Shown here: positions 1 to 64,000 of the stretch, one piece after another
Position numbering within the stretch: the first letter of the stretch is position 1
Layout of the letters: the number at the start of each line of letters is the position of its first letter
Assembly (NCBI GenBank): GCA_050633065.1
Contig: JBOEFV010000048.1
Coordinates: 9,970 to 73,969 of the forward strand
Length of the DNA stretch: 64,000 nt
DNA from: Bdellovibrionales bacterium
Lineage (GTDB): Bacteria > Bdellovibrionota > Bdellovibrionia > Bdellovibrionales > UBA1609
Reading direction: 5' to 3'
Made by a program: the position numbers and the translations under genes
Notes under the pieces: generated by a model
Seen by the model: the letters and a program-made list of their open reading frames with translations, nothing else
What the model was told of the DNA's origin: nothing
Database searches by the model: none

Positions 1-162
1 TTACACCAGTATTGGCAAAAATCCCTGTCTCAGGAGCAAATTAGAGGGGTTTTGGACATGAAGGACCGCTCTAAGGCCTTTGGTACAGCTCCAGCCCTTG
101 GACTTCGCCTTCATAGAGTTAAATACCCAGCAGAACTTGACAAAAAGTGCATCAAATCATAG
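1..162 (+). CDS. 3' end of an unidentified CDS cut by the window edge
   Basis: Frame 1 is open from base 1 to TAG at 160-162. Hand translation: ...YWQKSLSQEQIRGVLDMKDRSKAFGTAPALGLRLHRVKYPAELDKKCIKS*. It is below the ORF-track length cutoff and I recognise no family. Confidence 0.3.
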   Translation, partial: LHQYWQKSLSQEQIRGVLDMKDRSKAFGTAPALGLRLHRVKYPAELDKKCIKS

Positions 163-191
163 ATCATGAGTTTCGTTTTGAACGAATTTAA

Positions 192-210
192 GCCTAATCA
201 CGTATTAGGC
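192..210 (+). promoter_or_regulatory. Hairpin in the rplM 5' leader (GCCTAAT-cacgt-ATTAGGC)
   Basis: Perfect 7-bp inverted repeat read directly, 24 nt upstream of the rplM ATG and just before the SD AGGAG at 226-230. A smaller hairpin, TTCGTT-ttg-AACGAA, lies at 172-186. Confidence 0.3.
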
Positions 211-233
211 GCATATTACAATGGCAGGAGCAT

Positions 234-671
234 ATGAAAACTTGGAACGCAAAACCAAATGAAATTGAGAGAAAGTGGTGGATTGTAGACGCTACTGGAA
301 AGACTTTAGGTAGACTTTCAACAGAGATCGCACAAACTCTTAGAGGAAAAAATAAACCTCAGTACACACCACATGTAGACACTGGTGATTTCGTAGTTGT
401 GATCAACTCTGAGAAAATCAAAGTAAACGGTAAGAAAGCTGAACAAAAAACTTACTTCAGACACACTGGTTATTTTGGTGGAATCAAAGAGACTTCTTAT
501 AAAGAAATGCTTGAAAAGAATCCTGACAGAATTATCACTAAAGCTGTTGAAGGTATGCTTCCAAAGAATATACTATCATCACAAATCATTAAAAAATTAA
601 AAGTATACGCTGGTTCAGAGCACCCACACGCTGCTCAAAAACCTGAACTACTTACACTTAAGGAGTCTTAA
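234..671 (+). CDS. rplM: 50S ribosomal protein L13 (uL13)
   Basis: 145 aa. The N-terminus [21 protein letters not shown] is typical of uL13. SD AGGAG at 226-230; rpsI follows 3 nt later, as in the conserved rplM-rpsI operon. Confidence 0.97.
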
Positions 672-674
672 TCT

Positions 675-1064
675 ATGTCTAACGTTTTTTATGCAACTGG
701 AAGAAGAAAGACTAGTGCCGCTAGAGTTTTCCTAAAAGAAGGATCTGGTAAAATTGTTATTAATGGTAAAAAATTAGAAGACTACGTAGTTGACCCTGTA
801 AGAAGACAACTTGTACTTCAGCCATTTGAAGTGACTAGTACTAAAGGTCAATTTGATGCATTCGTAACTGTTAAAGGTGGCGGACTTACTGGACAAGCTG
901 GTGCTGTGAGACACGGTATCTCAAGAGCTCTTTCTGGAGTTGATGAAACTCACAGACCACCTCTTAAAGCTGTTGGCCTTCTTACTCGTGACCCTAGAAT
1001 GGTTGAGAGAAAAAAGTACGGTTTACACAAAGCCAGAAAAGCTACTCAGTTCTCAAAGCGTTAA
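675..1064 (+). CDS. rpsI: 30S ribosomal protein S9 (uS9)
   Basis: 129 aa. Contains [12 protein letters not shown] and GGG.TGQAGA.RHGI.RAL and ends in the conserved ..FSKR. Confidence 0.97.
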
Positions 1065-1093
1065 TATTTCGCCTTATAAAAGAACTAATTTTG

Positions 1094-1122
1094 AAAGCCT
1101 CTCAATTTGGGAGGCTTTTTTT
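1094..1122 (+). terminator. Rho-independent terminator of rplM-rpsI
   Basis: AAAGCCTC (1094-1101), 9-nt loop, GAGGCTTT (1111-1118), running into a 7-T tract (1116-1122). It starts 30 nt after the rpsI stop. Confidence 0.75.
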
Positions 1123-1271
1123 ATTTAAACTCACATATCAATAAACTGGATACTTAAAATACAGGCGTATAGATTTTCATCGCTTTTACCCACTAAATCC
1201 CCTCAAAAAGAAATAAACCACACCTCACAGGCACTGTTCTTGCTAATTTAGCCCTGAAAGTGGGACTGCTA

Positions 1272-2309
1272 ATGCATTTTAAACAAATTAGTAAAAAAGT
1301 ATTTTTAATAAACTTAACCCTTGGCTTATTTTTCTCTCTCCATGCTTTTGGGGGCCCTTACTGCGCAAGTTTTTTAATCGGAGAGCCCAGAGCTGTAGGA
1401 GAGCCTATGGTTTTAGAGGCTAATGACTCTTTGCCCCCTAGGAACTCAGTTTATTCTTTCACCTTTGAGTCCATGTCTGAGAATAACAGCAGCGTAGTTA
1501 TGCGCTTACTTGCCAGAGCGAACTTTCGCCATGAACTACCCCGAGAAGAGAGACAACTTAATTTTGCAGAGACTCTTCAAGAGCGCATTAACCCTGAAAC
1601 AAATTCTGTAACAAAACGTATCTACCCAGGAGAAGAACTTAAGCAAACTCCATTCTATTATCTTAGGTGGTCTCTTAAAGAAGTTAAGGAAGATGGCTCC
1701 GTTGTTTTTGAACTTGGCGCAGCCACAGAGAATAGAGCTGAACCTCATAAAACTTCTCTTGAAGCTTTATATGACACAATCCAACGACAGTATGACGAAC
1801 GAGATGCAAAAAAAGCTCTTGAGGCAAGACAAATGCGGGAAACTATTGAAAGAGCAAAGAGAAATGGAATCCCTGAACTTGTTGCAGAGATGAACGCCGA
1901 AAGAGCCCGTCGCTTTAAAGGCGCTCAAGAAGCTGTAGAAAGAAGAGATTGGTTATTAGAGAATGCTGTGGCTGAGGTTACGATCAAAGAGAATGAATCT
2001 TTACCAGAGGCGCCTTCTGGCCATAAGTGGATTCTTGCAAGCGTGATGCAAACATCTCCATTACAAGGCCGCTATGTCTTAATTAAAGATACCGCAAACC
2101 AAAGCCAGGCAAGAGCTGAAAGACCACTATCTGAATTTGATAAGGCTCAAGCGGAAATTGACTCTGCAATGAGAGAAATTGACGATGCAGCACGAGATAT
2201 TGAAAGGCAAGCCGCTGAGATTAGAGACACCTCTAAAAACGGCCCTAATCTACTTGGACGCTTTGGTGACATGCTCGGGATCTATATAGGCCACCCAACA
2301 AGAAGGTAA
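1272..2309 (+). CDS. Secreted coiled-coil-rich hypothetical protein
   Basis: The ORF track starts at GTG 1260; I prefer ATG 1272. That start gives the signal-like N-terminus MHFKQISKKVFLINLTLGLFFSLHAFG. The C-terminal half is charged and helical (..RQAAEIRD). No family recognised. Confidence 0.55.
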   Translation: MHFKQISKKVFLINLTLGLFFSLHAFGGPYCASFLIGEPRAVGEPMVLEANDSLPPRNSVYSFTFESMSENNSSVVMRLLARANFRHELPREERQLNFAETLQERINPETNSVTKRIYPGEELKQTPFYYLRWSLKEVKEDGSVVFELGAATENRAEPHKTSLEALYDTIQRQYDERDAKKALEARQMRETIERAKRNGIPELVAEMNAERARRFKGAQEAVERRDWLLENAVAEVTIKENESLPEAPSGHKWILASVMQTSPLQGRYVLIKDTANQSQARAERPLSEFDKAQAEIDSAMREIDDAARDIERQAAEIRDTSKNGPNLLGRFGDMLGIYIGHPTRR

Positions 2310-2311
2310 AC

Positions 2312-3160
2312 ATGAACCTTATACTCTTTATTTTTATATCATTTGGAATTACTCAAGCTGCCTTCTCTCAGTCATTAAGCTCATTTAAGAACAGTGCTTT
2401 TTCTCACGAGCGTGTTTTAGAAAGCAGGCACAATCGAGCTTTTCAGGTGATTGATTATGATGAAATGAGAGACGTTAACGGCAGAGATGAAATCCCTGTA
2501 AAAAGAGCACTTCCAAGCAGAGTGGAGCTTTTACCTGAGAACTATTACATTAAAACCCGAATAGCCGGTGTAAGCACACACCAGGCCGGGGCCATTAACA
2601 GCGCCTCTTTTGCTGTGATCTTTATTCATGGAGCCGGTGGAAATAAAGATTTAGGTTTTGATGATTGGACATTTAGTGGAAACTTCAATCGCTTAAAAAA
2701 TTTAACCGTTAGAAATAAAGGCGTATACCTTAGCCCAACTGCCCGCTTAAACTCTTCAGGAGCTAATGCTATTGGGAGAATGATTAAACGCCTTCACCAC
2801 CAAAACTCTCAAATGAAAATTGTTTTATCTTGCGGCTCTGCTGGAGGACTTGTTTGCTGGACTCTTGCAAAATCATCCGAATATTCAAAGCTTCTTTCAG
2901 GATTAGTTTTTTTAGGAACTGCTGTGAATATGCCTGAAGAAAATATTCCTTATATAGACGATCAAAAACCTATTATTTTTGCACACGGGAGCAAGGACTC
3001 TGTTCTTCCTTGGCAACATCTAAAACAAAGCTTTGATGAAATCAGAGCAAGCTACCAAAACTATCCCATTAAATACTTTCTTTATAATGGTGGAATTCAT
3101 GGGACTCCTATTCGTACGATTGATTGGAGAGAGGGCTTAAATTGGATTTTTAAGCACTAA
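2312..3160 (+). CDS. Secreted alpha/beta-hydrolase-fold protein (esterase/peptidase-like)
   Basis: Signal peptide MNLILFIFISFGITQAAFS. FIHGAGGNKD is oxyanion-like, LSCGSAGG is nucleophile-elbow-like, and AHGSKDSVLP and GGIHG could supply Asp and His. Starts 2 nt after the upstream stop. Confidence 0.6.
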   Translation: MNLILFIFISFGITQAAFSQSLSSFKNSAFSHERVLESRHNRAFQVIDYDEMRDVNGRDEIPVKRALPSRVELLPENYYIKTRIAGVSTHQAGAINSASFAVIFIHGAGGNKDLGFDDWTFSGNFNRLKNLTVRNKGVYLSPTARLNSSGANAIGRMIKRLHHQNSQMKIVLSCGSAGGLVCWTLAKSSEYSKLLSGLVFLGTAVNMPEENIPYIDDQKPIIFAHGSKDSVLPWQHLKQSFDEIRASYQNYPIKYFLYNGGIHGTPIRTIDWREGLNWIFKH

Positions 3161-3267
3161 ATCTTGATGACAATTTTTGTTATAAGCCCTGTATAATTTT
3201 ACACCTAAGGCTACCTATCACCATAAGAACTTGATAAAGCTGGCCTCATATTTGCTTTAGATCTCAC

Positions 3268-4215
3268 ATGAAACAAATAACTATTTTTACATTAAGTGCA
3301 TTATTCATTTCGCAAACGTCCTTTGCAATTTCTCGAACACAGTATCTAGAGGGAATGTTTGACTCCCCTATTGTACAAAGAGATCACCGCAGGGTTGCCA
3401 CAAAAAAGCAGGCTAGTTTAAACTCAGCCCTTAGAACCTTAAGCGGGCTGAAAAGACAAATTCGAGATGCTGCAAATAAGTTCGGTATTGACCCTATGCA
3501 TATCGCCGGTGCTATCGCCGGAGAGCACGCTCTTAATGTTGGAACAGCCGATCACTTACAAGATAAAAATATTCAAAGACGCATGACTAATGAGTGGGTT
3601 GACCAGGACGCTGACAATGCACTTTTTGCAGAGATGTCTCTACCCCAATATAATGAGTGTAGATCAATAAATTCTGACTATGATTTTTGGTATTGCGTTG
3701 TAAACACATGGTATCAGAAAAAAAATGGCGGCCTTATACACGCCTTTACCCCACAAAACGGCGCATACAAAGCCTTTAATAAAACATACTTTAACCCTAA
3801 CGGTGTTGGAAAATCTTTTGGACTAGGGCAATTAAGCCCACTAAGAGCCTTAATGGTTAGTGATATGGTTTCTAGAGCCACCAACATTCCAAGAATAAGC
3901 TTTAGACGTAACGGCAATAGCCACCAAGCCTACAGTGATATTCTTACAAATGAGCGTGTTGTCTACTATACAGCCGCAACAATTAAAAAAAGTATCCAAG
4001 CATATGCTCAAATCGCTAGGTTTGATATTTCAAACAACCCCGGTGTTGTTGCAACCTTATACAATATTGGTAACGAGCGCTTTCATGCAAAGAATAGACA
4101 GCGCGACAACCTAAGACGCATTCAGAATAATCAAAGCCTTTCTACTCCAGAATCAAATTCTTTTGGCCGCTGGGTTTTACAAAATCAAGGTATTATTAGA
4201 GAGGCTATTAGGTAG
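3268..4215 (+). CDS. Secreted hypothetical protein with possible lytic-transglycosylase-like motifs
   Basis: Signal peptide MKQITIFTLSALFISQTSFA. FGIDPMHIAGAIAGEHALN, SFGLGQLSP and ATLYNIG resemble the SLT motifs E-S / GLMQ / AYNxG, but the spacing between them is much longer than usual. Confidence 0.45.
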   Translation: MKQITIFTLSALFISQTSFAISRTQYLEGMFDSPIVQRDHRRVATKKQASLNSALRTLSGLKRQIRDAANKFGIDPMHIAGAIAGEHALNVGTADHLQDKNIQRRMTNEWVDQDADNALFAEMSLPQYNECRSINSDYDFWYCVVNTWYQKKNGGLIHAFTPQNGAYKAFNKTYFNPNGVGKSFGLGQLSPLRALMVSDMVSRATNIPRISFRRNGNSHQAYSDILTNERVVYYTAATIKKSIQAYAQIARFDISNNPGVVATLYNIGNERFHAKNRQRDNLRRIQNNQSLSTPESNSFGRWVLQNQGIIREAIR

Positions 4216-4217
4216 AC

Positions 4218-4625
4218 TCACATTTCATCAGGGTAGTTTTGCTCATCATATTCAACTGCTTCATACTCTTCCGGTGACTCTTCTCCAATCATCGGTTCAT
4301 ACTCCCCTTCATCATCCGCATACTCTGTAACTTCTTCAGGAATTTCAGGCTCAACAGGGGTGTCATCCAAATCTGAAACTATAGGCTCATCTTCAACTTC
4401 TGGAAACTCTTCTTCTATAACCTCTTCAGTAGGTTCAGACTCAGGAGCACTTTCTTCAACCCCTTCTTCATACCCAAATTCTTCTTCAAAAGTTTCTTCA
4501 GGCTCTTCTTCTGGAGCAAGATCCTCATAAACTTCTTCTTCGTATTTTTCTTTTTCACCACAGCCATAAGAGCATCCAAATAAAAAAGAAACCAAAACGA
4601 GTGAAAGAATCTGCTTAAACTTCAT
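4218..4625 (-). CDS. Hyper-acidic Glu/Asp/Pro-rich lipoprotein
   Basis: Lipobox LVSFLFGCS. The rest is low-complexity E/D/P-rich sequence (..EEEPEETFEEEFGYEEGVEE..). Starts 15 nt after the M23 gene stop on the same strand. Confidence 0.6.
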   Translation of the reverse strand: MKFKQILSLVLVSFLFGCSYGCGEKEKYEEEVYEDLAPEEEPEETFEEEFGYEEGVEESAPESEPTEEVIEEEFPEVEDEPIVSDLDDTPVEPEIPEEVTEYADDEGEYEPMIGEESPEEYEAVEYDEQNYPDEM

Positions 4626-4640
4626 CGACGCCCTTTTAGA

Positions 4641-5645
4641 TTAATTTGATAAAATGTATTTTTCTGGATTTACAGGAACTCCGTTTAAACGAACTTCATA
4701 ATGCAGGTGAGGCCCTGATGAACGCCCCGTATTTCCCACTTCGGCAATCAAGTCCCAACGATTAATTTTCTGCCCTGTTTTAACAAGTAGTCTTGATGTA
4801 TGCGCAAAGCGCGTCACAAGGCCGTAGCCGTGATCTATTGATACAATTTTACCGTATCCACCTTCACGCCCCGCAAAAGAAACTGTGCCGTCTGCAGGAG
4901 CATAGATTGGCGTTCCAATGTTTGCAGCAAAGTCCATTCCTTTATGAAGCTTTTTTCTTTTTGTGAACGGATCAGTTCTATATCCAAAACCTGATGACAA
5001 CCAACCACCAGTTGGTCTCACACTTGGAGTTGCACTTAACAAATCTCTTTGAGAAGCAATTCTTTCAAATAAAAGTGTCACTTCTCTTTCAACTCTTTTT
5101 GCTTTAACTGATGTTTTTTCAAAACTTAGTGTCAAATCCGCCTGATCTAGCGGGTTCATAAATGAATAACTTGTCTTACTTGTTTTAAAAACTGGAAACC
5201 ATGAGCCACCAGTCTTACGCTTTGGAATTCTATCTTCCATAGTTTGAGTGCTAAGACTTGATGGGCTTCTCTCATCACCCTCTTCAATAAGAGGAGTTCC
5301 TAAACTTAATTCAAGTTGCTTTTCGTGTTCTTCGCCCGTTGCTGTAATCGCCTGAAGCTTTCTTGAGAACCTATTGATCTTTTCTAAATCAACTTGAACA
5401 GCTTCCATTTTTTCAGAATAGCCCTTCACCTGAGCTTTTAAGTCTTCATTCTGTACTTTTAAGAATTTGTTTTTAGACTCTTTAACAAGCAGTTGTGAGT
5501 AATCAAACGCCACAAAGCCCAAGAGGCCTCCAAAAAGTAGAGTCATACCTGTAACAAAGGCCAGCCAAGACTTAGAAAATGTAAGCGTACGAGTGCTTAA
5601 CTTATTGTTTGATGTGACTACTACTGTGATCTGCTCTTGTGACAT
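4641..5645 (-). CDS. M23 family metallopeptidase, membrane-anchored with a coiled-coil N-terminal region
   Basis: HKGMDFA (HxxxD) and GPHLHYEV (HxH) zinc and catalytic motifs are intact. N-terminal TM segment WLAFVTGMTLLFGGLLGFVAF. Confidence 0.85.
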   Translation of the reverse strand: MSQEQITVVVTSNNKLSTRTLTFSKSWLAFVTGMTLLFGGLLGFVAFDYSQLLVKESKNKFLKVQNEDLKAQVKGYSEKMEAVQVDLEKINRFSRKLQAITATGEEHEKQLELSLGTPLIEEGDERSPSSLSTQTMEDRIPKRKTGGSWFPVFKTSKTSYSFMNPLDQADLTLSFEKTSVKAKRVEREVTLLFERIASQRDLLSATPSVRPTGGWLSSGFGYRTDPFTKRKKLHKGMDFAANIGTPIYAPADGTVSFAGREGGYGKIVSIDHGYGLVTRFAHTSRLLVKTGQKINRWDLIAEVGNTGRSSGPHLHYEVRLNGVPVNPEKYILSN

Positions 5646-5668
5646 TCTCTTCTACCTTGCTGCGTCAA

Positions 5669-6400
5669 TCATGATTCAACCTCAACAAAAAGGCAAGTCA
5701 CATTGTCGTCTCCCCCATTGTTATTGGCTTCTAAGACAGAGTCATCCACAAAAGTATCCATTGATCCAGTCGAAATTCGGTTCTGAATCCATGTGTCTGT
5801 AACTAGACCATGGAGCCCGTCAGAGCAAAGGAGGTACTTTTCACCAACCTGAAGCTCCCGGTAAAAGATATCTACATTAACCTCTGGGGCAAAGCCCACA
5901 CTCCTTGTGATCACGTTTTTACCTTGAACATGCTCTAAATCAGCCTCCTGGATCACACCAGACCTCAATTGCTCATTCACCCAAGAGTGATCCTCTGTAA
6001 CCTTCCAAAGTAGGTCGTTTTTGAACACATATGCCCTAGAATCCCCTACATTAGCGATATACGCGACTTTTTCATAAATAAAGAGGGCCACCATTGTGGT
6101 CCCCATACCATGAAGGTCATCTCCCCCTGGTTTATTCGCTTCAAGGTAAACCGCTTGAGTGGCTTCTTCAAAACCTCGCCTTAAAAGCTCCATAGGGCTG
6201 TGAACACCTGCAGCCAGTGCTTCCTGAACCACCCTTTGAATGGCTTCACAGGCCATTCTTGAGGCAACTTCACCGCCTTTATGCCCCCCCATGCCGTCTG
6301 CCACGACAAAGAGCTTGCTTTTTGAGTCCATCAAAATGCTATCTTGATTGATTTTCCGCTTCTGCCCAATGTCAGTTTTTCCAGATACTTTTAAACGCAT
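5669..6400 (-). CDS. PP2C-family Ser/Thr protein phosphatase
   Basis: TDIGQKRKINQD, VVADGMGGHKGGEVAS, ANVGDSRAY, LLCSDGL and GGDDNVT are all present, so the metal-binding Asp set is intact. The ORF track starts at 6505; I prefer the internal ATG at 6400 (MRLKVSGKTD..). That start matches the family N-terminus and removes the overlap with the divergent gene. Confidence 0.85.
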   Translation of the reverse strand: MRLKVSGKTDIGQKRKINQDSILMDSKSKLFVVADGMGGHKGGEVASRMACEAIQRVVQEALAAGVHSPMELLRRGFEEATQAVYLEANKPGGDDLHGMGTTMVALFIYEKVAYIANVGDSRAYVFKNDLLWKVTEDHSWVNEQLRSGVIQEADLEHVQGKNVITRSVGFAPEVNVDIFYRELQVGEKYLLCSDGLHGLVTDTWIQNRISTGSMDTFVDDSVLEANNNGGDDNVTCLFVEVES

Positions 6401-6488
6401 AATGTAAAGATTAAATGAATATTGTAACCTTTCCAAGTGAGAAAAACTCGCCTTTAAAAGAGTTCTATTGTATCCGATACTATAAGTG

Positions 6489-7436
6489 ATGAAAAAAGAT
6501 GCCAAAAAACTAATTTTTCTAGTGCTAGCCTCTATAATGCTGCATTTAGGCGCTTTTTACACCATCGCAACTTTTAGTGACTTCATCTTTTATAATGAGC
6601 TCAAAAGACTTCTTGATCACAAAATTGTTGATAAAACCAAAGACCTTTCAACACAAATTGAGCTCGTTGATTTAGACAAAAAACAAGTTGTTGATCAGAG
6701 TAAAAATTCCATAAACGATGAAGCACCAAAAGACTCAAAATTCTTAAGTGTTAATGACCAAACCGTTAAAAAAGAAACCAAAGCTCAAAACAATGGAGCT
6801 TTTCAAAACAGTAAGCAACGCCCTGCTCAAATGTCTGTGACAGCTTCTAAGGCCATGATCTCAGCAGAAGCACTATTGATTAAGCCTGCACACCAAACAA
6901 AGAGCGCTCCTGTAAAAAAGGATTTTGGCTTACAAGGTTTAAAAAGCTCTTTAAATCAAAACACTATTGCACAAAGACGAATGAAGTTCTTAAAAACTCT
7001 AGCTTCACAAGAGAGTGAAAGTGCTATGAAGCCTGTAGGGCCCAGCCAAACTGATGATGACCTTGAGGGTATTGAAGACGGCGAGTTCACTCTTTTAAAC
7101 ACTCGACGCACAAAGTACTTTTCTTTTTACTCAAGAATTAAAGGGCAGCTTAGAAGCCACTGGAATCCACTCATTCGTGAAGAAGTCTCTTTTATTTACG
7201 CCACAAAAAGAAGCCCTGCAGCCATCGGGAAAAAGCGAACTTCTGTTCAAATCACTCTTGATAAAGATGGCTATCTTGAAGAAATTGCTCTTTTAAAAAC
7301 CTCTGGAAACAAGGCCATTGATACGGCCGCGATTCAAGCACTCAGGCTTGCAGCGCCCTTCCCCAACCCTCCAAAAGGAATGAGGGGAAAAGATAAGAAA
7401 ATCCGCATTTTTTGGGACTTTGTGTTAGAAACATAA
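6489..7436 (+). CDS. TonB C-terminal-domain membrane protein
   Basis: N-terminal TM segment LIFLVLASIMLHLGAFYTIATF. The C-terminus ..VQITLDKDGYLEEIALLKTSGNKAIDTAAIQALRLAAPFPNPP is typical of TonB_C-type domains. Start could be GTG 6486 or ATG 6489. Confidence 0.6.
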   Translation: MKKDAKKLIFLVLASIMLHLGAFYTIATFSDFIFYNELKRLLDHKIVDKTKDLSTQIELVDLDKKQVVDQSKNSINDEAPKDSKFLSVNDQTVKKETKAQNNGAFQNSKQRPAQMSVTASKAMISAEALLIKPAHQTKSAPVKKDFGLQGLKSSLNQNTIAQRRMKFLKTLASQESESAMKPVGPSQTDDDLEGIEDGEFTLLNTRRTKYFSFYSRIKGQLRSHWNPLIREEVSFIYATKRSPAAIGKKRTSVQITLDKDGYLEEIALLKTSGNKAIDTAAIQALRLAAPFPNPPKGMRGKDKKIRIFWDFVLET

Positions 7437-7538
7437 GCTCAAATCCCTCCCTTAAACTCATATAAAACACAAAGATTGACTTAATCACCACTTACCGTTT
7501 GGATACTTTTTTACTACTGAAAAACACGGAGAACACAT

Positions 7539-10307
7539 ATGGCAAAACTAGATTTTAAAAACTCAGAATCGATTTTTAAAAGAGCCCATTACCTTGCAAA
7601 TCAAATGATTTTTATGGCCAACAACGACCGTAAGAAATCAAAAGGCGACCCAAAAGTTGGGGGCCACTCTTCTGGAAGCTCAAGTGCTTTACACATCATG
7701 GGAGCTTTACACCTTTATGTAAAATCTGGCTTTGATCACATTGCCAACAAACCCCATGCATCTCCAGCAGATCACTCATTTAACTATCTACTAGATTTAT
7801 TTTTAGAAAACGGTTTAGACAAAATGTCGATTAAAGATTGCAACACTGCAATGTCAAACCTAAGAGCTTTTTCTCAAAACGGCGAACCTGTATTTCAATC
7901 TTATCACTCTGTTTTTGATCCTGATCATCATAACTTCTTTCCTTCAGGAACTGTTGGTATTCCGCCAGTAAACGCAGGTTATCTTGCACTAGCTTACAGA
8001 TTTGCAAAGAATCACGGATACAATGTTCCTGATGCGCATTTTTGGTCTTTAATTGGAGACGCTGAGTTTAGAGAAGGTTCTTTATTTGAAGCTGTTCCTG
8101 ATTTTGCAGAAAGAGAACTTGGAAACTTAACTTGGATTGTTGATTACAATAGACAAAGTCTTGATGGCCACAGAATGGTGAACAAAGAGGTTTTAGGCGG
8201 AACAGACGCTACTCGTATTTCAAAAACAATGAGTGCTAACGGATGGGAAGTGATTGAACTTCAACACAGTACTGAGCGTTTAGAGCTTTTTAAAGCCAAA
8301 GGCGGAGAAGAGTTCAAAAATCTACTAGAGAACACTCTTGATGATTACACGCTTCAATCTCTTCTTCTTATTAAAGACCACAAAGAGCTTGCAACAAGCT
8401 TAGGAAAAGACTTTCCAAAACTTAAAACTTTCTTAAAAGAAAATAAATCTGAATTAATCTGGAAAGCACTACGTTCTTTTGGTGGACATGATTTAAAACA
8501 AATCACTGATGCGATGTTAAAATCAAAAGAGTCTACAAACAGACCCACTATGATCATCGCTCACACTCTTAAAGGTTGGGGTCTTGAGATGGAAGCTCAG
8601 AGTGGAAACCACTCAGCTCTTCCTTCAAGAGATGAGATGAAAACACTTCGCCTAAACTCAGGCCTTAAAGAAGATGAATTCTTTGGAAGATTTAAAGACA
8701 GTTCTCCTGAAGGAAAGTTCTTAAAAACTAGAGGTGACAAGCTCTTTAAAGACATCAAAGAGCAACACAAAATAAAAGATGAAAACACTGCTAAATTTAG
8801 AAAAGAAATCGGTGAAAACCTTCCTGACTCTTTAGGGATTAACCTTAAGATGGCAAGCTACCCTCACACACAGTGGATGCTTGGGCAGTTAACTTCAAAG
8901 CTAACAAGAATTGCAAATACTCCCAAGAAAGATTTAAATGATTCTGAAAAACTTTGGAAAACAGCTTCTGAGTTAATGGTTTCAATGGCTCCTGATGTGG
9001 GAACAAGTACAAACCTTAACCCTACAATGGACGGGAAAATATTTGAAGCCTCTCATGTAACAGATAAAGAAGCTGATTACGGCGTAAAAGATAAAAAAGC
9101 TCCTGATCTAATTCCGGGACAAGATGTATCAGACAGATTTTTAAGATTTGAAATTGCTGAGGCAAACGTTATGTCATGCCAAGGTTCTTTTGGTAGAATG
9201 AGAGACATTCTTGGAATACCTTTAATGCCACTAATGACGGTTTATGACTTTTTCTTAAAGCGTGCACATGACCAGTTCTTTTATAACCTTTATTGGAAAT
9301 CTAGCTTCATAGCTGTTGGAACACCTTCTGGTGTAACGCTTTCTCCTGAAGGCGCTCAGCACGGTTGGAAATCTGATTTTCAAATTCCAAACCAAATGAC
9401 TTGGGAGCCGTTCTTCTGCCAAGAGCTTGATTGGATTTTCTGCCACTCTCTTAAAGAACACTTTAACAATACCAATCAGGAAAAAACTGGGGTGCTTGTA
9501 AGAGGTGTGACTAGAGGAGCTGAGCAAAAAGACCTTCTTAAATATCTTAAAAAGCAAAAAAGATTTAAAATGGATCAAACAGGTGAGCTAAACTTTAAAG
9601 ATTCTGGAATCAGTGGCGGAGTAGATGAAGCAACCGTTGCTTCAGTCTCTGAAGCTGAGATGTTTAAAGTTTTAAGAGAAGAAGTTTTAGCCGGAGCTTA
9701 CAAGCTTATCGATTACAGTGGCTATAGAGGCTATGAGCCAGGAGATAACGTTGTAAACATTTTCTCCCTTGGGTCCCTTACAACTGAAGCTATTAAAGCC
9801 TCTAACGAACTTCTTAAAAAAGGCATTTATGCAAATGTGATTGTGACAACAAACACTGACTTACTTGCAGGAAACATTGCTCACAAAAACAATTACCACT
9901 ATTTAAAGCAATACCTTGGAATTAATGCTGACCTTCACCTGACATCACAAAGTGCAAACCTTGGAACTGGTGACACCGCTACACTTTCAGGACGCCGTAT
10001 TCCAATTGTAAGTGTGCACGATGGCGAACCAGGTTTACTTGATAACCTAGGCTCAATTGTTGGTGTTAAACATGAAGCTCTAGCTGTAAGAAAGCACTCT
10101 AAGTGTGGACGCCCTGAAGAAATTTATGCTTATCACGGAATTGATTCAGCAGCAGTTCTTGAAGCTTGTGGAAAAGTTTTAGGCGAAACAGCTCTAGAAG
10201 AAGTTAAGGTTTCAAAAGAGATTTTAAAAACCTTAAAAGCTTCAAACGCCACAAGCACTCCAGAGAATTGGCAAAACTTGTGGCCAAAGAACACTAATAA
10301 GCATTAA
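7539..10307 (+). CDS. aceE: AceE-type (homodimeric) 2-oxoacid dehydrogenase E1 component, ThDP-dependent
   Basis: 922 aa. KVGGHSSGSSSA, IGDAEFREGS...IVDYNRQSLDG (ThDP/Mg motif, GDA variant) and GGHD..IIAHTLKGWG are collinear with E. coli AceE as I recall it. Confidence 0.78.
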   Translation: MAKLDFKNSESIFKRAHYLANQMIFMANNDRKKSKGDPKVGGHSSGSSSALHIMGALHLYVKSGFDHIANKPHASPADHSFNYLLDLFLENGLDKMSIKDCNTAMSNLRAFSQNGEPVFQSYHSVFDPDHHNFFPSGTVGIPPVNAGYLALAYRFAKNHGYNVPDAHFWSLIGDAEFREGSLFEAVPDFAERELGNLTWIVDYNRQSLDGHRMVNKEVLGGTDATRISKTMSANGWEVIELQHSTERLELFKAKGGEEFKNLLENTLDDYTLQSLLLIKDHKELATSLGKDFPKLKTFLKENKSELIWKALRSFGGHDLKQITDAMLKSKESTNRPTMIIAHTLKGWGLEMEAQSGNHSALPSRDEMKTLRLNSGLKEDEFFGRFKDSSPEGKFLKTRGDKLFKDIKEQHKIKDENTAKFRKEIGENLPDSLGINLKMASYPHTQWMLGQLTSKLTRIANTPKKDLNDSEKLWKTASELMVSMAPDVGTSTNLNPTMDGKIFEASHVTDKEADYGVKDKKAPDLIPGQDVSDRFLRFEIAEANVMSCQGSFGRMRDILGIPLMPLMTVYDFFLKRAHDQFFYNLYWKSSFIAVGTPSGVTLSPEGAQHGWKSDFQIPNQMTWEPFFCQELDWIFCHSLKEHFNNTNQEKTGVLVRGVTRGAEQKDLLKYLKKQKRFKMDQTGELNFKDSGISGGVDEATVASVSEAEMFKVLREEVLAGAYKLIDYSGYRGYEPGDNVVNIFSLGSLTTEAIKASNELLKKGIYANVIVTTNTDLLAGNIAHKNNYHYLKQYLGINADLHLTSQSANLGTGDTATLSGRRIPIVSVHDGEPGLLDNLGSIVGVKHEALAVRKHSKCGRPEEIYAYHGIDSAAVLEACGKVLGETALEEVKVSKEILKTLKASNATSTPENWQNLWPKNTNKH

Positions 10308-10330
10308 ATAATTTATTTTAGTGTTTTAAA

Positions 10331-10350
10331 AGAGCCTCTAAAGAGGCTCT
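10331..10350. terminator. Perfect 8-bp stem, 4-nt loop hairpin after the E1 gene
   Basis: AGAGCCTC-taaa-GAGGCTCT, 24 nt after the stop. There is no T tract on the + side, although the sequence is T-rich when read on the minus strand, so terminator function is uncertain. Confidence 0.35.
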
Positions 10351-10499
10351 TCAGCCGTTTGCAGTGACAATTTGCGCCTCCACTTAGACAGTTTGAATAT
10401 ACTCTTCCATTAATAGATTAGCTCTTAATATTAGTAATGTGGGCACAAATTTTGCTATTCAATTCTTGCAAACTAACAAATTAAGAGGAAGTTTTAATT

Positions 10500-11174
10500 A
10501 TGAAGAATATTTACCTATATGTATTTTTAGTTCTGGCGCCTTTAAATGTACAGGCTTTAGATAGTGATAGTATAACTTTAAACTCTTTGCTGAGAAATGA
10601 TGATCAAATAATTGTATATCTAGAGCGCTCTCTAGATACTCTATTAAGTGACTTCAATGAAGTGGACGACAAAAAAAGTTCAGCAGCAATACAATTGCAG
10701 AATAGAATTAATGAAACACAAGGGCTAATTCAAAGACGTGATACATCAAGGCAGGTTTTCCTGCAGTTAGAACCTGGGTTAGAACCTGGTCGAGTTTATC
10801 ACGGGCAAAAATCCCTATTATTCAGCAACAGGACTTGTCAGCTAAGGGTTGCAACTTTGAATTTTGGCAATCTCAGTGAGGATATCTTTTTTTCTTTTGT
10901 TGGTCTAAAATTTGATAAACTTAGCTCCCACGGTTATGAAGGTTTATTTTCTTTTGTTGGCTGGGGTACAGGGGAACCAAAACCAGGCTTTACAACATTA
11001 AGTTTTATAGCAAATAATGGAACCTGGAAGGATCAAGGCTATCTCTATACGTTTATAGATTTATCTTGTGAGTCTGCTGAAGAAATCACCCCTAACTCCA
11101 CTCTAAAAGAGATCGAAGTTTTATTTGATAATCAAATTTCTTTTGAATTTCACAGCTCTCCCAAATTTCAGTAA
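10500..11174 (+). CDS. Secreted hypothetical protein
   Basis: Signal peptide MKNIYLYVFLVLAPLNVQA; SD AAGAGGAA upstream. No family recognised. Contains a 12-bp in-frame tandem duplication. Confidence 0.5.
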   Translation: MKNIYLYVFLVLAPLNVQALDSDSITLNSLLRNDDQIIVYLERSLDTLLSDFNEVDDKKSSAAIQLQNRINETQGLIQRRDTSRQVFLQLEPGLEPGRVYHGQKSLLFSNRTCQLRVATLNFGNLSEDIFFSFVGLKFDKLSSHGYEGLFSFVGWGTGEPKPGFTTLSFIANNGTWKDQGYLYTFIDLSCESAEEITPNSTLKEIEVLFDNQISFEFHSSPKFQ

Positions 11175-11246
11175 ACCCTCTCTTAAATCTGAGTGCTCTG
11201 TCTATAGAGTCGCAACATTTCTTTTACGAGTTTCTTTTGGATAATT

Positions 11247-11903
11247 TCAATTTTTAATCCCTATGCTCATTCCCTGAAGAGTGGGCAGCATCATTCCTGT
11301 GTACTCTCCTGTTGAGCCTCCAAGAATTGAATTAAACTCCCTCATTTTAAGCCATGTGTTTTTTGAATAGTTCTCTGGCGGCTCATCACTTAGAACATGT
11401 CCAAACAAGAACGTGTTGTCCCCCACCACAACAGACCCTTTTGATAAGTAAGGCTCCGCTAGTTTTAAGTAATTTAAGTAATTACCTTTATCTGCATCTA
11501 TAAATAAAAAATCTATTTTCTCTTTTTTATCCCATTTTTCTAAAAAGTCTAAACCGCTTGAATGCACCAACTGGGCTTGGTTATGTTTATTGTGGATATT
11601 AATATTGCTTATAGATTTATCAAAGTTTTCCTTGGAGTTTTCCACAGACCAGACCTTGGCCTCGTCATCAACACCCTCTAAAATCCAGCTTAAAGAATAA
11701 CCATATAGACTGCCTATTTCTACAACATTCTTAGGCTTGTTCATTTGAACAAGCTGCCTTAGAATTTTCCCTTCATAAGGGCTCACCTGTATTGCTTTTT
11801 TATCCTCTTCGAGCTGTTTTGCTATGTTTTTCATCAATTCTGTTTCTTTAACAAATACATCTTCTATATACTTAATTCTATCTGAAATTTCGACGGACTT
11901 CAC
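11247..11903 (-). CDS. Class I SAM-dependent O-methyltransferase (caffeoyl-CoA OMT-like family 3)
   Basis: VVEIGSLYGYS (SAM motif I), FIDADKGNY and VVGDN match the O-methyltransferase family 3 layout. Confidence 0.72.
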   Translation of the reverse strand: MKSVEISDRIKYIEDVFVKETELMKNIAKQLEEDKKAIQVSPYEGKILRQLVQMNKPKNVVEIGSLYGYSLSWILEGVDDEAKVWSVENSKENFDKSISNINIHNKHNQAQLVHSSGLDFLEKWDKKEKIDFLFIDADKGNYLNYLKLAEPYLSKGSVVVGDNTFLFGHVLSDEPPENYSKNTWLKMREFNSILGGSTGEYTGMMLPTLQGMSIGIKN

Positions 11904-12006
11904 AAGCTCTCCTCACATGATAAGCTTTGTGTTTTATAGTATTTTTCAATATAAAGAAACTCGTTATACGACTTTGGAAACACTGCTTTAAAAAAGGGGC
12001 CAAACC

Positions 12007-13731
12007 ATGAGTACTCAGCTAGAAATCAAAGACCTGGTGATTAATTTTCAGACTGATGAAGGCACCGTAAATGCAGTAAAAAAAATCTCCTTTAACATTC
12101 CAAAAGGTAAAACAGTTGGTTTAGTTGGAGAGTCTGGATCTGGTAAGAGTGTAACATCTCTAGCTACCATGAGACTTATTCCAACACCTCCTGGTAAAAT
12201 CGCATCTGGTGAAATTTTATTTGATGGAACGGATCTGTTAAAACTTTCAGAGCCTGAGATGAGAAAAGTTCGTGGTAAAAAAATATCAATGATCTTTCAA
12301 GAGCCTATGACAAGTTTAAATCCTGTATTCACTGTTGGAGATCAGGTTGCTGAGACTCTTATGCTTCACGAAAACTTAAACAAAGAAGACGCTTTAAAAA
12401 GAACAGCTGAGCTTTTTGATCAAGTTGGGATTCCTGATCCACAAGGACGCATATCAAGCTACCCTCACCAAATGAGTGGAGGCCAAAGACAACGTGTTAT
12501 GATTGCAATGGCTATTGCATGCTCTCCAGACCTTTTAATTGCTGATGAACCAACAACAGCTCTTGATGTTACAATTCAAAAGCAAATTCTAGAACTCATG
12601 GCTGACATTCAAAAGAAATTTAACATGAGTATTTTGTTCATTACACATGACCTTGGAGTAATTGCAGACATCGCTGATGAAGTTGTAGTTATGTACAAAG
12701 GTGACATTGTTGAAAAAGGTAAGACTGAGCAGATTTTTACAAACCCTCAACACCCTTATACAAAAGGTCTTCTTGCCTGCAGACCCTCTTTAGAGTCTAA
12801 CCCAAGAAGACTTCCTATGGTTTCTGATTTCATGAATCCTGATGGAAGTGAAATTGAAAACGTTGTTAGCGCTGAAAAAATTGAAAAATTCACAAGACCA
12901 ATTGATGAAAATGAAAATCCAGTAATTCTTGAAATTAAAAACTTAAAAAAGCACTTTCCTTTAAAGAAAAACTTTTTTGGAAAGCCTCTGTCTTTTGTAA
13001 AAGCCGTTGATGGCATAACTTTAAATGTAAGAAAAGGTCGTACACTTGGGCTAGTTGGCGAATCAGGATGTGGTAAAACAACTTTAGGAAGAACGGTTTT
13101 AAGGCTCCTTGAGCCCACAAGTGGCGATATTGTTTATAAAGGACAAAATCTTGTCGACTTACCAAAAAAAGAAATGCGTAATCTAAGACGTGATCTTCAA
13201 ATCATCTTTCAAGATCCGTACGCTTCTTTAAACCCTAGAATGACAGTCGGTTCTGCTATTATGGAACCTATGATCATTCACAAACTTTTTAAAACCAAAG
13301 AAGAAAGGGTTAAAAAGGCTAAAGAACTTCTTGTAAAAGTTGGCTTAGATGGATCTGTTATCAACAGGTATCCTCATGAATTTTCAGGTGGCCAAAGACA
13401 AAGAATCTGTATTGCACGCGCTTTAGCAGTGGAGCCTGAGTTCATCATTTGTGATGAGTCAGTTTCTGCACTTGACGTTTCTGTTCAATCACAAATCTTG
13501 AACCTCTTATTAGATCTTCAAGAAGAAATGGGCCTGACCTACATCTTTATTTCTCATGACTTAGCTGTTGTTAAATTTATTGCTGATGAGATTGCTGTTA
13601 TGAACAGTGGTGAAGTTGTTGAACTTGCAGATTGTATTTCAATCTATGAAAACCCTGAAAAAGAGTACACTAAACAACTACTCTCAGCGATTCCTAAAGG
13701 AATTCCAAAAACTTTGATTTCACAACCATAA
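12007..13731 (+). CDS. Fused double-ATPase ABC subunit of a peptide-type importer (YejF/DppDF-like)
   Basis: Two complete cassettes are present. Cassette 1 has [16 protein letters not shown] and [12 protein letters not shown]. Cassette 2 has [16 protein letters not shown] and [12 protein letters not shown]. The oligopeptide-type C-terminal tail motifs HPYTKGLL and EYTKQLL are also present. Confidence 0.85.
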
Positions 13732-13754
13732 GCTTAAACCCTATTAACACGAGG

Positions 13755-14024
13755 TCAGGCTGCTCTTTTCTTTTTGGCTTTATCTAGGTCAAAAGTAGCC
13801 TGAAGGTTCATCCATAGTTTTGCTGTTGTTCCTAAAAATTCTGATAGATCTAAGGCTGTTTCTGCGCTAATTCCCCTTTTTCCATTTACCAACTCACTAA
13901 GCTTAGCCTTGGTCCAGCCCAGCTGTTCAGCGACAAACGTGTGTGTCCACTCATTAGGTTCAATGAACTCTTCTAGGAGGATTTCTCCTGGATGAAAAGG
14001 GTTTTTAGGTGCTCTTATTGCCAT
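13755..14024 (-). CDS. higA: HigA-family antitoxin (XRE-type HTH)
   Basis: HPGEILLEEFIEP...ELVNGKRGISAETALDLSEFLGTTAKLWMNLQATFDL matches the HigA (COG3093-type) consensus. Lies 11 nt downstream of higB. Confidence 0.85.
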   Translation of the reverse strand: MAIRAPKNPFHPGEILLEEFIEPNEWTHTFVAEQLGWTKAKLSELVNGKRGISAETALDLSEFLGTTAKLWMNLQATFDLDKAKKKRAA

Positions 14025-14035
14025 TCTAGCCTCAC

Positions 14036-14326
14036 TTAGTGGTAGTCAACTACCGTTACTTCACTGGCTGATTGGTTCGCCCACTTAAACACAATGCGCC
14101 ACTGCTTATTAATACGAATAGAGTAGTAACCTTTAAGATCTCCTTTTAATGCTTCTAGTCTATTATTAGGAGGCACTCTAAGGTCAGTTAAAACTTCAGC
14201 TTCATATAGATAGAGCAGTTTTCTTCTTGCAACCCTATAAATTTCAGGTGGAAATTTACGAGTTTCTTTCGTTTTGCGATCATAAAAAATATCTTCGGCA
14301 AGCTTGCCCGCAAAACTGCTTATCAT
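14036..14326 (-). CDS. higB: HigB-family toxin (RelE/ParE superfamily, plasmid maintenance system killer type)
   Basis: 96 aa. ..LEALKGDLKGYYSIRINKQWRIVFKW....VTVVDYH is the characteristic HigB C-terminal pattern. The toxin-first gene order is typical of HigBA. Confidence 0.85.
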   Translation of the reverse strand: MISSFAGKLAEDIFYDRKTKETRKFPPEIYRVARRKLLYLYEAEVLTDLRVPPNNRLEALKGDLKGYYSIRINKQWRIVFKWANQSASEVTVVDYH

Positions 14327-14353
14327 GTATCGATGTTATCATAACACGATAAA
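14321..14353 (-). promoter_or_regulatory. Candidate HigBA operator repeats
   Basis: TTATCAT occurs at 14321-14327 and 14337-14343, and an inverted copy ACGATAA at 14347-14353. GTTAT-c-ATAAC at 14336-14346 is a perfect palindrome abutting the higB start codon. Confidence 0.3.
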
Positions 14354-14397
14354 AACGTCAAGCACCCATAATATTAAATACTAACTGTAAATTACCA

Positions 14398-14889
14398 TTA
14401 GAGAAGCTCTTTAAGCCTCTCTTTTAAAACACTTAATTCAAATGGTTTTGTAAGGTAATCATCTGCACCTACCTTTTTTCCTCTAGCGATGTCCATTTCG
14501 CTATCTTTTCCAGATACAAAAATTAATGGGATATCTTTTAAGTCATCGTTTCTTTTTAAAATTTCAGCAAGCTCATAGCCATTAACCCATGGAAGGCCGA
14601 TGTCTAAAAGAATTAAATCTATGGGGTCTGCACCCAATACTTTACTAAGTTGAGTGCCGTCTAAAGACGCTGTTACCTTATACCCTTCACGCTCTAAAAA
14701 GCGAACCATCGCATTTCTAAAGGTGTCATCATCATCAATTAATAATATATGAAAAGGTGTTTTGTTTTCTTTTTTAATTCTTCGGAACTCACTTAACGAA
14801 ACAACGTCCTCTGACTTAACTCTTTCTTTCGTTATTTTTTCAATCTCATCAACTAAACTCTGTACGTTGATCTTTTTACGATCGCTCAT
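14398..14889 (-). CDS. Single-domain response regulator (receiver only) with an N-terminal extension of about 45 aa
   Basis: ILLIDDDD, LILLDIGLP (phospho-acceptor Asp) and DYLTKPF (conserved Lys). Confidence 0.8.
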   Translation of the reverse strand: MSDRKKINVQSLVDEIEKITKERVKSEDVVSLSEFRRIKKENKTPFHILLIDDDDTFRNAMVRFLEREGYKVTASLDGTQLSKVLGADPIDLILLDIGLPWVNGYELAEILKRNDDLKDIPLIFVSGKDSEMDIARGKKVGADDYLTKPFELSVLKERLKELL

Positions 14890-14971
14890 CTACAATCTCC
14901 CCCACTAAAGCAAATTAAAGTCTATATGCTTTTAGTGGGAAAAAATACTTAGACCCAGTCCTAGGTTTGTT

Positions 14972-15910
14972 TTAAAGCCCCTGATCCTCTAACCAGCGCT
15001 CTGACTCGATTGCGGCCATACAACCTGTTCCTGCAGCAGTAATTGCTTGTCTATAAATATGGTCTTGTACATCACCACAAGCATACACACCCTCGACATT
15101 CGTTTGGGTAGTCCCTGGTTTTGTCACAAGATACCCAAGGTCATCAGTCTCTAACTGCCCGTCTAAGAATCCAACATTTGGCTTATGACCGATTGCTATA
15201 AAAATTCCTTCTAAAGGAATATCCATATCTTCATTTGTCTTATTATTAAAAAGTTTAGCATGAGTTACACCACGCTTATCTCCTAAAACTTCTTTTAATT
15301 CAGAGTTCCAGTGGATTTCAATTTTTTCATGAGCTTTCACACGATCAGCCATAATTTTTGAAGCTCTAAACTCTTCTCTTCTATGAACAACATGAACCTT
15401 TGTAGCAAATCTTGTTAAGAACAAAGCTTCTTCCATTGCAGTGTCACCACCACCAACTACAGCAACTTCAACATTTTGAAAGAATGCTCCATCACATGTT
15501 GCACAAGCTGAAACACCTCTGTTCATAAATTTCTTCTCAGACTCTAAACCTAAGTATTTTGCACTCGCACCTGTACTGATGATTAAAACTTTTGCTTGAT
15601 ACTCCTCTTCCCCAATCCAAACCTTAAATGGCTTAACAGACAAATCTACTTTAGTAACATTCTTTGAAATAAAACGAGTTCCAAATCTTGCAGCTTGTTT
15701 TTTTGTGACATCCATTAAATCAGGACCAGATATTCCATCTGTAAATCCTGGATAATTTTCAACTTCTGTAGTTGTCATCAATTGACCACCTACTTCTTCT
15801 CCCTCAATCATAAGAGGGTTTAGGTTTGCACGAGCTGCGTAAATTGCTGCAGTTAACCCTGCAGGCCCAGATCCAATAATAATAACATTTTCTACTTTAG
15901 CATCGCTCAT
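14972..15910 (-). CDS. trxB: Thioredoxin-disulfide reductase
   Basis: IIIGSGPAGLTAAIYAAR, redox-active CATCDG, VVGGGDTAMEEA and GVYACGD. Confidence 0.93.
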   Translation of the reverse strand: MSDAKVENVIIIGSGPAGLTAAIYAARANLNPLMIEGEEVGGQLMTTTEVENYPGFTDGISGPDLMDVTKKQAARFGTRFISKNVTKVDLSVKPFKVWIGEEEYQAKVLIISTGASAKYLGLESEKKFMNRGVSACATCDGAFFQNVEVAVVGGGDTAMEEALFLTRFATKVHVVHRREEFRASKIMADRVKAHEKIEIHWNSELKEVLGDKRGVTHAKLFNNKTNEDMDIPLEGIFIAIGHKPNVGFLDGQLETDDLGYLVTKPGTTQTNVEGVYACGDVQDHIYRQAITAAGTGCMAAIESERWLEDQGL

Positions 15911-15924
15911 ACAGCTTCCTTTAT

Positions 15925-16608
15925 TTAAAGTTCTCTATTCAAAGGAATATCATATGTGAATTCCTCTAACCAATCAAAATGCCTCACATCAGAGTCCCCT
16001 TTTGAAAGACTCAAATCACTCAACCAATCGGTTAATTTTTCTGCAGCATTTACAGGCTCTATCACTAACTCAGGAGCCTCAGTTCTAGGCCAAGCATTCT
16101 TTGTAAGCATTCCTGTGTTCATATAAGGCGGGCTAAATATCCGAATTTTCAGGTCTTTTTCATGAAGTGATAAAAGGCTCTGCTTAGTCATCTTCTTAGA
16201 CTGTGAATAACTCAAACTTTGATTCGACTCAGACCTCTCAGCAATAGCTGAACCAATATATACAAAAGCCCCTTCATAACCTTTTTGAATCAATTCATAG
16301 GCTAAAGCTACAGGGGTAAAATAGTTCACCTGATACGCCCATTTATGGCTGTGAAAAGGTTTTGAGAAAAAATCACCATGGGGACCACCACCAGCAACAT
16401 AAAAAATAACGTCAGGCTTATGCTCAGCTACAAGCTCCAAAATGGCTGAAACAGCCCCTTCTTTACTAAAATCTATAGAGTTTTCGGACTTTCTAGAGCA
16501 AGCAATCGCGTCCGGATACCGGCGCATAATCTCCAAACCCAGTCCCCTAGAGGCTCCCAAGACCAGCGGCTTTGATACCGTCAAATTGCTATACAAGTAC
16601 GTACTCAT
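15925..16608 (-). CDS. Short-chain dehydrogenase/reductase-like protein
   Basis: N-terminal LVLGASRGLGLE (glycine-rich motif) and YSQSK (YxxxK). Starts 14 nt after the trxB stop on the same strand. Confidence 0.6.
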   Translation of the reverse strand: MSTYLYSNLTVSKPLVLGASRGLGLEIMRRYPDAIACSRKSENSIDFSKEGAVSAILELVAEHKPDVIFYVAGGGPHGDFFSKPFHSHKWAYQVNYFTPVALAYELIQKGYEGAFVYIGSAIAERSESNQSLSYSQSKKMTKQSLLSLHEKDLKIRIFSPPYMNTGMLTKNAWPRTEAPELVIEPVNAAEKLTDWLSDLSLSKGDSDVRHFDWLEEFTYDIPLNREL

Positions 16609-16682
16609 TTCAAAGCCCTTATAAAAATTTAGAGTTTGATGAGTTTTAGCTTAAAATAACAACAAGATAAAGGACTTACGCC

Positions 16683-18332
16683 ATGTACACTAAATTACTT
16701 ATATTTATCATCCCAGCCCTTTTAACAGCATGCGGATCATCTAAGAATAAAGTTAAAGATGATTGGCCTGGGATAGACGACAGTAGCTTTAGATTAAAAA
16801 ACAATGTCTCTTCTCTTTCAAACAAAGCTGATACGTTTTCACTTACAACTGAAATACTACTGCCAAAAATGGGAAAAGATGTCAGCTACACTGTTACATC
16901 AACTTGTACTCGTAAATACCCACCTAGTTATCAAGGGGAAAAATCTCCCTATACAAAGTCTACAGCTTACCCCGCTAGCGCCAATGAAAACCTTAAACCT
17001 TTACAAATTTTTGAACATCTACCAGAGGAAATGATTATTTTTCCAGAACACTTCTCAAAGTGTGATTTTACACTGTATGCTGAAAACCAACATACGTCTG
17101 ACGATTATGCAGCTTTAAAAGATCAAAAGTTTCAAAATTTATCTGATGAGCATACCATCTCCCTAACTAAAAGGAATTTTCAAGATAGCAAAATCCTCCC
17201 CTTAAGAACTGAATTGGCTGATTTTACGCTTGAGTCCGTAGATGAGAAGAAGTTCGTTGATTTAAAAACTCTATGTTATTCAAATAAACTTACCGTTACC
17301 AAAACAGAAAATAGTAACTACTCTAGAGTACGAGCAGACAGAATCATCTTACCCAAAGAAACCAAAAACTTTCCATTAGAGTACTGTAGAATTCAAGCTC
17401 TTTCTCCAAAAAATGGTACAATATTATTTTCACCTATTTTTAAATTCATAAATAGAGATTTAAATTTATCTATTAAGACTTACGACAGTGCACGTATTTC
17501 TGTTAAGAGTAGCGCTGCTTCTTACAGCAGTAGCAATTTTAACAACTTACGCCCCCTTTTCACAATGGATTTTACAAATACATCAACAACCGACCATCTA
17601 AACGTAAAAATACATGCTGAAGACAGTGTGGAAACTATTCAAATAATCACTAGTTTAAAAGAGACTAGTAATGTTAAGATTGGTGATAACCGCACAAAAA
17701 CATACATACCAAACTTTACACCTATAGATTCTTACTCTGCGTGGACCGTTCCTGAAACAGGAAACACAACATCTTCCATGCGTCTTGCTCCAGGTAAAAG
17801 AAAAAGTTTAGATTTTAAGACTTTCCCTTCTTATGATTGTTTAAATAACAATGAAGAACTCGGCTTTGTTATTGCTCCAGAAAAAAATAATCCTTTATTC
17901 ACTTACTCATTAATGAATCATAATGAGTTTGTTTCTGAAGCCTTTTATACCGGGAGCGTTCTGTTTGACACTGATGCTCAGGACGGCGCTGGCGCCAACA
18001 TTAAAATCAACAATCTTCCCGTTGAAATAGAAGAGTATGTATCTTCAAATTCAGCATTTACGCTGTATTTTAGAAATCAAAATGTTCTTCCCGGAGAACA
18101 GATTACGCTTTCACACAGAACTTACGAGCCTCAATTGAGTAAAAATAGAATGGAGCTGACTAGAGAACAAGAACGTAGACAGCTTGCAAATAGACCTTTC
18201 AGTTTTAGAAGCTATGTTAACCAAAACGATCAAACTCAGTGTCACTCATATGACACAATACAAACTGATGGAACTTCACCAGACGGCGATATTATTTTAC
18301 AGCCGTTAGGTAGTAGATCGGTTGACCTTTAG
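16683..18332 (+). CDS. Large lipoprotein, no recognised family
   Basis: Lipobox IIPALLTACGS. 549 aa, rich in Ser/Thr/Asn. Its 3' end overlaps the convergent trmB by 41 nt. Confidence 0.5.
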   Translation: MYTKLLIFIIPALLTACGSSKNKVKDDWPGIDDSSFRLKNNVSSLSNKADTFSLTTEILLPKMGKDVSYTVTSTCTRKYPPSYQGEKSPYTKSTAYPASANENLKPLQIFEHLPEEMIIFPEHFSKCDFTLYAENQHTSDDYAALKDQKFQNLSDEHTISLTKRNFQDSKILPLRTELADFTLESVDEKKFVDLKTLCYSNKLTVTKTENSNYSRVRADRIILPKETKNFPLEYCRIQALSPKNGTILFSPIFKFINRDLNLSIKTYDSARISVKSSAASYSSSNFNNLRPLFTMDFTNTSTTDHLNVKIHAEDSVETIQIITSLKETSNVKIGDNRTKTYIPNFTPIDSYSAWTVPETGNTTSSMRLAPGKRKSLDFKTFPSYDCLNNNEELGFVIAPEKNNPLFTYSLMNHNEFVSEAFYTGSVLFDTDAQDGAGANIKINNLPVEIEEYVSSNSAFTLYFRNQNVLPGEQITLSHRTYEPQLSKNRMELTREQERRQLANRPFSFRSYVNQNDQTQCHSYDTIQTDGTSPDGDIILQPLGSRSVDL

Positions 18333-18990
18333 CTAGGAAGATTTTTTCAAAGTGAGTCACAAAGTTTGTGGCTGCTTTTTCTGAATTGTGTAAATCCCTT
18401 GTTACAAAGTTCACTTCAAATTTAGAGTCTTTAAATAAAGGCTCTGACCAATCAAAGTAATCCAAATCATCCGTTTTAAATTCCACTACAGAGCCTGGTT
18501 TCATTAAACCATAAAGCTCATCTAAAAACTGAGTCTGAATCAACCTATGTTTCCAATGCTTTTTTCTTGGCCATGGATCTGGGTGATGAATGTAGACATT
18601 ATCAATTTCTTCAGGGTTAAAGATATCCACTATCTCACTGGCATTAAACCTACACATATAGGCATTATCCTCAGCTCCTGCTTTTAGCGCTCTGTTTATA
18701 GCCTGAATTAAGGGTTTATATTTAATTTCAAAACCTAGTAGACCCCGTTCTAAATTCTTAGAGGATCTGTCAGCAAAGTGATAACCATTCCCTGTACCGA
18801 TTTCTATATCTAAAGGGTAATCAGCATTCTTTTTAAAAACGTCAGATCTCCATAAACCTTTAAACTCTAAGGCTTTTTCTTGGTCAAATGCCTTATGAGA
18901 CATCTCCCCTAGTAGCATTTGTGCATACATATTAGGTTTTGGCAGGTCCGATGTTTTTGTTAATCTTGCTCTACAGCCTTTCACAAGCAC
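18292..18990 (-). CDS. trmB: tRNA (guanine-N7)-methyltransferase
   Basis: IEIGTGNGYHF SAM motif and HPDPWPRKKHWKHRL. The track start is GTG at 18990; the alternative ATG at 18930 (MYAQ..) is equally possible. Confidence 0.85.
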   Translation of the reverse strand: MLVKGCRARLTKTSDLPKPNMYAQMLLGEMSHKAFDQEKALEFKGLWRSDVFKKNADYPLDIEIGTGNGYHFADRSSKNLERGLLGFEIKYKPLIQAINRALKAGAEDNAYMCRFNASEIVDIFNPEEIDNVYIHHPDPWPRKKHWKHRLIQTQFLDELYGLMKPGSVVEFKTDDLDYFDWSEPLFKDSKFEVNFVTRDLHNSEKAATNFVTHFEKIFLAKGQPIYYLTAVK

Positions 18991-19077
18991 TACTCCTTAA
19001 CGCAGATTGGATACTCTATACTTAGGGGATTTAACAAATTACATTTCAATAAACAAACTTAAAAAGCAGGCGCCCTT

Positions 19078-20730
19078 ATGAAGTATATTATTTTTACAGT
19101 TCTACTCTCTTTTTCTACCTCAAGTTTCGCAATTCCAGAACTCTCGCAGAACCTAATGGTTACAGGCCCTTCAAGGCTTGCTCTAGAATCAGCTCTAAGA
19201 GTTGGAAAAGATGGCGGAAATCCTGCTGATGTAGCTGTTGCCTATGCTCTTACTCTTGCTGTTACACATCCTTACTTTGGCGCTCTTGGTGGCGGCGGCT
19301 TTGCAATGATTAACATGAACGGGACCCCTGAAGCTTTAGATTTTAGAGAAGAAGCTCCTTCAAAAACACATAAAGACTATTTTTTAAAAGATAGAAACTC
19401 TAAAAGAGCTTCGTGGACCGGAGGAGCTGCTGTTGGTGTGCCAGGCGTTCCAATGGGATTATGGGAGCTTCATCAAAAACATGGTTCAAAACCTTGGAAG
19501 TCTTTATTTAAAGAGGCTCTTCATTATTCAAAAAAAGGATTTCCTGTATCAGGTGAGTGGTACAAAGTAACCAAAAAAGAAAGTAAGCGATTTTGGAAAC
19601 CCGGTACAAAGCATTTACTCATCAATAACAAGGTTCCACTTCCTGGAGACCTTTTAAAACAGCCAGGCTTATACAAGGCTCTTAAAAAATTAAAAAATCA
19701 CGGCCCAAAAGGTTTTTATGAAGGTGATGTTGCAAAAGACATTTCATCATCAGTAAAAGCCTCAAATGGAGATATGTCCTTAGATGATTTAAAAAACTAC
19801 ACTGCCAAATGGAGAAAGCCTCTAACGGCTGAATTTGAAGGGGGAAAAGTCTTTTTAATGCCTCCACCATCTTCTGGAGGGGTTGTTATAAAAACAGCTT
19901 TAGAACTTGTTAAAAAACAAAATCTAAAAAAATACGAACTCTTAGGCCTAACAGAACTCCATTTACTTGGTGAAATCATGTCAGCTTCTTTTAGAGGAAG
20001 AGCCTTACTAGGAGACCCTGATTTTCATAACAACCCTCTTAATTTCTTACTTGGCAAGGATTACATCAATAAACTCAACAAAAGAATTTCTAAGTATAAA
20101 ACCGCTTACAGAAAACCACTCTCTGAGAAAAAGCTGCCAAAAGAAAGCACTCAAACAACTCATTTTGTTGTGATGAATAAAAAAGGACAAGCCGTTTCAA
20201 TAACAACCACTCTTAATGGCAATTATGGCTCAGGAGTTGTTTCTGAAAAATTTGGAGTTGCTCTAAATAATGAAATGGATGATTTTACTACAAAGCCTGG
20301 CAAGCCTAATTTCTTTGGCTTAGTTCAAGGAAACGGAAACGTTGTTAAAGCGAAAAAACGTCCTTTAAGCTCAATGTCTCCAACTATTGTTTTAAACGAT
20401 AAGAATGAAACTGTATTAGCACTTGGAGCTCCTGGAGGACCTCGAATCATCAACGGTGTTTTTCAAACTCTTTATAGAACAATGGCCAATGACCTTAATA
20501 TGGAACAAGCCATCTTCACTCCAAGGTTGCACCATCAATTTTTACCACGGGTATTACGATTTGAAGAAAACAGATTTAGCCCATACGTGTTAAATGGTCT
20601 ACGTAAGCGCGGGCACAAACTTAAACATATTCACGGTGTTGCAATTACTTATGGTGTTAAAAAGAACGCTGAAGGCCTGTTGGAAGGCGCTGCAGATTAT
20701 AGAGGTGAAGGCTACACGGGTGGCTTTTAA
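19078..20730 (+). CDS. ggt: Gamma-glutamyltransferase
   Basis: Signal peptide. GGGGF, the autoprocessing and nucleophile site ..STQTTHFVV, MDDF, and PLSSMSPTIV ... GAPGGPRII. Confidence 0.9.
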   Translation: MKYIIFTVLLSFSTSSFAIPELSQNLMVTGPSRLALESALRVGKDGGNPADVAVAYALTLAVTHPYFGALGGGGFAMINMNGTPEALDFREEAPSKTHKDYFLKDRNSKRASWTGGAAVGVPGVPMGLWELHQKHGSKPWKSLFKEALHYSKKGFPVSGEWYKVTKKESKRFWKPGTKHLLINNKVPLPGDLLKQPGLYKALKKLKNHGPKGFYEGDVAKDISSSVKASNGDMSLDDLKNYTAKWRKPLTAEFEGGKVFLMPPPSSGGVVIKTALELVKKQNLKKYELLGLTELHLLGEIMSASFRGRALLGDPDFHNNPLNFLLGKDYINKLNKRISKYKTAYRKPLSEKKLPKESTQTTHFVVMNKKGQAVSITTTLNGNYGSGVVSEKFGVALNNEMDDFTTKPGKPNFFGLVQGNGNVVKAKKRPLSSMSPTIVLNDKNETVLALGAPGGPRIINGVFQTLYRTMANDLNMEQAIFTPRLHHQFLPRVLRFEENRFSPYVLNGLRKRGHKLKHIHGVAITYGVKKNAEGLLEGAADYRGEGYTGGF

Positions 20731-20865
20731 AGAGTTTTTCTCTTTCATAGAATTGACATTCTGAAGTTTAGCATTCTTTTAGTCTGTTCATACGCTACTC
20801 AAACTCTTTTTTTTTGCCCCAGGATCCACAACCAAACAATAACAGTGCTCCAGCAATAATAGACG

Positions 20866-21147
20866 CTACTTAGATGATTTCATATTATACTCGTGAAAGC
20901 CATACGCTTTTAAATATTCTTTTCTTTTAAGATCTGAGTACTCTTTTAAAAAAAGATCTATTAAATACTCTTTTTCAATTTCAAAGATTAAAGCTATCTT
21001 CGCCAACCTGTCCATTGGGGGGTAGCTCTCACCCCTTTCCCAGTTCGACACAAATTGCCCAGAGGAATAACCTAAAGTTTTAGCTAACTTCACTTGGCTG
21101 TATTTTTTTTCAATTCTTTTTGCTTTAATTATATCTTTTAATTTCAT
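20866..21147 (-). CDS. XRE-family helix-turn-helix protein
   Basis: KYSQVKLAKTLGYSSGQFVSNWERGESYP is a Cro/C1-type HTH pattern. Starts 3 nt after the esterase stop. Confidence 0.72.
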   Translation of the reverse strand: MKLKDIIKAKRIEKKYSQVKLAKTLGYSSGQFVSNWERGESYPPMDRLAKIALIFEIEKEYLIDLFLKEYSDLKRKEYLKAYGFHEYNMKSSK

Positions 21148-21150
21148 TTA

Positions 21151-22155
21151 TTATACCAGGCTTAAAGCCTTCTTTCTTCTCGTTCCTATATCAAAGTGGT
21201 TTCCTTTAAATTCTTCATATATGAACCCCACTTCATTTTCCTTAAAAAGCTTTCGAATTTTTCTAACTCCATATTGAAGTAAAAATTGATCAAACTCTCC
21301 AACAGATAAAAATATCGTCTTTAAAGATTTCACAGCATCTAATCTCTTAGGCAAGAAATGTACTGGGTCCTTCTCAAGCCATTTAGACCACAGATCCTGA
21401 TCAAAGCCACCCTCTTTTTCTAAAGGCAATATCGGCATATTGTTTTCATCTATTTTTGAATAACAGGCCGCCATCGCCAAAACATTCACCATTGTATGAA
21501 AGCTTCGCTGATTCGTTTTAATATCAAAACCTTTAATCTTATTTAAAATTTCTAAAGGCCCATCTTGATTCATGATGTCTGCAAAACCTTGATAAACCTC
21601 ATGTTTGAGGCTGACCTCAAAATCACAATCTGGAGCAATAGCTAAACAGTGAGGGAAAACCTCAGGAAACTTAGAGCAAAGATGTAGAGCCCCATAACCA
21701 CCACTGGATCCACCAAGGACCACCTTATCAGCAACACTATAATCTATACTTTTTAAACTCTTTTCAACAAATGGAACAAGCTCTTTAACAATATAGTCTT
21801 CATACTTTCCACAGCCTTCACTATTTATAAACTGGCTTCCACCCCATGATGTCCATGCATCTACAAACACATAAATCTTAGGACTTATTGATTCACTCAT
21901 CGTCCACTCATCAATTTCTTCAATTAAGTTTTGCTCATAAGATTTAAAATTAAAATTCTTTTGAGCATTGCTCGTAAAACCCGAAAGATGAAAAACACAG
22001 TTATAACCACCCTGCTTTTTAGGCACCAACACCGGTATATTTCTAACAAAAGAATCCCCTAGAGGATTCTCTTTTAAAGACTCACTTTTTATTTGAAGTG
22101 TTTTAATTTCAAAGTTTTTTAATTCATAAGGCTTAAGGTTGTCTTCAAACACCAT
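21151..22155 (-). CDS. Putative esterase (esterase D / enterochelin-esterase-like alpha/beta hydrolase)
   Basis: VLGGSSGGYGALH nucleophile elbow and VFVDAWTSWGGSQF. The start ATG overlaps the stop of the upstream REC-GGDEF gene (TAATG). Confidence 0.65.
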   Translation of the reverse strand: MVFEDNLKPYELKNFEIKTLQIKSESLKENPLGDSFVRNIPVLVPKKQGGYNCVFHLSGFTSNAQKNFNFKSYEQNLIEEIDEWTMSESISPKIYVFVDAWTSWGGSQFINSEGCGKYEDYIVKELVPFVEKSLKSIDYSVADKVVLGGSSGGYGALHLCSKFPEVFPHCLAIAPDCDFEVSLKHEVYQGFADIMNQDGPLEILNKIKGFDIKTNQRSFHTMVNVLAMAACYSKIDENNMPILPLEKEGGFDQDLWSKWLEKDPVHFLPKRLDAVKSLKTIFLSVGEFDQFLLQYGVRKIRKLFKENEVGFIYEEFKGNHFDIGTRRKKALSLV

Positions 22156-23114
22156 TAAGCCGCTTTTTTCTCATCTAGATCTATCTCATTTAAATCAAAA
22201 CCCTTAACCCTGTTTCTTCCTGTTTCCTTTGACTCATATAAGGCTCTATCAGCCCACTGGACAAGCTCTTTAGCTGTCAAATTTCTTCCAACGCTTGGTC
22301 TTAAAACCGCAAGCCCCATACTAGTTGTAAGGTCCATTCGGTGCTCACCGTTATTAAAATCATACTCTTCAATTGAGCGCCTGAGTCTTTCAGCATACTT
22401 CATTGCACCCTCATAGTCTGTCCCTGTTAGGATCACCATAAATTCATCACCACCATAACGTGCACCAAAATCAACATCCCTCATAGAGGATTTAATGATA
22501 CCGCCTACTTCTTTTAAAACAAAACTTCCAAATAAATGATCATGATCGTCGTTCACTCTTTTAAAGTGATCCATATCCATCATAATTGCACAAATTCCTG
22601 AGCCAAATCTTATATTTCTGCTGATTTCAAGGTTAATACGATCATACATTCCACGCATGTTATACAGCCCTGTAAGGTCATCGATTTCCACTAAAGCTTG
22701 AAGCTTTTTATTAGCCTCAGATAATTTATCCGTTAAGTTTTTGATTCTTAATTGAGTTTTAACCCTTGCAACAAGTTCATGTAAATTGAAAGGCTTACAA
22801 ATATAATCATCAGCCCCCGCCTCAAGCCCCTTAATAACATCCTGAGTGTCTGAGTTGCCAGAAACGAGTACAACAGATGTGTATTCTTCTCTTTTCCTAA
22901 CAATTTCGAGTGTTTCCAGCCCACTTAAGCCTGGCATATTTACATCAAGCAACACAAGGTGTGGCTCTGTTTGATCTAATTTCTGTAGGGCTTCATTTCC
23001 AGAGGCAGCAACACTTATCTCATAGCCATAAGACTCCAAAATCATCGTCATCAACTCTGATATTTGTGGGTCATCATCAACTATTAAGACCTTCTGTGAT
23101 TTTACACTCTCCAT
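22155..23114 (-). CDS. Response-regulator diguanylate cyclase (REC + GGDEF, PleD/WspR-like)
   Basis: VLIVDDD, LVLLDVNMPG, YICKPF and a coiled linker. RDVDFGARYGGDEF contains the GGDEF active site plus an RxxD I-site five residues upstream. Confidence 0.9.
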   Translation of the reverse strand: MESVKSQKVLIVDDDPQISELMTMILESYGYEISVAASGNEALQKLDQTEPHLVLLDVNMPGLSGLETLEIVRKREEYTSVVLVSGNSDTQDVIKGLEAGADDYICKPFNLHELVARVKTQLRIKNLTDKLSEANKKLQALVEIDDLTGLYNMRGMYDRINLEISRNIRFGSGICAIMMDMDHFKRVNDDHDHLFGSFVLKEVGGIIKSSMRDVDFGARYGGDEFMVILTGTDYEGAMKYAERLRRSIEEYDFNNGEHRMDLTTSMGLAVLRPSVGRNLTAKELVQWADRALYESKETGRNRVKGFDLNEIDLDEKKAA

Positions 23115-23250
23115 TTACCCTCTCCTGTCCAGAATTTATCGGTTCCCCAACTAAAAATGTTTAGACCCTCAGGCCTTTCTTGAGTGACTTTCCTATCTGA
23201 CTTAGGTAGTAATTTTAGCTATATTCACAAACTGTATAGGAGACTTTAGT

Positions 23251-25632
23251 ATGGCTTTTAACCATTCAAAGATTGAAGAGAAATGGCAATCAGTCTGGCT
23301 TGAAAAAGAAACCTTTAAAGCAGAGTTTCCATCAGAAAAACCCAAATTCTATGCCCTTGATATGTTTCCCTATCCTTCAGGGTCAGGTCTTCATGTTGGA
23401 CATTTGGCTTCCTATCTGCCAACTGACGTGGTCTCAAGATATAAAAGAGCAAAGGGTTTTAATGTTCTACACCCAATGGGATATGATGCTTTTGGACTCC
23501 CGGCAGAGCAGTACGCAATACAAACTGGAGTTCACCCTCAAATCACTACAGAAGAAGCTATTAAAAATTTTAAACGCCAACTTCAGTCTTTTGGTTTTAG
23601 TTTTGATTGGTCAAAGAGTTTAGCAACCACTGACCCCCAGTTTATGAAATGGACTCAATACATCTTCACAGAACTTTTTAAACAAGGCCTAGCTTATCAA
23701 AAAGAAGTTCCTGTTAACTGGTGCCCTGAACTAAAAACTGTTCTTGCCAACGAAGAGGTTGTAAACGGAAAAAGTGAGCGAGGCGGTCATCCTGTTGAAC
23801 GTCTTCCCATGAAACAGTGGATGCTTAAAATAACTGATTACACTGAAAGGCTTTTAAACGACCTTGATAAAATCAATTGGCCAAACCGAACAAAAGAAGG
23901 GCAAAGAAACTGGATCGGAAAAAGTGTTGGCGCAAATGTTTCTTTTGCCATTGAGGACTCTGATTTTAAACTAGATGTTTTCACAACAAGACCTGATACT
24001 CTTTTTGGAGTGACTTTCATGGTGCTTGCTCCTGAGCATAAGTACGTAAAAGAAATCACTACAGCAGACCAAAAAGATTCTATTGAATCTTATATTAAAG
24101 AAACCGCTTCAAAGAGTGAGGTCTCAAGACAATCAAACAATGAAAAGACTGGTGTTTTTACAGGGGCTTACGCAAATCACCCTTTAACAGGAAAGAGGAT
24201 TCCTGTTTGGATTTCTGATTACGTCTTAATGGACTACGGAACCGGTGCAATCATGGCTGTTCCAGGGCATGATGAAAGAGACTTTGCTTTTGCCAAGCAG
24301 TTTGATCTTCCTGTGCAAAGAGTTTTAGACGGCGGAGACCTCCCCTTTACTGGAGAAGGAGAGCTTGTAAATTCAGAAGGTCTAAATGGGCTTACAAAAA
24401 CTGACGCTATTAAAAAAGCCATTTCTATTCTTGAAGAAAAAAACACCGGCAGTAAAGAAGTTCAATACAAACTTCGCGACTGGCTTTTTAGCAGACAACG
24501 TTACTGGGGCGAACCTATCCCGGTAGTTCACAAAGACGATGGGACTTCAGAAGCACTAAGCCTTGAAGAGCTTCCTTTGCTTCTTCCTAAAGTTGATAAT
24601 TACGAACCTTCTGATGCCGGAGAGGCCCCTTTAGCAAAAAATAAAGAGTGGATGACCACCCCAAAAGGACAGCGAGCATCACACACAATGCCCGGATCAG
24701 CAGGGTCTTCATGGTACTTTTTAAGATATCCCGACACAGAAAATGAGAATGAGATCTGCAGTAAAGAAAAACAAGACTACTGGCTTCCTGTTGATTTATA
24801 TGTTGGAGGTCCCGAGCAAACAGTTGGGCATTTACTCTACTCTCGCTTTTGGACAAAATTTTTAAAAGATCAAAATATTATAAATATTGACGAGCCCTTT
24901 TTAAAACTTGCACACCAAGGAATGATTCTTGGGCCTGATGGTGAGAAAATGTCAAAATCTCGAGGAAACGTCATCAATCCTGATGATGTGAGAAAAGAGT
25001 TTGGAACAGACGCTGTTAGAATCTACATTTCCTTCATGGGGCCCTTTGAAAGAGACAAGCCTTGGAACACAAAAGGCATTGAAGGAAGCAGGAGGTTTTT
25101 AGACCGCATCTGGAGACTTTGCGTAAATGAAGAAGGCAAATCTATTCTTACAGATGACAACCTATCTGAAAATTTAGAAAAAATTCTACACAAAACCATT
25201 AAAAAGGTAACTGACGATATTGAATCTATGAGTTTTAACACTGCAGTCAGTAGCATGATGATTTTAGTTAACGATCTTTATAAAGAAAACTCAAACTCTG
25301 CAAAAGCACTCTTACCTTTACTTAAAATTTTAAGCCCTTTTGCTCCACACTTTTCTCAAGAAGTCTGGTCTTTAAGCGGAAACAACAATTTGGTTTGTGA
25401 AGAAAACTGGCCAGCATTTGACGAGGCTTTTTGCAAAGAAGACCTTGTTGAAATGGGCGTTCAGGTAAACGGGAAAATGAGAGGGAAAATTAGTGTTTCT
25501 GCAGAGACCACTGAAGATGAAGCTGTTTCTCTTGCAAAAGAAGTTTCTAATATCAACTCTCACCTTAGTGAAAAAAATATTGTTAAGGTTATTTACAAAG
25601 CCTGTAAAATTTTAAACATTATTGTAAAGTAG
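23251..25632 (+). CDS. leuS: Leucine--tRNA ligase
   Basis: 793 aa. PYPSGSGLHVGH (HIGH) and KMSKSRGN (KMSKS). The overall bacterial LeuS pattern is present. Confidence 0.97.
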   Translation: MAFNHSKIEEKWQSVWLEKETFKAEFPSEKPKFYALDMFPYPSGSGLHVGHLASYLPTDVVSRYKRAKGFNVLHPMGYDAFGLPAEQYAIQTGVHPQITTEEAIKNFKRQLQSFGFSFDWSKSLATTDPQFMKWTQYIFTELFKQGLAYQKEVPVNWCPELKTVLANEEVVNGKSERGGHPVERLPMKQWMLKITDYTERLLNDLDKINWPNRTKEGQRNWIGKSVGANVSFAIEDSDFKLDVFTTRPDTLFGVTFMVLAPEHKYVKEITTADQKDSIESYIKETASKSEVSRQSNNEKTGVFTGAYANHPLTGKRIPVWISDYVLMDYGTGAIMAVPGHDERDFAFAKQFDLPVQRVLDGGDLPFTGEGELVNSEGLNGLTKTDAIKKAISILEEKNTGSKEVQYKLRDWLFSRQRYWGEPIPVVHKDDGTSEALSLEELPLLLPKVDNYEPSDAGEAPLAKNKEWMTTPKGQRASHTMPGSAGSSWYFLRYPDTENENEICSKEKQDYWLPVDLYVGGPEQTVGHLLYSRFWTKFLKDQNIINIDEPFLKLAHQGMILGPDGEKMSKSRGNVINPDDVRKEFGTDAVRIYISFMGPFERDKPWNTKGIEGSRRFLDRIWRLCVNEEGKSILTDDNLSENLEKILHKTIKKVTDDIESMSFNTAVSSMMILVNDLYKENSNSAKALLPLLKILSPFAPHFSQEVWSLSGNNNLVCEENWPAFDEAFCKEDLVEMGVQVNGKMRGKISVSAETTEDEAVSLAKEVSNINSHLSEKNIVKVIYKACKILNIIVK

Positions 25633-25638
25633 ACTGCT

Positions 25639-27543
25639 ATGACTTGGACGCCTGAAGACAGTAAAAAAATATACGGCATCAATAACTGGGGGAAACCCTT
25701 TTTTGATGTGAATGATGATGGAAACATGATTGTCTCCACCGATACACAAGATCCAAACTCCAAGAAGCTTGACCTTTTTAAACTGACTACTGACTTACAA
25801 GATAGAGGAGTAAGGCTCCCTATCCTTGTAAGGTTTCCAGATATTTTAAAGGCTAGAATTGAAAGCCTTAACAACTGCTTTCATGACGCAATTTCTGAAA
25901 GTGGCTACACAGGGTCTTACCACGGCGTATACCCAGTAAAAGTGAATCAAGAAAAACATTTAGTTGAAGATATTGTAAAACTTGGGACTGATACAAATCT
26001 TGGCCTTGAGTGTGGCAGCAAGCCAGAACTCCTTATTGCACTCTCTAAAATGAAGAACCCTAAAGGGCTCATCATTTGCAACGGCTTTAAAGACAAAGAT
26101 TACATTGAAACCGCTCTTCTTTCACGAAAGCTTGGAAGAAGAACGATAATTGTTGTTGACCGCTTCTCAGAGCTTCAAACAATTATAGACATCTCAAAAA
26201 AACATGACATCAAACCCTTTATTGGACTAAGAGGAAAGCTCTCCTCTCAAGGAGCTGGAAGGTGGGCTGAAAGCTCAGGGCACAAATCAAAGTTTGGTCT
26301 CACTCCAAACGAAATCGTCTTAGCTGTTAATATTTTAAAGAACGAAGACATGTTAGAAAGCCTTGAGCTTCTTCATTTTCACATAGGCTCTCAAGTGCCC
26401 TCAATACAAAACATCAAAAGCGCTCTAAAAGAAGGGGCTCGCTTTTTTACAGAATTCTTTTCTTTAGGAGCAAAACCAAAGTATCTAGATGTTGGCGGGG
26501 GGCTTGGTGTAAACTATGATGGCTCTGGAAGTTCTGACAGTTCAGTTGATTATTCTGATCAAGAATACGCCAATGATGTGGTCTACACCATAAAGTCTAT
26601 TTGCGATGAAAAGTCTGTTCCACACCCACATATTATTACCGAATCAGGAAGAGCCCTAGTTGCTCACACCTCACTTCTTATTTTCAACGTTCTTGGCTCC
26701 AACAACATTCAAACATCTAAAGAAGTCGACCCTATTTCAGCAAAAGACCACCAGGTCTTAAGGGATCTAGCTGAAATATCAAAGCACCTTTCAAAAGAAA
26801 ACATAAAAGAAGCCTTTAATGATTTATCTCAAATAAAGCGCGATGTTTTGCAACTCTTCACTTACGGCGTTTTAACTCTAAAACAACGAGCACTCGCTGA
26901 GGAGATGATCAACAACACCTATATTGAAATTCGATATCTTTTGGCAAAAAACCCTCTGATCCTTCCTGATATGATTCATGAAATCGACTCTATCTTATGT
27001 GAAAGTTATTTTTGTAACTTCTCAGTTTTTCAATCACTTCCCGACTCATGGGCCATGGATCAACTTTTCCCTGTTGCCCCTATCCATAGGCTTGCAGAAG
27101 AACCTGATAGAAGAGCTGTTTTAGTTGATTTAACATGTGACTCTGATGGAACAATTGATCACTTTATAGACCCTACCTCTGACACGCCTCAAAGGTATCT
27201 TGAAGTCCACAGCCTTCAAAAAACAAAGCCTTATTATATTGGCGTTTTTCTAACAGGCGCTTATCAAGAAATTTTAGGAGACATGCACAATCTTTTTGGA
27301 GACACGGACGCTGTTCACGTGCGTTTTACTGAGAACAACAGCTACCGCATTGAAAGTCTTGTAAAAGGCGACACCATCTCTGATGTCTTAAAGTATGTCT
27401 CCTTTGAGCCAAATGATTTACTAGACCAGCTAAGAAATGATTGTGAAGAAAGCATCGTATCTGGAGATTTAACTTCACCACAGGCTAGAACTTTGATGTC
27501 TAAGTTTGAATCTGCACTTCTGGGCTACACATATCTCAATTAA
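25639..27543 (+). CDS. speA: Biosynthetic arginine decarboxylase
   Basis: 634 aa. YGINNWG..FFDVN, YPVKVNQ (PLP Lys) and HFHIGSQ are typical SpeA motifs. Starts 6 nt after leuS. Confidence 0.92.
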   Translation: MTWTPEDSKKIYGINNWGKPFFDVNDDGNMIVSTDTQDPNSKKLDLFKLTTDLQDRGVRLPILVRFPDILKARIESLNNCFHDAISESGYTGSYHGVYPVKVNQEKHLVEDIVKLGTDTNLGLECGSKPELLIALSKMKNPKGLIICNGFKDKDYIETALLSRKLGRRTIIVVDRFSELQTIIDISKKHDIKPFIGLRGKLSSQGAGRWAESSGHKSKFGLTPNEIVLAVNILKNEDMLESLELLHFHIGSQVPSIQNIKSALKEGARFFTEFFSLGAKPKYLDVGGGLGVNYDGSGSSDSSVDYSDQEYANDVVYTIKSICDEKSVPHPHIITESGRALVAHTSLLIFNVLGSNNIQTSKEVDPISAKDHQVLRDLAEISKHLSKENIKEAFNDLSQIKRDVLQLFTYGVLTLKQRALAEEMINNTYIEIRYLLAKNPLILPDMIHEIDSILCESYFCNFSVFQSLPDSWAMDQLFPVAPIHRLAEEPDRRAVLVDLTCDSDGTIDHFIDPTSDTPQRYLEVHSLQKTKPYYIGVFLTGAYQEILGDMHNLFGDTDAVHVRFTENNSYRIESLVKGDTISDVLKYVSFEPNDLLDQLRNDCEESIVSGDLTSPQARTLMSKFESALLGYTYLN

Positions 27544-27550
27544 TCTCATA

Positions 27551-27572
27551 CCCTAAAGGCTATTCTTTAGGG
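27551..27572 (+). promoter_or_regulatory. Intercistronic hairpin between speA and the antiporter gene, overlapping the downstream SD
   Basis: CCCTAAAG-gctatt-CTTTAGGG is a perfect 8-bp stem. The 3' arm contains the GGGAG that would act as SD for the ATG at 27580. It is followed by ATTTTA. Confidence 0.4.
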
Positions 27573-27579
27573 AGATTTT

Positions 27580-28827
27580 ATGCACATAGCTTTAATATCT
27601 GTTGCTGTATTATTTTTCACAGGCCATGCACTTGGGTGGTTTTTTGAGAAAACAAAAATTCCAGATCTTTTAATTCTTGTCATCATCGGATATGTGGTCG
27701 GCCCAATTCTTGGCTACCTAAGCCCTGCAGACTTTGGAAAAGCAGGGGCTCTTTTATCAACACTCGCACTTGTTGTAATATTGTATGAAGGGGGCCTCCA
27801 CTTAACTGCAAAAGAACTTGCTGAAGGATTTTTAACCTCTGCAAGCCTTGCCGTTTTAGGTTTTATTGGCATCTCTGTTCTAGCAGGCCTTGTTGCTTTT
27901 ACCCTTGGAGGGCAACCTTTTCATATAGCACTTCTTCTTGGTCTTGGTATTGGGAGTACCTCCTCAGCTGTGGTCATCCCCATGGTCAAACCGCTCTCCA
28001 TTGATAACAACACAAAAACTATTCTTTCTTTAGAGTCTGCAATAACTGATGTTTTAGCCATTGTGATCTTTTTGGTTGCTGTTGACGGTATTGTTGCTGG
28101 TGAGTTTTCAGCAAAAGCACTTCTTGTAGGACTTGGGCCAAACACTCTACTAGCTGCTCTTTATGGAATTGCAGGAGGCCTTGTTTGGGCCGCCCTTAAA
28201 AAGCATTTTGGACCTGTTTTTAAAATGGCTTTTGCTGGAGAAGCATGGGCCCTTTTAAACTACGGTTTACTAGAACTAGCAGGCTTAAATGGCGCCATCG
28301 GAGTTCTAACTCTTGGCTTTATGCTTGCAAACTTAGACCTCTTGCCCGGCTGGCTTAAAAGTCAAATGAGTTCCGTTCCTGTTTCTTATAGAGATCTTTC
28401 ATTTTTAAACACTTTAACTTTTATGCTAAAAACATTTTTCTTTATCTACTTAGGTGTTTTAGTTAAATTTTCAGATCCTGTTATTGTCGCTCTAGCTTTT
28501 TTAATAACTCTTTTAATTTTTGCATCTAGATATTTAGTTATAAATATCACGATGAAGAAAGCCACCACAAGTAGATTAGATGCCATGATCACAACAGCAA
28601 TGGGCCCAAGAGGTTTAGCCTGCGCAGTACTTGCAACCGTTCCTCTTCAAAAAGGAATTGTGGGCGGACAATGGCTTCAAGATATTATTTTTGCAATTAT
28701 TCCTCTTACGATTTTATTCACCGCCTTTTTTGTTTCTTTATTTGAAAACAAAAAAGTTCGAAGTAAGTTTAGTAAGCTTTGGTTAAAATACTCAGAGCCT
28801 GATGAGCTTGCCCCTTTACAAGATTAA
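27580..28827 (+). CDS. Cation:proton antiporter (Na+/H+ exchanger family)
   Basis: 415 aa and polytopic, with more than 10 hydrophobic segments. The N-terminus ..KIPDLLILVIIGYVVGP is typical of CPA-type exchangers. Confidence 0.78.
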   Translation: MHIALISVAVLFFTGHALGWFFEKTKIPDLLILVIIGYVVGPILGYLSPADFGKAGALLSTLALVVILYEGGLHLTAKELAEGFLTSASLAVLGFIGISVLAGLVAFTLGGQPFHIALLLGLGIGSTSSAVVIPMVKPLSIDNNTKTILSLESAITDVLAIVIFLVAVDGIVAGEFSAKALLVGLGPNTLLAALYGIAGGLVWAALKKHFGPVFKMAFAGEAWALLNYGLLELAGLNGAIGVLTLGFMLANLDLLPGWLKSQMSSVPVSYRDLSFLNTLTFMLKTFFFIYLGVLVKFSDPVIVALAFLITLLIFASRYLVINITMKKATTSRLDAMITTAMGPRGLACAVLATVPLQKGIVGGQWLQDIIFAIIPLTILFTAFFVSLFENKKVRSKFSKLWLKYSEPDELAPLQD

Positions 28828-29711
28828 TCCGCTGGAGCTAGTGGCGCGTAGTATTCTAGCTCTTGAGCCTTAGTTTGGATATAGTGAATAAAAGCGCGTC
28901 CTTGAGCATCTTGCACCTCTACATCTATACCTTTAAAGGCTAAAAGTGCTCTCTTGTAGTATGTATCTCTAGATTTTGTAGATGCAAGTAATGGAGTTGT
29001 CACACCCCCCTCAAGACCACTAGGATTTGTTCTTAAGTCACTTAAAAGTAAATCAAAAATTTCTCTTAAATCTTTTTCAACAGAGATCACAAGAGGATGA
29101 GTTGTTATCACTCTACCTCCTCCTGCAAACAGACTCTCTCTTATCACCTGGTTTACTTCTAAGTTTTTATCCGCAAGTAGTAACTTCACCATCTCAATAG
29201 ATTTTTGGCTAACAGCATACGAAAGTGGTGACATCTGCGGGATAGGGCTGTGGTTTACATCAAGCCTGCCGTCACTTAAAAGAAGCTTCAGCATTTCAAT
29301 ATTTCTTTTAGAGATCGCCTGAAACAACGGGGTGTATGCTGACATCTTATTATCATTAAGCTCCACATGCTTAGATGCCAAAAGAGCCCTAACAACGTCC
29401 ACTCGACCACGCTCAATATTTTCTGAAAGCAGAAAGGCCAACATATCCTTATAGGTATACTTTGGGCTTCGCCCAGATAAAGCTGTCAGCTCTGAAAATG
29501 ACATGTCATAAACTTTGCTCAAGTCTTCATTTTTCACAAATTCCTTAGCCGCTTTAACACTTCCATTATAAACCTCTGCTGGAATTTCAGAACTAAACAA
29601 AGGAGCCTTTGATAATGTGTGCAGGTAATCACTACATTTAACTGCGGAAAACGCATTAAAACCAAAAAGCAATGAAAAGAGGAATACTAAGTTTTTCATA
29701 ACAACACTCAT
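28824..29711 (-). CDS. Secreted ankyrin-repeat protein
   Basis: Signal peptide MKNLVFLFSLLFGFNAFSA. Tandem repeats of about 33 aa occur, such as TPLFQAISKRNIEMLKLLLSDGRLDVN, SPLSYAVSQKSIEMVKLLLADKNLEVN and HPLVISVEKDLREIFDLLLSD. Confidence 0.8.
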   Translation of the reverse strand: MSVVMKNLVFLFSLLFGFNAFSAVKCSDYLHTLSKAPLFSSEIPAEVYNGSVKAAKEFVKNEDLSKVYDMSFSELTALSGRSPKYTYKDMLAFLLSENIERGRVDVVRALLASKHVELNDNKMSAYTPLFQAISKRNIEMLKLLLSDGRLDVNHSPIPQMSPLSYAVSQKSIEMVKLLLADKNLEVNQVIRESLFAGGGRVITTHPLVISVEKDLREIFDLLLSDLRTNPSGLEGGVTTPLLASTKSRDTYYKRALLAFKGIDVEVQDAQGRAFIHYIQTKAQELEYYAPLAPAD

Positions 29712-29863
29712 GCAAAAAAAGCGCCCTTAATACAAACCTTTAAAGCTTCCAAACCCGTTTAGAAACTGCTCAATGTGACATTTAACGGCCTTTTTCATCT
29801 CATTTTTTTACCACTCTCACTCTAAAGTTGATCAGCTGGAACAAATTTTGCTATTTAAAGCCT

Positions 29864-31006
29864 ATGAAACTGCGTCTTCTCATACTACAGCTAACCCTCC
29901 CCTTCCTTTGCCAGCAGGCAAACGCAGGCTTTTCTTGTAAAAGTATACTCTCAAATCACCCTAGCACTTTAAGGCTTTCTCCCTATAAAAGAGATCCACA
30001 TGAAATCGGAGACAGTGATCACTCAAAAGATGCAGTGGAGGCCTTAGCTCCCCACATTAAAGGAACCCGCATCCCGCCCCATACTCGAGAACAATGTTAT
30101 GGCACCTGCTATGCCTATTCTAATGCTGTCCTTGTAGAAAACGCCTTAAAGCAACAACATATAATTCCCGCCGACGGTCTACTTTTAACAGCTCCAATTC
30201 TTTCAGCAACAGCCCTTAGAAGAATGAGAGAAAAACCAGGTCTTTCCATTGAAGAGTCTATAAACGGCGGCAACTCTGATCTTATGTATGATCTTAGTAA
30301 CTCTTCAATTTTTTATGTCACCGGTGAAAACATAGCCTCTCTTGGCAGCAGTAAAAACCTATTGTCTTTAGAAACTAGTTTTTTTAGGGAGTTTGCTGAA
30401 GGTAGTTTTAAATACAGAGGACAGGGCTTAAAAGAAGTTTTACTTCAAGGCGCCATCTTTTCTCCGCAAAGAAACACCACCCTAGCCTTTCAAGAGTATG
30501 TAAAACAAAAAACCGGGGTACCCTTAAACGTTAGTCGAGCCAGCATCAGCTCCATTCGTTTTTTTAATATTCAGACACACATTTATGAATCACAAAATTT
30601 TCTAATTTCATCACACATTTCAACAGCCACACACCCCGCCCCGAGAAACACTCAGTTTGAAGTCGGAAATTTCTTAAGACTTGGAAGAATGTTACCCGGA
30701 AGCCCCTTTTCTTTTGCCTCAAGTAATTTTATGGAGAAACTACTCCCCTCACTCATCAAAAAACTTAAAGAAGACCACTTTGTACGGATTTCATTTCAAG
30801 GCGATGTTTTTGGAGAACCACACACAGTTATTTTGACTAATTTAGTAATTAATCGTGATAATAATACCCTCTTAGGCTTTTTATTCCTAAATTCTCACAG
30901 CACTCACTGGGGGTCTCATGGCTACGGATTTGTCTCTGTACAAGAACTGCTTAGTTACGCCACCGGATATGAGATCTTAAATCACCTTGAAGTAGTAAGA
31001 CCTTAG
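29864..31006 (+). CDS. Secreted papain-like (C1-type) cysteine peptidase homologue
   Basis: EQCYGTCYAYSNAV parallels papain NQGSCGSCWAFSAV (oxyanion Gln plus catalytic Cys). EPHTVILT parallels VDHAVAAV (His). FLNSHSTHWGSHGYGFV parallels IKNSWGTGWGENGYIRI (Asn-Ser-Trp region). The track start is TTG 29828; I prefer ATG 29864, which gives the signal peptide MKLRLLILQLTLPFLCQQANA. Confidence 0.6.
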   Translation: MKLRLLILQLTLPFLCQQANAGFSCKSILSNHPSTLRLSPYKRDPHEIGDSDHSKDAVEALAPHIKGTRIPPHTREQCYGTCYAYSNAVLVENALKQQHIIPADGLLLTAPILSATALRRMREKPGLSIEESINGGNSDLMYDLSNSSIFYVTGENIASLGSSKNLLSLETSFFREFAEGSFKYRGQGLKEVLLQGAIFSPQRNTTLAFQEYVKQKTGVPLNVSRASISSIRFFNIQTHIYESQNFLISSHISTATHPAPRNTQFEVGNFLRLGRMLPGSPFSFASSNFMEKLLPSLIKKLKEDHFVRISFQGDVFGEPHTVILTNLVINRDNNTLLGFLFLNSHSTHWGSHGYGFVSVQELLSYATGYEILNHLEVVRP

Positions 31007-31009
31007 GCC

Positions 31010-32026
31010 TTACTTTCTAGGATCAAACGCGTCTCTAACACCCTCACCAATGAAGTTTAAAACAACCAACGAAACAAAAAGTGCAATTGAAGTAAACAAC
31101 CCAAGCCACCAAGCTGTCATAAAATGTTGCTTAGATTGCTGTAGTAATTCGCCCCAAGATGGTGTTGGAGGCCTTAGACCAAAGCCCAAGTAATCAATAT
31201 TTGCTAAAAATGAAATTTGAACAGCTATAGAAAATGGTGAAAAGGTAACCACTGGAGCTAGAGCGTTTGGAAGAATATGCTTAAACACAACTGATGCTCT
31301 TGATGCACCCATCGCCTCAGCTGCCTCAACAAACTCTCTTTTTCTAAGCTTTAAAAACTCTGCACGGATATAGACCGAGATTGTCATCCAGTAAAATGTT
31401 GTCGCTATTCCAACAAGCAGTAAAAGACTTGGGGTAAATATAGATGAGATAAAAAGGAGCATGTAAAAAATAGGCATTGATTCAAAAACCTCAACCACAC
31501 GCTGGCCAAATAAATCTGTCTTTCCACCAATAAAACCCATCAAAGAGCCTATCACTATGCCCAATGTATAGGAAAATAGCCACACCAAAAGTGCGTATCC
31601 AAATGAGTATCTAAACCCGTACAACAGGCGCGCAAAGACGTCTCTACCCCTATCGTCGGTCCCAAGGATATTCACCGAGTTCGGTGCAGATGGATAGTCA
31701 TCAACGCTCTTGTTCGACTCATATGGATTCCACTCAACAAGAGGCCAAAGGTCCCACTTAATATCTTCCTTTGGAATAGATCTGTAATCCATTAAGAAAA
31801 TATCATCTCTTCCAAACTCAGTTGGGTGATAAGTTTTGAAAACAGGGAAGTAAACTGATCCCCGATAGTTCATCGCAAGAGGCTTATTATTCGCCCACAT
31901 TTCCGCCGTTAAACTTACGAATAAAATGATGATGATTAAGTAGAGTGAAAATACAGCTCTTTTTTGAGCCTTAAATCTCTTCAGCCTTTTTAACGTTTGC
32001 TCGTTTTTTATGAATCGTCCAATCAT
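31010..32026 (-). CDS. Peptide-type ABC transporter permease (YejE/OppC-like)
   Basis: Binding-protein-dependent transport motif EAAEAMGASRASVVFKHILPNA. Polytopic. Overlaps the upstream permease gene by 4 nt. Confidence 0.85.
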   Translation of the reverse strand: MIGRFIKNEQTLKRLKRFKAQKRAVFSLYLIIIILFVSLTAEMWANNKPLAMNYRGSVYFPVFKTYHPTEFGRDDIFLMDYRSIPKEDIKWDLWPLVEWNPYESNKSVDDYPSAPNSVNILGTDDRGRDVFARLLYGFRYSFGYALLVWLFSYTLGIVIGSLMGFIGGKTDLFGQRVVEVFESMPIFYMLLFISSIFTPSLLLLVGIATTFYWMTISVYIRAEFLKLRKREFVEAAEAMGASRASVVFKHILPNALAPVVTFSPFSIAVQISFLANIDYLGFGLRPPTPSWGELLQQSKQHFMTAWWLGLFTSIALFVSLVVLNFIGEGVRDAFDPRK

Positions 32027-33030
32027 GAGAAATCAATCCTTGGGTCAACAGCTATATAAAGAAGATCACTAATTAAGCGACCCAAAAGTAAAAACAACGA
32101 AGACAGAAAAATAATCCCCATGCTTATATTGTAGTCACGCTGAAGAAGGGCCGTATAGCTTAACTGACCCATTCCATAAATATTAAAAATTTCTTCGATG
32201 ATGATTGAACCAGCTAAAAAGATTCCCAAAAAAGAACCTAAACTTGTAACAATCGGAATCAATGCATTTCTTAAAGCATGACGATAAACCACTGTTTTTT
32301 CCGCTAGACCTTTAGCTCGTGCAGTTCTTACATAATCTAATTTAATTTCATCAAGCAAAGAGTTCTTCATTAAAAATGTTAGAGCTGTAAAACCACCAAT
32401 CATATAACAAAGAAGAGGGAGGATGAAGTGATGGATTCTATCCCAAACTTGCTCAATAAACGTCATATACTCATACTCATCAGACACTGACCCTTGAAGT
32501 GGGAACCACTCAAGATACATCGGATTTGCCAAAAAGTTGCGCAGCAAGATCCCAAGCATTAAAGGCGGAATGGAGTACAAGATAATCAAAAAGAAAGAGG
32601 AGACATGGTCAAAAGTTGAACCATCCATCACAGCCTTTCTAATTCCTAAAGGCACACAGACCAAATAAATCAGCAGAAATGACACCAGTCCAAATTGTAA
32701 GGATATAGGGATTCTGCTTAAAATCACATCTAAAGCAGGCTCTTCAAAAGAAAAGGATCTTCCAAAATCTAACCTTGCAAGACTCGTCACCCAGATAAAA
32801 TATCTTGTATGCATCGGCTTATCAAAGCCGTACTGCTTTTTAAGCCCCTCAATCACTTCTTCAGAAACACCAAAATTTTGACCTGATGCTTGCTGAGCTT
32901 GTTTGATTTGCTGGATCTTTTGCTCAATTGGCCCACCTGGAGTGAGGTTCAACAAGACAAAAGAAATTAAAGTCACCCCAATAAGGGTCGGTATGATTAA
33001 TAAGATTCTTTTTAGAAAATACTTAAGCAT
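32023..33030 (-). CDS. Peptide-type ABC transporter permease (YejB/OppB-like)
   Basis: MLKYFLKRILLIIPTLIGVTLISF N-terminus and YVRTARAKGLAEKTVVYRHALRNA EAA-loop motif. Confidence 0.85.
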   Translation of the reverse strand: MLKYFLKRILLIIPTLIGVTLISFVLLNLTPGGPIEQKIQQIKQAQQASGQNFGVSEEVIEGLKKQYGFDKPMHTRYFIWVTSLARLDFGRSFSFEEPALDVILSRIPISLQFGLVSFLLIYLVCVPLGIRKAVMDGSTFDHVSSFFLIILYSIPPLMLGILLRNFLANPMYLEWFPLQGSVSDEYEYMTFIEQVWDRIHHFILPLLCYMIGGFTALTFLMKNSLLDEIKLDYVRTARAKGLAEKTVVYRHALRNALIPIVTSLGSFLGIFLAGSIIIEEIFNIYGMGQLSYTALLQRDYNISMGIIFLSSLFLLLGRLISDLLYIAVDPRIDFS

Positions 33031-33033
33031 AGC

Positions 33034-34674
33034 CTACTCTGGTAAAGACCACATACGAGGGCCAACAGAATAATTATAAGTGTCTTTAGGTCTGACCACA
33101 CGACTGCTCACTGCATACAAACTATACTTTGGCTCAAAGAAGAAAATATACGGAGCATCTTCAGCGATCATATCGTGGATCTTATGAAACTCAGCCAGTC
33201 TCTTCTTCTTATCTACAACGTTAATTGCTGATTCTATTAAAGCATCTACTTTTAGATTTTTATAACTTACAAAGTTTGAACCCGTTCCATTTGCACTTTT
33301 TGAGTGCCAGATTTGTGTTGGATCAGGGTTCACTCCACCACCACCCCAAGACATAATTACAGCGTCAAACTTTCTCTCATCTAAAGCCTTAGTAAAAGCA
33401 TTCCAGTCAATAGTTTCAATCACCATCTTAACGCCGGCTTTTTTCATATCTTCTTTGATAACTGTAATTACTTTTTCTGTATCTTTATTTGAGTTTAAAA
33501 GGCTAAACACTAGCGGTGTTTTAACACCATCAATCACCTTGTCTAAAAGTCCATCTTTATCAGTATCTGTCCAGCCAGCTTTAGTTAATATTGCTTTTGC
33601 TTTTTGAGGGTCAAAAGGAATGGCTTTTGTTTTCGGATTTGAATAGTCACTTGCAATTCTAAAAGGTCCTGTTGCAGGCTCATTCATACCATAATAAAAC
33701 TTTTCATTTATAAATTCACGATTTACCAAATGCGCTAAAGCTTTACGAACAAGTCTGTTCTTTAAAATTTTATTGTTATTATTTAAACCTATAAACGACA
33801 TGTTCTTAGGCAGTTTATTTGTCGCCTTAACCTTTAAAACAGTATCCCCCCAAGGCTTTTTATTCATTTTTTTAACAAAATCTTCTGGGCGAACTCTTCC
33901 TTCGTAATCAAGCTTTCCACGCTCAAGCATTGCCCTTCTTAAATTAGCTTCTTTAATAAATTTAAAGATAATGCGCTTAAACCTGTACATGTCCTTAGTA
34001 GCTTCATTTGCACGCCCCCACCAATCCGTGTTTTCAACAAGGGTGATGCTTTTTCCTTTATTCCATTTATCAAACTTATAAGGACCTGACCCCATAACGG
34101 TTTTACCCAAACGATTCTCTTTTGTTTGCTTAGAATAAAAAGCCTTAGGAAAAACCCTTAAGCCACCAATAACCTCAAGGTTTAAAAAGTATGTGTCTTT
34201 TGCTGTAAATTTAATTGTGTACTTATCTACAATTTCAGACTTAACAAAATTAGTATAAAAGCTTCTTAGTGGATATGACTCATACAAATCATCAAAAAGT
34301 GCTTTAAATGAAAAATCCACATCTTCAGACGTCATCATTGTTCCATCATGAAACTTCACGTCTTTACGGAGATAGAACGTAAATGTTTTTTGATCTTTTG
34401 AAACCTCAAACCTCTCTGCAAGGTGCGGCTTAGATTCGTAAGTATCCAAGTCAGTGATCAAAAGAGTTTCAATAATACTTGAAGCATAATGAATAGACTG
34501 CAGGCGAACCTGGGTAGATACAACTTCACTGGCTCTAATCGGATGCAGGTCACTTGGCTCGCTCTCCAAAGCCTGAATGAAAATATCCTTAGTTCCGGAT
34601 TTTCCACCATCTGAATTTTTTGAGCACCCCACACTAACAACTAACAATATCAAAAGTGCGTAAATAAGCTTCAT
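33034..34674 (-). CDS. ABC transporter substrate-binding lipoprotein, family 5 (OppA/YejA-like)
   Basis: Size and composition fit family 5 peptide-binding proteins (..KFHDGT..). The track start is 34704; I prefer ATG 34674, which gives the lipobox MKLIYALLILLVVSVGCS. Confidence 0.82.
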   Translation of the reverse strand: MKLIYALLILLVVSVGCSKNSDGGKSGTKDIFIQALESEPSDLHPIRASEVVSTQVRLQSIHYASSIIETLLITDLDTYESKPHLAERFEVSKDQKTFTFYLRKDVKFHDGTMMTSEDVDFSFKALFDDLYESYPLRSFYTNFVKSEIVDKYTIKFTAKDTYFLNLEVIGGLRVFPKAFYSKQTKENRLGKTVMGSGPYKFDKWNKGKSITLVENTDWWGRANEATKDMYRFKRIIFKFIKEANLRRAMLERGKLDYEGRVRPEDFVKKMNKKPWGDTVLKVKATNKLPKNMSFIGLNNNNKILKNRLVRKALAHLVNREFINEKFYYGMNEPATGPFRIASDYSNPKTKAIPFDPQKAKAILTKAGWTDTDKDGLLDKVIDGVKTPLVFSLLNSNKDTEKVITVIKEDMKKAGVKMVIETIDWNAFTKALDERKFDAVIMSWGGGGVNPDPTQIWHSKSANGTGSNFVSYKNLKVDALIESAINVVDKKKRLAEFHKIHDMIAEDAPYIFFFEPKYSLYAVSSRVVRPKDTYNYSVGPRMWSLPE

Positions 34675-34767
34675 TTGTTTCTCCTTGAAGAGGGCCTTAA
34701 ACATCTACATAATATAGAAAAACAGAGTCTAAAAACTTTCGTCTCTAAGCAAGGAGAAACCCCTTAA

Positions 34768-35382
34768 ATGACTGATTCTAAGGCAGAAATTGCTAAAAAT
34801 AACCCCCTAAGGCGCCTCTATGTCTGGAGTATGAATGAGTGTGAAAAACCCTACTCTTTTTGGTTTTTAAGTGCCTTTGCGTACTTAGAATCTATAATCA
34901 TTCCCATCCCAACAGACCCCCTCCTTATAGCCAAGGCAACAGCCGCCCCCAAAAAGGCCCTAAGCTTGTCGTTTTGGATCAGTATTTTTAGCGTTTTAGG
35001 TGGCATAACAGGCTACTTTATCGGAAGCCTGCTCTGGGAAGCCCTCTCTCCTTTTATCTTTGAGTACCTTATTTCAGAAAATGTTTTTGATACTATCAAA
35101 GCCCGCTTTAGTGAAAGCGTCTTCCTTTTTGTAGTCTTAGGTGGCCTAACCCCACTTCCCTTTAAAGCTTTTGCCTTAACAGCCGGATCAATGCAGCTTC
35201 CCCTTTTGCCCTTCACTTTAGGGTGCGTTGTCGGAAGAGGTGCTCGCTTTCTTTTGATCGGCCTTCTGGTTCACTTTTTTGGAGCAAAAATTAAAGCTTT
35301 TATGGATAAGTGGCTTGAAGCTATTTCAATAATTTTAGGTTTACTTGTTGCACTTTTAATCCTCATTAAATACTTAAACTAG
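34768..35382 (+). CDS. YqaA/DedA-like (SNARE-associated domain) membrane protein
   Basis: 204 aa with 4-5 hydrophobic segments. The N-terminal region ..FWFLSAFAYLESIIIPIPTDPLL is typical of the YqaA family. Confidence 0.65.
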   Translation: MTDSKAEIAKNNPLRRLYVWSMNECEKPYSFWFLSAFAYLESIIIPIPTDPLLIAKATAAPKKALSLSFWISIFSVLGGITGYFIGSLLWEALSPFIFEYLISENVFDTIKARFSESVFLFVVLGGLTPLPFKAFALTAGSMQLPLLPFTLGCVVGRGARFLLIGLLVHFFGAKIKAFMDKWLEAISIILGLLVALLILIKYLN

Positions 35383-35383
35383 T

Positions 35384-36403
35384 ATGAGTGTAGATTTTGA
35401 CCCAGAGGGCACCTTTACAAATGATTCTTCAGTTTTTGGAATGCCCAAAGACATCAATTCTAAGCTTGAACTTTTGCCTGTAGCCTGGGAGCCCACAACT
35501 TCTTTTAAAAAAGGAACTGTTAAAGGACCTCAAGCAATTTTTGAAGCCACTAAGCAAATGGACCTATATCACCCTTATTTTAAAAAAGCTTATGAGGTCG
35601 GAATCTCTTGGAGTGACGACTTTTTAAATCTAAGCCTAAAACTAAACCAAGAAACCTCTCCAAAAGCTGAAAAGATCATTGCATCCATTGAAAGCGGGAA
35701 TGCACTAAGCTCCTCTGCTTTAGACTTTGTTAATGAAAAATCTGCTGAGTTAAACAATCTAATCTATAAAAAAACTCTTGAATCTAAAAAGGTTGTCGGC
35801 CTTGTTGGCGGGGACCACTCTTGCCCTTTTGGTTTAATCAAAGCTTTAAGTGAAAAGTACAAAGGGGATTTTTCAATTGTTCATATCGATGCCCACTTTG
35901 ATTTTAGAGATGAGTACCAAGGCTTTACACATTCTCACGCCTCCATCATGCACAACGTAAAAACAAAACTTAAAAACCCTCCAAGTATTTATCAACTTGG
36001 CATAAGGGACTTTTGTGAATCTGAGTATAAGTTCGCCTTAGACAATTCAACTTTTTTGCTAGATCAAGAGCTTCACGGAAAACTTTTAAAAGGCAAAAAC
36101 TTTCATGACTGTCTAGATGAGCTGTTCAAAGGGCTAAACAAAAACATCTACATCAGTTTTGATATTGATGGACTTAGCCCTGAATTCTGCCCTAACACAG
36201 GAACCCCTGTTCCAGGAGGCTTAACCTATAACCAAGCCACTTACCTGATTCAATACCTTCATCAAAAAGGTCACTCTCTTATAGGTTTTGATCTTGTTGA
36301 GGTTTCACCTAATGAAAAAAGTTCACTCGGTGAAGGACTTGATGAAGTTATAGCGTCAAGATTACTTTACGAACTAAGTTGTTTTGCGCTCTCAAGCAAT
36401 TAA
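35384..36403 (+). CDS. speB: Agmatinase / ureohydrolase-family protein
   Basis: The Mn-binding set is present: GGDHS, HIDAHFDF and SFDIDGL. Starts 1 nt after the upstream stop. Confidence 0.82.
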   Translation: MSVDFDPEGTFTNDSSVFGMPKDINSKLELLPVAWEPTTSFKKGTVKGPQAIFEATKQMDLYHPYFKKAYEVGISWSDDFLNLSLKLNQETSPKAEKIIASIESGNALSSSALDFVNEKSAELNNLIYKKTLESKKVVGLVGGDHSCPFGLIKALSEKYKGDFSIVHIDAHFDFRDEYQGFTHSHASIMHNVKTKLKNPPSIYQLGIRDFCESEYKFALDNSTFLLDQELHGKLLKGKNFHDCLDELFKGLNKNIYISFDIDGLSPEFCPNTGTPVPGGLTYNQATYLIQYLHQKGHSLIGFDLVEVSPNEKSSLGEGLDEVIASRLLYELSCFALSSN

Positions 36404-36562
36404 ACCTAAGCTCATCTGTCAAAAAAGTTGCCGGCAACTATATTACGTTCAATTTGTAATTTAGACCTACCCCTGACGCTTTTTGTCCTCTATCAAGATT
36501 ACACAGACCTATTAAAAAAACTTATTAGGTTGATTGCTCTAACGGCTAACACAAAAAGGACC

Positions 36563-36850
36563 ATGTTTATGAAATCTCTAATTTTTCTTTTCACAATCGT
36601 ACTTTCCGCCAGTACTTTTGCCGCCGAAGAAAAACTAGAACTATTCTGCACCTCCCCAGACGCATCCCCAACATTATTTCTAAACATGAGTCTTCAAAAT
36701 GATGGTGAGGTAGCCTTGGGACAGTACATGTTCCAAGCTACTTCCGATAGCGCAAGCACACTAGGCCTTGCCTTTAACTCTCCAAAGAGCATCACTAATA
36801 ATAAGAATGTGTTTTTAGTGACCTTAAGCAATGCCTCTCCCAATACATAA
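36563..36850 (+). CDS. Small secreted hypothetical protein
   Basis: The internal ATG at 36563 gives the signal peptide MFMKSLIFLFTIVLSASTFA. The track's TTG start at 36428 would add 45 non-signal residues and lies inside a palindrome. Confidence 0.4.
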   Translation: MFMKSLIFLFTIVLSASTFAAEEKLELFCTSPDASPTLFLNMSLQNDGEVALGQYMFQATSDSASTLGLAFNSPKSITNNKNVFLVTLSNASPNT

Positions 36851-36988
36851 GGATTTAAAGCACTTTATATGCCACCCATCAAAAGCCTAAACTGTTTAGA
36901 TTTTTTACAATCTTAAAACATCTTCACTAAACACCCTTTTCCTGTTGCTTTTTCCTATAAACTCTAGGTTTCGTGGTATTTTGTACCT

Positions 36989-38176
36989 ATGAAACATTTA
37001 ATAAAAAGCCACTTACTTCTTTTTTTAACATTCGCTCTTATCTCTTGTGATAATGATGATAAAAGTAACTCAGTCACTTTTATAGACCCCGTCCCAACCA
37101 CTAATGCTTCCGCACAAGATTTCTTTAGTGCATTACAAGAGTCTGAAACCCAATTGAACATCAAGTATGGTTTTAGACTGATTGTTCAAAATAACGGGCA
37201 GATTGATTATACAAAGCTTGTACAGAGTGATTTTAGACGGCTTGCACGCGTGCACAACATAACAATACAAGACATAAAGTCTCAATATTTTGAAGACATC
37301 TATCATTTTTCATTAAATTATAGCACATTACAAGACCGCGAAAACACTCTTCGTAATTATAATAATGATCTTTTTAACATCTATGTTTCAAAAACATTTG
37401 AAACAGGACAGGTCTTTTCACTAAAAAGAATTGCATACTATAATACTCGCGCTCAAAGGCTTGAAGAAGCTCTTGAAAATGCTGGTTTAGTATTACGCAC
37501 CGTCTGGGCTCTTGGAGAGTCTCCCATTGCACTTCCTCTTGCTGACATCACTAAACTTCGACAAGCTCCAGCAAGGCTTAAAAATCAATTGGTAGAAACT
37601 TCAAGGGTTTGCACTAAGTTAAATGAGATAAGCATATCTTCTGACCCCTTTACAACTAACAATGTCAGTGTTGAAGACTGCTCTCCTGAAAGCAGCATTC
37701 TTTACTATGTAGGCGCTTTAAACCTTGCTTCACTTTCAAATCAAAACATTCTTCAGCCAAGGGCAATTAGAAACGCTGTTAAAGACTATACTGATGTGAA
37801 AACTCTAGAGCTTCACCAAATTGCAAATTACTTCTTGGGTGAGAATATGATTTATATTTCACACAATTCAGCAACCGGCCTGGACATGACTAGAAGAGGC
37901 CCATGGGCTAGGAGCATTCGTCAGTCTTATCAAAACACAGCTCCTCACATTGTTCGCATCGCCCTAAGAAACAACCTTTATGAAAATCTTATTTTCAAAA
38001 AGAAGGTGATTAAATTTGAACTTTTGAGCAATTCAAATTTAAGTCCTGCTGAAAAAGCTCAGCACCGCAATGTCATTAGCACTATTGATAGAATCACTAG
38101 TGGCATCCAATACGATTCAAACTTAACTTTTAGTGTTGGAATTTCTCCAGTAGACGGATTTGTATTTAACTACTAA
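36989..38176 (+). CDS. Lipoprotein, no recognised family
   Basis: Lipobox LLFLTFALISCDN; 395 aa. Confidence 0.5.
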   Translation: MKHLIKSHLLLFLTFALISCDNDDKSNSVTFIDPVPTTNASAQDFFSALQESETQLNIKYGFRLIVQNNGQIDYTKLVQSDFRRLARVHNITIQDIKSQYFEDIYHFSLNYSTLQDRENTLRNYNNDLFNIYVSKTFETGQVFSLKRIAYYNTRAQRLEEALENAGLVLRTVWALGESPIALPLADITKLRQAPARLKNQLVETSRVCTKLNEISISSDPFTTNNVSVEDCSPESSILYYVGALNLASLSNQNILQPRAIRNAVKDYTDVKTLELHQIANYFLGENMIYISHNSATGLDMTRRGPWARSIRQSYQNTAPHIVRIALRNNLYENLIFKKKVIKFELLSNSNLSPAEKAQHRNVISTIDRITSGIQYDSNLTFSVGISPVDGFVFNY

Positions 38177-38191
38177 AAAGATGAGGAGCTC

Positions 38192-39013
38192 CTAAATGAG
38201 CTCTTCTAACTCTCGGCTTCTTCTTACAGCCGCCTCAAAACCTTTACTTAAAACCTCATCCAGATGAGACGAGCGCATCATCTCAAGACCCGCTAATGTC
38301 ACACCTTTTTTTGATGTGACATCATTTTGCATTTGCATAAAACTCTTATTAGAGTTTTTTAACATTTCACTGACTCCAGCAAAGCTCATTCTAGTGATAT
38401 CATCTGCCTGCTGGTCATCAAAACCCATTTCAACAAGCCACTCTGACCAGATTTGCATGATCTCTAGTATAAAGCCCACTCCACTTGCCGCAGAAATCAT
38501 AATTCCGTCCAAGGCCTCTTCATTTTCTACAATTTGAACAGAACCAACAGAGCTAAAGTACTCTTCAACCTCTAAAGCCAAGGCTTCATTCTCAGAATAA
38601 ACCCCAAGAATACCACTGCCGTACTCACAAGTTGTTGAAGGCATCAATCTTACAACACCGTTTACATCTGGCAGTTGGCTTTGCAAATTCTCCAATTTAA
38701 TTCCAGCACACAAACTTAAGACAACATGATCTTCAGTAAAGCTTTTTCCATAAGTGTTTAAAAACCCCGGCAAATCTTGAGGCTTAATAGCAATGACTAT
38801 GATGTCACAACTATCTAATAGGTCATCCACATGCTCAATAAATTCAACGTTAAATTTTTCAGCTAGCTGCCTGGCTTTTAGAGGAGTTCTGTTTGAGACA
38901 TAGATATTCTTAAGGTTGATGTCTTTATTTAAAGACAAGCCTGAAACAAGGCTTCTTGTCATATTTCCAGAGCCCACAAAACCTATTTTTTTTTGTTTTA
39001 AAAAAGAATGCAT
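38192..39013 (-). CDS. proC: Pyrroline-5-carboxylate reductase
   Basis: IGFVGSGNMTRS NAD(P) motif and C-terminal ..VTSKKGVTLAGL.. Confidence 0.88.
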   Translation of the reverse strand: MHSFLKQKKIGFVGSGNMTRSLVSGLSLNKDINLKNIYVSNRTPLKARQLAEKFNVEFIEHVDDLLDSCDIIVIAIKPQDLPGFLNTYGKSFTEDHVVLSLCAGIKLENLQSQLPDVNGVVRLMPSTTCEYGSGILGVYSENEALALEVEEYFSSVGSVQIVENEEALDGIMISAASGVGFILEIMQIWSEWLVEMGFDDQQADDITRMSFAGVSEMLKNSNKSFMQMQNDVTSKKGVTLAGLEMMRSSHLDEVLSKGFEAAVRRSRELEELI

Positions 39014-39016
39014 ATG

Positions 39017-39682
39017 TCACCTCTCTCCAAAAATTGATCTGCCCAACCTGACATGTGTCGCTCCATGCTTAAGAGCATCTATAAAATCTCCAGACATGCC
39101 CATTGAAAGCACGCTCCAATTCTTTTGTTGCTCCAAGCCTAAACTCTTCCTAACTCTATCAAAATGTTTCTTCGCCCACAAGAATGATAAGCCGATCTCT
39201 TCTCCACTCATATCAAGAGGCGCAATAAACATTAAACCTAAAACATTGATGTTTTCTAGCTTGAAAGCTGTCTTTAAGAATTCATCAAGGTCCTCTTCTA
39301 AAACACCATAATCTCTTTTATCTAGCGGGTGTTTAATTTGGATGAGTACGTCTTGAGGGGCTTTTGTTTTTTCATTTATTTTTAAAAGGTGCTCCAACTT
39401 GGCAATTGTGTGAATGAGTGAAAACCTATTTATGAGCTTGTTTAAAGTTCCTGTTTGAACTCGCCCTAAATAATGCCACCTTATTGATAGATCTGAAAGA
39501 TTCTCGATTTTACTACAAGCTTCACTTAAATAGTTCTCCCCAAAGTCTCTTAAGCCACACGCATATGCTTCTTTAACCCTGGCTTCATCCACAGTTTTAG
39601 AAACGGCTACTAAGCTTCCACCTAAGCTTTCAACTTGATCTTTTAACAGCTTGATTTTTTCACACTCCAAGACTAACCCCAA
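39017..39682 (-). CDS. yggS: YggS-family pyridoxal-phosphate homeostasis protein
   Basis: LVAVSKT (PLP Lys), DFGENY, WHYLGRVQ and MGMSGDF. Confidence 0.88.
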   Translation of the reverse strand: MGLVLECEKIKLLKDQVESLGGSLVAVSKTVDEARVKEAYACGLRDFGENYLSEACSKIENLSDLSIRWHYLGRVQTGTLNKLINRFSLIHTIAKLEHLLKINEKTKAPQDVLIQIKHPLDKRDYGVLEEDLDEFLKTAFKLENINVLGLMFIAPLDMSGEEIGLSFLWAKKHFDRVRKSLGLEQQKNWSVLSMGMSGDFIDALKHGATHVRLGRSIFGER

Positions 39683-40299
39683 CTCTCAAGCTCTCTTTTT
39701 AGAGACTCCATGGGAAGCCCCACAACATTAGTATATGACCCTTCAATTTCTTTAACCAAGCTAAATGTCTCATCTTGAATCCCGTAGCCCCCAGCCTTTC
39801 CCAAAACTTCAGTATTGTTCTTCAAATATTCATCAACCCCTGACTCAGACACTTCTTTAAAATTGATTTTTGTTGTCTCAACCCAACTTTTGTCCTGTCC
39901 AGAGCCATCAAGCCTTAGCAAACAGCAAGCCGTATGAACAAATTGGCTCTTTCCACTGTAATCCAGAAGCCATTTCTTAGCCCGATGAAGACTTTCAGGC
40001 TTTCCTAAACTCTCGCCCTTAAACTCAACCATGGTGTCACATGTAAGGGCAAATTTGAAATCTCCATACCTAAGGCCAATTTCATCCTTAAAGTGTTCCA
40101 TTTTAATACATGCAAGCCTTTTGCACTGGTCGAAACAATTCAGGTTTTCATCAATAATTTCCGATGTTTCTAGAGAGAAAGGTTCAAATTGATACCCTGC
40201 TTGAGTGAGTAGCTGCACTCTTCGTGGTGATTTGGAAACCAACAAAATGGAGGAGTTTAAATTGGACTCTATGCTGAATTTAGATTTTATACTGCTCAT
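39673..40299 (-). CDS. maf: Maf-family nucleoside-triphosphate pyrophosphatase
   Basis: LLVSKSPRR..LL, CDTMV, KAGGYGIQ and SYTNVVGLP. The N-terminus is about 17 aa longer than usual. Confidence 0.85.
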   Translation of the reverse strand: MSSIKSKFSIESNLNSSILLVSKSPRRVQLLTQAGYQFEPFSLETSEIIDENLNCFDQCKRLACIKMEHFKDEIGLRYGDFKFALTCDTMVEFKGESLGKPESLHRAKKWLLDYSGKSQFVHTACCLLRLDGSGQDKSWVETTKINFKEVSESGVDEYLKNNTEVLGKAGGYGIQDETFSLVKEIEGSYTNVVGLPMESLKRELESWG

Positions 40300-41173
40300 C
40301 CTGGGAATTGCCTCCGGAAGCTATGCTGTATATTTAATATCAAGAGTTATCCTTGGAGACAACTCAGATTCTTCATCTTTAGCATGGGCTACAGGAGATG
40401 AGCCTGCAGAGTCAAAGTCCCCCGTAATTAATATCTCAAGACCACTTATTCATAATTTTACACTTGTGCATGCACAAAAAATTAAATCTGAAAGCTATAG
40501 AAAAAAGATCGAAGACAACCTTAAAAAATCAGGGATTTCAAGAGAGCTTAACGTTGATGAATTCATTGGTATGCAAATCTTATGGGGCGCAATGTTCCCC
40601 TTCTTCTTGTTCTTCTTCAACTTCGCTCTTGACCTAGGGATTCCTCCTGTAGGCCTCCTTGGCCTTGGGGTTCTAGGCTTTGCCTTCCCAAATCTTTACG
40701 CCAGTGATCAAAAGAAGAAAAGAAACCTTTCAATACAAACTGATCTACCATTTTTCATCGATCTCTTAGCTTTAACGACCGAGGCAGGGATGGATTTTAT
40801 CGGAGCCATACAAAGAATTGTAGAAAAAGCTCCCGATAGCGTTCTTGCTGATGAGATGAAAGAATTACTTGCTGAGATCCGTGTTGGTAGCTCACGAGCG
40901 GATGCTTTAAGAAATTTTTCAGATCGAATTGATCTAAGTGAAATCATGAGTTTAGTTGCTGTTGTAATTGATGCTGATTCTGCCGGTGTTCCTATTCATA
41001 AGGTTTTAAAAGATCAGGCAGAGGAAATGAGACTTGAGCGTTTTGTTCGAGCTGAAAAAGCCGGCGCAAAAGCATCACAGTCTATGATGATTCCAATGGT
41101 GCTCTTTATTGTGCCTGCAGTATTTTTAACCGTTTTAGGTCCTGTTGTATTAGGCTTTATGGGGCAAAACTAA
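40247..41173 (+). CDS. TadC-type / type II secretion system F-domain inner-membrane platform protein
   Basis: A single T2SS-F domain: LPFFIDLLALTTEAGMDFIGAIQRI...GSSRADALRNFSDRI...SAGVPIHKVLKDQAEEMRLERFVRAEKAGAKASQSMMIPMVLFIVPAVFLTVLGPVV. The start is uncertain. The track gives GTG 40205 and an ATG lies at 40247. An in-frame TTG at 40262 sits 6 nt after a strong GGAGGAG. Confidence 0.8.
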   Translation: MEEFKLDSMLNLDFILLILGIASGSYAVYLISRVILGDNSDSSSLAWATGDEPAESKSPVINISRPLIHNFTLVHAQKIKSESYRKKIEDNLKKSGISRELNVDEFIGMQILWGAMFPFFLFFFNFALDLGIPPVGLLGLGVLGFAFPNLYASDQKKKRNLSIQTDLPFFIDLLALTTEAGMDFIGAIQRIVEKAPDSVLADEMKELLAEIRVGSSRADALRNFSDRIDLSEIMSLVAVVIDADSAGVPIHKVLKDQAEEMRLERFVRAEKAGAKASQSMMIPMVLFIVPAVFLTVLGPVVLGFMGQN

Positions 41174-41176
41174 CTA

Positions 41177-41530
41177 ATGAGTAATCCTAACCTTTATAAC
41201 TCTACCACCAACGCACTAGTAGCTGATGATCTCTTAATTGCAGATTCTTTTTATACGCGCTTGATGGGGCTAATGGGTAAAGCTTCTTTTTCAAATGAGA
41301 AAGCTATGCTTTTTAAAGGGCACCCGTCTATTCACACCTGCTTTATGAGGTTCCCAATTGATGTGGTTTTCTTAGATAAGAACATGGTTGTAACTGATGT
41401 TATTGAAAACCTAAAACCCTGGAGATTTACGTCGCCTTTTAGGTTTCAAAGCAAATACTGCATTGAATTTAGTAGTAATAAAATTTCCAATAAAGTTTCC
41501 AAAGGAGATCTTTTAGATGTACGCACTTAA
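41177..41530 (+). CDS. DUF192-family protein
   Basis: RLMGLMGK....AMLF....IHTCFMRFPIDVVFLDKN..V......LKPWR matches the DUF192 (COG1430) consensus as I recall it. No signal peptide is visible. Confidence 0.72.
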   Translation: MSNPNLYNSTTNALVADDLLIADSFYTRLMGLMGKASFSNEKAMLFKGHPSIHTCFMRFPIDVVFLDKNMVVTDVIENLKPWRFTSPFRFQSKYCIEFSSNKISNKVSKGDLLDVRT

Positions 41531-43049
41531 AGTTCTCTCAGGGGGAAACGCTGGACAAACATATCCGCTCGCAGCAAACGAAGTCTTCATAGGAAGGTCT
41601 CCTCAGTGCGAAGTGGCGATTCCAAATAAGAATATTTCAAAAAAGCATGCAAAAATAATTCTTGATCGCGATAGAATTCTTTTTACAGACTTAAACTCTA
41701 CAAACGGATCTTTTGTTAATGGCATCAAAGTAGAAGTGACCCTTATTAAAAAAGGGGACAAAATCTCCCTATACGACACAATCTTAGAGGTCGTTGAAAA
41801 TGATCAAATGCCTCTTTTAGGAGGCGGCGCAGCTCCAGGTGAAGCGAGCAGCGATGATCTTGAATTAAGTTACGGCTCCCCTGTAGAAAAACTTCTACAC
41901 AAAGCTGATAAGTATTTAGATAAGGCAGCAATGCCACCTCTACACTTAATGAGTGAAAAGATCGATTTTAAGTGGATCATAGGACTTCTTCTTTTTTCAT
42001 GCATACTAGCAACAGCTCTACTTTCAACAATACCTCTTATGAGCATAATTCAAGATACTGTTGAACTTGAAAGCAAAAGAAGAGCAAGCTCTTTAGCAAA
42101 AAGCTTAGCCATCAATAACAGAAAACCTTTACAAAGCGGAAGTCTCTCTGGAGCCTCTGTTGAATTTGCATATAAAGAGCCCGGTGTAAAAAAGGCTTAT
42201 ATTATCAGACAAAGCAATGGTGAGATTGTAAGCCCCTCTATATTTTCAGGGCAATTTCCAAAGAATCCTTCTGTGCATCAAGCTAGAAAAATCACAGAAC
42301 GACCTTTTCATGTTTTTAAAGCTAATAAAAGCACTATAATAGCTATGCACCCTATTAAATTTTACTCATCCAGAGATAGCGCTGAACTTACAAAGTTTTA
42401 TACTGTTGTTATTTATGATGCCAAAGTTCTATCTCTTGGAAACGAAAAGACCTTAAGCCTTTTTGTACAAACTCTATTCCTATCTCTACTCTTTGGATTA
42501 GTGGTTTTCTATTTCTTATTTAAAATAGTGGAATACCCTTTCTCAAGTCTTCTAAAAGACTTAAAGAAAGCTCTTCATAGTGGCGCCCATGAAGAAATAA
42601 ACACTCCAATTCTGTTTAGTCCTTTAAAAGAACTCTACGTTATTTCCTCAAGTCTTTTAAATAGGTCCGGAGATTCTGGAGGAGACTCACAATCAATGGC
42701 TGTTGAAGCTGACCGCTCCCTTGAAGTTCAAAACTTAGTAGAAATGCTTGGCTACGCCTCTATTATTATTTCTGGAGAGGATCAGAGTATTCTTGACTAC
42801 AACCCTCTCTTTGAAGAACTTACAAACTTATATGACATCAAGGGACTTAGGCTTGCTGAACTAACAGATCAAGCACTTCAACAAAATCTTATTGATTTAG
42901 TGGAGCGATCAAGAGTTTCTCCAGATCAAATAAACACCAATTCATTTGAGTTTACTGGAATTCCATATGAGGTGCGCATGCATCCCATTTATGGAACCAG
43001 CGATATCGCCTATTTTGTTTGTTCATTCTTTCCTGTGGAGCCTGAATAA
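41517..43049 (+). CDS. FHA-domain membrane protein (FHA, TM, extracytoplasmic domain, TM, cytoplasmic C-terminal domain)
   Basis: N-terminal FHA domain: VFIGRSPQCEVAIPNKNISKKHAKI......FTDLNSTNGSFVNG. TM segments WIIGLLLFSCILATALLSTIPLMSII and LSLFVQTLFLSLLFGLVVFYFLF. Overlaps DUF192 by 14 nt. Confidence 0.8.
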   Translation: MYALKVLSGGNAGQTYPLAANEVFIGRSPQCEVAIPNKNISKKHAKIILDRDRILFTDLNSTNGSFVNGIKVEVTLIKKGDKISLYDTILEVVENDQMPLLGGGAAPGEASSDDLELSYGSPVEKLLHKADKYLDKAAMPPLHLMSEKIDFKWIIGLLLFSCILATALLSTIPLMSIIQDTVELESKRRASSLAKSLAINNRKPLQSGSLSGASVEFAYKEPGVKKAYIIRQSNGEIVSPSIFSGQFPKNPSVHQARKITERPFHVFKANKSTIIAMHPIKFYSSRDSAELTKFYTVVIYDAKVLSLGNEKTLSLFVQTLFLSLLFGLVVFYFLFKIVEYPFSSLLKDLKKALHSGAHEEINTPILFSPLKELYVISSSLLNRSGDSGGDSQSMAVEADRSLEVQNLVEMLGYASIIISGEDQSILDYNPLFEELTNLYDIKGLRLAELTDQALQQNLIDLVERSRVSPDQINTNSFEFTGIPYEVRMHPIYGTSDIAYFVCSFFPVEPE

Positions 43050-43990
43050 TGTCAAGTTTAGCGCTTCAAACCTCAAACGAATTTTATCTAAAAGCTATCA
43101 CTGGAAAGCTTAAGGGGACTGTTTTTAGACTCAGTTCTGATGAAATTTTCATAGGAAGAGACCCAACAAACCACATTTCTATTCCTGACGATTCTAAACT
43201 TAGTCGCAGACATGCTAGACTAATTTTAAATAAGGGGCAGTACTATGTACAAAACCTATCTTCTAAAAATTCTATAAAAATTAATAATGAGACTGTTTCG
43301 CAATCAGAACTTAGAAACAACTATATCTTCACCATAGGCAACCAGTCTTTTAAATTTATCTCTATTTCAAAAGATCAAAGTGTTGCCGCTAATGAGCGCT
43401 CAGCTTCACAGTCAGCAAGAAAAACTCCGCAAGCAAAGACTTCTGCAAGTAATAAAAATATTTTCTATGCCGCGACAGCTATTTTAATCGCTGCAGGACT
43501 TTATATATTTACATCAGACCCTATGCAGCAAGAGAAAAAAGCTCTTCGTGAAATAGCGACCACTGAAAAAATCTTAGAACGTGTTGAAAAAAATAAAACT
43601 GAATCCACTGAGCTGATTGAGAATATTGAAAAATCAGGAAAGAACACAAAAGAGTATAAATCTGCTCATTCTTTTTATATTAAAGGCATGCGTGACTTCC
43701 AAAAAGGTCTTTATGCACAGGCCCTTTCTTCTTTTGACACCTGCTTGTCAATTTATCCATCTCATCAATTAGCACGGCGCTACAGTGAGCTTTCAACCAA
43801 TAGACTTGAAGAACTTATTGCATTTAACATGAGCCAAGGGGTGACAAATCTTGAAAATGGAAAAAATGATTTCTGCATTTCTTCTTTTAGAAACGTAATG
43901 TCACAGATTAATGACAAAACTGACACCCGTTACATTGAGGCCAAACAACTTCTAGAAAAGTGTAAACTCTTAAAAAGGAGTAAATACTAA
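43049..43990 (+). CDS. FHA-domain bitopic membrane protein with a TPR-like C-terminal region
   Basis: FHA domain: IFIGRDPTNHISIPDDSKLSRRHARL...VQNLSSKNSIKINN. TM segment IFYAATAILIAAGLYIF. The start overlaps the upstream stop (TAATG). Confidence 0.8.
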   Translation: MSSLALQTSNEFYLKAITGKLKGTVFRLSSDEIFIGRDPTNHISIPDDSKLSRRHARLILNKGQYYVQNLSSKNSIKINNETVSQSELRNNYIFTIGNQSFKFISISKDQSVAANERSASQSARKTPQAKTSASNKNIFYAATAILIAAGLYIFTSDPMQQEKKALREIATTEKILERVEKNKTESTELIENIEKSGKNTKEYKSAHSFYIKGMRDFQKGLYAQALSSFDTCLSIYPSHQLARRYSELSTNRLEELIAFNMSQGVTNLENGKNDFCISSFRNVMSQINDKTDTRYIEAKQLLEKCKLLKRSKY

Positions 43991-45984
43991 TGATTAATCT
44001 TAAAGTTTTTGAAGATTCTGATGTTTTCTTTGAAGACTCTTTTACACAAGCAAAAGAGATCACCGTAGGAAGAGGGAGCTATTGTGATATTATCTTATCT
44101 GGCCATCCAGGTATTTCAAGATCGCATTTTAAAATTATTATTCAAGAGGACTTATCGGTCGTCATAGAAACTGTTTCCAAAACTGGGAAACTAATACACC
44201 GTGGAACAAATATAACGGATATTTCATTTGATAGCGGAGTACACACCATAAGCGTACCGCCCTACGACTTCACTTTTGAGCTTCCTGAAAAAGAGGCCTT
44301 TGAAACACACACTGCCTCTATCGAAGAAGAGCACACTGCTGAGGCTCCTGCTAGAGATGCTTATGAAGAACAAGCCCTTGCCGTAACTGAAGAAGAAACG
44401 AGTCTAAGCCCTGTTGGCTTTGATGAAGATGAGAAAACAAAGACAGCGATAGCAGCCCCTTTAGAATACTCCGTCAAAGTGTTCAAAGGTGAACGTCTTT
44501 TACAAGAGCTGGCTCTTGAGGGAAGCTCTTGGGATTTTGGTAGAGACCAAGATTGTCATTATACTATCAAATCTAAAAAAACCAGTCGCAAGCACTTTAC
44601 CGTTTTAAACATTAGATCAAAATTTTTCGTAAAAGACTTAGGCTCCTCAAATGGTACTTTTTTAAACAAACAACAGCTACCCGTTAACCAGGAGATTGAG
44701 TTAAAGTCCGGGGATTATATTGAGGTTTCTGATTTTAGATTTATTTTTGAAATCAAGGACCACTCTTTTGGTGAAAAAGTAAAAGATGTTGCCCTTATTG
44801 AACAGTTTGGACGTGACGATGTTCTTAAGAATTTAAATGAGATTGATAGTTTACGCGAAAGTGCTCTTTCTATTAACGATGAATTCTTAAAGCTCCCTGA
44901 AAAAGACCGCCCTTCAATGGTTGCGCAAACTCCAAAGAAGAAGAACTATTTAAGACCGGCTCTTTTAGGGCTAATTCTTATTGCTGGAGGCCTTTACTTT
45001 TTTCAAGACAACTCAAGTGAAATAGACAGCGCTGAGCTTGCATCAATACAAGAAGAGAAAAGACTTGCAAAAGAGCGCGTTAACGCCGCTGTTGATAAGT
45101 TCAACCTTGGACTACGTTTTTATAACGAGTCTCAGTTTGAGCGATGTATTTTTGAGATTGATGAATTTATGAAGTATGATGTTCAGACTGAAGAAACTAA
45201 TGGGGCGCTTGAGTTAAAGAATCAATGTGAAATTGAAAAAGACCGCCTGCAAAGAAAGCTTGATCTTGAAGCACAAGAAGAGCAGAAACTTGCCATAGAA
45301 CGTAAAATTCAAGAAATTGTAGACCTCTGCGCTCCAAAGGCGAGTGAAGGATCTTCTGTCTTAAAGCCTTGTGTTGAACCCGCTTTCAGTCTAGACCCCT
45401 CTAATGAGAAGGTGGCTGAGCTACTTGATATTGCCGAAGCTACAGATCTAAGACGAGAGCAAGAAGAGGCCAATGCTGAAAAGTATCGAAAGAGTGTGGC
45501 CTCAGGAAGAGCCCTCTACAAAAAAGCTGAAAACTATGACCGTTATGGCGATTGGAAAAGAGCTCTTAAAGCCTATGATAAGCATATTAAAAGCAGGTAC
45601 CCTGATCCAGGAAAACTAAAGAAGAAGGCCTCGAGGAATATAGCCTCCATCAATCGCAGGATTGACGGAATCCTATCAGCCGCTTTGACTGAATCTAAAA
45701 AGCATCTTGAAAATGATGATTATAAAAACTCGGTTCTTGCCGCCAATAAAGGGCTTGAAGTGAACCGTGACCATCCAGAGTTACTTAAAACTAAAGCTAC
45801 TGCATCAAAGAACCTAAAGACTATTCTTCGTAAATATTATCAAGAAAGCGTGATTCAAGAAGACTTTGGGCAAATTGATGAATCTAAGGTTCTATGGAAG
45901 AAGATCTTAAACCAAGGAATTAAAGGGTCTGACTACTATCAAAAAGCTAAGCTTAAACTTAAGTATTATGAAGAAGGGGTTTAA
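43990..45984 (+). CDS. Double-FHA bitopic membrane protein with a long coiled-coil/TPR-like C-terminal region
   Basis: FHA domain 1: ITVGRGSYCDIILSGHPGISRSHFKI. FHA domain 2: WDFGRDQDCHYTIKSKKTSRKHFTV...VKDLGSSNGTFLN. An acidic linker joins them. TM segment LRPALLGLILIAGGLYFF. The start overlaps the upstream stop (TAATG). Confidence 0.8.
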   Translation: MINLKVFEDSDVFFEDSFTQAKEITVGRGSYCDIILSGHPGISRSHFKIIIQEDLSVVIETVSKTGKLIHRGTNITDISFDSGVHTISVPPYDFTFELPEKEAFETHTASIEEEHTAEAPARDAYEEQALAVTEEETSLSPVGFDEDEKTKTAIAAPLEYSVKVFKGERLLQELALEGSSWDFGRDQDCHYTIKSKKTSRKHFTVLNIRSKFFVKDLGSSNGTFLNKQQLPVNQEIELKSGDYIEVSDFRFIFEIKDHSFGEKVKDVALIEQFGRDDVLKNLNEIDSLRESALSINDEFLKLPEKDRPSMVAQTPKKKNYLRPALLGLILIAGGLYFFQDNSSEIDSAELASIQEEKRLAKERVNAAVDKFNLGLRFYNESQFERCIFEIDEFMKYDVQTEETNGALELKNQCEIEKDRLQRKLDLEAQEEQKLAIERKIQEIVDLCAPKASEGSSVLKPCVEPAFSLDPSNEKVAELLDIAEATDLRREQEEANAEKYRKSVASGRALYKKAENYDRYGDWKRALKAYDKHIKSRYPDPGKLKKKASRNIASINRRIDGILSAALTESKKHLENDDYKNSVLAANKGLEVNRDHPELLKTKATASKNLKTILRKYYQESVIQEDFGQIDESKVLWKKILNQGIKGSDYYQKAKLKLKYYEEGV

Positions 45985-45986
45985 GT

Positions 45987-46649
45987 ATGAAATTTGAATC
46001 CTTTGGGTACCGAGGAAGCTTCGTGTTCACTCCTCCACTTGTTTTTAAAAGTCAGTCTGAGAATTTAATTGTCGCAGCAACTCCTTATGGAAACAGTGCT
46101 GATCTTGAAAACTGCCTTGCTGAGTTCTTAAATGAATTTGAAAATCAATCTTCGGACTTAGATGCCACATCTCCTTATCCAAAGCTTACATGTTTTAATG
46201 GGCAAGAAAACCTTCTCTACACCTGCTTACAATTCCTAAATGACTATATGTATTCAAATTACAATAAAAGCAGTATCAATCTTGGGTGCGATCTTTTTTG
46301 CGCTTTAAGAGTTGAGGACACCATTTACTTTTCTCAAATAGGGTGGCCTTTAATTCTCCTTCATAGAGATAAAAGAACTCTTCCTATTTGCTCTGACTAC
46401 TCTTTTCTTCCTAAGAACAAGGAGGCCGCCCCATACATTCCTTCTTCAATACTTGGTACAGAATCAAGCGTTAATCTTAAAATACAACAAACCAATCTAA
46501 GTAGTGATTCAGAACTTCTACTTTTAAAATCCAACGATTCACCGGACTCATTATTAAGTATTTATCCAAGTCCTTTAAAATCTATTGCAAATGCGTACGC
46601 TGAAGAAAACCCTGAACAAGGATTTTGGCTAGGAAAGATCAGCCTTTAA
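45987..46649 (+). CDS. PP2C-fold-like protein with degenerate catalytic motifs (putative pseudophosphatase)
   Basis: By-eye alignment to the intact PP2C at 5669-6400. NLIVAATPYGNS aligns with KLFVVADGMGGH. GCDLFCALRVEDTIYFSQIGWPLILL aligns with GTTMVALFIYEKVAYIANVGDSRAYV. SELLLLKSND aligns with EKYLLCSDG. The metal-binding Asp residues are replaced. Starts 2 nt after the upstream stop. Confidence 0.45.
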   Translation: MKFESFGYRGSFVFTPPLVFKSQSENLIVAATPYGNSADLENCLAEFLNEFENQSSDLDATSPYPKLTCFNGQENLLYTCLQFLNDYMYSNYNKSSINLGCDLFCALRVEDTIYFSQIGWPLILLHRDKRTLPICSDYSFLPKNKEAAPYIPSSILGTESSVNLKIQQTNLSSDSELLLLKSNDSPDSLLSIYPSPLKSIANAYAEENPEQGFWLGKISL

Positions 46650-47282
46650 GCTTTCTTTTATCACCTCTAAGCATTTACCATAAGTAGTTTCAACACCAAT
46701 CTCTTCTAAAGAGGTGTATGTGTCAGTGTTAAAGCCACAGGCTAAAATACCCGTAAAAGCATCTTTATCTTCTTTAATATTTAAAGCGACCCCGTGCATA
46801 GTCACCCATTTTTTAACGGCTATCCCAAGTGAAGCAATTTTTTTACCTGAAACCCAAATGCCTCTATTTAACTGGCCAGGTTCAAGTGGAACACCACTTT
46901 CAACTTTAGCGTCTAACCCAAAGGAATTTAGAGATTTTACAATTACACTCTCTAATGCCTCTAGATACTGGCGAACATCTTGTGACCTTAAGTTTGAATT
47001 GTCATTGTTCTTTAAGCTTATAATTGGATAAACCACTATTTGCCCTGGTCCATGATATGTAGCCCTACCACCTCTGTTAACTTCACAAACTGAACCTTTC
47101 CAATTTTGTAAATCTTCTTTTGTTGAAGACCTACCAAGAGTCACCACAGAAGGGTGCCTACAAAAAACAACCGTATCCTCTATTAAGCCCTCTTGTCTTT
47201 TTTTAACAAGGTCTTCTTGATACAAAAAAGCCTCATCGTAATCGATGAGGCCTAAATCTATTGTTTTAAAACTTTTTAACAT
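46629..47282 (-). CDS. lipB: Octanoyltransferase (lipoyl(octanoyl) transferase)
   Basis: HPSVVTLGR and NRGGRATYHGPGQIVVYPI. Confidence 0.9.
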   Translation of the reverse strand: MLKSFKTIDLGLIDYDEAFLYQEDLVKKRQEGLIEDTVVFCRHPSVVTLGRSSTKEDLQNWKGSVCEVNRGGRATYHGPGQIVVYPIISLKNNDNSNLRSQDVRQYLEALESVIVKSLNSFGLDAKVESGVPLEPGQLNRGIWVSGKKIASLGIAVKKWVTMHGVALNIKEDKDAFTGILACGFNTDTYTSLEEIGVETTYGKCLEVIKESLKADLS

Positions 47283-47285
47283 AGC

Positions 47286-48704
47286 TTACGCGTTAGCTTC
47301 TGGACGCTTTCTTGGTCTTGGAGGCATCACATGGATACCGTGACCTAAAGCAACTTCAGCACACTCCATCATCGTCTCACCTAATGTTGGATGAGGATGA
47401 ATTGTAAGCGCTAAGTCTTCAAGTGTTGCACCCATCTCCATTGCAAGAGCAGCTTCACTAATCAAGTTACTCGCCTCTGGCCCAATGATATGAACACCCA
47501 AAAGAGCATGAGTTTTAGCATCAGCAACCATTTTCACAAAACCATCTGTTTCTTGTAAAGAAACCGCTTTACCATTAGCCCCAAAAGGAAACTTTCCAGT
47601 AATATAATCTTTACCTTGAGACTTTGCTTCTTCTTCTGTGATTCCAACAGATGCAATTTCAGGGCTTGTAAAAATAACAGCAGGTACTGTTTTAGCGTCA
47701 TAGACTCTGTTTTGACCAGAGATCACTTCAGCAACTAAAACACCCTCATGACTCGCTTTATGTGCAAGCATCGGCTCTCCAGCAATATCACCAATTGACC
47801 AAATTCCTGGAACATTCGTTCTCATCTGTGCATCAACTTGAATAAATCCACGCTCATTCATGTTTAGACCAAGGCCACTTAAATTCATTTGATCTGAATT
47901 AGGCTTTCTTCCAACAGTCACTAAAACTTTATCAGCTTTAAACTCCTTAGTTTCACCTTTAACTTCAGCAGTAACAACAACGCCTTTTCCTGATTTCTTC
48001 CAACCTTGAGCAAATGCATTGTAGTGAACTTCAACACCTGTTTTCTTAACAGATCTTTCTAAAACTTTATGAACATCACCGTCACACATTCCTGAAATCA
48101 ATTTATCACCCGCTTCAAGAACAACAACTTCTGTTCCAAGCTTTTTAAGATAAAAACTAATCTCTAAACCAATATAACCACCACCGATCACAACAAGTTT
48201 CTTTGGAAGTTTTTCAAGATCTAGAGCTCCCGTTGAACTCATCACAAGGTCTTCATCATACTGAAAAGCTGGAAGCTCTACAGGACGGCTTCCTGTAGCA
48301 ACAATAAAGTTTTTAGCCGTGATTGTTTCATCACCAACTTTTAAAGTCTGCGCATCCACAAAAGAGGCTTCACCTCTAATGATTTCAACTTTATTACCTT
48401 TTAAAAGTTGACCAACACCACTAGCCATCTTGTCACTAACTGACTCTTTCCAGCTTTTAAGTTTCGGCATATCAACACTTACAGAACCAATGTTAATACC
48501 CATTGGAGCTGCAGCATTTTGAGTTTTATCAAAAAACTTTGCTGCAGAAATCATTGCTTTAGATGGAATACACCCAACGTTTAAACAAACACCACCAAGG
48601 TACTCTCTTTCAATAATGCACGTCTTTAAACCAAGTTGCCCTGCTCTAATCGCAGCAACGTATCCACCAGGTCCAGCACCAATTACACAAACGTCATAAC
48701 TCAT
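47286..48704 (-). CDS. lpdA: Dihydrolipoyl dehydrogenase (E3)
   Basis: VIGAGPGGYVAAIRA, redox-active GGVCLNVGCIPSK, and the C-terminal HPHPTLGE interface motif. Confidence 0.95.
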   Translation of the reverse strand: MSYDVCVIGAGPGGYVAAIRAGQLGLKTCIIEREYLGGVCLNVGCIPSKAMISAAKFFDKTQNAAAPMGINIGSVSVDMPKLKSWKESVSDKMASGVGQLLKGNKVEIIRGEASFVDAQTLKVGDETITAKNFIVATGSRPVELPAFQYDEDLVMSSTGALDLEKLPKKLVVIGGGYIGLEISFYLKKLGTEVVVLEAGDKLISGMCDGDVHKVLERSVKKTGVEVHYNAFAQGWKKSGKGVVVTAEVKGETKEFKADKVLVTVGRKPNSDQMNLSGLGLNMNERGFIQVDAQMRTNVPGIWSIGDIAGEPMLAHKASHEGVLVAEVISGQNRVYDAKTVPAVIFTSPEIASVGITEEEAKSQGKDYITGKFPFGANGKAVSLQETDGFVKMVADAKTHALLGVHIIGPEASNLISEAALAMEMGATLEDLALTIHPHPTLGETMMECAEVALGHGIHVMPPRPRKRPEANA

Positions 48705-48705
48705 A

Positions 48706-49974
48706 TTAAATCATCCCTATCATAAGAGCCGCAGGGTTCTCTAGTTTTTCAAACAAGCTCTTTAAAAAGTTTGCAGCAACTGCTCCATCAATTAATCTAT
48801 GATCCGCAGTAACAGTGTAGTTCATAACACTTGCTGTTTTAAATTTTCCTTCATCAACAAATACAGGTTTTTTAGTCATCTTATACATTCCAATAATCGC
48901 CACTTCTGGGTGGTTGATGATTGGAGTCGCGTAAGTACCACCTACAGAACCGATGTTTGTAATTGTGATTGTAGCACCTCTCATTTCATCAAGGTTAAGC
49001 TTTCCAGCTCTGGCTCTTGTTGAAAGATCTGTAATCTCAGCACTTAACTCTAAAATAGATTTTTGGTCTGCATTCTTAATTACTGGAACCATTAATCCGT
49101 TTGGAGTGTCTGCTGCAAAACCGATGTTGAAATTTTTCTTATAAACAATTTCTCCAGCTTCATCATCAATTGAAGCATTAAACATTGGGTACTCATGTAA
49201 AGTAGCTACTAACGCCTTAACCACAAATGGTAAGTAAGTAACTTTTACTCCATATTTCTCACCTGCTTTTTTAGCCTGTGTTCTAAGTTTTACAAGTTGA
49301 GTAACATCAGCTTCATCCATGATTGTAAAATGAGGAATAATTCTCTTAGCCATCTGAAGGTTTTCAGCGATCTTCTTTCTAATTCCTTTAAGTGGAACTC
49401 TTTCATCAGCTTTTGTTGCAAAGTCTCTCACTGGAAAGCTTACTGTTGCAGGACTTGGAGCTGCAGCAGGAGCTGAATTCGATCTTGCTCCACCCATAGC
49501 ACCAGACACATCGTCTCTTGTTACACGACCAGCAAGACCTGTTCCTGAAATTTGATTAATATCAACACTCTCTTCTCTTGCAAATCTTCTTGTTGATGGA
49601 GATGCAAGTACTGATGAATTTGCAACAGGTGGAGTGATCATAACCCCGCCTGATGGAGACGGGCTCACCACTGAAGCCTGTGGTGCAGCTGGAGCCGCTT
49701 CTTCTTTTGGTGCCGGAGCTGCTGTTGCCGCACCCGCTCCAAGTTTCATTTCTAAAAGAGTTCCACCTACAACAATAACATCACCCTCTTTAGCGATCAG
49801 TTTTGTAATTGTCCCCGCATCTGGAGCCGGAACCTCCACAGTTGCTTTATCTGTCATGACTTCAGCAACAGGCTGATCAGCCTCAACTGTATCACCCTCT
49901 TTAACTAACCATGTAACCATTTCCCCTTCAGTTACACCCTCTCCAATATCTGGTAAAGCAAGCTTTGTAGCCAT
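48706..49974 (-). CDS. Dihydrolipoamide acyltransferase (E2) of a 2-oxoacid dehydrogenase complex
   Basis: Single lipoyl domain (..AEVMTDKATVEVPAP..), Ala/Pro linkers, an E3-binding domain (ASPSTRRFARE..) and catalytic DHRLIDGA. Confidence 0.92.
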   Translation of the reverse strand: MATKLALPDIGEGVTEGEMVTWLVKEGDTVEADQPVAEVMTDKATVEVPAPDAGTITKLIAKEGDVIVVGGTLLEMKLGAGAATAAPAPKEEAAPAAPQASVVSPSPSGGVMITPPVANSSVLASPSTRRFAREESVDINQISGTGLAGRVTRDDVSGAMGGARSNSAPAAAPSPATVSFPVRDFATKADERVPLKGIRKKIAENLQMAKRIIPHFTIMDEADVTQLVKLRTQAKKAGEKYGVKVTYLPFVVKALVATLHEYPMFNASIDDEAGEIVYKKNFNIGFAADTPNGLMVPVIKNADQKSILELSAEITDLSTRARAGKLNLDEMRGATITITNIGSVGGTYATPIINHPEVAIIGMYKMTKKPVFVDEGKFKTASVMNYTVTADHRLIDGAVAANFLKSLFEKLENPAALMIGMI

Positions 49975-50007
49975 TTCCCTTTTCTCCTTTTTAAAATTTA
50001 AATCTTT

Positions 50008-50991
50008 TTATCTTAATTCTTTTTTTCTAGTTAATTCTGCGTTTTCCATCTCTCTTTTCTTAATCATGCCTTTCATAAAAAATTCGCCAGCCTTGTACGA
50101 ACTTCTCACCAAAGGACCACTTGCAACATATAGAAAACCCATATCTTCTGACACTTTCTGCCAGTATTCAAACTTTTCAGGAGTCACAAATTCATGAACT
50201 TGCAAATGCCTCTTTCTTGGCTGCAAGTACTGCCCAAAAGTTACAACATCACAATCAACAGCTCTTAAATCTTTTAAAGCCTGCATCACCTGCTCGTCAG
50301 TTTCACCAAGCCCTAGCATGATTGATGACTTTGTGAACATTTGAGGATCTAAGTCCTTAACTGTCTTTAAAACTCTTAACGACTGTCTATAGTCTGCTCT
50401 TGGGTCTCTTACCATGGGAGATAAGTCTTCAACTGTTTCAATATTATGTGCAAAAACATGTGGTTTCGCGTCTACAAGTTTTTTAATTAAACTTTTATCT
50501 GCACCAAAATCAGGAGTTAAGACTTCCACTGTTAAATTCTTATCCATGAACCTTAAAAGTGAGATCGTTTCAGCAAAATGTGCTGCACCCTGGTCTTCAA
50601 CATCATCGCGGTCTACTGATGTGATCACTAAATAATCTAAGCCCATTTGTGAAACTGCATAGCTCACTTTTCTTGGTTCATCAGCGTCTAGCGCCGTTGG
50701 AGCTTTTGCGGTTTTCACATCACAAAACCTACAACCCCTTGTACAAGTGTCCCCCATAATCATTATTGTTGCGGTTCCACCAGCCCAACATTCACTTACA
50801 TTTGGGCACTGCGCCTCTTGGCAAACCGTTGCAAGATTTAACTCTTTAAACATTGCTTTTAGATTTAAATACTTTTCTCCTGAAGGAGGACGCATCTTGA
50901 TCCAATTTGGTTTACGCAAATCAGATTTTCCCGACGGCAGTTTAGCACGTACAGGCTTCACATTTTGAGAGTCTTCTACTGGTTTATCCAT
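50008..50991 (-). CDS. lipA: Lipoyl synthase
   Basis: CQEAQCPNVSEC auxiliary cluster motif and CTRGCRFC radical-SAM motif. Confidence 0.95.
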   Translation of the reverse strand: MDKPVEDSQNVKPVRAKLPSGKSDLRKPNWIKMRPPSGEKYLNLKAMFKELNLATVCQEAQCPNVSECWAGGTATIMIMGDTCTRGCRFCDVKTAKAPTALDADEPRKVSYAVSQMGLDYLVITSVDRDDVEDQGAAHFAETISLLRFMDKNLTVEVLTPDFGADKSLIKKLVDAKPHVFAHNIETVEDLSPMVRDPRADYRQSLRVLKTVKDLDPQMFTKSSIMLGLGETDEQVMQALKDLRAVDCDVVTFGQYLQPRKRHLQVHEFVTPEKFEYWQKVSEDMGFLYVASGPLVRSSYKAGEFFMKGMIKKREMENAELTRKKELR

Positions 50992-51150
50992 GTGATATAT
51001 CTAAGCTTTTCAAGATTATAAGTCAAAATGCCCCTGTAAGAAGTTTTTTATAAAAAGACCAGCTATTACAGTAACTTATGGGGTAATTGGTCGCCCTCAC
51101 GCTTCAAGTTCAGAAACAGGGGCTTTAAAGGCCTCCTCTTGAGCTCATTT

Positions 51151-51588
51151 TTACTTAATCCAAGCCTCAATGCTCTTTCCTTGAACAACCTCTTTTATCC
51201 GAGGCGGCCCTGAGGCAAACGTGTTCACCACCACCAAAATTGAGCGAAATGTCTTTAAATCGTAGTAATTAACACCAACAAGGTAAGTCCATTTAATTTG
51301 CTCACCCTTTCCTCCACCACCAACAAATAAAACCGTGTATTCATCAGAAGTTTGAAGCCCCATTGACTCATACTTTTTAACAATACTCCTTATGCTCGTA
51401 TTGCTCTTTTTAGTAATTGTATTTTTAACCAGACAAAGAGCCTCGTTCTTAGGATGTAGACTTTTATAATCTGTACAGTCCGGCGCCCTCCCGCCCCCTT
51501 TTGGAAGAAGTGAGCAAGAGGAAAGAACCAACAAAAAAATCACACCATAAGCCATATTCATACCTAAGAAGGTATCCTCTTTATTCAC
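51151..51588 (-). CDS. Small lipoprotein, no recognised family
   Basis: Lipobox VIFLLVLSSCS. The true start may be one of the internal Met codons (MNMAYG..). Confidence 0.45.
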   Translation of the reverse strand: MNKEDTFLGMNMAYGVIFLLVLSSCSLLPKGGGRAPDCTDYKSLHPKNEALCLVKNTITKKSNTSIRSIVKKYESMGLQTSDEYTVLFVGGGGKGEQIKWTYLVGVNYYDLKTFRSILVVVNTFASGPPRIKEVVQGKSIEAWIK

Positions 51589-51606
51589 AACTCAGCAAGA
51601 CTAGAT

Positions 51607-51636
51607 TAATTATTTTTTTAGATTAAAAAATAATTA
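51607..51636. promoter_or_regulatory. Perfect 12-bp AT-rich inverted repeat abutting the sfsA start codon
   Basis: TAATTATTTTTT (51607-51618), 6 nt (tagatt), AAAAAATAATTA (51625-51636). TAGATTAA also occurs as a direct repeat at 51602 and 51619. The whole divergent intergenic region is only 47 bp. Confidence 0.3.
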
Positions 51637-52388
51637 TGGATTTTAAGAATACACTTCAAAAAGGCACGCTACTAAAACGCTATAAAAGATTTTTTGCAGA
51701 CATTGAGTTTAAAGGTGAAGTCATCACAGCACATGTTCCAAACACTGGAAGCATGAAAACCATTCCATTAGAAAAAACAGATTGCTACTTTTCAACTTCA
51801 GATGATCCAAAAAGAAAACTTAAATACACCTTAGAGTTTGTCAGCACTCCAACTGGGCTTGCCGGAGTGAACACAAGAACCCCAAACACCATTGTACATG
51901 AAGCATTACTTGAAGGTTTAGATCAAAAGTTTGACCATGTTCAACCTGAAGTTAAAATTAATGATAAAACTAGAATTGATTTTGTGTTGTGGACTTGGAC
52001 AGGAGATAAGAACAAAACGCCCAAGAAACTAAAGTATCCAGATTACTTAGATGATGAAAACTTGAAGCTTCATTTTATAGAAGTAAAGAATGTAAGCATG
52101 GCTGAAGACACACTTGCAAGTTTCCCAGACGGGGTAACTGAAAGGGGCACGAAGCATTTAAACGAACTCATTGATTTACAAAAAGGACGACACTCAACTG
52201 AAATTCTTTTTGTTCTTCAGCGCGAAAACATTAAAAACTTTACTCCTGCTGCAGACATAGATCCTGTTTATGCAGACACTTTAAGAAAAGCAAAAAAAGA
52301 ACACGTTAAGATTTCTGCTTTTTCAGCTGACATGACCAACAAAAAAGTCCGTCTAAAATGGACGGACTCAGTCAATATTAAGCTTTAA
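51636..52388 (+). CDS. sfsA: Sugar fermentation stimulation protein A homologue
   Basis: G.LLKRYKRFFADIEF.GE..TAHVPNTGSM is the characteristic SfsA N-terminus. EVKNVS and the later ERG.KHL are also present. Confidence 0.9.
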   Translation: MDFKNTLQKGTLLKRYKRFFADIEFKGEVITAHVPNTGSMKTIPLEKTDCYFSTSDDPKRKLKYTLEFVSTPTGLAGVNTRTPNTIVHEALLEGLDQKFDHVQPEVKINDKTRIDFVLWTWTGDKNKTPKKLKYPDYLDDENLKLHFIEVKNVSMAEDTLASFPDGVTERGTKHLNELIDLQKGRHSTEILFVLQRENIKNFTPAADIDPVYADTLRKAKKEHVKISAFSADMTNKKVRLKWTDSVNIKL

Positions 52389-52395
52389 CTAAAAA

Positions 52396-53178
52396 TTATT
52401 TTTTAGCGCTTAGGTGTCTATCGATAACCTCTTTGAATTTTTCAACAGGATATGCACCTTTTAAGAAAACGCCGTTAACAACAAAAGCAGGAGTTCCGTT
52501 GATTTGGTATTTTTGAGCTTCTTTTCTATCTGCAGCAAGTCTTGCCTGGACTTCATCGTTCTTCGTATTAGCAAAAACCTTTGCAGCGTCACCACCCATA
52601 ATGTCTTTTACGATTTTCTTAAGGTACGTCGGCCCGCCATTTCTTAAAGCCCCCTGATCTTCAAAGATTTTATCATGAAATGCATAAGCTTTTTCCTTAT
52701 CCATCATAGCAATCGCTTCAAATACTTCTGCAGCAGGAAGAGACATTGGAGCACCTGTTACAGGTAAATGCTTATACATGAATCTGATCTTACCCTTATA
52801 CTCTTTTTCCATAAGTTGCTTAAGAGTGTTAAAGCCTTTTCCACAGTAACCACACTGAAAATCAGAGTATTCAACAATTGTGATCGGAGCTGACGTTGGA
52901 CCAACTAAAGCTCTTTTTTGATCTATCTCAGGCTTTGCAGGATTTGCAAACTGATCTTCCATTTCTTTTTGAGCATCTTTATCTGCGTTAGCACGCTTTT
53001 GATCTTGAGCGGCTCTGGCAGCCTCATTTAAAGCCTCCATAAACTTTGCAGGATTTTCCTTCATTGCATTAATAACAATGTCTGGATTCTTTTTGATTGT
53101 GTCTTCAACAATCTTTGAACACCCAAACAGCCCCAGAACTGATACAGCAAGTACAGCTTTAAATATAGATTTCTTCAT
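52396..53178 (-). CDS. DsbA-family thiol:disulfide oxidoreductase lipoprotein
   Basis: Lipobox VLGLFGCS. Thioredoxin-fold active site FQCGYC. INGTPAFVVNG (cis-Pro region). Confidence 0.8.
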   Translation of the reverse strand: MKKSIFKAVLAVSVLGLFGCSKIVEDTIKKNPDIVINAMKENPAKFMEALNEAARAAQDQKRANADKDAQKEMEDQFANPAKPEIDQKRALVGPTSAPITIVEYSDFQCGYCGKGFNTLKQLMEKEYKGKIRFMYKHLPVTGAPMSLPAAEVFEAIAMMDKEKAYAFHDKIFEDQGALRNGGPTYLKKIVKDIMGGDAAKVFANTKNDEVQARLAADRKEAQKYQINGTPAFVVNGVFLKGAYPVEKFKEVIDRHLSAKK

Positions 53179-53297
53179 TATAATCTCTCCCGTTAATGAT
53201 TAAATTTTCTAAAATAATGAAACTAAATTTTCGCTTCTTTTTTTTTATCTGTCCACTTACTTGACTCATTGGTGCCATCTTTAGGAAAATAAAGACT

Positions 53298-53942
53298 ATG
53301 AGAAAAATAATTAGACAGTTTCCAATAATATTTGTTTCACTTTTATACACAACCTCGACTTTGGCCGTAAGCTACAACTATACAACGCTGATCTTCAAAG
53401 ACTATCCCGACCTAAAACCACTTGTGAGTAACGCTCTTAGAGAAAGCCGACGCTTTAAATATCCTCAAGATGGAAACAAGGCTGTTTTTCCATTAAAAAA
53501 ATCACTTAAAATGATTCTGTCCCGCCCCGACAGTGACAATCTTGTAGTAAAATTAAGCCCTGAGCTTGTTCAAGACTTAGAGTCTATGGGCGTTCTTACA
53601 AATGTCATTGATGACCTGATTGCTGAAGGGCAAGAAGAGGTGATGAACAAAGCTCTTCACCCAAAAGTACGAGCAACCTCTTTAATTATGCTAAACAACC
53701 TTCTTCTTCTCATTAGGCCGCGAACGCTAGATGAAATTCCACTAGCAACAAGCGTCTGCACTCTTGCTGATAAAGATTTAAAAATACCAAAAGAGGTTTT
53801 AAAAAATACAGAACTTACAACTATGTTAAAAGAAGGCTCTCCAACAAATTTGGCAAAAAAAATCATGCTTTGGTACGCAAAGCAGAAGAACAAAGAGGTT
53901 CAAACTTCTAAGAAAGGCTGCCCTTTTTCAAAAAGGGCTTAA
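53298..53942 (+). CDS. Secreted hypothetical protein
   Basis: Signal-like N-terminus MRKIIRQFPIIFVSLLYTTSTLA. No family recognised. Confidence 0.45.
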   Translation: MRKIIRQFPIIFVSLLYTTSTLAVSYNYTTLIFKDYPDLKPLVSNALRESRRFKYPQDGNKAVFPLKKSLKMILSRPDSDNLVVKLSPELVQDLESMGVLTNVIDDLIAEGQEEVMNKALHPKVRATSLIMLNNLLLLIRPRTLDEIPLATSVCTLADKDLKIPKEVLKNTELTTMLKEGSPTNLAKKIMLWYAKQKNKEVQTSKKGCPFSKRA

Positions 53943-53944
53943 GC

Positions 53945-54433
53945 CTACCAGAGCAAGCCTCTTTTTCTTTTATAAAAGAAGTAATCAACGCCGCCCACAC
54001 GGCCAGATCCAAACACCATTAAAGCAACAAGTATCATTGTAATGGGTAAAAGCTGCATCTGCTCTGCCGGGCTTGAAATAAAAGACATCATATATAAATA
54101 AAGCATTGCTATAATAGCTCCCGGTCGATTTAAAAACCCTATCAAGAACAAGACTCCAAAAGACCACTCTAGATTAGTAAAAAGTCCCGCCCAAACAGCC
54201 CAGCTCTCTTGTACATAGTCCACAAAAAACACCTGGATCCATGCTGGCGGCCCTGTTGAGTACAAAAATTCATCAATCCGGGCTGACAACTTTGGTTTGC
54301 CCAAAAAATCCATACCTAGTTTTTCTGAATAACGCGAAAAAAAGAAAAAGCTTATATAAAGCCTTAGAATCAACACCGGCCATAAATGATTTATATACCG
54401 CAAGCTCTCAATCTGATCTTTTAATAATTTCAT
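53945..54433 (-). CDS. Small polytopic membrane protein, possibly DoxX-like
   Basis: Four hydrophobic segments. The ..LILRLYISFFFF.. beginning resembles DoxX family proteins, but the call is weak. Confidence 0.4.
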   Translation of the reverse strand: MKLLKDQIESLRYINHLWPVLILRLYISFFFFSRYSEKLGMDFLGKPKLSARIDEFLYSTGPPAWIQVFFVDYVQESWAVWAGLFTNLEWSFGVLFLIGFLNRPGAIIAMLYLYMMSFISSPAEQMQLLPITMILVALMVFGSGRVGGVDYFFYKRKRGLLW

Positions 54434-54439
54434 TACTGT

Positions 54440-55093
54440 CTACCTCAATGAATTATAATAATAACACTTTCTCTTAAAGGCACAATCTCCACAATGGGGA
54501 TTAACAGCTCTACAGACCTTCCGTCCATGAAAAATCATCCAGTGCGCAAACTGAACCCAGTGCTTTTTAGGTAAAATTTGCATCAACTCTCTTTCCACAA
54601 CCACCGGGTTTTCACTTTCTGTAAGCCCAAGCCTCTTAGAAAGCCTTTTAACATGAGTGTCTACCACTACCCCTTCTGGCTTATTAAAAATTTCACCTAA
54701 AACAACGTTGGCCGTTTTCCTACCAACGCCTGGAAACTCTATCAACTGCTCAAGTTTATCAGGAACCTCGCCATCATACTCACTCATAAGCTTTCTACAC
54801 AAAGCCCCTACATTTTTTGCTTTGCTTCGAAAAAGGCCTATTGATTTAATTTCAGCCTCAATCTCTGGCTGACTAAGCTTGGCCACTTCTTCTGGAAGTT
54901 TGTATTTTTTAAAAAAGCCTTTTGTTACTCTATTCACCATCACATCTGTGCATTGAGCACTTAAGACTGTAGCCACCAAAAGTTCTGCCGGAGTCGAGTA
55001 CACAAGCTCACAATAAGCATCCGGATAAAGTTTTTTTAACTTATCAACTACATACTTAGTCTGTTTTTTCAGCTCTTGATTCTCCGACATCAA
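54440..55093 (-). CDS. nth: Endonuclease III
   Basis: HhH-GPD region LIEFPGVGRKTANVVL, catalytic VDTHV, and the C-terminal 4Fe-4S cluster motif C......C..C.....C. Confidence 0.93.
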   Translation of the reverse strand: MMSENQELKKQTKYVVDKLKKLYPDAYCELVYSTPAELLVATVLSAQCTDVMVNRVTKGFFKKYKLPEEVAKLSQPEIEAEIKSIGLFRSKAKNVGALCRKLMSEYDGEVPDKLEQLIEFPGVGRKTANVVLGEIFNKPEGVVVDTHVKRLSKRLGLTESENPVVVERELMQILPKKHWVQFAHWMIFHGRKVCRAVNPHCGDCAFKRKCYYYNSLR

Positions 55094-55177
55094 GAAACCC
55101 TAACACTTTTGTTAGACAAATCACTCTTGCACGCGTTATCTTAAATTAAATCAATCCTATTTATAAAGGCTCACTAT

Positions 55178-55834
55178 ATGAAAAAAATTGCTGTGATATT
55201 GTCTGGTTGTGGATACCTTGATGGCTCCGAAGTTACTGAAGCCACCTCTCTCTTCATCGAGTTCAGTCGCAATGATATTTCTTATGACGTTTACGCCCCA
55301 AACCAGAGCGCAAGACCTACTCCGCATTTTGATGGAGGCCTTTTAGAACCAGCCCCAAGAAACTGCATGGAGGAGTCTGCAAGAATCACAAGGGGAAACA
55401 TTAGAGACTTAAATGAACTCAACCCTTCAAGGTATGATGGCCTAGCTCTTCCTGGAGGCTACGGTGTAGCAAAAAATCTTTCAACATGGGCTATGGATGG
55501 GCACAAATGCTCTGTAAACAGAAAGTTTAAAGATGTTGTTTTAAACTTTTTCTCAAACTCAAAGCCTATTTTAGCAATCTGTATCAGCCCCGCTATTGTT
55601 GCCAAAATACTAAGTGATGAAACAGAGCCCACTCTTACAATTGGTAACGACCCTGAAACCATTGCTGAGATAGAAAAAACTGGAGCTGAGCATGTTAAGT
55701 GCTCCGTAACTGACTTTGTAAGTGACCGTGAATCTAAAATCATCTCAACACCAGCATACATGTACAATGCAAAGCCTCATGAGGTTTTTGAGGGTATTCA
55801 AAAAGCCTCTGCTGAGTTTTTAGAGATGTGTTAA
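55178..55834 (+). CDS. elbB: ElbB-like DJ-1/PfpI-family protein
   Basis: MKKIAVILSGCGYLDGSEV.EA and ..ARITRG.IR..LPGG.G.AKNLS..ICI.PA...TIG....EH...TPAYM are collinear with E. coli ElbB as I recall it. Confidence 0.85.
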   Translation: MKKIAVILSGCGYLDGSEVTEATSLFIEFSRNDISYDVYAPNQSARPTPHFDGGLLEPAPRNCMEESARITRGNIRDLNELNPSRYDGLALPGGYGVAKNLSTWAMDGHKCSVNRKFKDVVLNFFSNSKPILAICISPAIVAKILSDETEPTLTIGNDPETIAEIEKTGAEHVKCSVTDFVSDRESKIISTPAYMYNAKPHEVFEGIQKASAEFLEMC

Positions 55835-55965
55835 CAAACGTCTCATTTTGCAACAGTACTGCAACATTTGAGTTTCTATTAAAGCCTACCGACAATGTAT
55901 ATAACTGAAACAGACTTTAGGCCATAAGGCCTTAGGCCTGGTTTCAAAACTAAAGGTTAGGTTTT

Positions 55966-56574
55966 ATGAAAAGTTACTCTAATACTATTTCACTTCTTGC
56001 TATGGGTCTTATTCTCGTTTTAGGATTTCAAAACTGTAGCGGTTCTCGTTTTAGTGATGGAGATTTAGTAGAAGACAGACTTTTAAGTAGCATTAAACCT
56101 GGAGACACTAAATACAAAGATGGCCTAAGCTTTGATTACTTGGCAAAGACTGACACAAACACAGTCTCAGAATATAAGGTGCAAAAAAAGGACAACAACG
56201 TCTATCTTGCACAAAGCGGAAATGACATAATCACTTGCTCTCTTCAAACACCAAATCCAATGGAAGAACTTATGCAAATCACTGAGGTTGCAAAGGTGAC
56301 ACATCCTGCACTCTTATCAAATCCTGAAGTTTGCAATCCTATTGATGGAAAGTTTATCCACTATAAAATCGGAGAGGTTTCTCCTATTTATTTAATCGCA
56401 AGCTCTGAAGAGGACTGTCTTTTAGATGACCCACAAAGGCTTCTTAATGAAAACAAAAGAGTTTTTGTAATAGACAACCTATCTTTTGAAGAGATTGAAT
56501 CTCTTGTAAATGAATCAAAGGCACTTTCAACAAATGCCTCATGTACTGTTAATCAATTAAATATTGAAGACTAA
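55966..56574 (+). CDS. Lipoprotein, no recognised family
   Basis: Lipobox LILVLGFQNCSG; 202 aa. Confidence 0.5.
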   Translation: MKSYSNTISLLAMGLILVLGFQNCSGSRFSDGDLVEDRLLSSIKPGDTKYKDGLSFDYLAKTDTNTVSEYKVQKKDNNVYLAQSGNDIITCSLQTPNPMEELMQITEVAKVTHPALLSNPEVCNPIDGKFIHYKIGEVSPIYLIASSEEDCLLDDPQRLLNENKRVFVIDNLSFEEIESLVNESKALSTNASCTVNQLNIED

Positions 56575-56579
56575 GAAAA

Positions 56580-57701
56580 CTACGACCACTTTTGGTTTTC
56601 TTTTCCGACCCATTTTCCTCTTGGGCGGTAGATTCTATTATTAGAATACTGCTCAAAAGCGTGCGCCAACCAACCAGAAGTACGTGACACTGCAAAAATT
56701 GGAGTGAATAAATCCATAGGAATTCCCATTGAGTAATAAACAGTAGCAGAATAAAAATCTACGTTTGGCAAAAGGCCTTTTTGTGAAACCACAGCGTTTT
56801 CAATAATATCAGAGATTTGATACCACTTTGAATTTCCCGTGCTTTCAGAAAGGCTCTTACTCATACTCTTTAAGATTTTCGCTCTTGGGTCACCATTTTT
56901 ATAAACCCTGTGCCCAAACCCCATGATCTTAACTTTGTTTGCTAAAGCATTTTCAACCCAAGCAGGAGCTTTCTCAGCATCGTTAATTTCAAAAAGCATA
57001 CGCATAACTTGCTCGTTAGCCCCACCATGTAAAGGGCCTTTTAAAGCACCTATACCTGAAGTGATTGCAGAGTAAATGTCACTTAAAGAAGACGCCGTAA
57101 CTCTTGTTGAAAAAGCTGAGCAGTTTAGCTCATGGTCTGCATGTAGTGTTAAACACATATCCATCACCTTAACAGCTTCAGCAGCAGGCTCTTCACCACC
57201 CATCATATACAAGAAGTTCCAAGCCATTGTTTTGCCTTTTTGAGGCTGAACAAAGTCTTTCCCCTCTCTTTTTCTATGAAAGAATGAAACCAATGTTGGC
57301 ATTTTAGCCATTAAGCGAACACCAACTCTTCTTTGATTCTCTTCTGATAAATCTTGAGATTGAGCATCCCAAAGGCTTAATGCTGAAACCGCAGATCTAA
57401 GCCACGCCATTGGGTGCACATCTTTAACTGGAAGAGTATGGAGAAATGAAAGAGTTTGCTCACTTAACTGAGCATTTTCTGAAAGTTCATTCATTAAAGA
57501 CGTAGACTGCTCAGCCGTTGGCTGCTCATTGTTCCATAAAAGCCAAATTATTTCTTCAAAGCTTGCGTTTGCAGCAAGTGACTCAATTGTGTGCCCTCTA
57601 TAGCACAAAGTAGCATCAACAATTGATGATACAGCCGTTGTACAAGCAACAACTCCCTCTAAACCTTTATCTAAAGCACCTTCATACACTTCTACAGCCA
57701 C
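56580..57701 (-). CDS. gltA: Citrate synthase (small, about 370-aa type; 2-methylcitrate synthase not excluded)
   Basis: LHADHELN, GPLHGGAN, GFGHRVYKNGDPRA and catalytic ..VDFYS... GTG start with AGAGGAG 8 nt upstream. Confidence 0.9.
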   Translation of the reverse strand: MAVEVYEGALDKGLEGVVACTTAVSSIVDATLCYRGHTIESLAANASFEEIIWLLWNNEQPTAEQSTSLMNELSENAQLSEQTLSFLHTLPVKDVHPMAWLRSAVSALSLWDAQSQDLSEENQRRVGVRLMAKMPTLVSFFHRKREGKDFVQPQKGKTMAWNFLYMMGGEEPAAEAVKVMDMCLTLHADHELNCSAFSTRVTASSLSDIYSAITSGIGALKGPLHGGANEQVMRMLFEINDAEKAPAWVENALANKVKIMGFGHRVYKNGDPRAKILKSMSKSLSESTGNSKWYQISDIIENAVVSQKGLLPNVDFYSATVYYSMGIPMDLFTPIFAVSRTSGWLAHAFEQYSNNRIYRPRGKWVGKENQKWS

Positions 57702-57714
57702 GCCAAATCTCCTC

Positions 57715-58581
57715 TTAAACTAATTTAATAATATTATTTTCCACTGAGACTACAATAAGTGAAACATCTTGCATAGGCCTGCGACCGCCTAAATGCTGGT
57801 CTAGCTTGTGGAAAATATCGTTTCTTAGATCATGAACTGATTGAGTTAGAGGCACTGATGACATCGCCTTTAAAATTGGCGTGGTTGAAAAGGCATTTCC
57901 CTTAGAGTCTGGTGCTGACACCATACCAGGAGAAGCAATCACAATCCGGTCATAAGGCTTGAGTTTTATAACAGTTTCAGTTGAAAGCTCCTTAAAGTCT
58001 ACAACTCCACCCGTTTCACCATCTTGAAGAAAACATGCAACTGTTCCGTGAACTTTGTATGTGAGCTCATAAGTTTTTTTATCAATTAGCATGCAAGCAA
58101 TTTGAATCTCACTCGGGTTTTCTTTCTTTGCCTCAATTTCTTCTAAAACTTTATCTATGAAATAGACTGGAGAAGGAGCTGTCCCATCTCCTAAATCTCT
58201 GCCGTGTTTTAATAAAAACGCAATCAGCAAAGCCGTAAGTGAAGGCCCTGTTGAAGAAGAGAGAATCAGATTAAATTTAAATCTGTCTTTTTGTTCAAAA
58301 ACATCCAAATAATCTCCGTTAAACCTCATTCCAGATAAAAACTTTGTGCTAAAATGAAAGCCCGAAATATGAGGGAACTGTGTTGGAACAAGGTACTTAA
58401 AGATACTACGGACTAGGCTTAAATCACCATCTAATCCCATTAGAATCTTTGAAACAGCCATATTTAGCCGCTCAATTTCATTCTTATATGTACTTAAATC
58501 CTGCTCCCTTTCTGAAAGCTCTTTCTTAACTTTACTTAACTCCTGCTCTAAAACTGCTACTTTTGTGTCGGAATCCATCAC
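57715..58581 (-). CDS. Coiled-coil plus SpoIIE/PP2C-like domain protein with degenerate catalytic motifs
   Basis: GDYLDVF parallels GGDFYDV. LILSSSTGPSLTALL stands in place of igDVSGHGxxAA. VIASPGMV stands in place of llyTDGl. QDVSLIVV stands in place of DDiTllvl. It lies 13 nt upstream of citrate synthase on the same strand. Confidence 0.55.
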   Translation of the reverse strand: MMDSDTKVAVLEQELSKVKKELSEREQDLSTYKNEIERLNMAVSKILMGLDGDLSLVRSIFKYLVPTQFPHISGFHFSTKFLSGMRFNGDYLDVFEQKDRFKFNLILSSSTGPSLTALLIAFLLKHGRDLGDGTAPSPVYFIDKVLEEIEAKKENPSEIQIACMLIDKKTYELTYKVHGTVACFLQDGETGGVVDFKELSTETVIKLKPYDRIVIASPGMVSAPDSKGNAFSTTPILKAMSSVPLTQSVHDLRNDIFHKLDQHLGGRRPMQDVSLIVVSVENNIIKLV

Positions 58582-58692
58582 TTACCCCTAAATTATTTTC
58601 AAAACCACTATACCCCTAATTGTAGATGCAGGGAACACGTCGTATCAATAAGGCAGGGGAAAATAGTTCTTACATCTGGGGGGATAGAGAAC

Positions 58693-59445
58693 ATGAACAT
58701 TAATGAACTTACTGAGAATCCTGCATTCTTGTTTAAAGAGTCTTTTGTATCTGAAGAGTTAGGCATAAATCCAACATGGGAAAAAGAAATTGAAGCTATT
58801 GTTTCTGTTTGTAGCAAAGAAGAATTTTCTACTGGAATTGAGCTGCTGCGCCTTATAGAGGCCGCTTCAAAAGCCACATTCATATCAAACGATAAGCACT
58901 TTGTAACTGCACTTTCAAATGACAAACCTATTTGCTCAGAGCTTCTCGGAGGCATACTGATGTGTCTTGTTTGGCTAAATACGAAAAAAACTTTTCCAAA
59001 GGTTATTCTTTCTTCAGGGCTTTATTTTTTCACAACACCTGAAGGGCAAATCACTCAAATAAACTCAAACAGAAAAGACACTCTACCGGCATCGCAAAAG
59101 TTTGATCTTTTCAATTCTGAAAAAACAGTTCAGTTTAACTTTGTAGATTTAGTGAAGCACTACTTTGAAGAGGTTTGCTCTGAATATATTAAGAATGAAA
59201 ACTATGACTCTTTAAAAAAGGCTCAGTCTTACATGATCACTTTCGATCCTCGCGAAATAAAGTGGTATGCAAGAAGGGGACTTTTACTAAAAAGACTTGG
59301 TGATTTTTCAGGAGCTCTTTCTGACTTAAAAAGATTCTTATCTTTTTGCACTTATGAAGACGCACCTGTTGCTGTTAAAAATGCGCTGATTGAACTAGAA
59401 GGGCTTAATGCCACTGACAACTTTAGTGAGTATTCTATTCACTAG
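58693..59445 (+). CDS. SirB1/YchA-like (transglutaminase-like plus TPR) protein
   Basis: The C-terminus DPREIKWYARRGLLLKRLGDFSGALSDLKRFLSFC..D parallels E. coli YchA ..DPYEIRDRGLIYAQLDCEHVALNDLSYFVEQCPED as I recall it. The size, about 250 aa, is similar. Confidence 0.5.
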   Translation: MNINELTENPAFLFKESFVSEELGINPTWEKEIEAIVSVCSKEEFSTGIELLRLIEAASKATFISNDKHFVTALSNDKPICSELLGGILMCLVWLNTKKTFPKVILSSGLYFFTTPEGQITQINSNRKDTLPASQKFDLFNSEKTVQFNFVDLVKHYFEEVCSEYIKNENYDSLKKAQSYMITFDPREIKWYARRGLLLKRLGDFSGALSDLKRFLSFCTYEDAPVAVKNALIELEGLNATDNFSEYSIH

Positions 59446-60193
59446 GGAGTTCGTCTAAACGATCCCGTCCTAAGTAATATAGTAACGGGCAAGCTTCATG
59501 ATCATCAAAACTAAACGGCAAAAGCTCTACAACCGCCTCATCAGAACTCAAGGCCTTTCCAACGTCCGCAAGGCTTTGAGCTTCATGTAGCCCTGGGCAT
59601 TTCATTTCAACAAGGTTCTCCCCTTTGATAGTTTGAAGCACTACCTCTGGGCGCCTTATAAAATCGTACTCCCACTCAAAAGCCCTTTGATATTCTGATT
59701 CTCCAGACTCCATAAAAAATAAAAAGTTTTCATCCTCTCCTAAGCTTAGCGGCTCTTCTTTCTCCCTTGTCATACCTAAAAAACTTTTTTCCACTACAGT
59801 TATGCAATTTGGAAAAACAACATCCTTCTCAGTATCACTTTTATGAGAAACTATTAATATAGATGGAATTGCCTGCTCTAATATTGCAAGCATATGTCTA
59901 GGCATCAAATGAATGGTTTCATAATAATCTGAAGTCATTTCCATGATGCTATAAGGACTCACTTCTTGAGCCTCAAAGGCTTTCGTTTTACACGAACCCT
60001 CTTCAAAATACTCATCAACCAAACCAAGGCTATGAAGAATTTCATGTGTCACTGTTGCGCAATCACTAATATCATCCTCATACCATTTGGTAACATATGA
60101 CCTGCCGTATCCATGAACACGCTCGATAGCTTCATGAGCCTCTGCTTCTGTTAGAGTTTCTATAACTTTAAACTCAAGGCCGTACTGACCCAT
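59435..60193 (-). CDS. Putative minimal metzincin/snapalysin-like zinc metallopeptidase with an unknown C-terminal domain
   Basis: THEILHSLGLVDEY fits HExxHxxGxxD. A possible Met-turn (SPYSIMEM) lies about 30 aa later. No signal peptide. An in-frame stop 16 codons upstream fixes the short N-terminus. Confidence 0.45.
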   Translation of the reverse strand: MGQYGLEFKVIETLTEAEAHEAIERVHGYGRSYVTKWYEDDISDCATVTHEILHSLGLVDEYFEEGSCKTKAFEAQEVSPYSIMEMTSDYYETIHLMPRHMLAILEQAIPSILIVSHKSDTEKDVVFPNCITVVEKSFLGMTREKEEPLSLGEDENFLFFMESGESEYQRAFEWEYDFIRRPEVVLQTIKGENLVEMKCPGLHEAQSLADVGKALSSDEAVVELLPFSFDDHEACPLLYYLGRDRLDELPSE

Positions 60194-60377
60194 AAAGTCT
60201 TCAGTTTCTCTTAGACATCTATTAACCTTAATGTAAAATGTTTAAATGCGTCTATTTCTTAGGCACTTAAGTGCTTAACCAGATCTATCTTTTAGGGTTC
60301 TGTTTGGCTTAATAAAACTTTACACTAACATTTTTTGAGGGTCTCAAGGCCAGTATTTTTAAACTATAACCGCCCCA

Positions 60378-61280
60378 ATGAACCTGTTAAAATCCCTCCT
60401 CTTTGCTCTTATCTTCTTTCCAATAGCATCTTTTGCTCAGCACCCTGACATAAGTAAATTCAATAGCCTCTTTAAAGGTCAGCTATATGCTGGTTTTGGC
60501 CTTGCCAGAGACCTTGTTTCTCATGTTTACCAAGGAAAACCCTTTAACCCTAGAGACTATGACTTTGCCGTAGTGGGAACTGGCTGGAGCGAAGAAAAAG
60601 CCGAACAAGTTTTATCTAGATATGGAACTATTGTTAGAAAGCTTAGAGTCGGCAAAGAGGTCCTTAAGCCAAGCGGACGTGTTTTTTCTTATGAATATGG
60701 CTTTGTTATCATTTTAGAGTATAAAGGTGAGCAGCTAGATTTTAAATTTTTTGACACCCTAGAAGACGCCCACATCAGAGGCCTGTATGATGTTGAAAAA
60801 ATTCTTTTCCCTTTAAACGAAAGGTCTATTGATCAACTCGTTGCCGACACTCACCAGATTAAAAGCCGCTCCAGGCTCCCTGAAGGGCGAGAGGTCTCAG
60901 ACCCACACAAAGGAATTGAATCTACCCTGGCAGAAAGGCCACTGACTGTAAACTGGGGAAGAGCCACTGCGGCCCCTATAGACTGGGCGGTTCGAGGCGC
61001 TATGATTTATGCCAAACTAGGCAAAAATGATTTCCCTCATGCCGAGAAACAAAAAATGATTCAAATGCTTCACTCCGTTCAATTTATGCTCCCCTCTGAT
61101 TACGCAATCATTAGACGAGCAATAAAGCACAAGAGCTCTTCTCGAGTGAAGGAACTCCTAGACAGCATAGGCTTCTTTGAGAAATATCAAAAATGGCGTT
61201 GGAATGAACCTATTTCCGGAGAAATTAAATCCTGGTTAGAGGGGCGCCTTAGCCCACTATACTGCAAAGGCCTTCTTTAA
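60378..61280 (+). CDS. Signal-peptide-bearing nucleotidyltransferase related to the CCA-adding enzyme / poly(A) polymerase head domain
   Basis: Signal peptide MNLLKSLLFALIFFPIASFA. LYAGFGLARDLV....PRDYDFAVVG parallels E. coli Cca YLVGGAVRDALLG..VKDRDWVVVG. DPHKGIESTLAERPL parallels DPYNGLGDLQNRLL. APIDWAVRGAMIYAKLG parallels EDPLRVLRVARFAARY. Confidence 0.55.
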   Translation: MNLLKSLLFALIFFPIASFAQHPDISKFNSLFKGQLYAGFGLARDLVSHVYQGKPFNPRDYDFAVVGTGWSEEKAEQVLSRYGTIVRKLRVGKEVLKPSGRVFSYEYGFVIILEYKGEQLDFKFFDTLEDAHIRGLYDVEKILFPLNERSIDQLVADTHQIKSRSRLPEGREVSDPHKGIESTLAERPLTVNWGRATAAPIDWAVRGAMIYAKLGKNDFPHAEKQKMIQMLHSVQFMLPSDYAIIRRAIKHKSSSRVKELLDSIGFFEKYQKWRWNEPISGEIKSWLEGRLSPLYCKGLL

Positions 61281-61392
61281 AATCTTTATTAAAACGCCTT
61301 TTTGCGCAGCCTGGTTGTAAACAATACAGCGCCCCTTTACCTTTAAAGTCTCCAACTTACTGTATTTATTGGCTTTTCTAATGTTAAAAAAA

Positions 61393-61484
61393 TGGCGGAG
61401 GAGGGGGGATTCGAACCCCCGGTACGATGTTACTCGCACGACAGATTAGCAATCTGCTGGTTTCAGCCACTCACCCACTCCTCC
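61393..61484 (-). tRNA. tRNA-Ser (anticodon GCU)
   Basis: Hand-folded from the reverse complement. Acceptor GGAGGAG/CTCCTCC. Anticodon arm GCAGA-TTGCTAA-TCTGT. The long variable arm has a 6-bp stem. T arm GGGGG-TTCGAAT-CCCCC. CCA is encoded. 92 nt. Confidence 0.9.
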
Positions 61485-61552
61485 ACGAAGTGATTTCATA
61501 GGCTAATTTAAGAAAAAACTTTGCCATTAAATGAATAGGCAATCAACTGTAC

Positions 61553-62137
61553 TTATAGATAATTTTCTTTAAAGAGCTCTCGCTCTACTGTTTCAATCAC
61601 TGTGTGAATGATTTTAATGTGCATTTCTTGCACTCGACCAGAGTCATTTGCAGGAACCACGATCGGAACATCCACCATATCCTTAAGCTTTCCGCCTGTT
61701 TTACCTAGTAAGCCAACCGTCTTCATGCCAATTTTTTGAGCTGCCTCAACAGCCTTAATCACATTAGCTGAATTTCCACTAGTTGAAAGGGCCACTAAGA
61801 CATCTTCTTTTCTTCCTAAGGCCTCAACCTGCCTTGAAAATATATACTCAAAGCCAAAGTCATTAGATGTACAAGTCACATGAGAAGGGTCTCCAAGTGC
61901 CAAAGCCCCCAAAGGACGCCTTTCTTTGCAGAACTGCCCCGTAAGCTCTTCGGCAAAGTGCATAGCATCACAGTGACTTCCACCGTTTCCGCATGAGAGC
62001 GCTTTTCCCTGATTCTTGTAACATGCTAAAAGTACTTCAGAAAATTGCTGGCATTGCCCCATAAGTTCATCAGAACTTATAAATTCTTCAATTATAGATT
62101 GGGCTTTAACTAGGTTTTCTTTCCAAATATTTGTCAT
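61553..62137 (-). CDS. gmhA: SIS-domain phosphoheptose isomerase (GmhA; DiaA-like not excluded)
   Basis: CGNGGSHCDAMHFAEEL, LSTSGNSANV and VQEMHIKIIH. Confidence 0.85.
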   Translation of the reverse strand: MTNIWKENLVKAQSIIEEFISSDELMGQCQQFSEVLLACYKNQGKALSCGNGGSHCDAMHFAEELTGQFCKERRPLGALALGDPSHVTCTSNDFGFEYIFSRQVEALGRKEDVLVALSTSGNSANVIKAVEAAQKIGMKTVGLLGKTGGKLKDMVDVPIVVPANDSGRVQEMHIKIIHTVIETVERELFKENYL

Positions 62138-62204
62138 ATGTAACTATTGCAGTAGGTTTTATTGATTTTCAACCACTTTATGTTAGTGATGTTGCTGGTT
62201 TTGC

Positions 62205-62281
62205 GCGCTCGTAGCTCAGCTGGATAGAGTACCTGACTACGAATCAGGTGGTCGGAGGTTCGACTCCTTCCGGGCGCGCCA
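62205..62281 (+). tRNA. tRNA-Arg (anticodon ACG)
   Basis: Hand-folded. Acceptor GCGCTCG/CGGGCGC with one G-U pair. D arm GCTC-AGCTGGATA-GAGT. Anticodon arm CCTGA-CTACGAA-TCAGG. T arm GGAGG-TTCGACT-CCTTC. CCA is encoded. 77 nt and close to E. coli tRNA-Arg(ACG). Confidence 0.92.
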
Positions 62282-62321
62282 TTTAAACCTGCTGAAGCAA
62301 AACCCGTAACGTGGAGGATAA

Positions 62322-62456
62322 ATGCTTAGATTAGTGATTTTTTTAACTGCTCTTATTGGCACGTCTACGTTTAGTACAAACAACAGAGATGTTAGCATCG
62401 ATGACTTAGCAAAAACTCAGCAGTGCTTACTTTTGGATGATTCTGCTGATCAATAG
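62322..62456 (+). CDS. Candidate 44-aa small secreted peptide, not in the ORF track
   Basis: GGAGG at 62313-62317 lies 4 nt before the ATG. Translation: MLRLVIFLTALIGTSTFSTNNRDVSIDDLAKTQQCLLLDDSADQ*, with a signal-like N-terminus. The last 30 nt overlap the 3' end of the convergent lysozyme gene. Confidence 0.3.
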   Translation: MLRLVIFLTALIGTSTFSTNNRDVSIDDLAKTQQCLLLDDSADQ

Positions 62457-63131
62457 CTTATTGCTAAAAACATTTACATCAACAGGCGCGTCAATACCCT
62501 TAACCTCACCACCGTTGTAGTATTGCCAGATTCCCCATCTTTTTTCATACATTGGCGGCCCCACTAAAGAACGCAGCCAAAAAATATTTTTAAATTTAAA
62601 AATTTCTGGATGCAGTTTTGCGAACTCTCTCGTTGTGTAAACAACTGGAAGCTCTCCGTAAGTTGCTAAAATTTTTGCATTAAGCTTTTCTAAATCTTTT
62701 GAAAGTCTTGCTGACGCATCATCTAAACCACATCCGTAAGCAGACTCAATATCTATGGCTGGAACCATATCTCCTATAGAGTGAGGGACTGTGTCTTTTA
62801 AATTTTTAATTTGTTCTTCAGCTGTTTTACAAAAAGTCCAAAAGTGATAGCCACCAACTAACAAACCTTCTTTTTTTGCGCCCGCATAGTTTTTTAAAAA
62901 ATTTTTATCTTTAAATGATGCGCCTTCTGTAGACTTGATATAAACAAATTTAAAATGGCTCTTGCCCACAAGCTTCCAGTCAATATCTCCTTGATGGTGA
63001 GACACATCCAAACCACTTACATTAAAAAAGGTTTTAGAGGGATAATTAAACTGCTTTTTTCCAGTGTAACCCCAATAAAAAAGCCCCGCTGTTAACAAAT
63101 AAGAACCTAATGCAAGACCATACCACTTCAT
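62427..63131 (-). CDS. Glycoside hydrolase family 25 muramidase (lysozyme) with an N-terminal membrane anchor or signal
   Basis: GLDVSHHQGDIDW, FVYIKSTEG, GGYHFW and DVNVF are typical GH25 motifs. Hydrophobic N-terminus MKWYGLALGSYLLTAGLFYWGY. Confidence 0.85.
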   Translation of the reverse strand: MKWYGLALGSYLLTAGLFYWGYTGKKQFNYPSKTFFNVSGLDVSHHQGDIDWKLVGKSHFKFVYIKSTEGASFKDKNFLKNYAGAKKEGLLVGGYHFWTFCKTAEEQIKNLKDTVPHSIGDMVPAIDIESAYGCGLDDASARLSKDLEKLNAKILATYGELPVVYTTREFAKLHPEIFKFKNIFWLRSLVGPPMYEKRWGIWQYYNGGEVKGIDAPVDVNVFSNKLLISRIIQK

Positions 63132-63218
63132 CCCATAAGCCTTACAGATTATTACAAACAGTCAATAAACTTTAAATATTTTGATCAGCTCTAGACCGCC
63201 ACATTCTATTATGAGAGA

Positions 63219-63617
63219 ATGCTGAACATGGGACTTCTAAAGGACAAATTAGACAAATTCTCTCTTGCTCTTAAAAATCTTGAGGAGGCTTTATCAGATC
63301 CTATTAAAACCAATAGAGACCGTGCCGGCATCATTCAAACATTTGAGTTTACCTATGAGATGTCTTGGAGGCTTCTTAGGGAGCTCTTAGCACAACAAGG
63401 GTTTGAAGCCCCTTCATCACCTCGCTCTGTTTTTAAGGACGCATATTCTGCAAAGCTTATAAATAACGAAGAAGCGTGGCTTAGTATGATTCTCCAAAGA
63501 AATCTAACAACTCACACATATGATCAGAACACAGCTGATGAAGTCATTAAGTTAATTTCATCCTCTTACCTCCCCAACCTTAAATCTTTATATGAAACAG
63601 CCCAGCAGCATTCCTAA
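63219..63617 (+). CDS. HEPN-domain protein, HI0074-type nucleotidyltransferase substrate-binding subunit
   Basis: IIQTFEFTYEMSWRLLRELL and the Rx4H HEPN motif in ILQRNLTTHTYD. Confidence 0.8.
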   Translation: MLNMGLLKDKLDKFSLALKNLEEALSDPIKTNRDRAGIIQTFEFTYEMSWRLLRELLAQQGFEAPSSPRSVFKDAYSAKLINNEEAWLSMILQRNLTTHTYDQNTADEVIKLISSSYLPNLKSLYETAQQHS

Positions 63618-63891
63618 AGAGGTTTTTAATTTACTTCTAAAAATAAAAAGAATGTTCCCTGTTGAGCAAATTTTACTCTTTGGCTCTAGAGCTCGCGGAG
63701 ACTTTAAAGAACGCTCAGATATAGACATCGCAATTTCAGCACCAGCCTGCAATTCAAGGCAGTGGTTAGAAATTGAAGAGCTTCTACTATACAATTCAGT
63801 CTCTCTTCTTAATATCGATCTAGTTCGATTTGATCAAATCACAGACCCTACCTTCAAAGAACGAATTGAAAGTGAAAGCATAAGTATTTAA
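63592..63891 (+). CDS. Minimal nucleotidyltransferase (MNT, DNA polymerase beta-like)
   Basis: LLFGSRARGDFKERSDIDIAI contains GS...D.D. 99 aa. Overlaps the HEPN gene by 26 nt. Confidence 0.85.
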   Translation: MKQPSSIPKEVFNLLLKIKRMFPVEQILLFGSRARGDFKERSDIDIAISAPACNSRQWLEIEELLLYNSVSLLNIDLVRFDQITDPTFKERIESESISI

Positions 63892-64000
63892 AGACTCAAC
63901 TCTTGTACACCACACCAAAATAGCTTTAAATATCTACATGACTGGACCACGCCATAACGAAGTACATGACCTCTTAAGAAAAAGAGAGTTCTCAAAAGGC

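Follow-up and report, generated by a model that had tools for sequence, protein, structure and literature searches.

The DNA analysed here is a stretch of 64,000 nucleotides (hereafter, the window) from a Bdellovibrionales bacterium. Positions 40271–46649 of its + strand carry six tightly packed genes (Table 1) that encode a TadC protein, a DUF192 protein, three membrane proteins with four FHA domains between them, and a PP2C-fold protein. A sequence-only reading of the window had described six same-strand genes with almost no spacing, and a check of the open reading frames agrees with it at every junction: there is a 3-nt gap between genes 1 and 2, a 14-nt overlap between genes 2 and 3, a TAATG that joins gene 3 to gene 4, another that joins gene 4 to gene 5, and a 2-nt gap between genes 5 and 6. 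The one correction concerns the start of gene 1, for which the ORF had been given as 40205–41173. That ORF begins with a GTG and runs 95 nt into the 5′ end of the divergent maf gene. Because of this overlap, and because most homologues are about 290–310 aa long, the start is most likely ATG 40271. The flanks are housekeeping genes, as first described, with proC-yggS-maf on one side and lipB-lpdA-E2-lipA on the other; the 3′ end of gene 6 overlaps the convergent lipB 3′ end by 21 nt. All six genes have dN/dS values of 0.05–0.19, figures that are rough because dS is saturated (about 1.5).

Table 1. Genes of the six-gene operon, with positions in the window
Gene	Coordinates	Strand	Product
gene 1	40271..41173	+	tadC (kilH-type inner-membrane platform subunit), 300 aa
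gene 2	41177..41530	+	DUF192 protein, 117 aa
gene 3	41517..43049	+	FHA sensor-like protein, 510 aa
gene 4	43049..43990	+	FHA-TM-TPR-like protein, 313 aa; positional orthologue of Bd0473
gene 5	43990..45984	+	double-FHA-TM-TPR protein, 664 aa; orthologue of Bd0474
gene 6	45987..46649	+	PP2C-fold pseudophosphatase, 220 aa, cytoplasmic; positional orthologue of Bd0475

The absence of further recognisable Tad genes and of a Hanks-type kinase from the window, remarked on in the same reading, is borne out. When the remaining ORFs of the window were swept with Pfam from a length of 110 aa upwards, a range above the size of small Flp pilins, none gave a T2SSE/TadA, second T2SSF, secretin, prepilin peptidase or Pkinase domain. 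The sweep left aside three evidently spurious overlapping ORFs, one of which was scanned later and was blank. A motif search for the Hanks-type kinase signature HRDxKxxN...DFG found it neither in the window nor in 87 related loci.

The T2SSF, DUF192 and FHA calls are all supported by Pfam above cut-off. Gene 1 has a single T2SSF (GspF) domain (E 4e-16, 59 bits vs a cut-off of 25; about 40754–41137) in a polytopic protein with four hydrophobic segments. A transmembrane scan gives these four segments for TadC, two for gene 3, one each for genes 4 and 5, and none for genes 2 and 6. Gene 1 has 1391 homologues; the best 120 of these 1391 are all of the Bdellovibrionales type, mostly about 290–310 aa long, and several among them are named “tight adherence protein C.” In a Tad locus of Ca. 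Schekmanbacteria (L086), where both platform genes are present, gene 1 matches TadC (41%, E 6e-57) far better than TadB (25%, E 4e-7). On this sequence comparison, gene 1 is the orthologue of the TadC paralogue, not of TadB. The B. bacteriovorus protein Bd0470 is the reciprocal-best hit of KilH (Seef 2021). Gene 2 matches DUF192 (PF02643; E 7e-17, 61.8 bits vs a cut-off of 27) and is predicted to be cytoplasmic, since it has no signal peptide or transmembrane segment. All Bdellovibrionales loci that extend far enough have a DUF192 gene directly 3′ of tadC, and five distant loci have the same arrangement. In L086 and an Acidobacteriota locus (L087), the DUF192 gene lies elsewhere within the same Tad locus, not directly after tadC. 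One guess is that this protein could be an assembly or chaperone factor for the platform.

Genes 3–5 share FHA domains and differ in what follows them. The Pfam FHA scores are 1e-15 (58 bits) for gene 3, 2e-14 (54 bits) for gene 4, and 1e-24 (87 bits from two stretches together) for gene 5, with 20.7 bits as the cut-off. The canonical phosphothreonine-binding residues, GR..SxxH..[ST]x[NT][GS], are present in all four domains; across the gene 3 family, G26, R27, S41 and H44 do not vary. In gene 3, the cytoplasmic FHA domain (aa 5–94, about 41529–41798) is followed by TM1 (aa 154–172), a periplasmic alpha/beta domain (aa about 173–319), TM2 (aa 320–338), and a C-terminal cytoplasmic PAS-like domain (aa about 401–506, about 42717–43034). 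The AlphaFold model (pLDDT 79) ends with this PAS-like domain, for which Pfam gives a weak PAS_9 match (0.004). The best Foldseek match in the PDB is the sensor kinase WalK (9a5d_A; E 4.5e-12 over 390 columns), and the next matches are FHA domains, including that of B. bacteriovorus DgcB. Gene 3 and WalK have in common the succession of a transmembrane segment, an extracytoplasmic PAS/Cache domain, a second transmembrane segment, a linker and a cytoplasmic PAS domain. Unlike WalK, gene 3 has no DHp or catalytic ATPase domains and instead has an N-terminal FHA domain; Pfam finds no HisKA or HATPase_c match, and hence no kinase core. Judged from its model, gene 3 appears to be a WalK-like sensor module minus the kinase core. 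This assignment is new relative to the literature searched, and we found no description of a sensor fold for Bd0472 in the papers on the Bd0470–Bd0475 operon. Gene 4 has a cytoplasmic FHA domain (aa 17–104), a transmembrane segment (aa 138–156) and a periplasmic helical TPR-like domain. Gene 5 has two FHA domains (aa about 5–95 and aa 164–254), a transmembrane segment (aa 320–338) and a periplasmic TPR-like domain (aa about 345–664). Both proteins have weak TPR matches in Pfam. Two established families were considered for these proteins and rejected. Genes 3–5 score at most 20 bits against the SctD (YscD/PrgH) model NCBIfam/TIGR02500, which has a cut-off of 86, and do so over the FHA part only. 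Gene 5 scores 28 bits against the GltG model NCBIfam NF033760, which has a cut-off of 650, again over the FHA domains only, with a periplasmic part that is TPR-like.

Gene 6 had been read as a PP2C-fold pseudophosphatase in which the metal-binding Asp positions are replaced, and structural comparison upholds this. Neither Pfam nor NCBIfam, including the PP2C, PP2C_2 and SpoIIE models, gives a match at E≤1, and the B. bacteriovorus orthologue is likewise blank in HMM searches. The AlphaFold model (pLDDT 84, pTM 0.84) matches tPphA in Foldseek (E 2e-12, TM 0.68), as well as PstP, the T6SS regulator PppA, Stp1, RsbX and SpoIIE, and a profile of the gene 6 family finds tPphA among PDB sequences (E 0.001). 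The metal-binding Asp positions are replaced in 18/18 aligned orthologues. For example, the invariant T32 aligns with D38 of PstP in a low-confidence hhalign comparison and with D36 of an active-type PP2C from a Bacteriovoracaceae-type locus (L081), which confirms the position of the DGxGG Asp; D119 and D193 of tPphA correspond to W120 and S182. The NED and C-terminal DN motifs were judged by eye: the 18-orthologue alignment shows no conserved Asp in its N-terminal region, and at its C-terminal end it reads FWLG. In L081 and a second Bacteriovoracaceae-type locus (L088), the gene at the sixth position is an active-type PP2C with the NED, DxFGG, xDG and DN motifs all kept, and the gene 6 family profile aligns with the L081 protein at a probability of 94% (E 1e-7). 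Gene 6 probably descends from such an active-type PP2C at the same position, and it is predicted to be a catalytically dead enzyme that has remained under purifying selection (dN/dS about 0.1). This, too, is new relative to the literature searched; the two papers on the Bd0470–Bd0475 operon that were checked for it contain no mention of Bd0475 as a phosphatase or PP2C.

Has this gene set been described before? The sequence-only reading knew of no described function for it. It is in fact the counterpart of the B. bacteriovorus Bd0470–Bd0475 operon, or “tadC locus,” which is discussed in three reports (PMC6561027, PMC12034629, bioRxiv 10.64898/2026.07.08.737194), so its genes are, in part, orthologues of components that have already been characterised. 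The two loci have the same six genes in the same order (TadC, DUF192, FHA/sensor, FHA/TPR, double-FHA/TPR and a small “hypothetical” protein), with a divergent maf upstream. They differ in the downstream flank, where lipB is immediately adjacent in the present locus, and they have diverged in sequence: TadC is about 57% identical to its B. bacteriovorus counterpart, and genes 3–6 only about 24%–31%. The fifth gene of a B. bacteriovorus locus (L026) encodes 674 aa and matches 12/12 published Bd0474 residue positions (PMC12034629). The expectation that the gene order would be conserved in relatives is borne out. All six genes are in order in 64/80 Bdellovibrionales loci, B. bacteriovorus strains included, and are rearranged in none; the other 16 loci show the first genes of the series in the same order, and a contig end truncates 15 of these. 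The clustering is thus far beyond chance.

The guess that the locus is related to predation agrees with mutant phenotypes of two orthologues. A transposon mutant of tadC (BD0470::tn) does not attach to, kill or round prey, while BD0474::tn attaches and does not kill or round prey; both mutants were complemented, and both genes are in one operon (Duncan 2019, PMC6561027). These phenotypes come from HD100-derived strains only. A second report states that Bd0470–0475 is one operon and demonstrates a two-hybrid interaction between Bd0474 and Bd0075 (PMC12034629). It also predicts a contact between Bd0473 and Bd0475 with an ipTM of 0.60, a score in the grey zone. In a third report, tadC is separate from tadB in Bdellovibrio, TadC co-localises with RomR at the invasive pole, and a tadC deletion was not obtained, so the authors call tadC essential (bioRxiv 10.64898/2026.07.08.737194).

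The neighbours of tadC differ in other lineages. According to the literature, relatives in Bdellovibrio hold TadA, TadB, secretin, RcpC and Flp elsewhere in the genome, whereas other lineages have some or most of these contiguously. Indeed, TadC, DUF192 and the three FHA genes adjoin other Tad genes in Ca. Schekmanbacteria, Acidobacteriota and another Bdellovibrionota MAG. The layout in the MAG (L084) is TadC-DUF192-FHA-FHA-FHA/TPR-Flp-TadE-...-RcpC, and that in L086 is pilins-RcpC-secretin-TadZ::TadA-TadB-TadC-FHA/PAS-FHA/TPR-FHA/TPR-DUF192. L087 and a JGI contig, the latter known from its gene table alone, have layouts similar to that of L086. These last three loci contain near-complete Tad sets (TadZ::TadA, TadB), with a secretin in one. 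Genes 3 and 4 align beyond the FHA domain with FHA genes at matching positions in distant Tad loci; for example, aa 14–283 of gene 4, nearly its full length, align with the second FHA gene of L086. The proposed link to a Tad-type machine holds. By contrast, the description of the locus as an “orphan” and as a module built around a Tad-type platform is misleading. TadC is a platform subunit of the main Tad/Kil-like machine, the other genes of which lie elsewhere in Bdellovibrio, and “orphan” fits its genomic position only. For the source organism itself, TadA, TadB, secretin and pilins are assumed to be present, as they are in relatives. Taken as a whole, the earlier interpretation stands in its domain calls, its Tad link and its connection to predation, and falls in treating the genes as an undescribed set and an orphan module.

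How might these proteins work together? The best explanation, which we hold with considerable confidence, is that the Bdellovibrionales tadC locus is a detached part of a Kil-like Tad (type IVc) pilus machine. TadC/KilH would form the inner-membrane platform with a TadB encoded elsewhere, and a TadZ::TadA ATPase acting on this platform would assemble and retract Flp pili for prey holding and invasion. Genes 3–5 would be accessory inner-membrane proteins of this Tad subtype with their FHA domains in the cytoplasm. On the other side of the membrane, gene 3 would present a periplasmic WalK-like PAS/Cache sensor, followed by its cytoplasmic PAS domain, and genes 4 and 5 their C-terminal periplasmic TPR-like repeats. 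By analogy, the three proteins may form a trans-membrane scaffold and signalling collar around TadB/TadC, through which the motor in the cytoplasm would respond to what happens in the periplasm or where the cell meets its prey. Coupling could occur via phosphothreonine-dependent contacts, with a Ser/Thr kinase encoded elsewhere, and an active PP2C, the forebear of gene 6, may once have reset the switch. Now non-catalytic, gene 6 would most likely bind or protect a phospho-site or the gene 4 FHA protein. We infer phospho-regulation of the module: the FHA residues are intact, but no kinase is linked to it and the phosphatase appears to be dead.

A bolder version of this model is tentative, and we would put it below even chances by some way. 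It holds that TadC, DUF192, the three FHA membrane proteins and PP2C are an ancient phospho-switch cassette of a separate Tad subtype, one that is recognisable by its TadZ::TadA or FHA::TadZ::TadA fusion ATPases and that reaches Ca. Schekmanbacteria and Acidobacteriota. In Bdellovibrionales, the cassette would have been cut from tadB, and its PP2C would have become a conserved pseudoenzyme that locks or reads the phospho-state of the FHA collar. Kil-like systems have so far been assigned to predatory Myxococcota, Bdellovibrionota and Bradymonadales, so the cassette subtype, if real, reaches beyond them. A pseudoenzyme that locks or reads the collar would, in turn, help to account for the difference between Bdellovibrio, in which a pre-assembled machine sits at the invasive pole, and Myxococcus, in which assembly follows prey contact.

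An alternative that we regard as unlikely, yet one to be taken seriously, is that the FHA proteins are a structural, phosphorylation-independent ring or scaffold of the Tad machine, as in T3SS SctD/PrgH, with no kinase–phosphatase switch in Bdellovibrionales and the dead PP2C as a leftover adaptor. The FHA-like domains of T3SS SctD proteins probably work without phosphorylation. The FHA domains here could do the same, given that neither the window nor the 87 related loci have a Hanks kinase and that the operon PP2C is without any metal ligand throughout Bdellovibrionales. Moreover, genes 3–5 score as highly with the Pfam model Yop-YscD_cpl as with FHA, and the Tad machine of B. bacteriovorus is at the pole before prey contact (bioRxiv 10.64898/2026.07.08.737194), which fits constitutive assembly. 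However, the canonical GR...SxxH...(N/T)(G/S) residues are kept in 4/4 FHA domains, with the four gene 3 residues invariant, and the NCBIfam SctD model scores far under its cut-off. Sister lineages also retain an active-type PP2C in the operon, and phosphothreonine–FHA signalling in Bdellovibrio prey invasion is documented for DgcB (PMC6733907).

It is far less probable that genes 2–6 are an independent envelope signalling or motility module that shares only a transcript with tadC, for example as a counterpart of GltG/GltJ acting on gliding, T4aP or a T3SS-like complex. Gene 5 does follow the plan of GltG from the M. xanthus Agl-Glt system, with two cytoplasmic FHA domains, a transmembrane segment near residue 330 and a periplasmic extension in a protein of about 650 aa (PMC11761067), and its FHA domains have weak NCBIfam GltG matches. 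In addition, a GYF domain occurs both in Bd0075, to which Bd0474 binds, and in GltJ, the partner of GltG, and the phenotype of BD0474::tn, which attaches and does not kill, differs from that of tadC (PMC6561027). Nevertheless, the GltG match is far under its cut-off, and the GltG periplasmic part is disordered and TonB-C-like, whereas that of gene 5 is TPR-like and its context is Tad, not Agl-Glt. Furthermore, in 64/64 complete Bdellovibrionales loci TadC, DUF192 and the three FHA genes stand side by side, and the same block lies in or next to the near-complete Tad sets of L086, L087 and the gene-table-only contig. Chance juxtaposition of unrelated genes, or ORFs that are not real, is hardly credible. 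It could draw on the lack of a Pfam match for gene 6, but gene 6 gives a confident model, and the idea is refuted by the never-rearranged order in 64/80 loci and the dN/dS values of all six genes.

The detached Kil-like machine that we favour has parallels in two known systems. The remark in the sequence-only reading that the M. xanthus kil clusters encode FHA proteins was correct, and these clusters are enriched in them (PMC8460266). Kil cluster 2 comprises MXAN_4648 (FHA+TPR), MXAN_4649 (FHA), KilH and KilG, and the system also includes KilD and the FHA-bearing ATPase KilF (PMC8460266). As in the present locus, FHA and FHA+TPR genes adjoin kilH in a Tad-like predation machine; the likeness of MXAN_4648 and MXAN_4649 to genes 3–5 is one of position and domain description. 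Unlike the present locus, kilH is beside kilG (tadB), the kil clusters list no DUF192 or PP2C-like gene (PMC8460266), and the Kil machine assembles at prey contact sites, not at the pole. The threonine-phosphorylation pathway of the P. aeruginosa T6SS, with its PpkA kinase, PppA PP2C phosphatase and Fha1, similarly has an FHA scaffold and a PP2C-family protein encoded with an envelope nanomachine, and PppA ranks among the closest structural matches to gene 6. In contrast to the T6SS, the present operon has no linked kinase, its PP2C is predicted to be dead, its FHA domains are on membrane proteins, and the machine is a Tad pilus.

What are the implications? For the control that turns on predatory Tad/Kil machines where and when they are needed, a 2025 review names the FHA proteins encoded in kil clusters as no more than “promising candidates” (PMC12428579). 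The locus and its relatives provide a candidate parts list for this layer of control. It contains one sensor-like FHA protein, two membrane proteins of the FHA/TPR kind, a DUF192 partner that recurs, and a PP2C whose form in Bacteriovoracaceae-type genomes is of the active type and whose form in Bdellovibrionales is dead. In B. bacteriovorus, which is genetically tractable, the active-type and dead versions can be compared directly (Bd0472, Bd0473 and Bd0475), and the comparison may also lead to the missing kinase; for the DgcB pathway, the proposed kinase is Bd3148 (PMC6733907). In annotation, an “orphan” TadC gene from Bdellovibrionota should be taken neither for a remnant nor for a separate system.

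The best-supported reading of the operon is that its TadC-type protein and a TadB encoded elsewhere make up the platform of a predatory Tad machine. A TadC-alignment scan, taking one genome per species, returned 271 loci, and gene order was established for the best 80 by comparing the window proteins with all of their ORFs in BLASTP. All of these best 80 loci are from Bdellovibrionales, several B. bacteriovorus strains among them. The order tadC-DUF192-gene 3-gene 4-gene 5-gene 6 is complete in 64/80; the remaining 16 are in-order prefixes, 15 of which end at contig ends, while one lacks a detectable gene 6. None of the 80 is rearranged. Divergent maf lies upstream of the operon in 76/80 loci, and median amino-acid identity drops along the operon, from 56% for TadC to 38, 32, 30, 27 and 26% for genes 2-6. 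At the B. bacteriovorus locus (L026), the fifth gene (674 aa) agrees with 12 of 12 published Bd0474 residue identities and positions. The gene set is that of the B. bacteriovorus operon Bd0470-Bd0475, which is already in the literature, so the sequence-only reading was mistaken in calling it undescribed.

What is known about the counterpart genes? Bd0470 is the reciprocal-best hit of KilH, the TadC-type protein of the Tad-like Kil predation machine of M. xanthus, and maps apart from the main Bd0110-0119 cluster (Seef et al. 2021, PMC8460266). The mutant BD0470::tn fails to attach to, kill or round prey, and BD0474::tn attaches with no killing and no rounding; both were complemented (Duncan et al. 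2019, PMC6561027). The suggested link to predation is borne out, since neither B. bacteriovorus mutant can kill prey. According to a 2025 paper, Bd0470-0475 form one operon, a two-hybrid assay shows binding of Bd0474 (FHA-FHA-TM-TPR) to Bd0075 (GYF-TM-TPR), and contact between Bd0473 and Bd0475 is predicted with an ipTM of 0.60 (PMC12034629). A preprint of July 2026 names a "tadC locus" with FHA, TPR and PAS neighbours, places TadC-mCherry together with RomR at the invasive pole, and calls tadC essential because it could not be deleted (bioRxiv 10.64898/2026.07.08.737194).

More distant loci came from an exhaustive HMMER search in which TadC was run against cluster representatives, followed by contig look-ups. 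Two Bacteriovoracaceae-type loci (L081 and L088) share this six-gene order, and a response regulator follows it; the L081 TadC is 32% identical, with an N-terminal extension of ~200 aa. In another Bdellovibrionota MAG (L084), TadC-DUF192-FHA-FHA-FHA/TPR is followed by a Flp-like pilin, TadE-like genes and RcpC. A Ca. Schekmanbacteria MAG (L086) has pilins, TadG-like, RcpC, secretin, a TadZ::TadA fusion, TadB, TadC, FHA/PAS, FHA/TPR, FHA/TPR and DUF192. An unassigned metagenome contig (JGI 3300042731; gene table only) carries this set too, headed by a true PP2C, and an Acidobacteriota locus (L087) has DUF192, FHA::TadZ::TadA, TadB, TadC and three FHA genes. The window TadC matches the TadC paralogue of L086 (E 6e-57), not TadB (E 4e-7), and genes 3 and 4 align far past their FHA domains to position-matched FHA genes of distant loci. 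Because the TadC-DUF192-FHA block adjoins other Tad genes in distant loci, it is an integral component of a Kil-like Tad subtype, from which Bdellovibrionales split it between tadB and tadC. The proposed Tad link is upheld by TadC orthology and by the Tad genes beside the block in L084, L086, L087 and the JGI contig; the label "orphan" holds only for position in the window. The fusion ATPases of L086, L087 and the JGI contig combine CbiA/ParA and T2SSE domains, and the L087 motor ATPase has an N-terminal FHA domain, like KilF of the M. xanthus kil cluster, which was compared through published gene tables (PMC8460266). Together, the TadZ::TadA fusions and the TadC-FHA block point to a Kil-like Tad subtype that extends outside the predatory lineages where it had been placed.

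Several of these loci have further features. In L087 and the JGI contig, the three FHA genes are directly followed by a second ATPase gene of MshEN::T2SSE type, which suggests that this Tad subtype has a variant with two ATPases. The second ATPase is PilB/GspE-like, and MshEN is a c-di-GMP-binding domain family. The response-regulator gene of L081 and L088 (413-481 aa) lies right after an active-type PP2C gene and has no counterpart in the window. Many TadC relatives are long, at 408-533 aa (in L081, L088 and L089, a further related locus; proteins P0167-P0214), at least one being from a Bacteriovoracaceae MAG, and have N-terminal extensions of ~130-280 aa; these were considered as FHA-TadC fusions and rejected, the extensions having no Pfam match.

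Coordinates and domain assignments of features in the window and in related loci
Locus	Coordinates (strand)	Feature	Match or note
Window	39673-40299 (-)	maf ORF
Window	40205-41173 (+)	gene 1, tadC ORF	one T2SSF domain, Pfam 4e-16
Window		gene 2	DUF192, Pfam 7e-17
Window		gene 3	one FHA domain, Pfam 1e-15
Window		gene 4	one FHA domain, Pfam 2e-14
Window		gene 5	two FHA stretches, Pfam 1e-24
Window		gene 6	no match, Pfam and NCBIfam
Window	4641-5645 (-)	M23 peptidase
Window	5669-6505 (-)	bona fide PP2C phosphatase	Pfam PP2C_2 4e-16, PP2C 2e-9
Window	6486-7436 (+)	TonB C-terminal-domain protein
Window	7539-10307	922-aa ORF	transketolase-type domain
Window	14398-14889 (-)	stand-alone receiver protein
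Window	22155-23114 (-)	response-regulator-GGDEF diguanylate cyclase
Window	62427-63131 (-)	GH25 lysozyme-family gene
Window	63219-63617 (+)	HepT-like / nucleotidyltransferase-substrate-binding gene	toxin-antitoxin-type
Window	1260-2309, 2312-3160, 16683-18332, 29828-31006, 36989-38176, 57715-58581	ORFs of 280-550 aa (others also present)	Pfam-blank
L081	16554-17291	sixth gene, active-type PP2C	Pfam PP2C_2 27 bits, cut-off 24
L088	6678-7400	sixth gene, active-type PP2C
L086	6848-9121	TadZ::TadA fusion ATPase
L087	6624-9074	TadZ::TadA fusion ATPase
JGI contig	6975-9128	TadZ::TadA fusion ATPase
L087	14757-16559	second ATPase, MshEN::T2SSE type
L081	10001-11518	long TadC relative
L088	38-1483	long TadC relative
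L089	10001-11602	long TadC relative

Within the window, the six plus-strand ORFs and their junctions (3-nt gap, 14-nt overlap, TAATG, TAATG, 2-nt gap) are exactly as the sequence-only reading gave them, and its FHA calls are matched by Pfam in genes 3-5. The canonical phosphothreonine-contacting residues, GR...SxxH...(S/T)x(N/T)(G/S), are kept in all four FHA domains. By a hydropathy scan, TadC has four hydrophobic segments and the gene-3 protein two; the products of genes 4 and 5 have a single one apiece, and those of genes 2 and 6 lack any. The maf ORF is head-to-head with the tadC ORF, and the two overlap by 95 nt if tadC is read from the mechanical GTG at 40205. The true start is most likely the ATG at 40271, because most homologues are ~290-310 aa long. 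This start still leaves the maf and tadC start regions overlapping by ~29 nt, and therefore the shared promoter region would lie inside coding sequence. A promoter and terminator scan across the operon gave counts near the shuffled-sequence level.

PP2C sequence HMMs of Pfam and NCBIfam did not match gene 6, so its fold was taken from AlphaFold and Foldseek. A large protein database yields a family of just 31 members, none below 47% identity and one of them, from a Bdellovibrionales MAG, at 100%. The model built on its alignment is confident (pLDDT 84, pTM 0.84). Foldseek matches the model to bacterial PP2C phosphatases, with tPphA at E 2e-12 and TM 0.68, and further to PstP, the T6SS regulator PppA, Stp1, RsbX and SpoIIE. 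A profile widened with orthologues from related loci (18 aligned orthologues, B. bacteriovorus included) matches tPphA by sequence with an E of only 0.001. PstP taken singly, in a sequence that agrees fully with the PstP part of chain 2cm1_A, aligned in hhalign with low probability. What has become of the metal ligands? The DGxGG Asp (PstP D38; D36 of the L081 active-type PP2C) is replaced by an invariant T32, as aligned by hhalign with low confidence for PstP and 94% probability for L081; tPphA D119 and D193 correspond to W120 and S182; and, as to the C-terminal DN motif, the family by eye ends in FWLG. The three aligned sites carry no Asp in any of the 18 orthologues, that of B. bacteriovorus included, and inspection by eye shows no conserved Asp at the N- or C-terminal motif positions. 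With a PP2C fold, non-acidic residues at the metal-ligand positions and Asp gone in 18/18 orthologues, the earlier pseudophosphatase call is correct.

The sixth genes of L081 and L088 retain intact NED, D(G/A)FGG, (T/S)DG and DN motifs. Aligned to the L081 protein, the gene-6 family profile gives an E of 1e-7 and puts S182 opposite the xDG Asp, and a motif past the first helix is common to both versions (D-x-D-x-T-S-P-Y in gene 6; DDP(N/D)(A/S)T-x-P-(L/F)-Y in the active type). Gene 6 thus descends from an active-type PP2C. It is a maintained pseudoenzyme rather than a decaying gene, because its dN/dS is ~0.1 against its two closest relatives, with dS saturated; values are similar in other operon genes, leaving out gene 4 against the related locus L002 and gene 5 against both loci. 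One locus (L042; 19702 long, last operon ORF ending at 15427) is the only one of the 80 without a BLASTP-detectable gene 6 although its contig runs on past gene 5, and this could reflect loss or extreme divergence.

The gene-3 model (pLDDT 79) opens with an FHA domain and closes with a C-terminal PAS-like domain; between them, two TM helices bracket a periplasmic alpha/beta domain, and a helical linker follows the second helix. In the PDB it matches the sensor kinase WalK best (E 4.5e-12, 390 columns), and Pfam finds no kinase core; the protein bears a sensor-kinase-like input module. For the DUF192 protein there is no PDB relative by sequence; the fold relatives 3pjy and 3m7a are known from the literature, and DUF192 beside Tad genes has been noted in Firmicutes too (PMC12786226). 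Neither "phosphatase" nor "PP2C" occurs in the two Bdellovibrio papers that were checked for these words. The PP2C ancestry of gene 6 and the sensor module of gene 3 are not described in the literature searched, and with such details phospho-control of predatory Tad machines becomes easier to test.

The interpretation first placed on these genes stands in its Tad link, FHA calls, dead PP2C and predation link, and falls on "orphan" and "undescribed". How might the parts work together? Genes 3-5 would form a trans-membrane FHA collar around the TadB/TadC platform, linking periplasmic or prey-contact cues to the cytoplasmic motor via contacts that depend on phosphothreonine. The gene-3 sensor domain would read the cues, as would the TPR domains, the latter binding partners such as Bd0075. 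Gene 6, an ex-phosphatase, would work without catalysis, perhaps on the gene-4 protein, and gene 2 may be a conserved cytoplasmic accessory. There is precedent for pThr-FHA signalling in Bdellovibrio invasion, namely DgcB, with Bd3148 proposed as candidate kinase (PMC6733907). A serious rival is that the FHA domains are purely structural, with no phospho-switch; it is favoured by the lack of a Hanks kinase in the window (Pfam sweep) and in 87 related loci, and by the fact that the phosphatase encoded by the operon is dead. A GltG/GltJ-type gliding role is suggested by the architecture of gene 5 and by its GYF-bearing partner, and ranks low: the Tad surroundings of the block, seen in four phyla, speak against it, as do the NCBIfam scores.

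The Pfam sweep took in every remaining window ORF of 110 aa or more, except three evidently spurious overlapping ORFs, one of which was later scanned and was blank. The operon sits between two sets of housekeeping genes, proC-yggS-maf and lipB-lpdA-E2-lipA, and the swept ORFs include no TadA-type ATPase, second T2SSF protein, secretin or prepilin peptidase. The 922-aa ORF was considered as a Bd0075-like GYF/TPR partner and rejected on its domain content. The bona fide PP2C gene, ~34 kb upstream of the operon beside the M23 peptidase and divergent TonB-domain genes, could encode an active phosphatase serving FHA-linked signalling in this genome. In B. bacteriovorus, c-di-GMP signalling governs the invasion of prey, and the window encodes a diguanylate cyclase and a stand-alone receiver. 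One of the Pfam-blank ORFs, 395 aa and lipoprotein-like, is immediately upstream of proC. The GH25 and HepT-like genes lie close to a tRNA-Arg gene at the window end.

Follow-up and report, generated by a model that had tools for sequence, protein, structure and literature searches.

To our knowledge, every characterised class II nucleotidyltransferase (NTase), whether a CCA-, CC- or A-adding enzyme or a bacterial poly(A) polymerase, serves RNA maturation in the cytoplasm or in an organelle. Class II motif B in these enzymes is RRD. In the class II neck, the Asp and Arg of a D-x-x-R motif read the base of CTP or ATP (PMC3925840). FAM46 proteins have been described as metazoan-specific; one of them, FAM46B, has only a catalytic and a neck-like helical domain and is an active poly(A) polymerase that resembles class II enzymes (PMC7049688). 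The bacterial protein described here has the head fold (G-G/x-G...R-D, D-x-D and a third carboxylate) and the helical neck (D-P-x-x-G plus an Arg/Lys helix) of class II tRNA NTases and of poly(A) polymerase I from E. coli, with no change in order or register. Unlike them, it lacks the body and tail as well as D-x-x-R and RRD, has a longer spacer between the G motif and D-x-D and an extra beta-hairpin in the head, carries a predicted signal peptide, ends in a Cys tail, and falls below detection for PF01743 and PF12627.

The gene, which we annotate as the monocistronic CDS of a predicted exported head+neck class-II-like NTase, occupies 60378..61280 on the plus strand of a 64,000-nucleotide stretch of a Bdellovibrionales contig (the window); all features given below are on this strand. 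As the earlier note described, the open reading frame begins with ATG and encodes 300 aa plus a stop codon. A Bdellovibrionales MAG encodes a 'hypothetical protein' with 100% identity to it. The genes on either side are on the opposite strand. A consensus scan gave a weak candidate sigma-70-like promoter (TAGACA-16-TAAAAT, 10/12) at 60212..60239, about 140 nt 5' of the start codon, and no Shine-Dalgarno motif was visible within 20 nt before the ATG. Near the gene, an Rfam scan found two tRNAs and nothing else. The GC content of the gene (0.44) is slightly above that of its neighbours (0.36-0.41), a difference that is uninformative about horizontal transfer.

The earlier note had allowed that the true start might lie downstream, leaving the hydrophobic N-terminus untranslated. 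There is an in-frame stop at 60360, 18 nt 5' of the ATG at 60378, and the next start candidate is a GTG at codon 66. Initiation at this GTG would delete both GFGLARD and D-x-D, and therefore the hydrophobic N-terminus must be translated. We rejected a downstream start, because the ATG at 60378 is the only one that retains the catalytic motifs.

Residues 1-20 (60378..60437), MNLLKSLLFALIFFPIASFA, followed by QHPDIS, were called as a signal peptide by rules (a positive n-region, an apolar h-region of 7-15 residues, and small residues at -3 and -1) and not by SignalP. K5 supplies the positive charge, S6-A20 form an apolar stretch of 15 residues with a mean Kyte-Doolittle hydropathy of 2.25, and S18-F-A20 before Q21 puts a small residue at both -3 and -1, as in Sec and SPase I substrates. 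Neither an RR (Tat) motif nor a lipobox is present at this N-terminus. In the AF2 model, residues 1-20 have low pLDDT and do not pack against the fold. The close family comprises 14 clusters, whose named sources are all uncultured Bdellovibrionales, and all close homologues whose 5' end is complete carry a signal peptide; in the two members that seemed to have none, it is encoded in frame just 5' of miscalled starts. The signal peptide is thus kept as a feature across the close family while its sequence drifts, and the mature N-terminus, HPD[LIV], is conserved. The signal peptide that had been read from the sequence alone is therefore a family-wide and obligatorily translated feature. In a survey of the wider superfamily, as the earlier note had suggested for signal-peptide-bearing homologues, 50 of 83 N-termini were signal-peptide-like and 4 had lipoboxes.

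The protein is very probably exported, judging from these sequence features. It is highly improbable that the enzyme stays in the cytoplasm or anchored in the inner membrane, with an N-terminus that is not a cleaved signal peptide, even though about 40% of the wider superfamily have no signal-peptide-like N-terminus and the call for the window protein is rule-based. At 15 residues, with a Pro among them, the apolar core falls short of a typical transmembrane helix; a small-residue -3/-1 site and the conserved HPD[LIV] mature start come next; and the N-terminal Lys predicts an N-in/C-out orientation even for an uncleaved protein. In addition, related proteins bear lipoboxes, and none of the results points to a cytoplasmic protein.

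Searches of Pfam, NCBIfam and PDB sequences with the single sequence and with a 14-member profile returned noise only. A search with the PolyA_pol HMM, proposed in the earlier note as a check, failed to find the family: PF01743 gave no match to the window protein at E<=10 and none to 32 diverse relatives at E<=5 in a permissive Pfam scan, and PF12627 (PolyA_pol_RNAbd) gave a single match among these relatives, at E=0.2. Homology to class II enzymes shows only at the profile-sequence and structure levels.

At the structure level, we searched the AF2 model of the window protein (pLDDT 87.9, pTM 0.82) with Foldseek. The best 17 matches in the PDB were all chains of the A. aeolicus CC-adding enzyme, 3WFO-3WFS (E=1e-6, TMq 0.46-0.55, 258-281 columns, about 267), with 3WFP at probability 1.00 and E=1e-6; 3WFR is a CC-adding enzyme (PMC4810234, PMC3925840). 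FAM46A/C came next, and the significant PDB matches were NTases without exception. In the viral library BFVD, the leading named matches were 'Poly A polymerase head domain' and 'tRNA nucleotidyltransferase/poly(A) polymerase'. For a second, independent model, of a relative only ~21% identical (P0039, pLDDT 90), the best 29 matches were all class II enzymes that add CC, CCA or A. The class II structures compared were the A. aeolicus CC-adding enzyme (3WFO-3WFS), the T. maritima CCA-adding enzyme (3H37/3H39) and A-adding enzymes (1VFG/4WBY-4WC2). The NTase fold first proposed by eye was thus recovered by structure searches in both libraries, and we regard it as almost certain that the protein has this fold and is a distant homologue of class II tRNA NTases and poly(A) polymerases.

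At the profile level, HHalign was run with the superfamily profile against the single sequences of E. coli Cca and PcnB, because a Cca-seeded homologue search gave only sequences that were at least 87% identical. Against Cca, the head scored 26.2 (P=4e-4; maximum 16.0 among 30 shuffles) and the neck gave P=1.7e-5 with a probability of 79%. PcnB alone was not significant (neck P=0.005, head P=0.05). All four motif pairings that had been made by eye were reproduced: in the head, LYAGFGLARD/IYLVGGAVRD and PRDYDFAVVG/VKDRDWVVVG, and in the neck, SDPHKG/IDPYNG and AP.DWAVRGAMIYAKLG/EDPLRVLRVARFAARYAHLG (Cca second in each). Motifs A and C were found in class II order and register.

The head, the catalytic Pol-beta-type domain, spans about residues 22-168 (60441..60881) according to the AF2 model, Foldseek and HHalign against Cca 1-122. 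Compared with Cca, it has an extra beta-hairpin, with predicted strands at 84-96 and 102-115. The helical neck-like domain covers about residues 169-272 (60882..61193; HHalign against Cca 102-208, model helices 179-287). The Cca alignment stops at residue 208 of 412, and the window protein has 300 aa in total including the signal peptide, in agreement with the proposal that the tRNA-binding body and tail are missing. The description of the protein as truncated holds for its architecture but not for a damaged gene, because the close-family proteins are uniformly 294-309 aa long.

Conservation of the active-site motifs was counted over 78 superfamily domains that share only ~20% identity. The first part of motif A, the helix-turn G[GS] element G39-F-G-L-A-R-D45 (60492..60512), pairs with GGAVRD of Cca; it is invariant in the close family, reads GGGSAR in the wider superfamily, and has G41 in 72 of the 78 domains. 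The second part, R59-D60-Y-D62-F-A64 (60552..60569), pairs with D-R-D-W of Cca and would supply the first two metal-binding carboxylates; R59, D60 and D62 are found in 75-76 of 78 domains, and the motif is placed on a predicted strand, 61-66. The pattern hG[GS] followed by [DE]h[DE]h is represented by A38-G-F-G41 and D60-Y-D62-F, which are invariant in the close family, and the spacer from the G motif to D-x-D measures 18 residues, more than the 9-13 of the classical pattern. The putative third carboxylate is D121 in Q119-L-D121-F-K-F-F125 (60732..60752), on a predicted strand at 118-125; it is Asp in 71 domains and Glu in 2.

The remaining motifs follow class II in position. At the motif B position, assigned from HHalign, A131-H-I-R134-G135-L-Y-D138-V-E140-K141 (60768..60800) reads (R/N)-G. 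RRD is absent here: the window protein has I-R134-G135 and the main branch of the superfamily N-G, and only G135 of this motif is conserved (77/78; position 134 is Asn in 59 and Arg in 16). D/E140 is likewise present in 77 of 78. The motif C-like S174-D175-P-H-K-G179 (60897..60914), with D175 in 77 and G179 in 72 domains, pairs with I-D-P-Y-N-G of Cca. A motif D-like helix, A198-A-P-I-D-W-A-V-R206-G-A-M-I-Y-A-K213-L-G215 (60969..61022), takes its register from HHalign and has R206 in 74 and K213 in 70 domains. The neck D-x-x-R is absent from the window protein, which has A199 and D202 at the corresponding places of the alignment; position 199 is Ser or Ala in the close family and Asp in only 36 of 78 domains, and the template Arg position is variable.

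Since the residues that mark CCA- and A-adding enzymes, D-x-x-R of the neck and RRD, are not conserved, the suffix '-like' matters, and the donor NTP therefore cannot be predicted. By its motifs, we classify the protein as a predicted head+neck class-II-like NTase and not a CCA-adding enzyme. It is probably an active NTase. An alternative is that the fold has been reused in a protein that is not a transferase, such as one that binds nucleotides or RNA, or a hydrolase or phosphorylase that removes nucleotidyl groups. The scarcity of NTPs outside the cytoplasm and the divergence of motifs B and D are consistent with this alternative. We consider it improbable, because even very divergent sequences keep the full metal-binding triad and G-x-G nearly unchanged, an argument that two-metal phosphoryl-transfer chemistry has been retained.

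Our overall reading is that the protein is a Sec-exported, catalytically competent head+neck class II NTase that tails the 3'-OH of RNA or nucleotides in the prey compartment. We give this reading a probability of about 0.45; the donor, the acceptor and the site of action are inferred. Cleavage between A20 and Q21 would release a mature enzyme of 280 aa. The cleft between head and neck would bind an NTP with two Mg2+, and the NMP would be passed to a hydroxyl acceptor with release of PPi. The result would be non-templated tailing of a 3'-OH of RNA, an oligonucleotide or a nucleotide in the bdelloplast or in lysed prey, where the prey would supply both NTPs and RNA in a prey-derived compartment. 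Such tailing could flag structured prey RNA for exonucleolytic breakdown and would consume prey NTPs. In the course of its predatory cycle, B. bacteriovorus releases secreted nucleases (PMC7925074).

Two considerations led to this choice. The producer's own periplasm has, as far as we know, no NTP, and the characterised class II relatives and the two-domain FAM46/TENT5 proteins known to us all extend RNA 3' ends; tailing in the prey compartment was therefore judged likeliest. RNA or an oligonucleotide as the acceptor is a tentative proposal, to which we give somewhat less than even odds. Action on prey is more tentative; the predatory lifestyle of the source MAGs was assumed from their taxonomy. 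An exported class II form that is predicted to be catalytically intact, and that has no tRNA-binding domains, implies template-independent transfer outside the producer's cytoplasm, which for a bacterial predator would most plausibly be inside or beside the prey. If true, the reading would add RNA tailing or nucleotide conversion to a predation enzymology that already includes nucleases, proteases and peptidoglycan hydrolases, and it would yield a class II polymerase scaffold of very small size, perhaps with a base-selection mechanism of its own.

FAM46/TENT5 (6W38, 8EXF) has a similar two-domain layout, with an enlarged class-II-like catalytic domain, beta-hairpins and a neck-like helical domain; these proteins are also about 300-350 aa long and, like the window protein, have no separate RNA-binding domain. 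FAM46 formed the second structural group in Foldseek (E=7e-4, TMq 0.41-0.43, rmsd 8.6 A). The match is much weaker than that to class II tRNA NTases, sequence similarity is undetectable, and FAM46 has no signal peptide. Against an RNA acceptor speak the absence of the RNA-binding body and tail and the lack of a conserved basic surface for RNA: the mature proteins range in net charge from -4 to +12 (pI 6.0-9.7).

The wider superfamily, 70 representative clusters at E<=1e-3, is unannotated and absent from Pfam and NCBIfam. The window protein belongs to a short and divergent branch of it (~20% identity) and shares its core: G41, R59, D60, D62, G108, D121, G135, D/E140, D175, G179, W193, P200, R206 and K213. 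The main branch carries the motif Y-I-G-G-G-S-A-R...M-R-D-L-D; relative to it, the window family has F40 for Gly, R134 for Asn and M209 for Arg. Main-branch proteins are longer than the window family (330-400 aa, reaching into body-like helices) or multidomain (600-1245 aa). Among the 70 distant relatives, 24 are fused to CTP_transf_like domains of the NadD type, with P0023 and P0030 above the TIGR00482 cut-off, three to RdgB/Ham1 and one to an APH/choline-kinase domain. An intact NadD HxGH motif is present in 11 relatives, 9 of which also have a signal peptide or lipobox. If our reading is true, it would draw attention to this unannotated superfamily, where export is also predicted for proteins with NadD-like and Ham1 domains.

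The NadD-like, Ham1 and kinase fusions suggest small-nucleotide chemistry as much as RNA. The window protein might accordingly be an extracytoplasmic enzyme whose substrates are mono- or dinucleotides, such as NTPs or pyridine nucleotides, and not RNA. The export signals on 9 of the 11 HxGH-bearing relatives, the missing body and tail, and a base template unlike that of RNA-tailing class II enzymes fit such an activity. Nonetheless, we consider it unlikely: the fused relatives are only ~20% identical, the close family is single-module with no such neighbour, the characterised structural relatives all work on RNA 3' ends, and Ham1 might just as well partner a polymerase by cleaning its pool. 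The setting of a small-nucleotide enzyme would be the harvesting or salvage of prey nucleotides, and the reaction may run as pyrophosphorolysis. The cytidylyltransferase-like and choline-kinase fusions had also suggested a LicD-like CDP-alcohol phosphotransferase. We rejected this candidate, as the domains in these fusions are of the NadD type and LicD/FKTN is a poor structural match (a single BFVD match at rank 23, E=6.5e-3, TMq 0.21). LicD, fukutin and FKRP were absent from the best 50 PDB matches for either model, and Pfam LicD did not match the window protein.

Some Pol-beta-fold enzymes, namely GlnE, DrrA and the ANT enzymes, nucleotidylylate proteins or drugs. These precedents, and the predicted extracytoplasmic location, fit an enzyme that nucleotidylylates (e.g. 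AMPylates) a periplasmic, outer-membrane or prey protein or a glycan; the earlier note had suggested nucleotidylation of envelope or prey molecules. Such an enzyme is decidedly improbable, given that class II RNA enzymes, and not GlnE, DrrA, ANT or LicD/fukutin, are its neighbours in structure, and that the gene has no linked target gene. Having an NTase fold but no domain for binding a macromolecular substrate, the protein could also be a synthase of a signalling nucleotide, with an oligoadenylate- or cyclic-oligonucleotide-like product, and OAS1 was among the low-ranked Foldseek matches. Its probability there was 0.09-0.21, however, with TMq about 0.16. PADLOC models, which include the CBASS CD-NTases, did not match the window protein, no receptor or effector gene is linked, and an exported synthase would have no substrate in the producer's periplasm. 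We therefore regard a signalling role as very improbable.

The gene neighbourhood was compared at five loci with Pfam and all-against-all BLAST, and no conserved neighbour gene was found within +/-4.5 kb. We discarded both an operon partner and an immunity gene, since the five loci have no common neighbour, and no conserved neighbour or immunity-like gene at these loci supports a toxin role. PHROGs gave no credible match to the window protein; with PADLOC also lacking one, a defence-system or phage origin is unsupported. An NTase of toxin-antitoxin or defence systems (CBASS CD-NTase, MNT, AbiEii/MenT) was likewise rejected, as there was no PADLOC or Pfam match and no partner gene at the five loci. 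An MNT-type NTase of a HepT/MNT pair, matching Pfam PF01909/PF18765, is encoded at 63592-63891 of the window. Both MNT and the window protein belong to the Pol-beta NTase superfamily, but MNT is cytoplasmic, about 100 aa long and paired with HepT, whereas the window protein matches no MNT model and has no partner gene.

The protein ends in a Cys tail, C296-K-G-L-L (61263..61277), for which the family pattern is C-x-x-[LIVM]-[FLIY]-x0-3. No other signal-peptide-bearing ORF of the window has such a tail, so that a general C-terminal sorting tag of the genome is unsupported. A literature search on exported class-II-like NTases, exported NadD or Ham1 proteins and a C-terminal Cys signal in Bdellovibrio found nothing relevant. 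It is conceivable, though rather improbable, that the exported minimal class II enzyme draws on prey NTPs to tail or poison the 3' ends of prey RNA or tRNA, or converts prey nucleotides, which would make it a new class of predation enzyme, and that the Cys tail is a sorting, anchoring or dimerisation signal of an undescribed extracytoplasmic set composed of a signal peptide, a class-II-like NTase, and NadD-like and Ham1 domains. C296 is the only Cys of the whole window protein, has pLDDT below 50 and is invariant in 14 of 14 members of the close family. In the superfamily, 35 of 83 proteins have a Cys within the last 10 residues, against 4.8% expected.

The product of the ORF at 60378..61280 (+), here called the window protein, is predicted to be an exported enzyme that consists only of a head (Pol-beta catalytic domain) and a neck (helical domain), within a larger unannotated and often exported superfamily. 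The ORF starts with ATG and encodes 300 aa; its position, start, length and quoted sequence are exactly as the earlier note gave them. A 'hypothetical protein' of a Bdellovibrionales MAG has the same sequence (100% identity). The ATG is preceded, at a distance of 18 nt, by an in-frame TAA, and the sole alternative in-frame start (ATG, GTG or TTG) in the first 120 codons is a GTG at codon 66, which would remove both the GFGLARD and the DxD motif. A downstream start was therefore rejected and the hydrophobic N-terminus is necessarily part of the protein, so that the signal peptide recognized in the earlier note is obligatorily translated. By simple rules, this N-terminus reads as a Sec/SPase-I signal: K5 precedes a 15-residue apolar core that includes a Pro, and in the S-F-A|Q that comes next the -3 and -1 positions are small; neither a twin-arginine motif nor a lipobox was found in it.

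When 5.8 billion proteins were searched with a word index, a close family of 14 clusters at 44-57% identity, all lacking a Pfam domain, was recovered; its complete members are 294-309 aa long, and every named source belongs to Bdellovibrionales. A close homologue is present in only two of 185,579 species-representative genomes, both of them uncultured Bdellovibrionales MAGs. The variant is restricted to uncultured Bdellovibrionales. Signal peptides evolve with variable sequence but constant hydrophobicity, and in the family alignment the N-terminal segment drifts in sequence while its hydrophobicity is kept. Two homologues, P0008 (L012 1501-2325) and P0012 (L011 545-1405), were considered as signal-less members and rejected as such, because their public gene calls begin too late: upstream in-frame ATGs give the complete signal peptides MKLLILFFLFFSFKGHA|QQHPDV and MRFLTLLFLLFFYQLAMA|RQHPDL, respectively. 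With P0004 and P0005, whose 5' ends are cut off or miscalled, not counted as intact, all members with an intact 5' end have a signal and, after it, a mature N-terminus with a conserved HPD[LIV]. The predicted signal peptide is family-wide and obligatory, and it is less likely that the window protein is not exported. The description of the protein as 'truncated' in the earlier note applies to its architecture only, in that the body and tail are missing; as a statement of damage it fails, since the gene is undamaged and its length is shared across the family.

Sequence searches with the window protein gave only noise in Pfam (E<=10), NCBIfam and PDB sequences, the last searched with the single sequence and the family profile; the PolyA_pol head HMM, proposed earlier as the search model, gave no hit. 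An AlphaFold2 model built on the close-family alignment was confident (mean pLDDT 87.9, pTM 0.82), except in the signal peptide and the nine C-terminal residues. The 17 best Foldseek matches in the PDB were chains of 3WFO-3WFS (E 1e-6 to 7e-5, TMq 0.46-0.55, 258-281 aligned columns), a set that represents the A. aeolicus enzyme AaS (PMC3925840). FAM46A/FAM46C came next (E~7e-4), and OAS1 and Pol X appeared at noise level only. Independently, the top named matches in BFVD were 'Poly A polymerase head domain-containing protein' and 'tRNA nucleotidyltransferase/poly(A) polymerase', so that the structural search suggested earlier returned NTase folds with class II enzymes on top. As a control, P0039, a Bdellovibrionota protein that shares only ~21% identity with the window protein, was also modelled (pLDDT 90.0, pTM 0.87); the top 29 PDB matches of this model were all class II CC-, CCA- and A-adding enzymes.

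We also aligned a 78-sequence superfamily domain profile to single E. coli sequences with HHalign. The head matched E. coli Cca 1-122 (score 26.2, P=4e-4; maximum 16.0 in 30 shuffled controls), pairing LYAGFGLARD with IYLVGGAVRD and PRDYDFAVVG with VKDRDWVVVG. The neck matched Cca 102-208 (P=1.7e-5, probability 79%), pairing SDPHKG with IDPYNG and AP.DWAVRGAM...IYAKLG with EDPLR.VLRVARFAARYAHLG. All four motif pairings that had been proposed by eye were thereby recovered, and the tRNA-binding domains are missing, as had been claimed. E. coli PcnB alone was not significant against the profile. These results show that the window protein is distantly homologous to class II enzymes and is class-II-like in fold and descent. 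The calls of fold and export are solid and somewhat surprising. The protein is of a known kind, a Pol-beta-fold, class II-type NTase; Pfam, NCBIfam, PADLOC and PHROGs contain no description of an exported variant with only head and neck, nor does the literature searched.

In the model, a beta strand (residues 36-39), a helix (40-52), a strand with the DxD (61-66), a long beta-hairpin (84-96 and 102-115) and a strand with D121 (118-125) are followed by helices, the predicted order being that of a Pol-beta NTase core and then a helical neck. Across the 78 superfamily domains (~20% identity), G41, R59, D60, D62, G108, D121 and G135 are near-invariant, as are D/E140, D175, G179, W193, P200, R206 and K213. 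This set comprises the full two-metal carboxylate triad, a glycine-rich helix-turn and, where head and neck meet, an Asp/Arg-Lys set, and such conservation argues for an active enzyme; a non-catalytic protein is less likely. With equivalence inferred from the HHalign register, the Asp/Arg-Lys set can be compared with the Asp-Arg pairs that ecPAP and tmCCA have between domains and with the Glu-Lys pair of FAM46B (PMC7049688). In class II enzymes, a neck Asp and Arg (D-x-x-R) read the base through Watson-Crick-like hydrogen bonding (PMC3925840). The corresponding positions, A199 and D202, vary in the superfamily, and R/N-G stands in place of motif B (RRD); therefore, the protein is class-II-like without the defining features of the CCA-, CC- and A-adding enzymes or PAP I. 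Residue alignment shows the class II base template to be absent, and base selection would be a different solution.

Our preferred reading is that the window protein would tail prey-derived 3'-OH ends. The mature 280-aa enzyme would bind an NTP together with two Mg2+ ions in the head-neck cleft and pass the NMP to a hydroxyl acceptor, preferably the 3'-OH end of prey-derived RNA, oligonucleotide or nucleotide, in the prey compartment. NTPs are not expected in the producer's periplasm. Polyadenylation has a role in bacterial RNA decay, and by this analogy we speculate that tailing might offer exonucleases a single-stranded point of entry to structured RNA and at the same time consume prey NTPs. 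The characterised structural relatives all extend RNA 3' ends; nucleotidylylation of protein or envelope, or synthesis of a signalling nucleotide, is less likely. In FAM46B, a catalytic domain with a neck-like helical domain suffices for poly(A) polymerase activity (PMC7049688), and B. bacteriovorus is reported to release successive nucleases over the predatory cycle (PMC7925074).

When 1.84 billion representatives were scanned exhaustively with HMMER, 70 superfamily clusters were recovered at E<=1e-3, and in none of them does a Pfam model cover the NTase module. CTP_transf_like fusions occur in 24 of the 70 and were resolved by NCBIfam as NadD-type NaMN/NMN adenylyltransferase (P0023 and P0030 are above the TIGR00482 cut-off); RdgB/Ham1 domains occur in three clusters and an APH/choline-kinase-like domain in one. 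These fusions in distant relatives, together with the absence of any RNA-binding domain and a variable net charge (pI 6.0-9.7), suggest the main rival to tailing of 3'-OH ends, namely small-nucleotide chemistry that would serve salvage or harvest and might run in reverse. A signal-peptide-like N-terminus was found in 50 of 83 superfamily proteins and a lipobox in four; among 11 relatives with an intact NadD HxGH signature, nine carry one or the other. Export of NadD/Ham1 enzymes, as predicted here, is unexpected, and no description of it was found in the literature searched. The nine carriers with an intact HxGH signature, all outside the window (P0018, P0020, P0021, P0023, P0030, P0031, P0058, P0062 and P0071; 565-1067 aa), are multidomain proteins that join the class-II-like NTase module to a NadD-type adenylyltransferase, P0018 and P0030 also to Ham1/RdgB, all behind a signal peptide or lipobox.

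The protein ends in a Cys tail (61263-61277, +) of the pattern C-x-x-[LIVM]-[FLIY]-x0-4, whose C296 is its only Cys and is invariant in the close family. A Cys within the last 10 residues occurs in 35 of 83 superfamily proteins, against 4.8% expected from Cys content (~9-fold enrichment), and the tail is associated with a signal peptide (Fisher p=0.015). In multidomain relatives the tail stays at the extreme C-terminus, hundreds of residues from the NTase module. It was found in no other ORF of the window, matched no NCBIfam sorting-signal model and was not found in the literature searched; it could serve for an intermolecular disulfide, as an anchoring or sorting signal, or as a modification site.

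The NTase gene is monocistronic, and the genes on either side of it lie on the opposite strand. Its GC is only slightly higher than that of its neighbours. Five close-family loci (the window, L003, L004, L005 and L007) share no common neighbour by Pfam, nor within +/-4.5 kb by all-against-all BLAST. No immunity-like partner was found, and PADLOC and PHROGs gave no defence or phage signal for the NTase. On the opposite strand, 113 nt past the NTase stop, is a tRNA-Ser(GCT) gene (61393-61484, -); this adjacency appears coincidental, because no tRNA adjoins the homologous gene in L003 or L004. Also downstream of the NTase are a SIS-domain protein and tRNA-Arg(ACG) (62205-62281, +). The divergent upstream gene (59435-60193, -) encodes a 252-aa protein that has no Pfam match or signal peptide, is not kept beside the NTase in other genomes, and contains HEILHSLGLVDEY, an HExxH zinc-metalloprotease-like motif. 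Further upstream, a 288-aa protein (57715-58581, -) with a coiled-coil-like N-terminus and a weak SpoIIE/PP2C phosphatase match below cut-off (E=1e-4) adjoins citrate synthase (56580-57701). Downstream, a gene at 62427-63131 (-) encodes a GH25 muramidase (E=1.6e-32). Its N-terminal segment is hydrophobic, and it could be a lysozyme involved in predation or related to the cell wall. A HepT-like gene (63219-63617, +; NTase_sub_bind/HepT, E=2e-34) overlaps an MNT-type minimal nucleotidyltransferase gene (63592-63891, +; Polbeta/NTP_transf_2, E~1e-12) as a toxin-antitoxin pair, the latter being a second, unrelated Pol-beta NTase ~2.3 kb from the window NTase.
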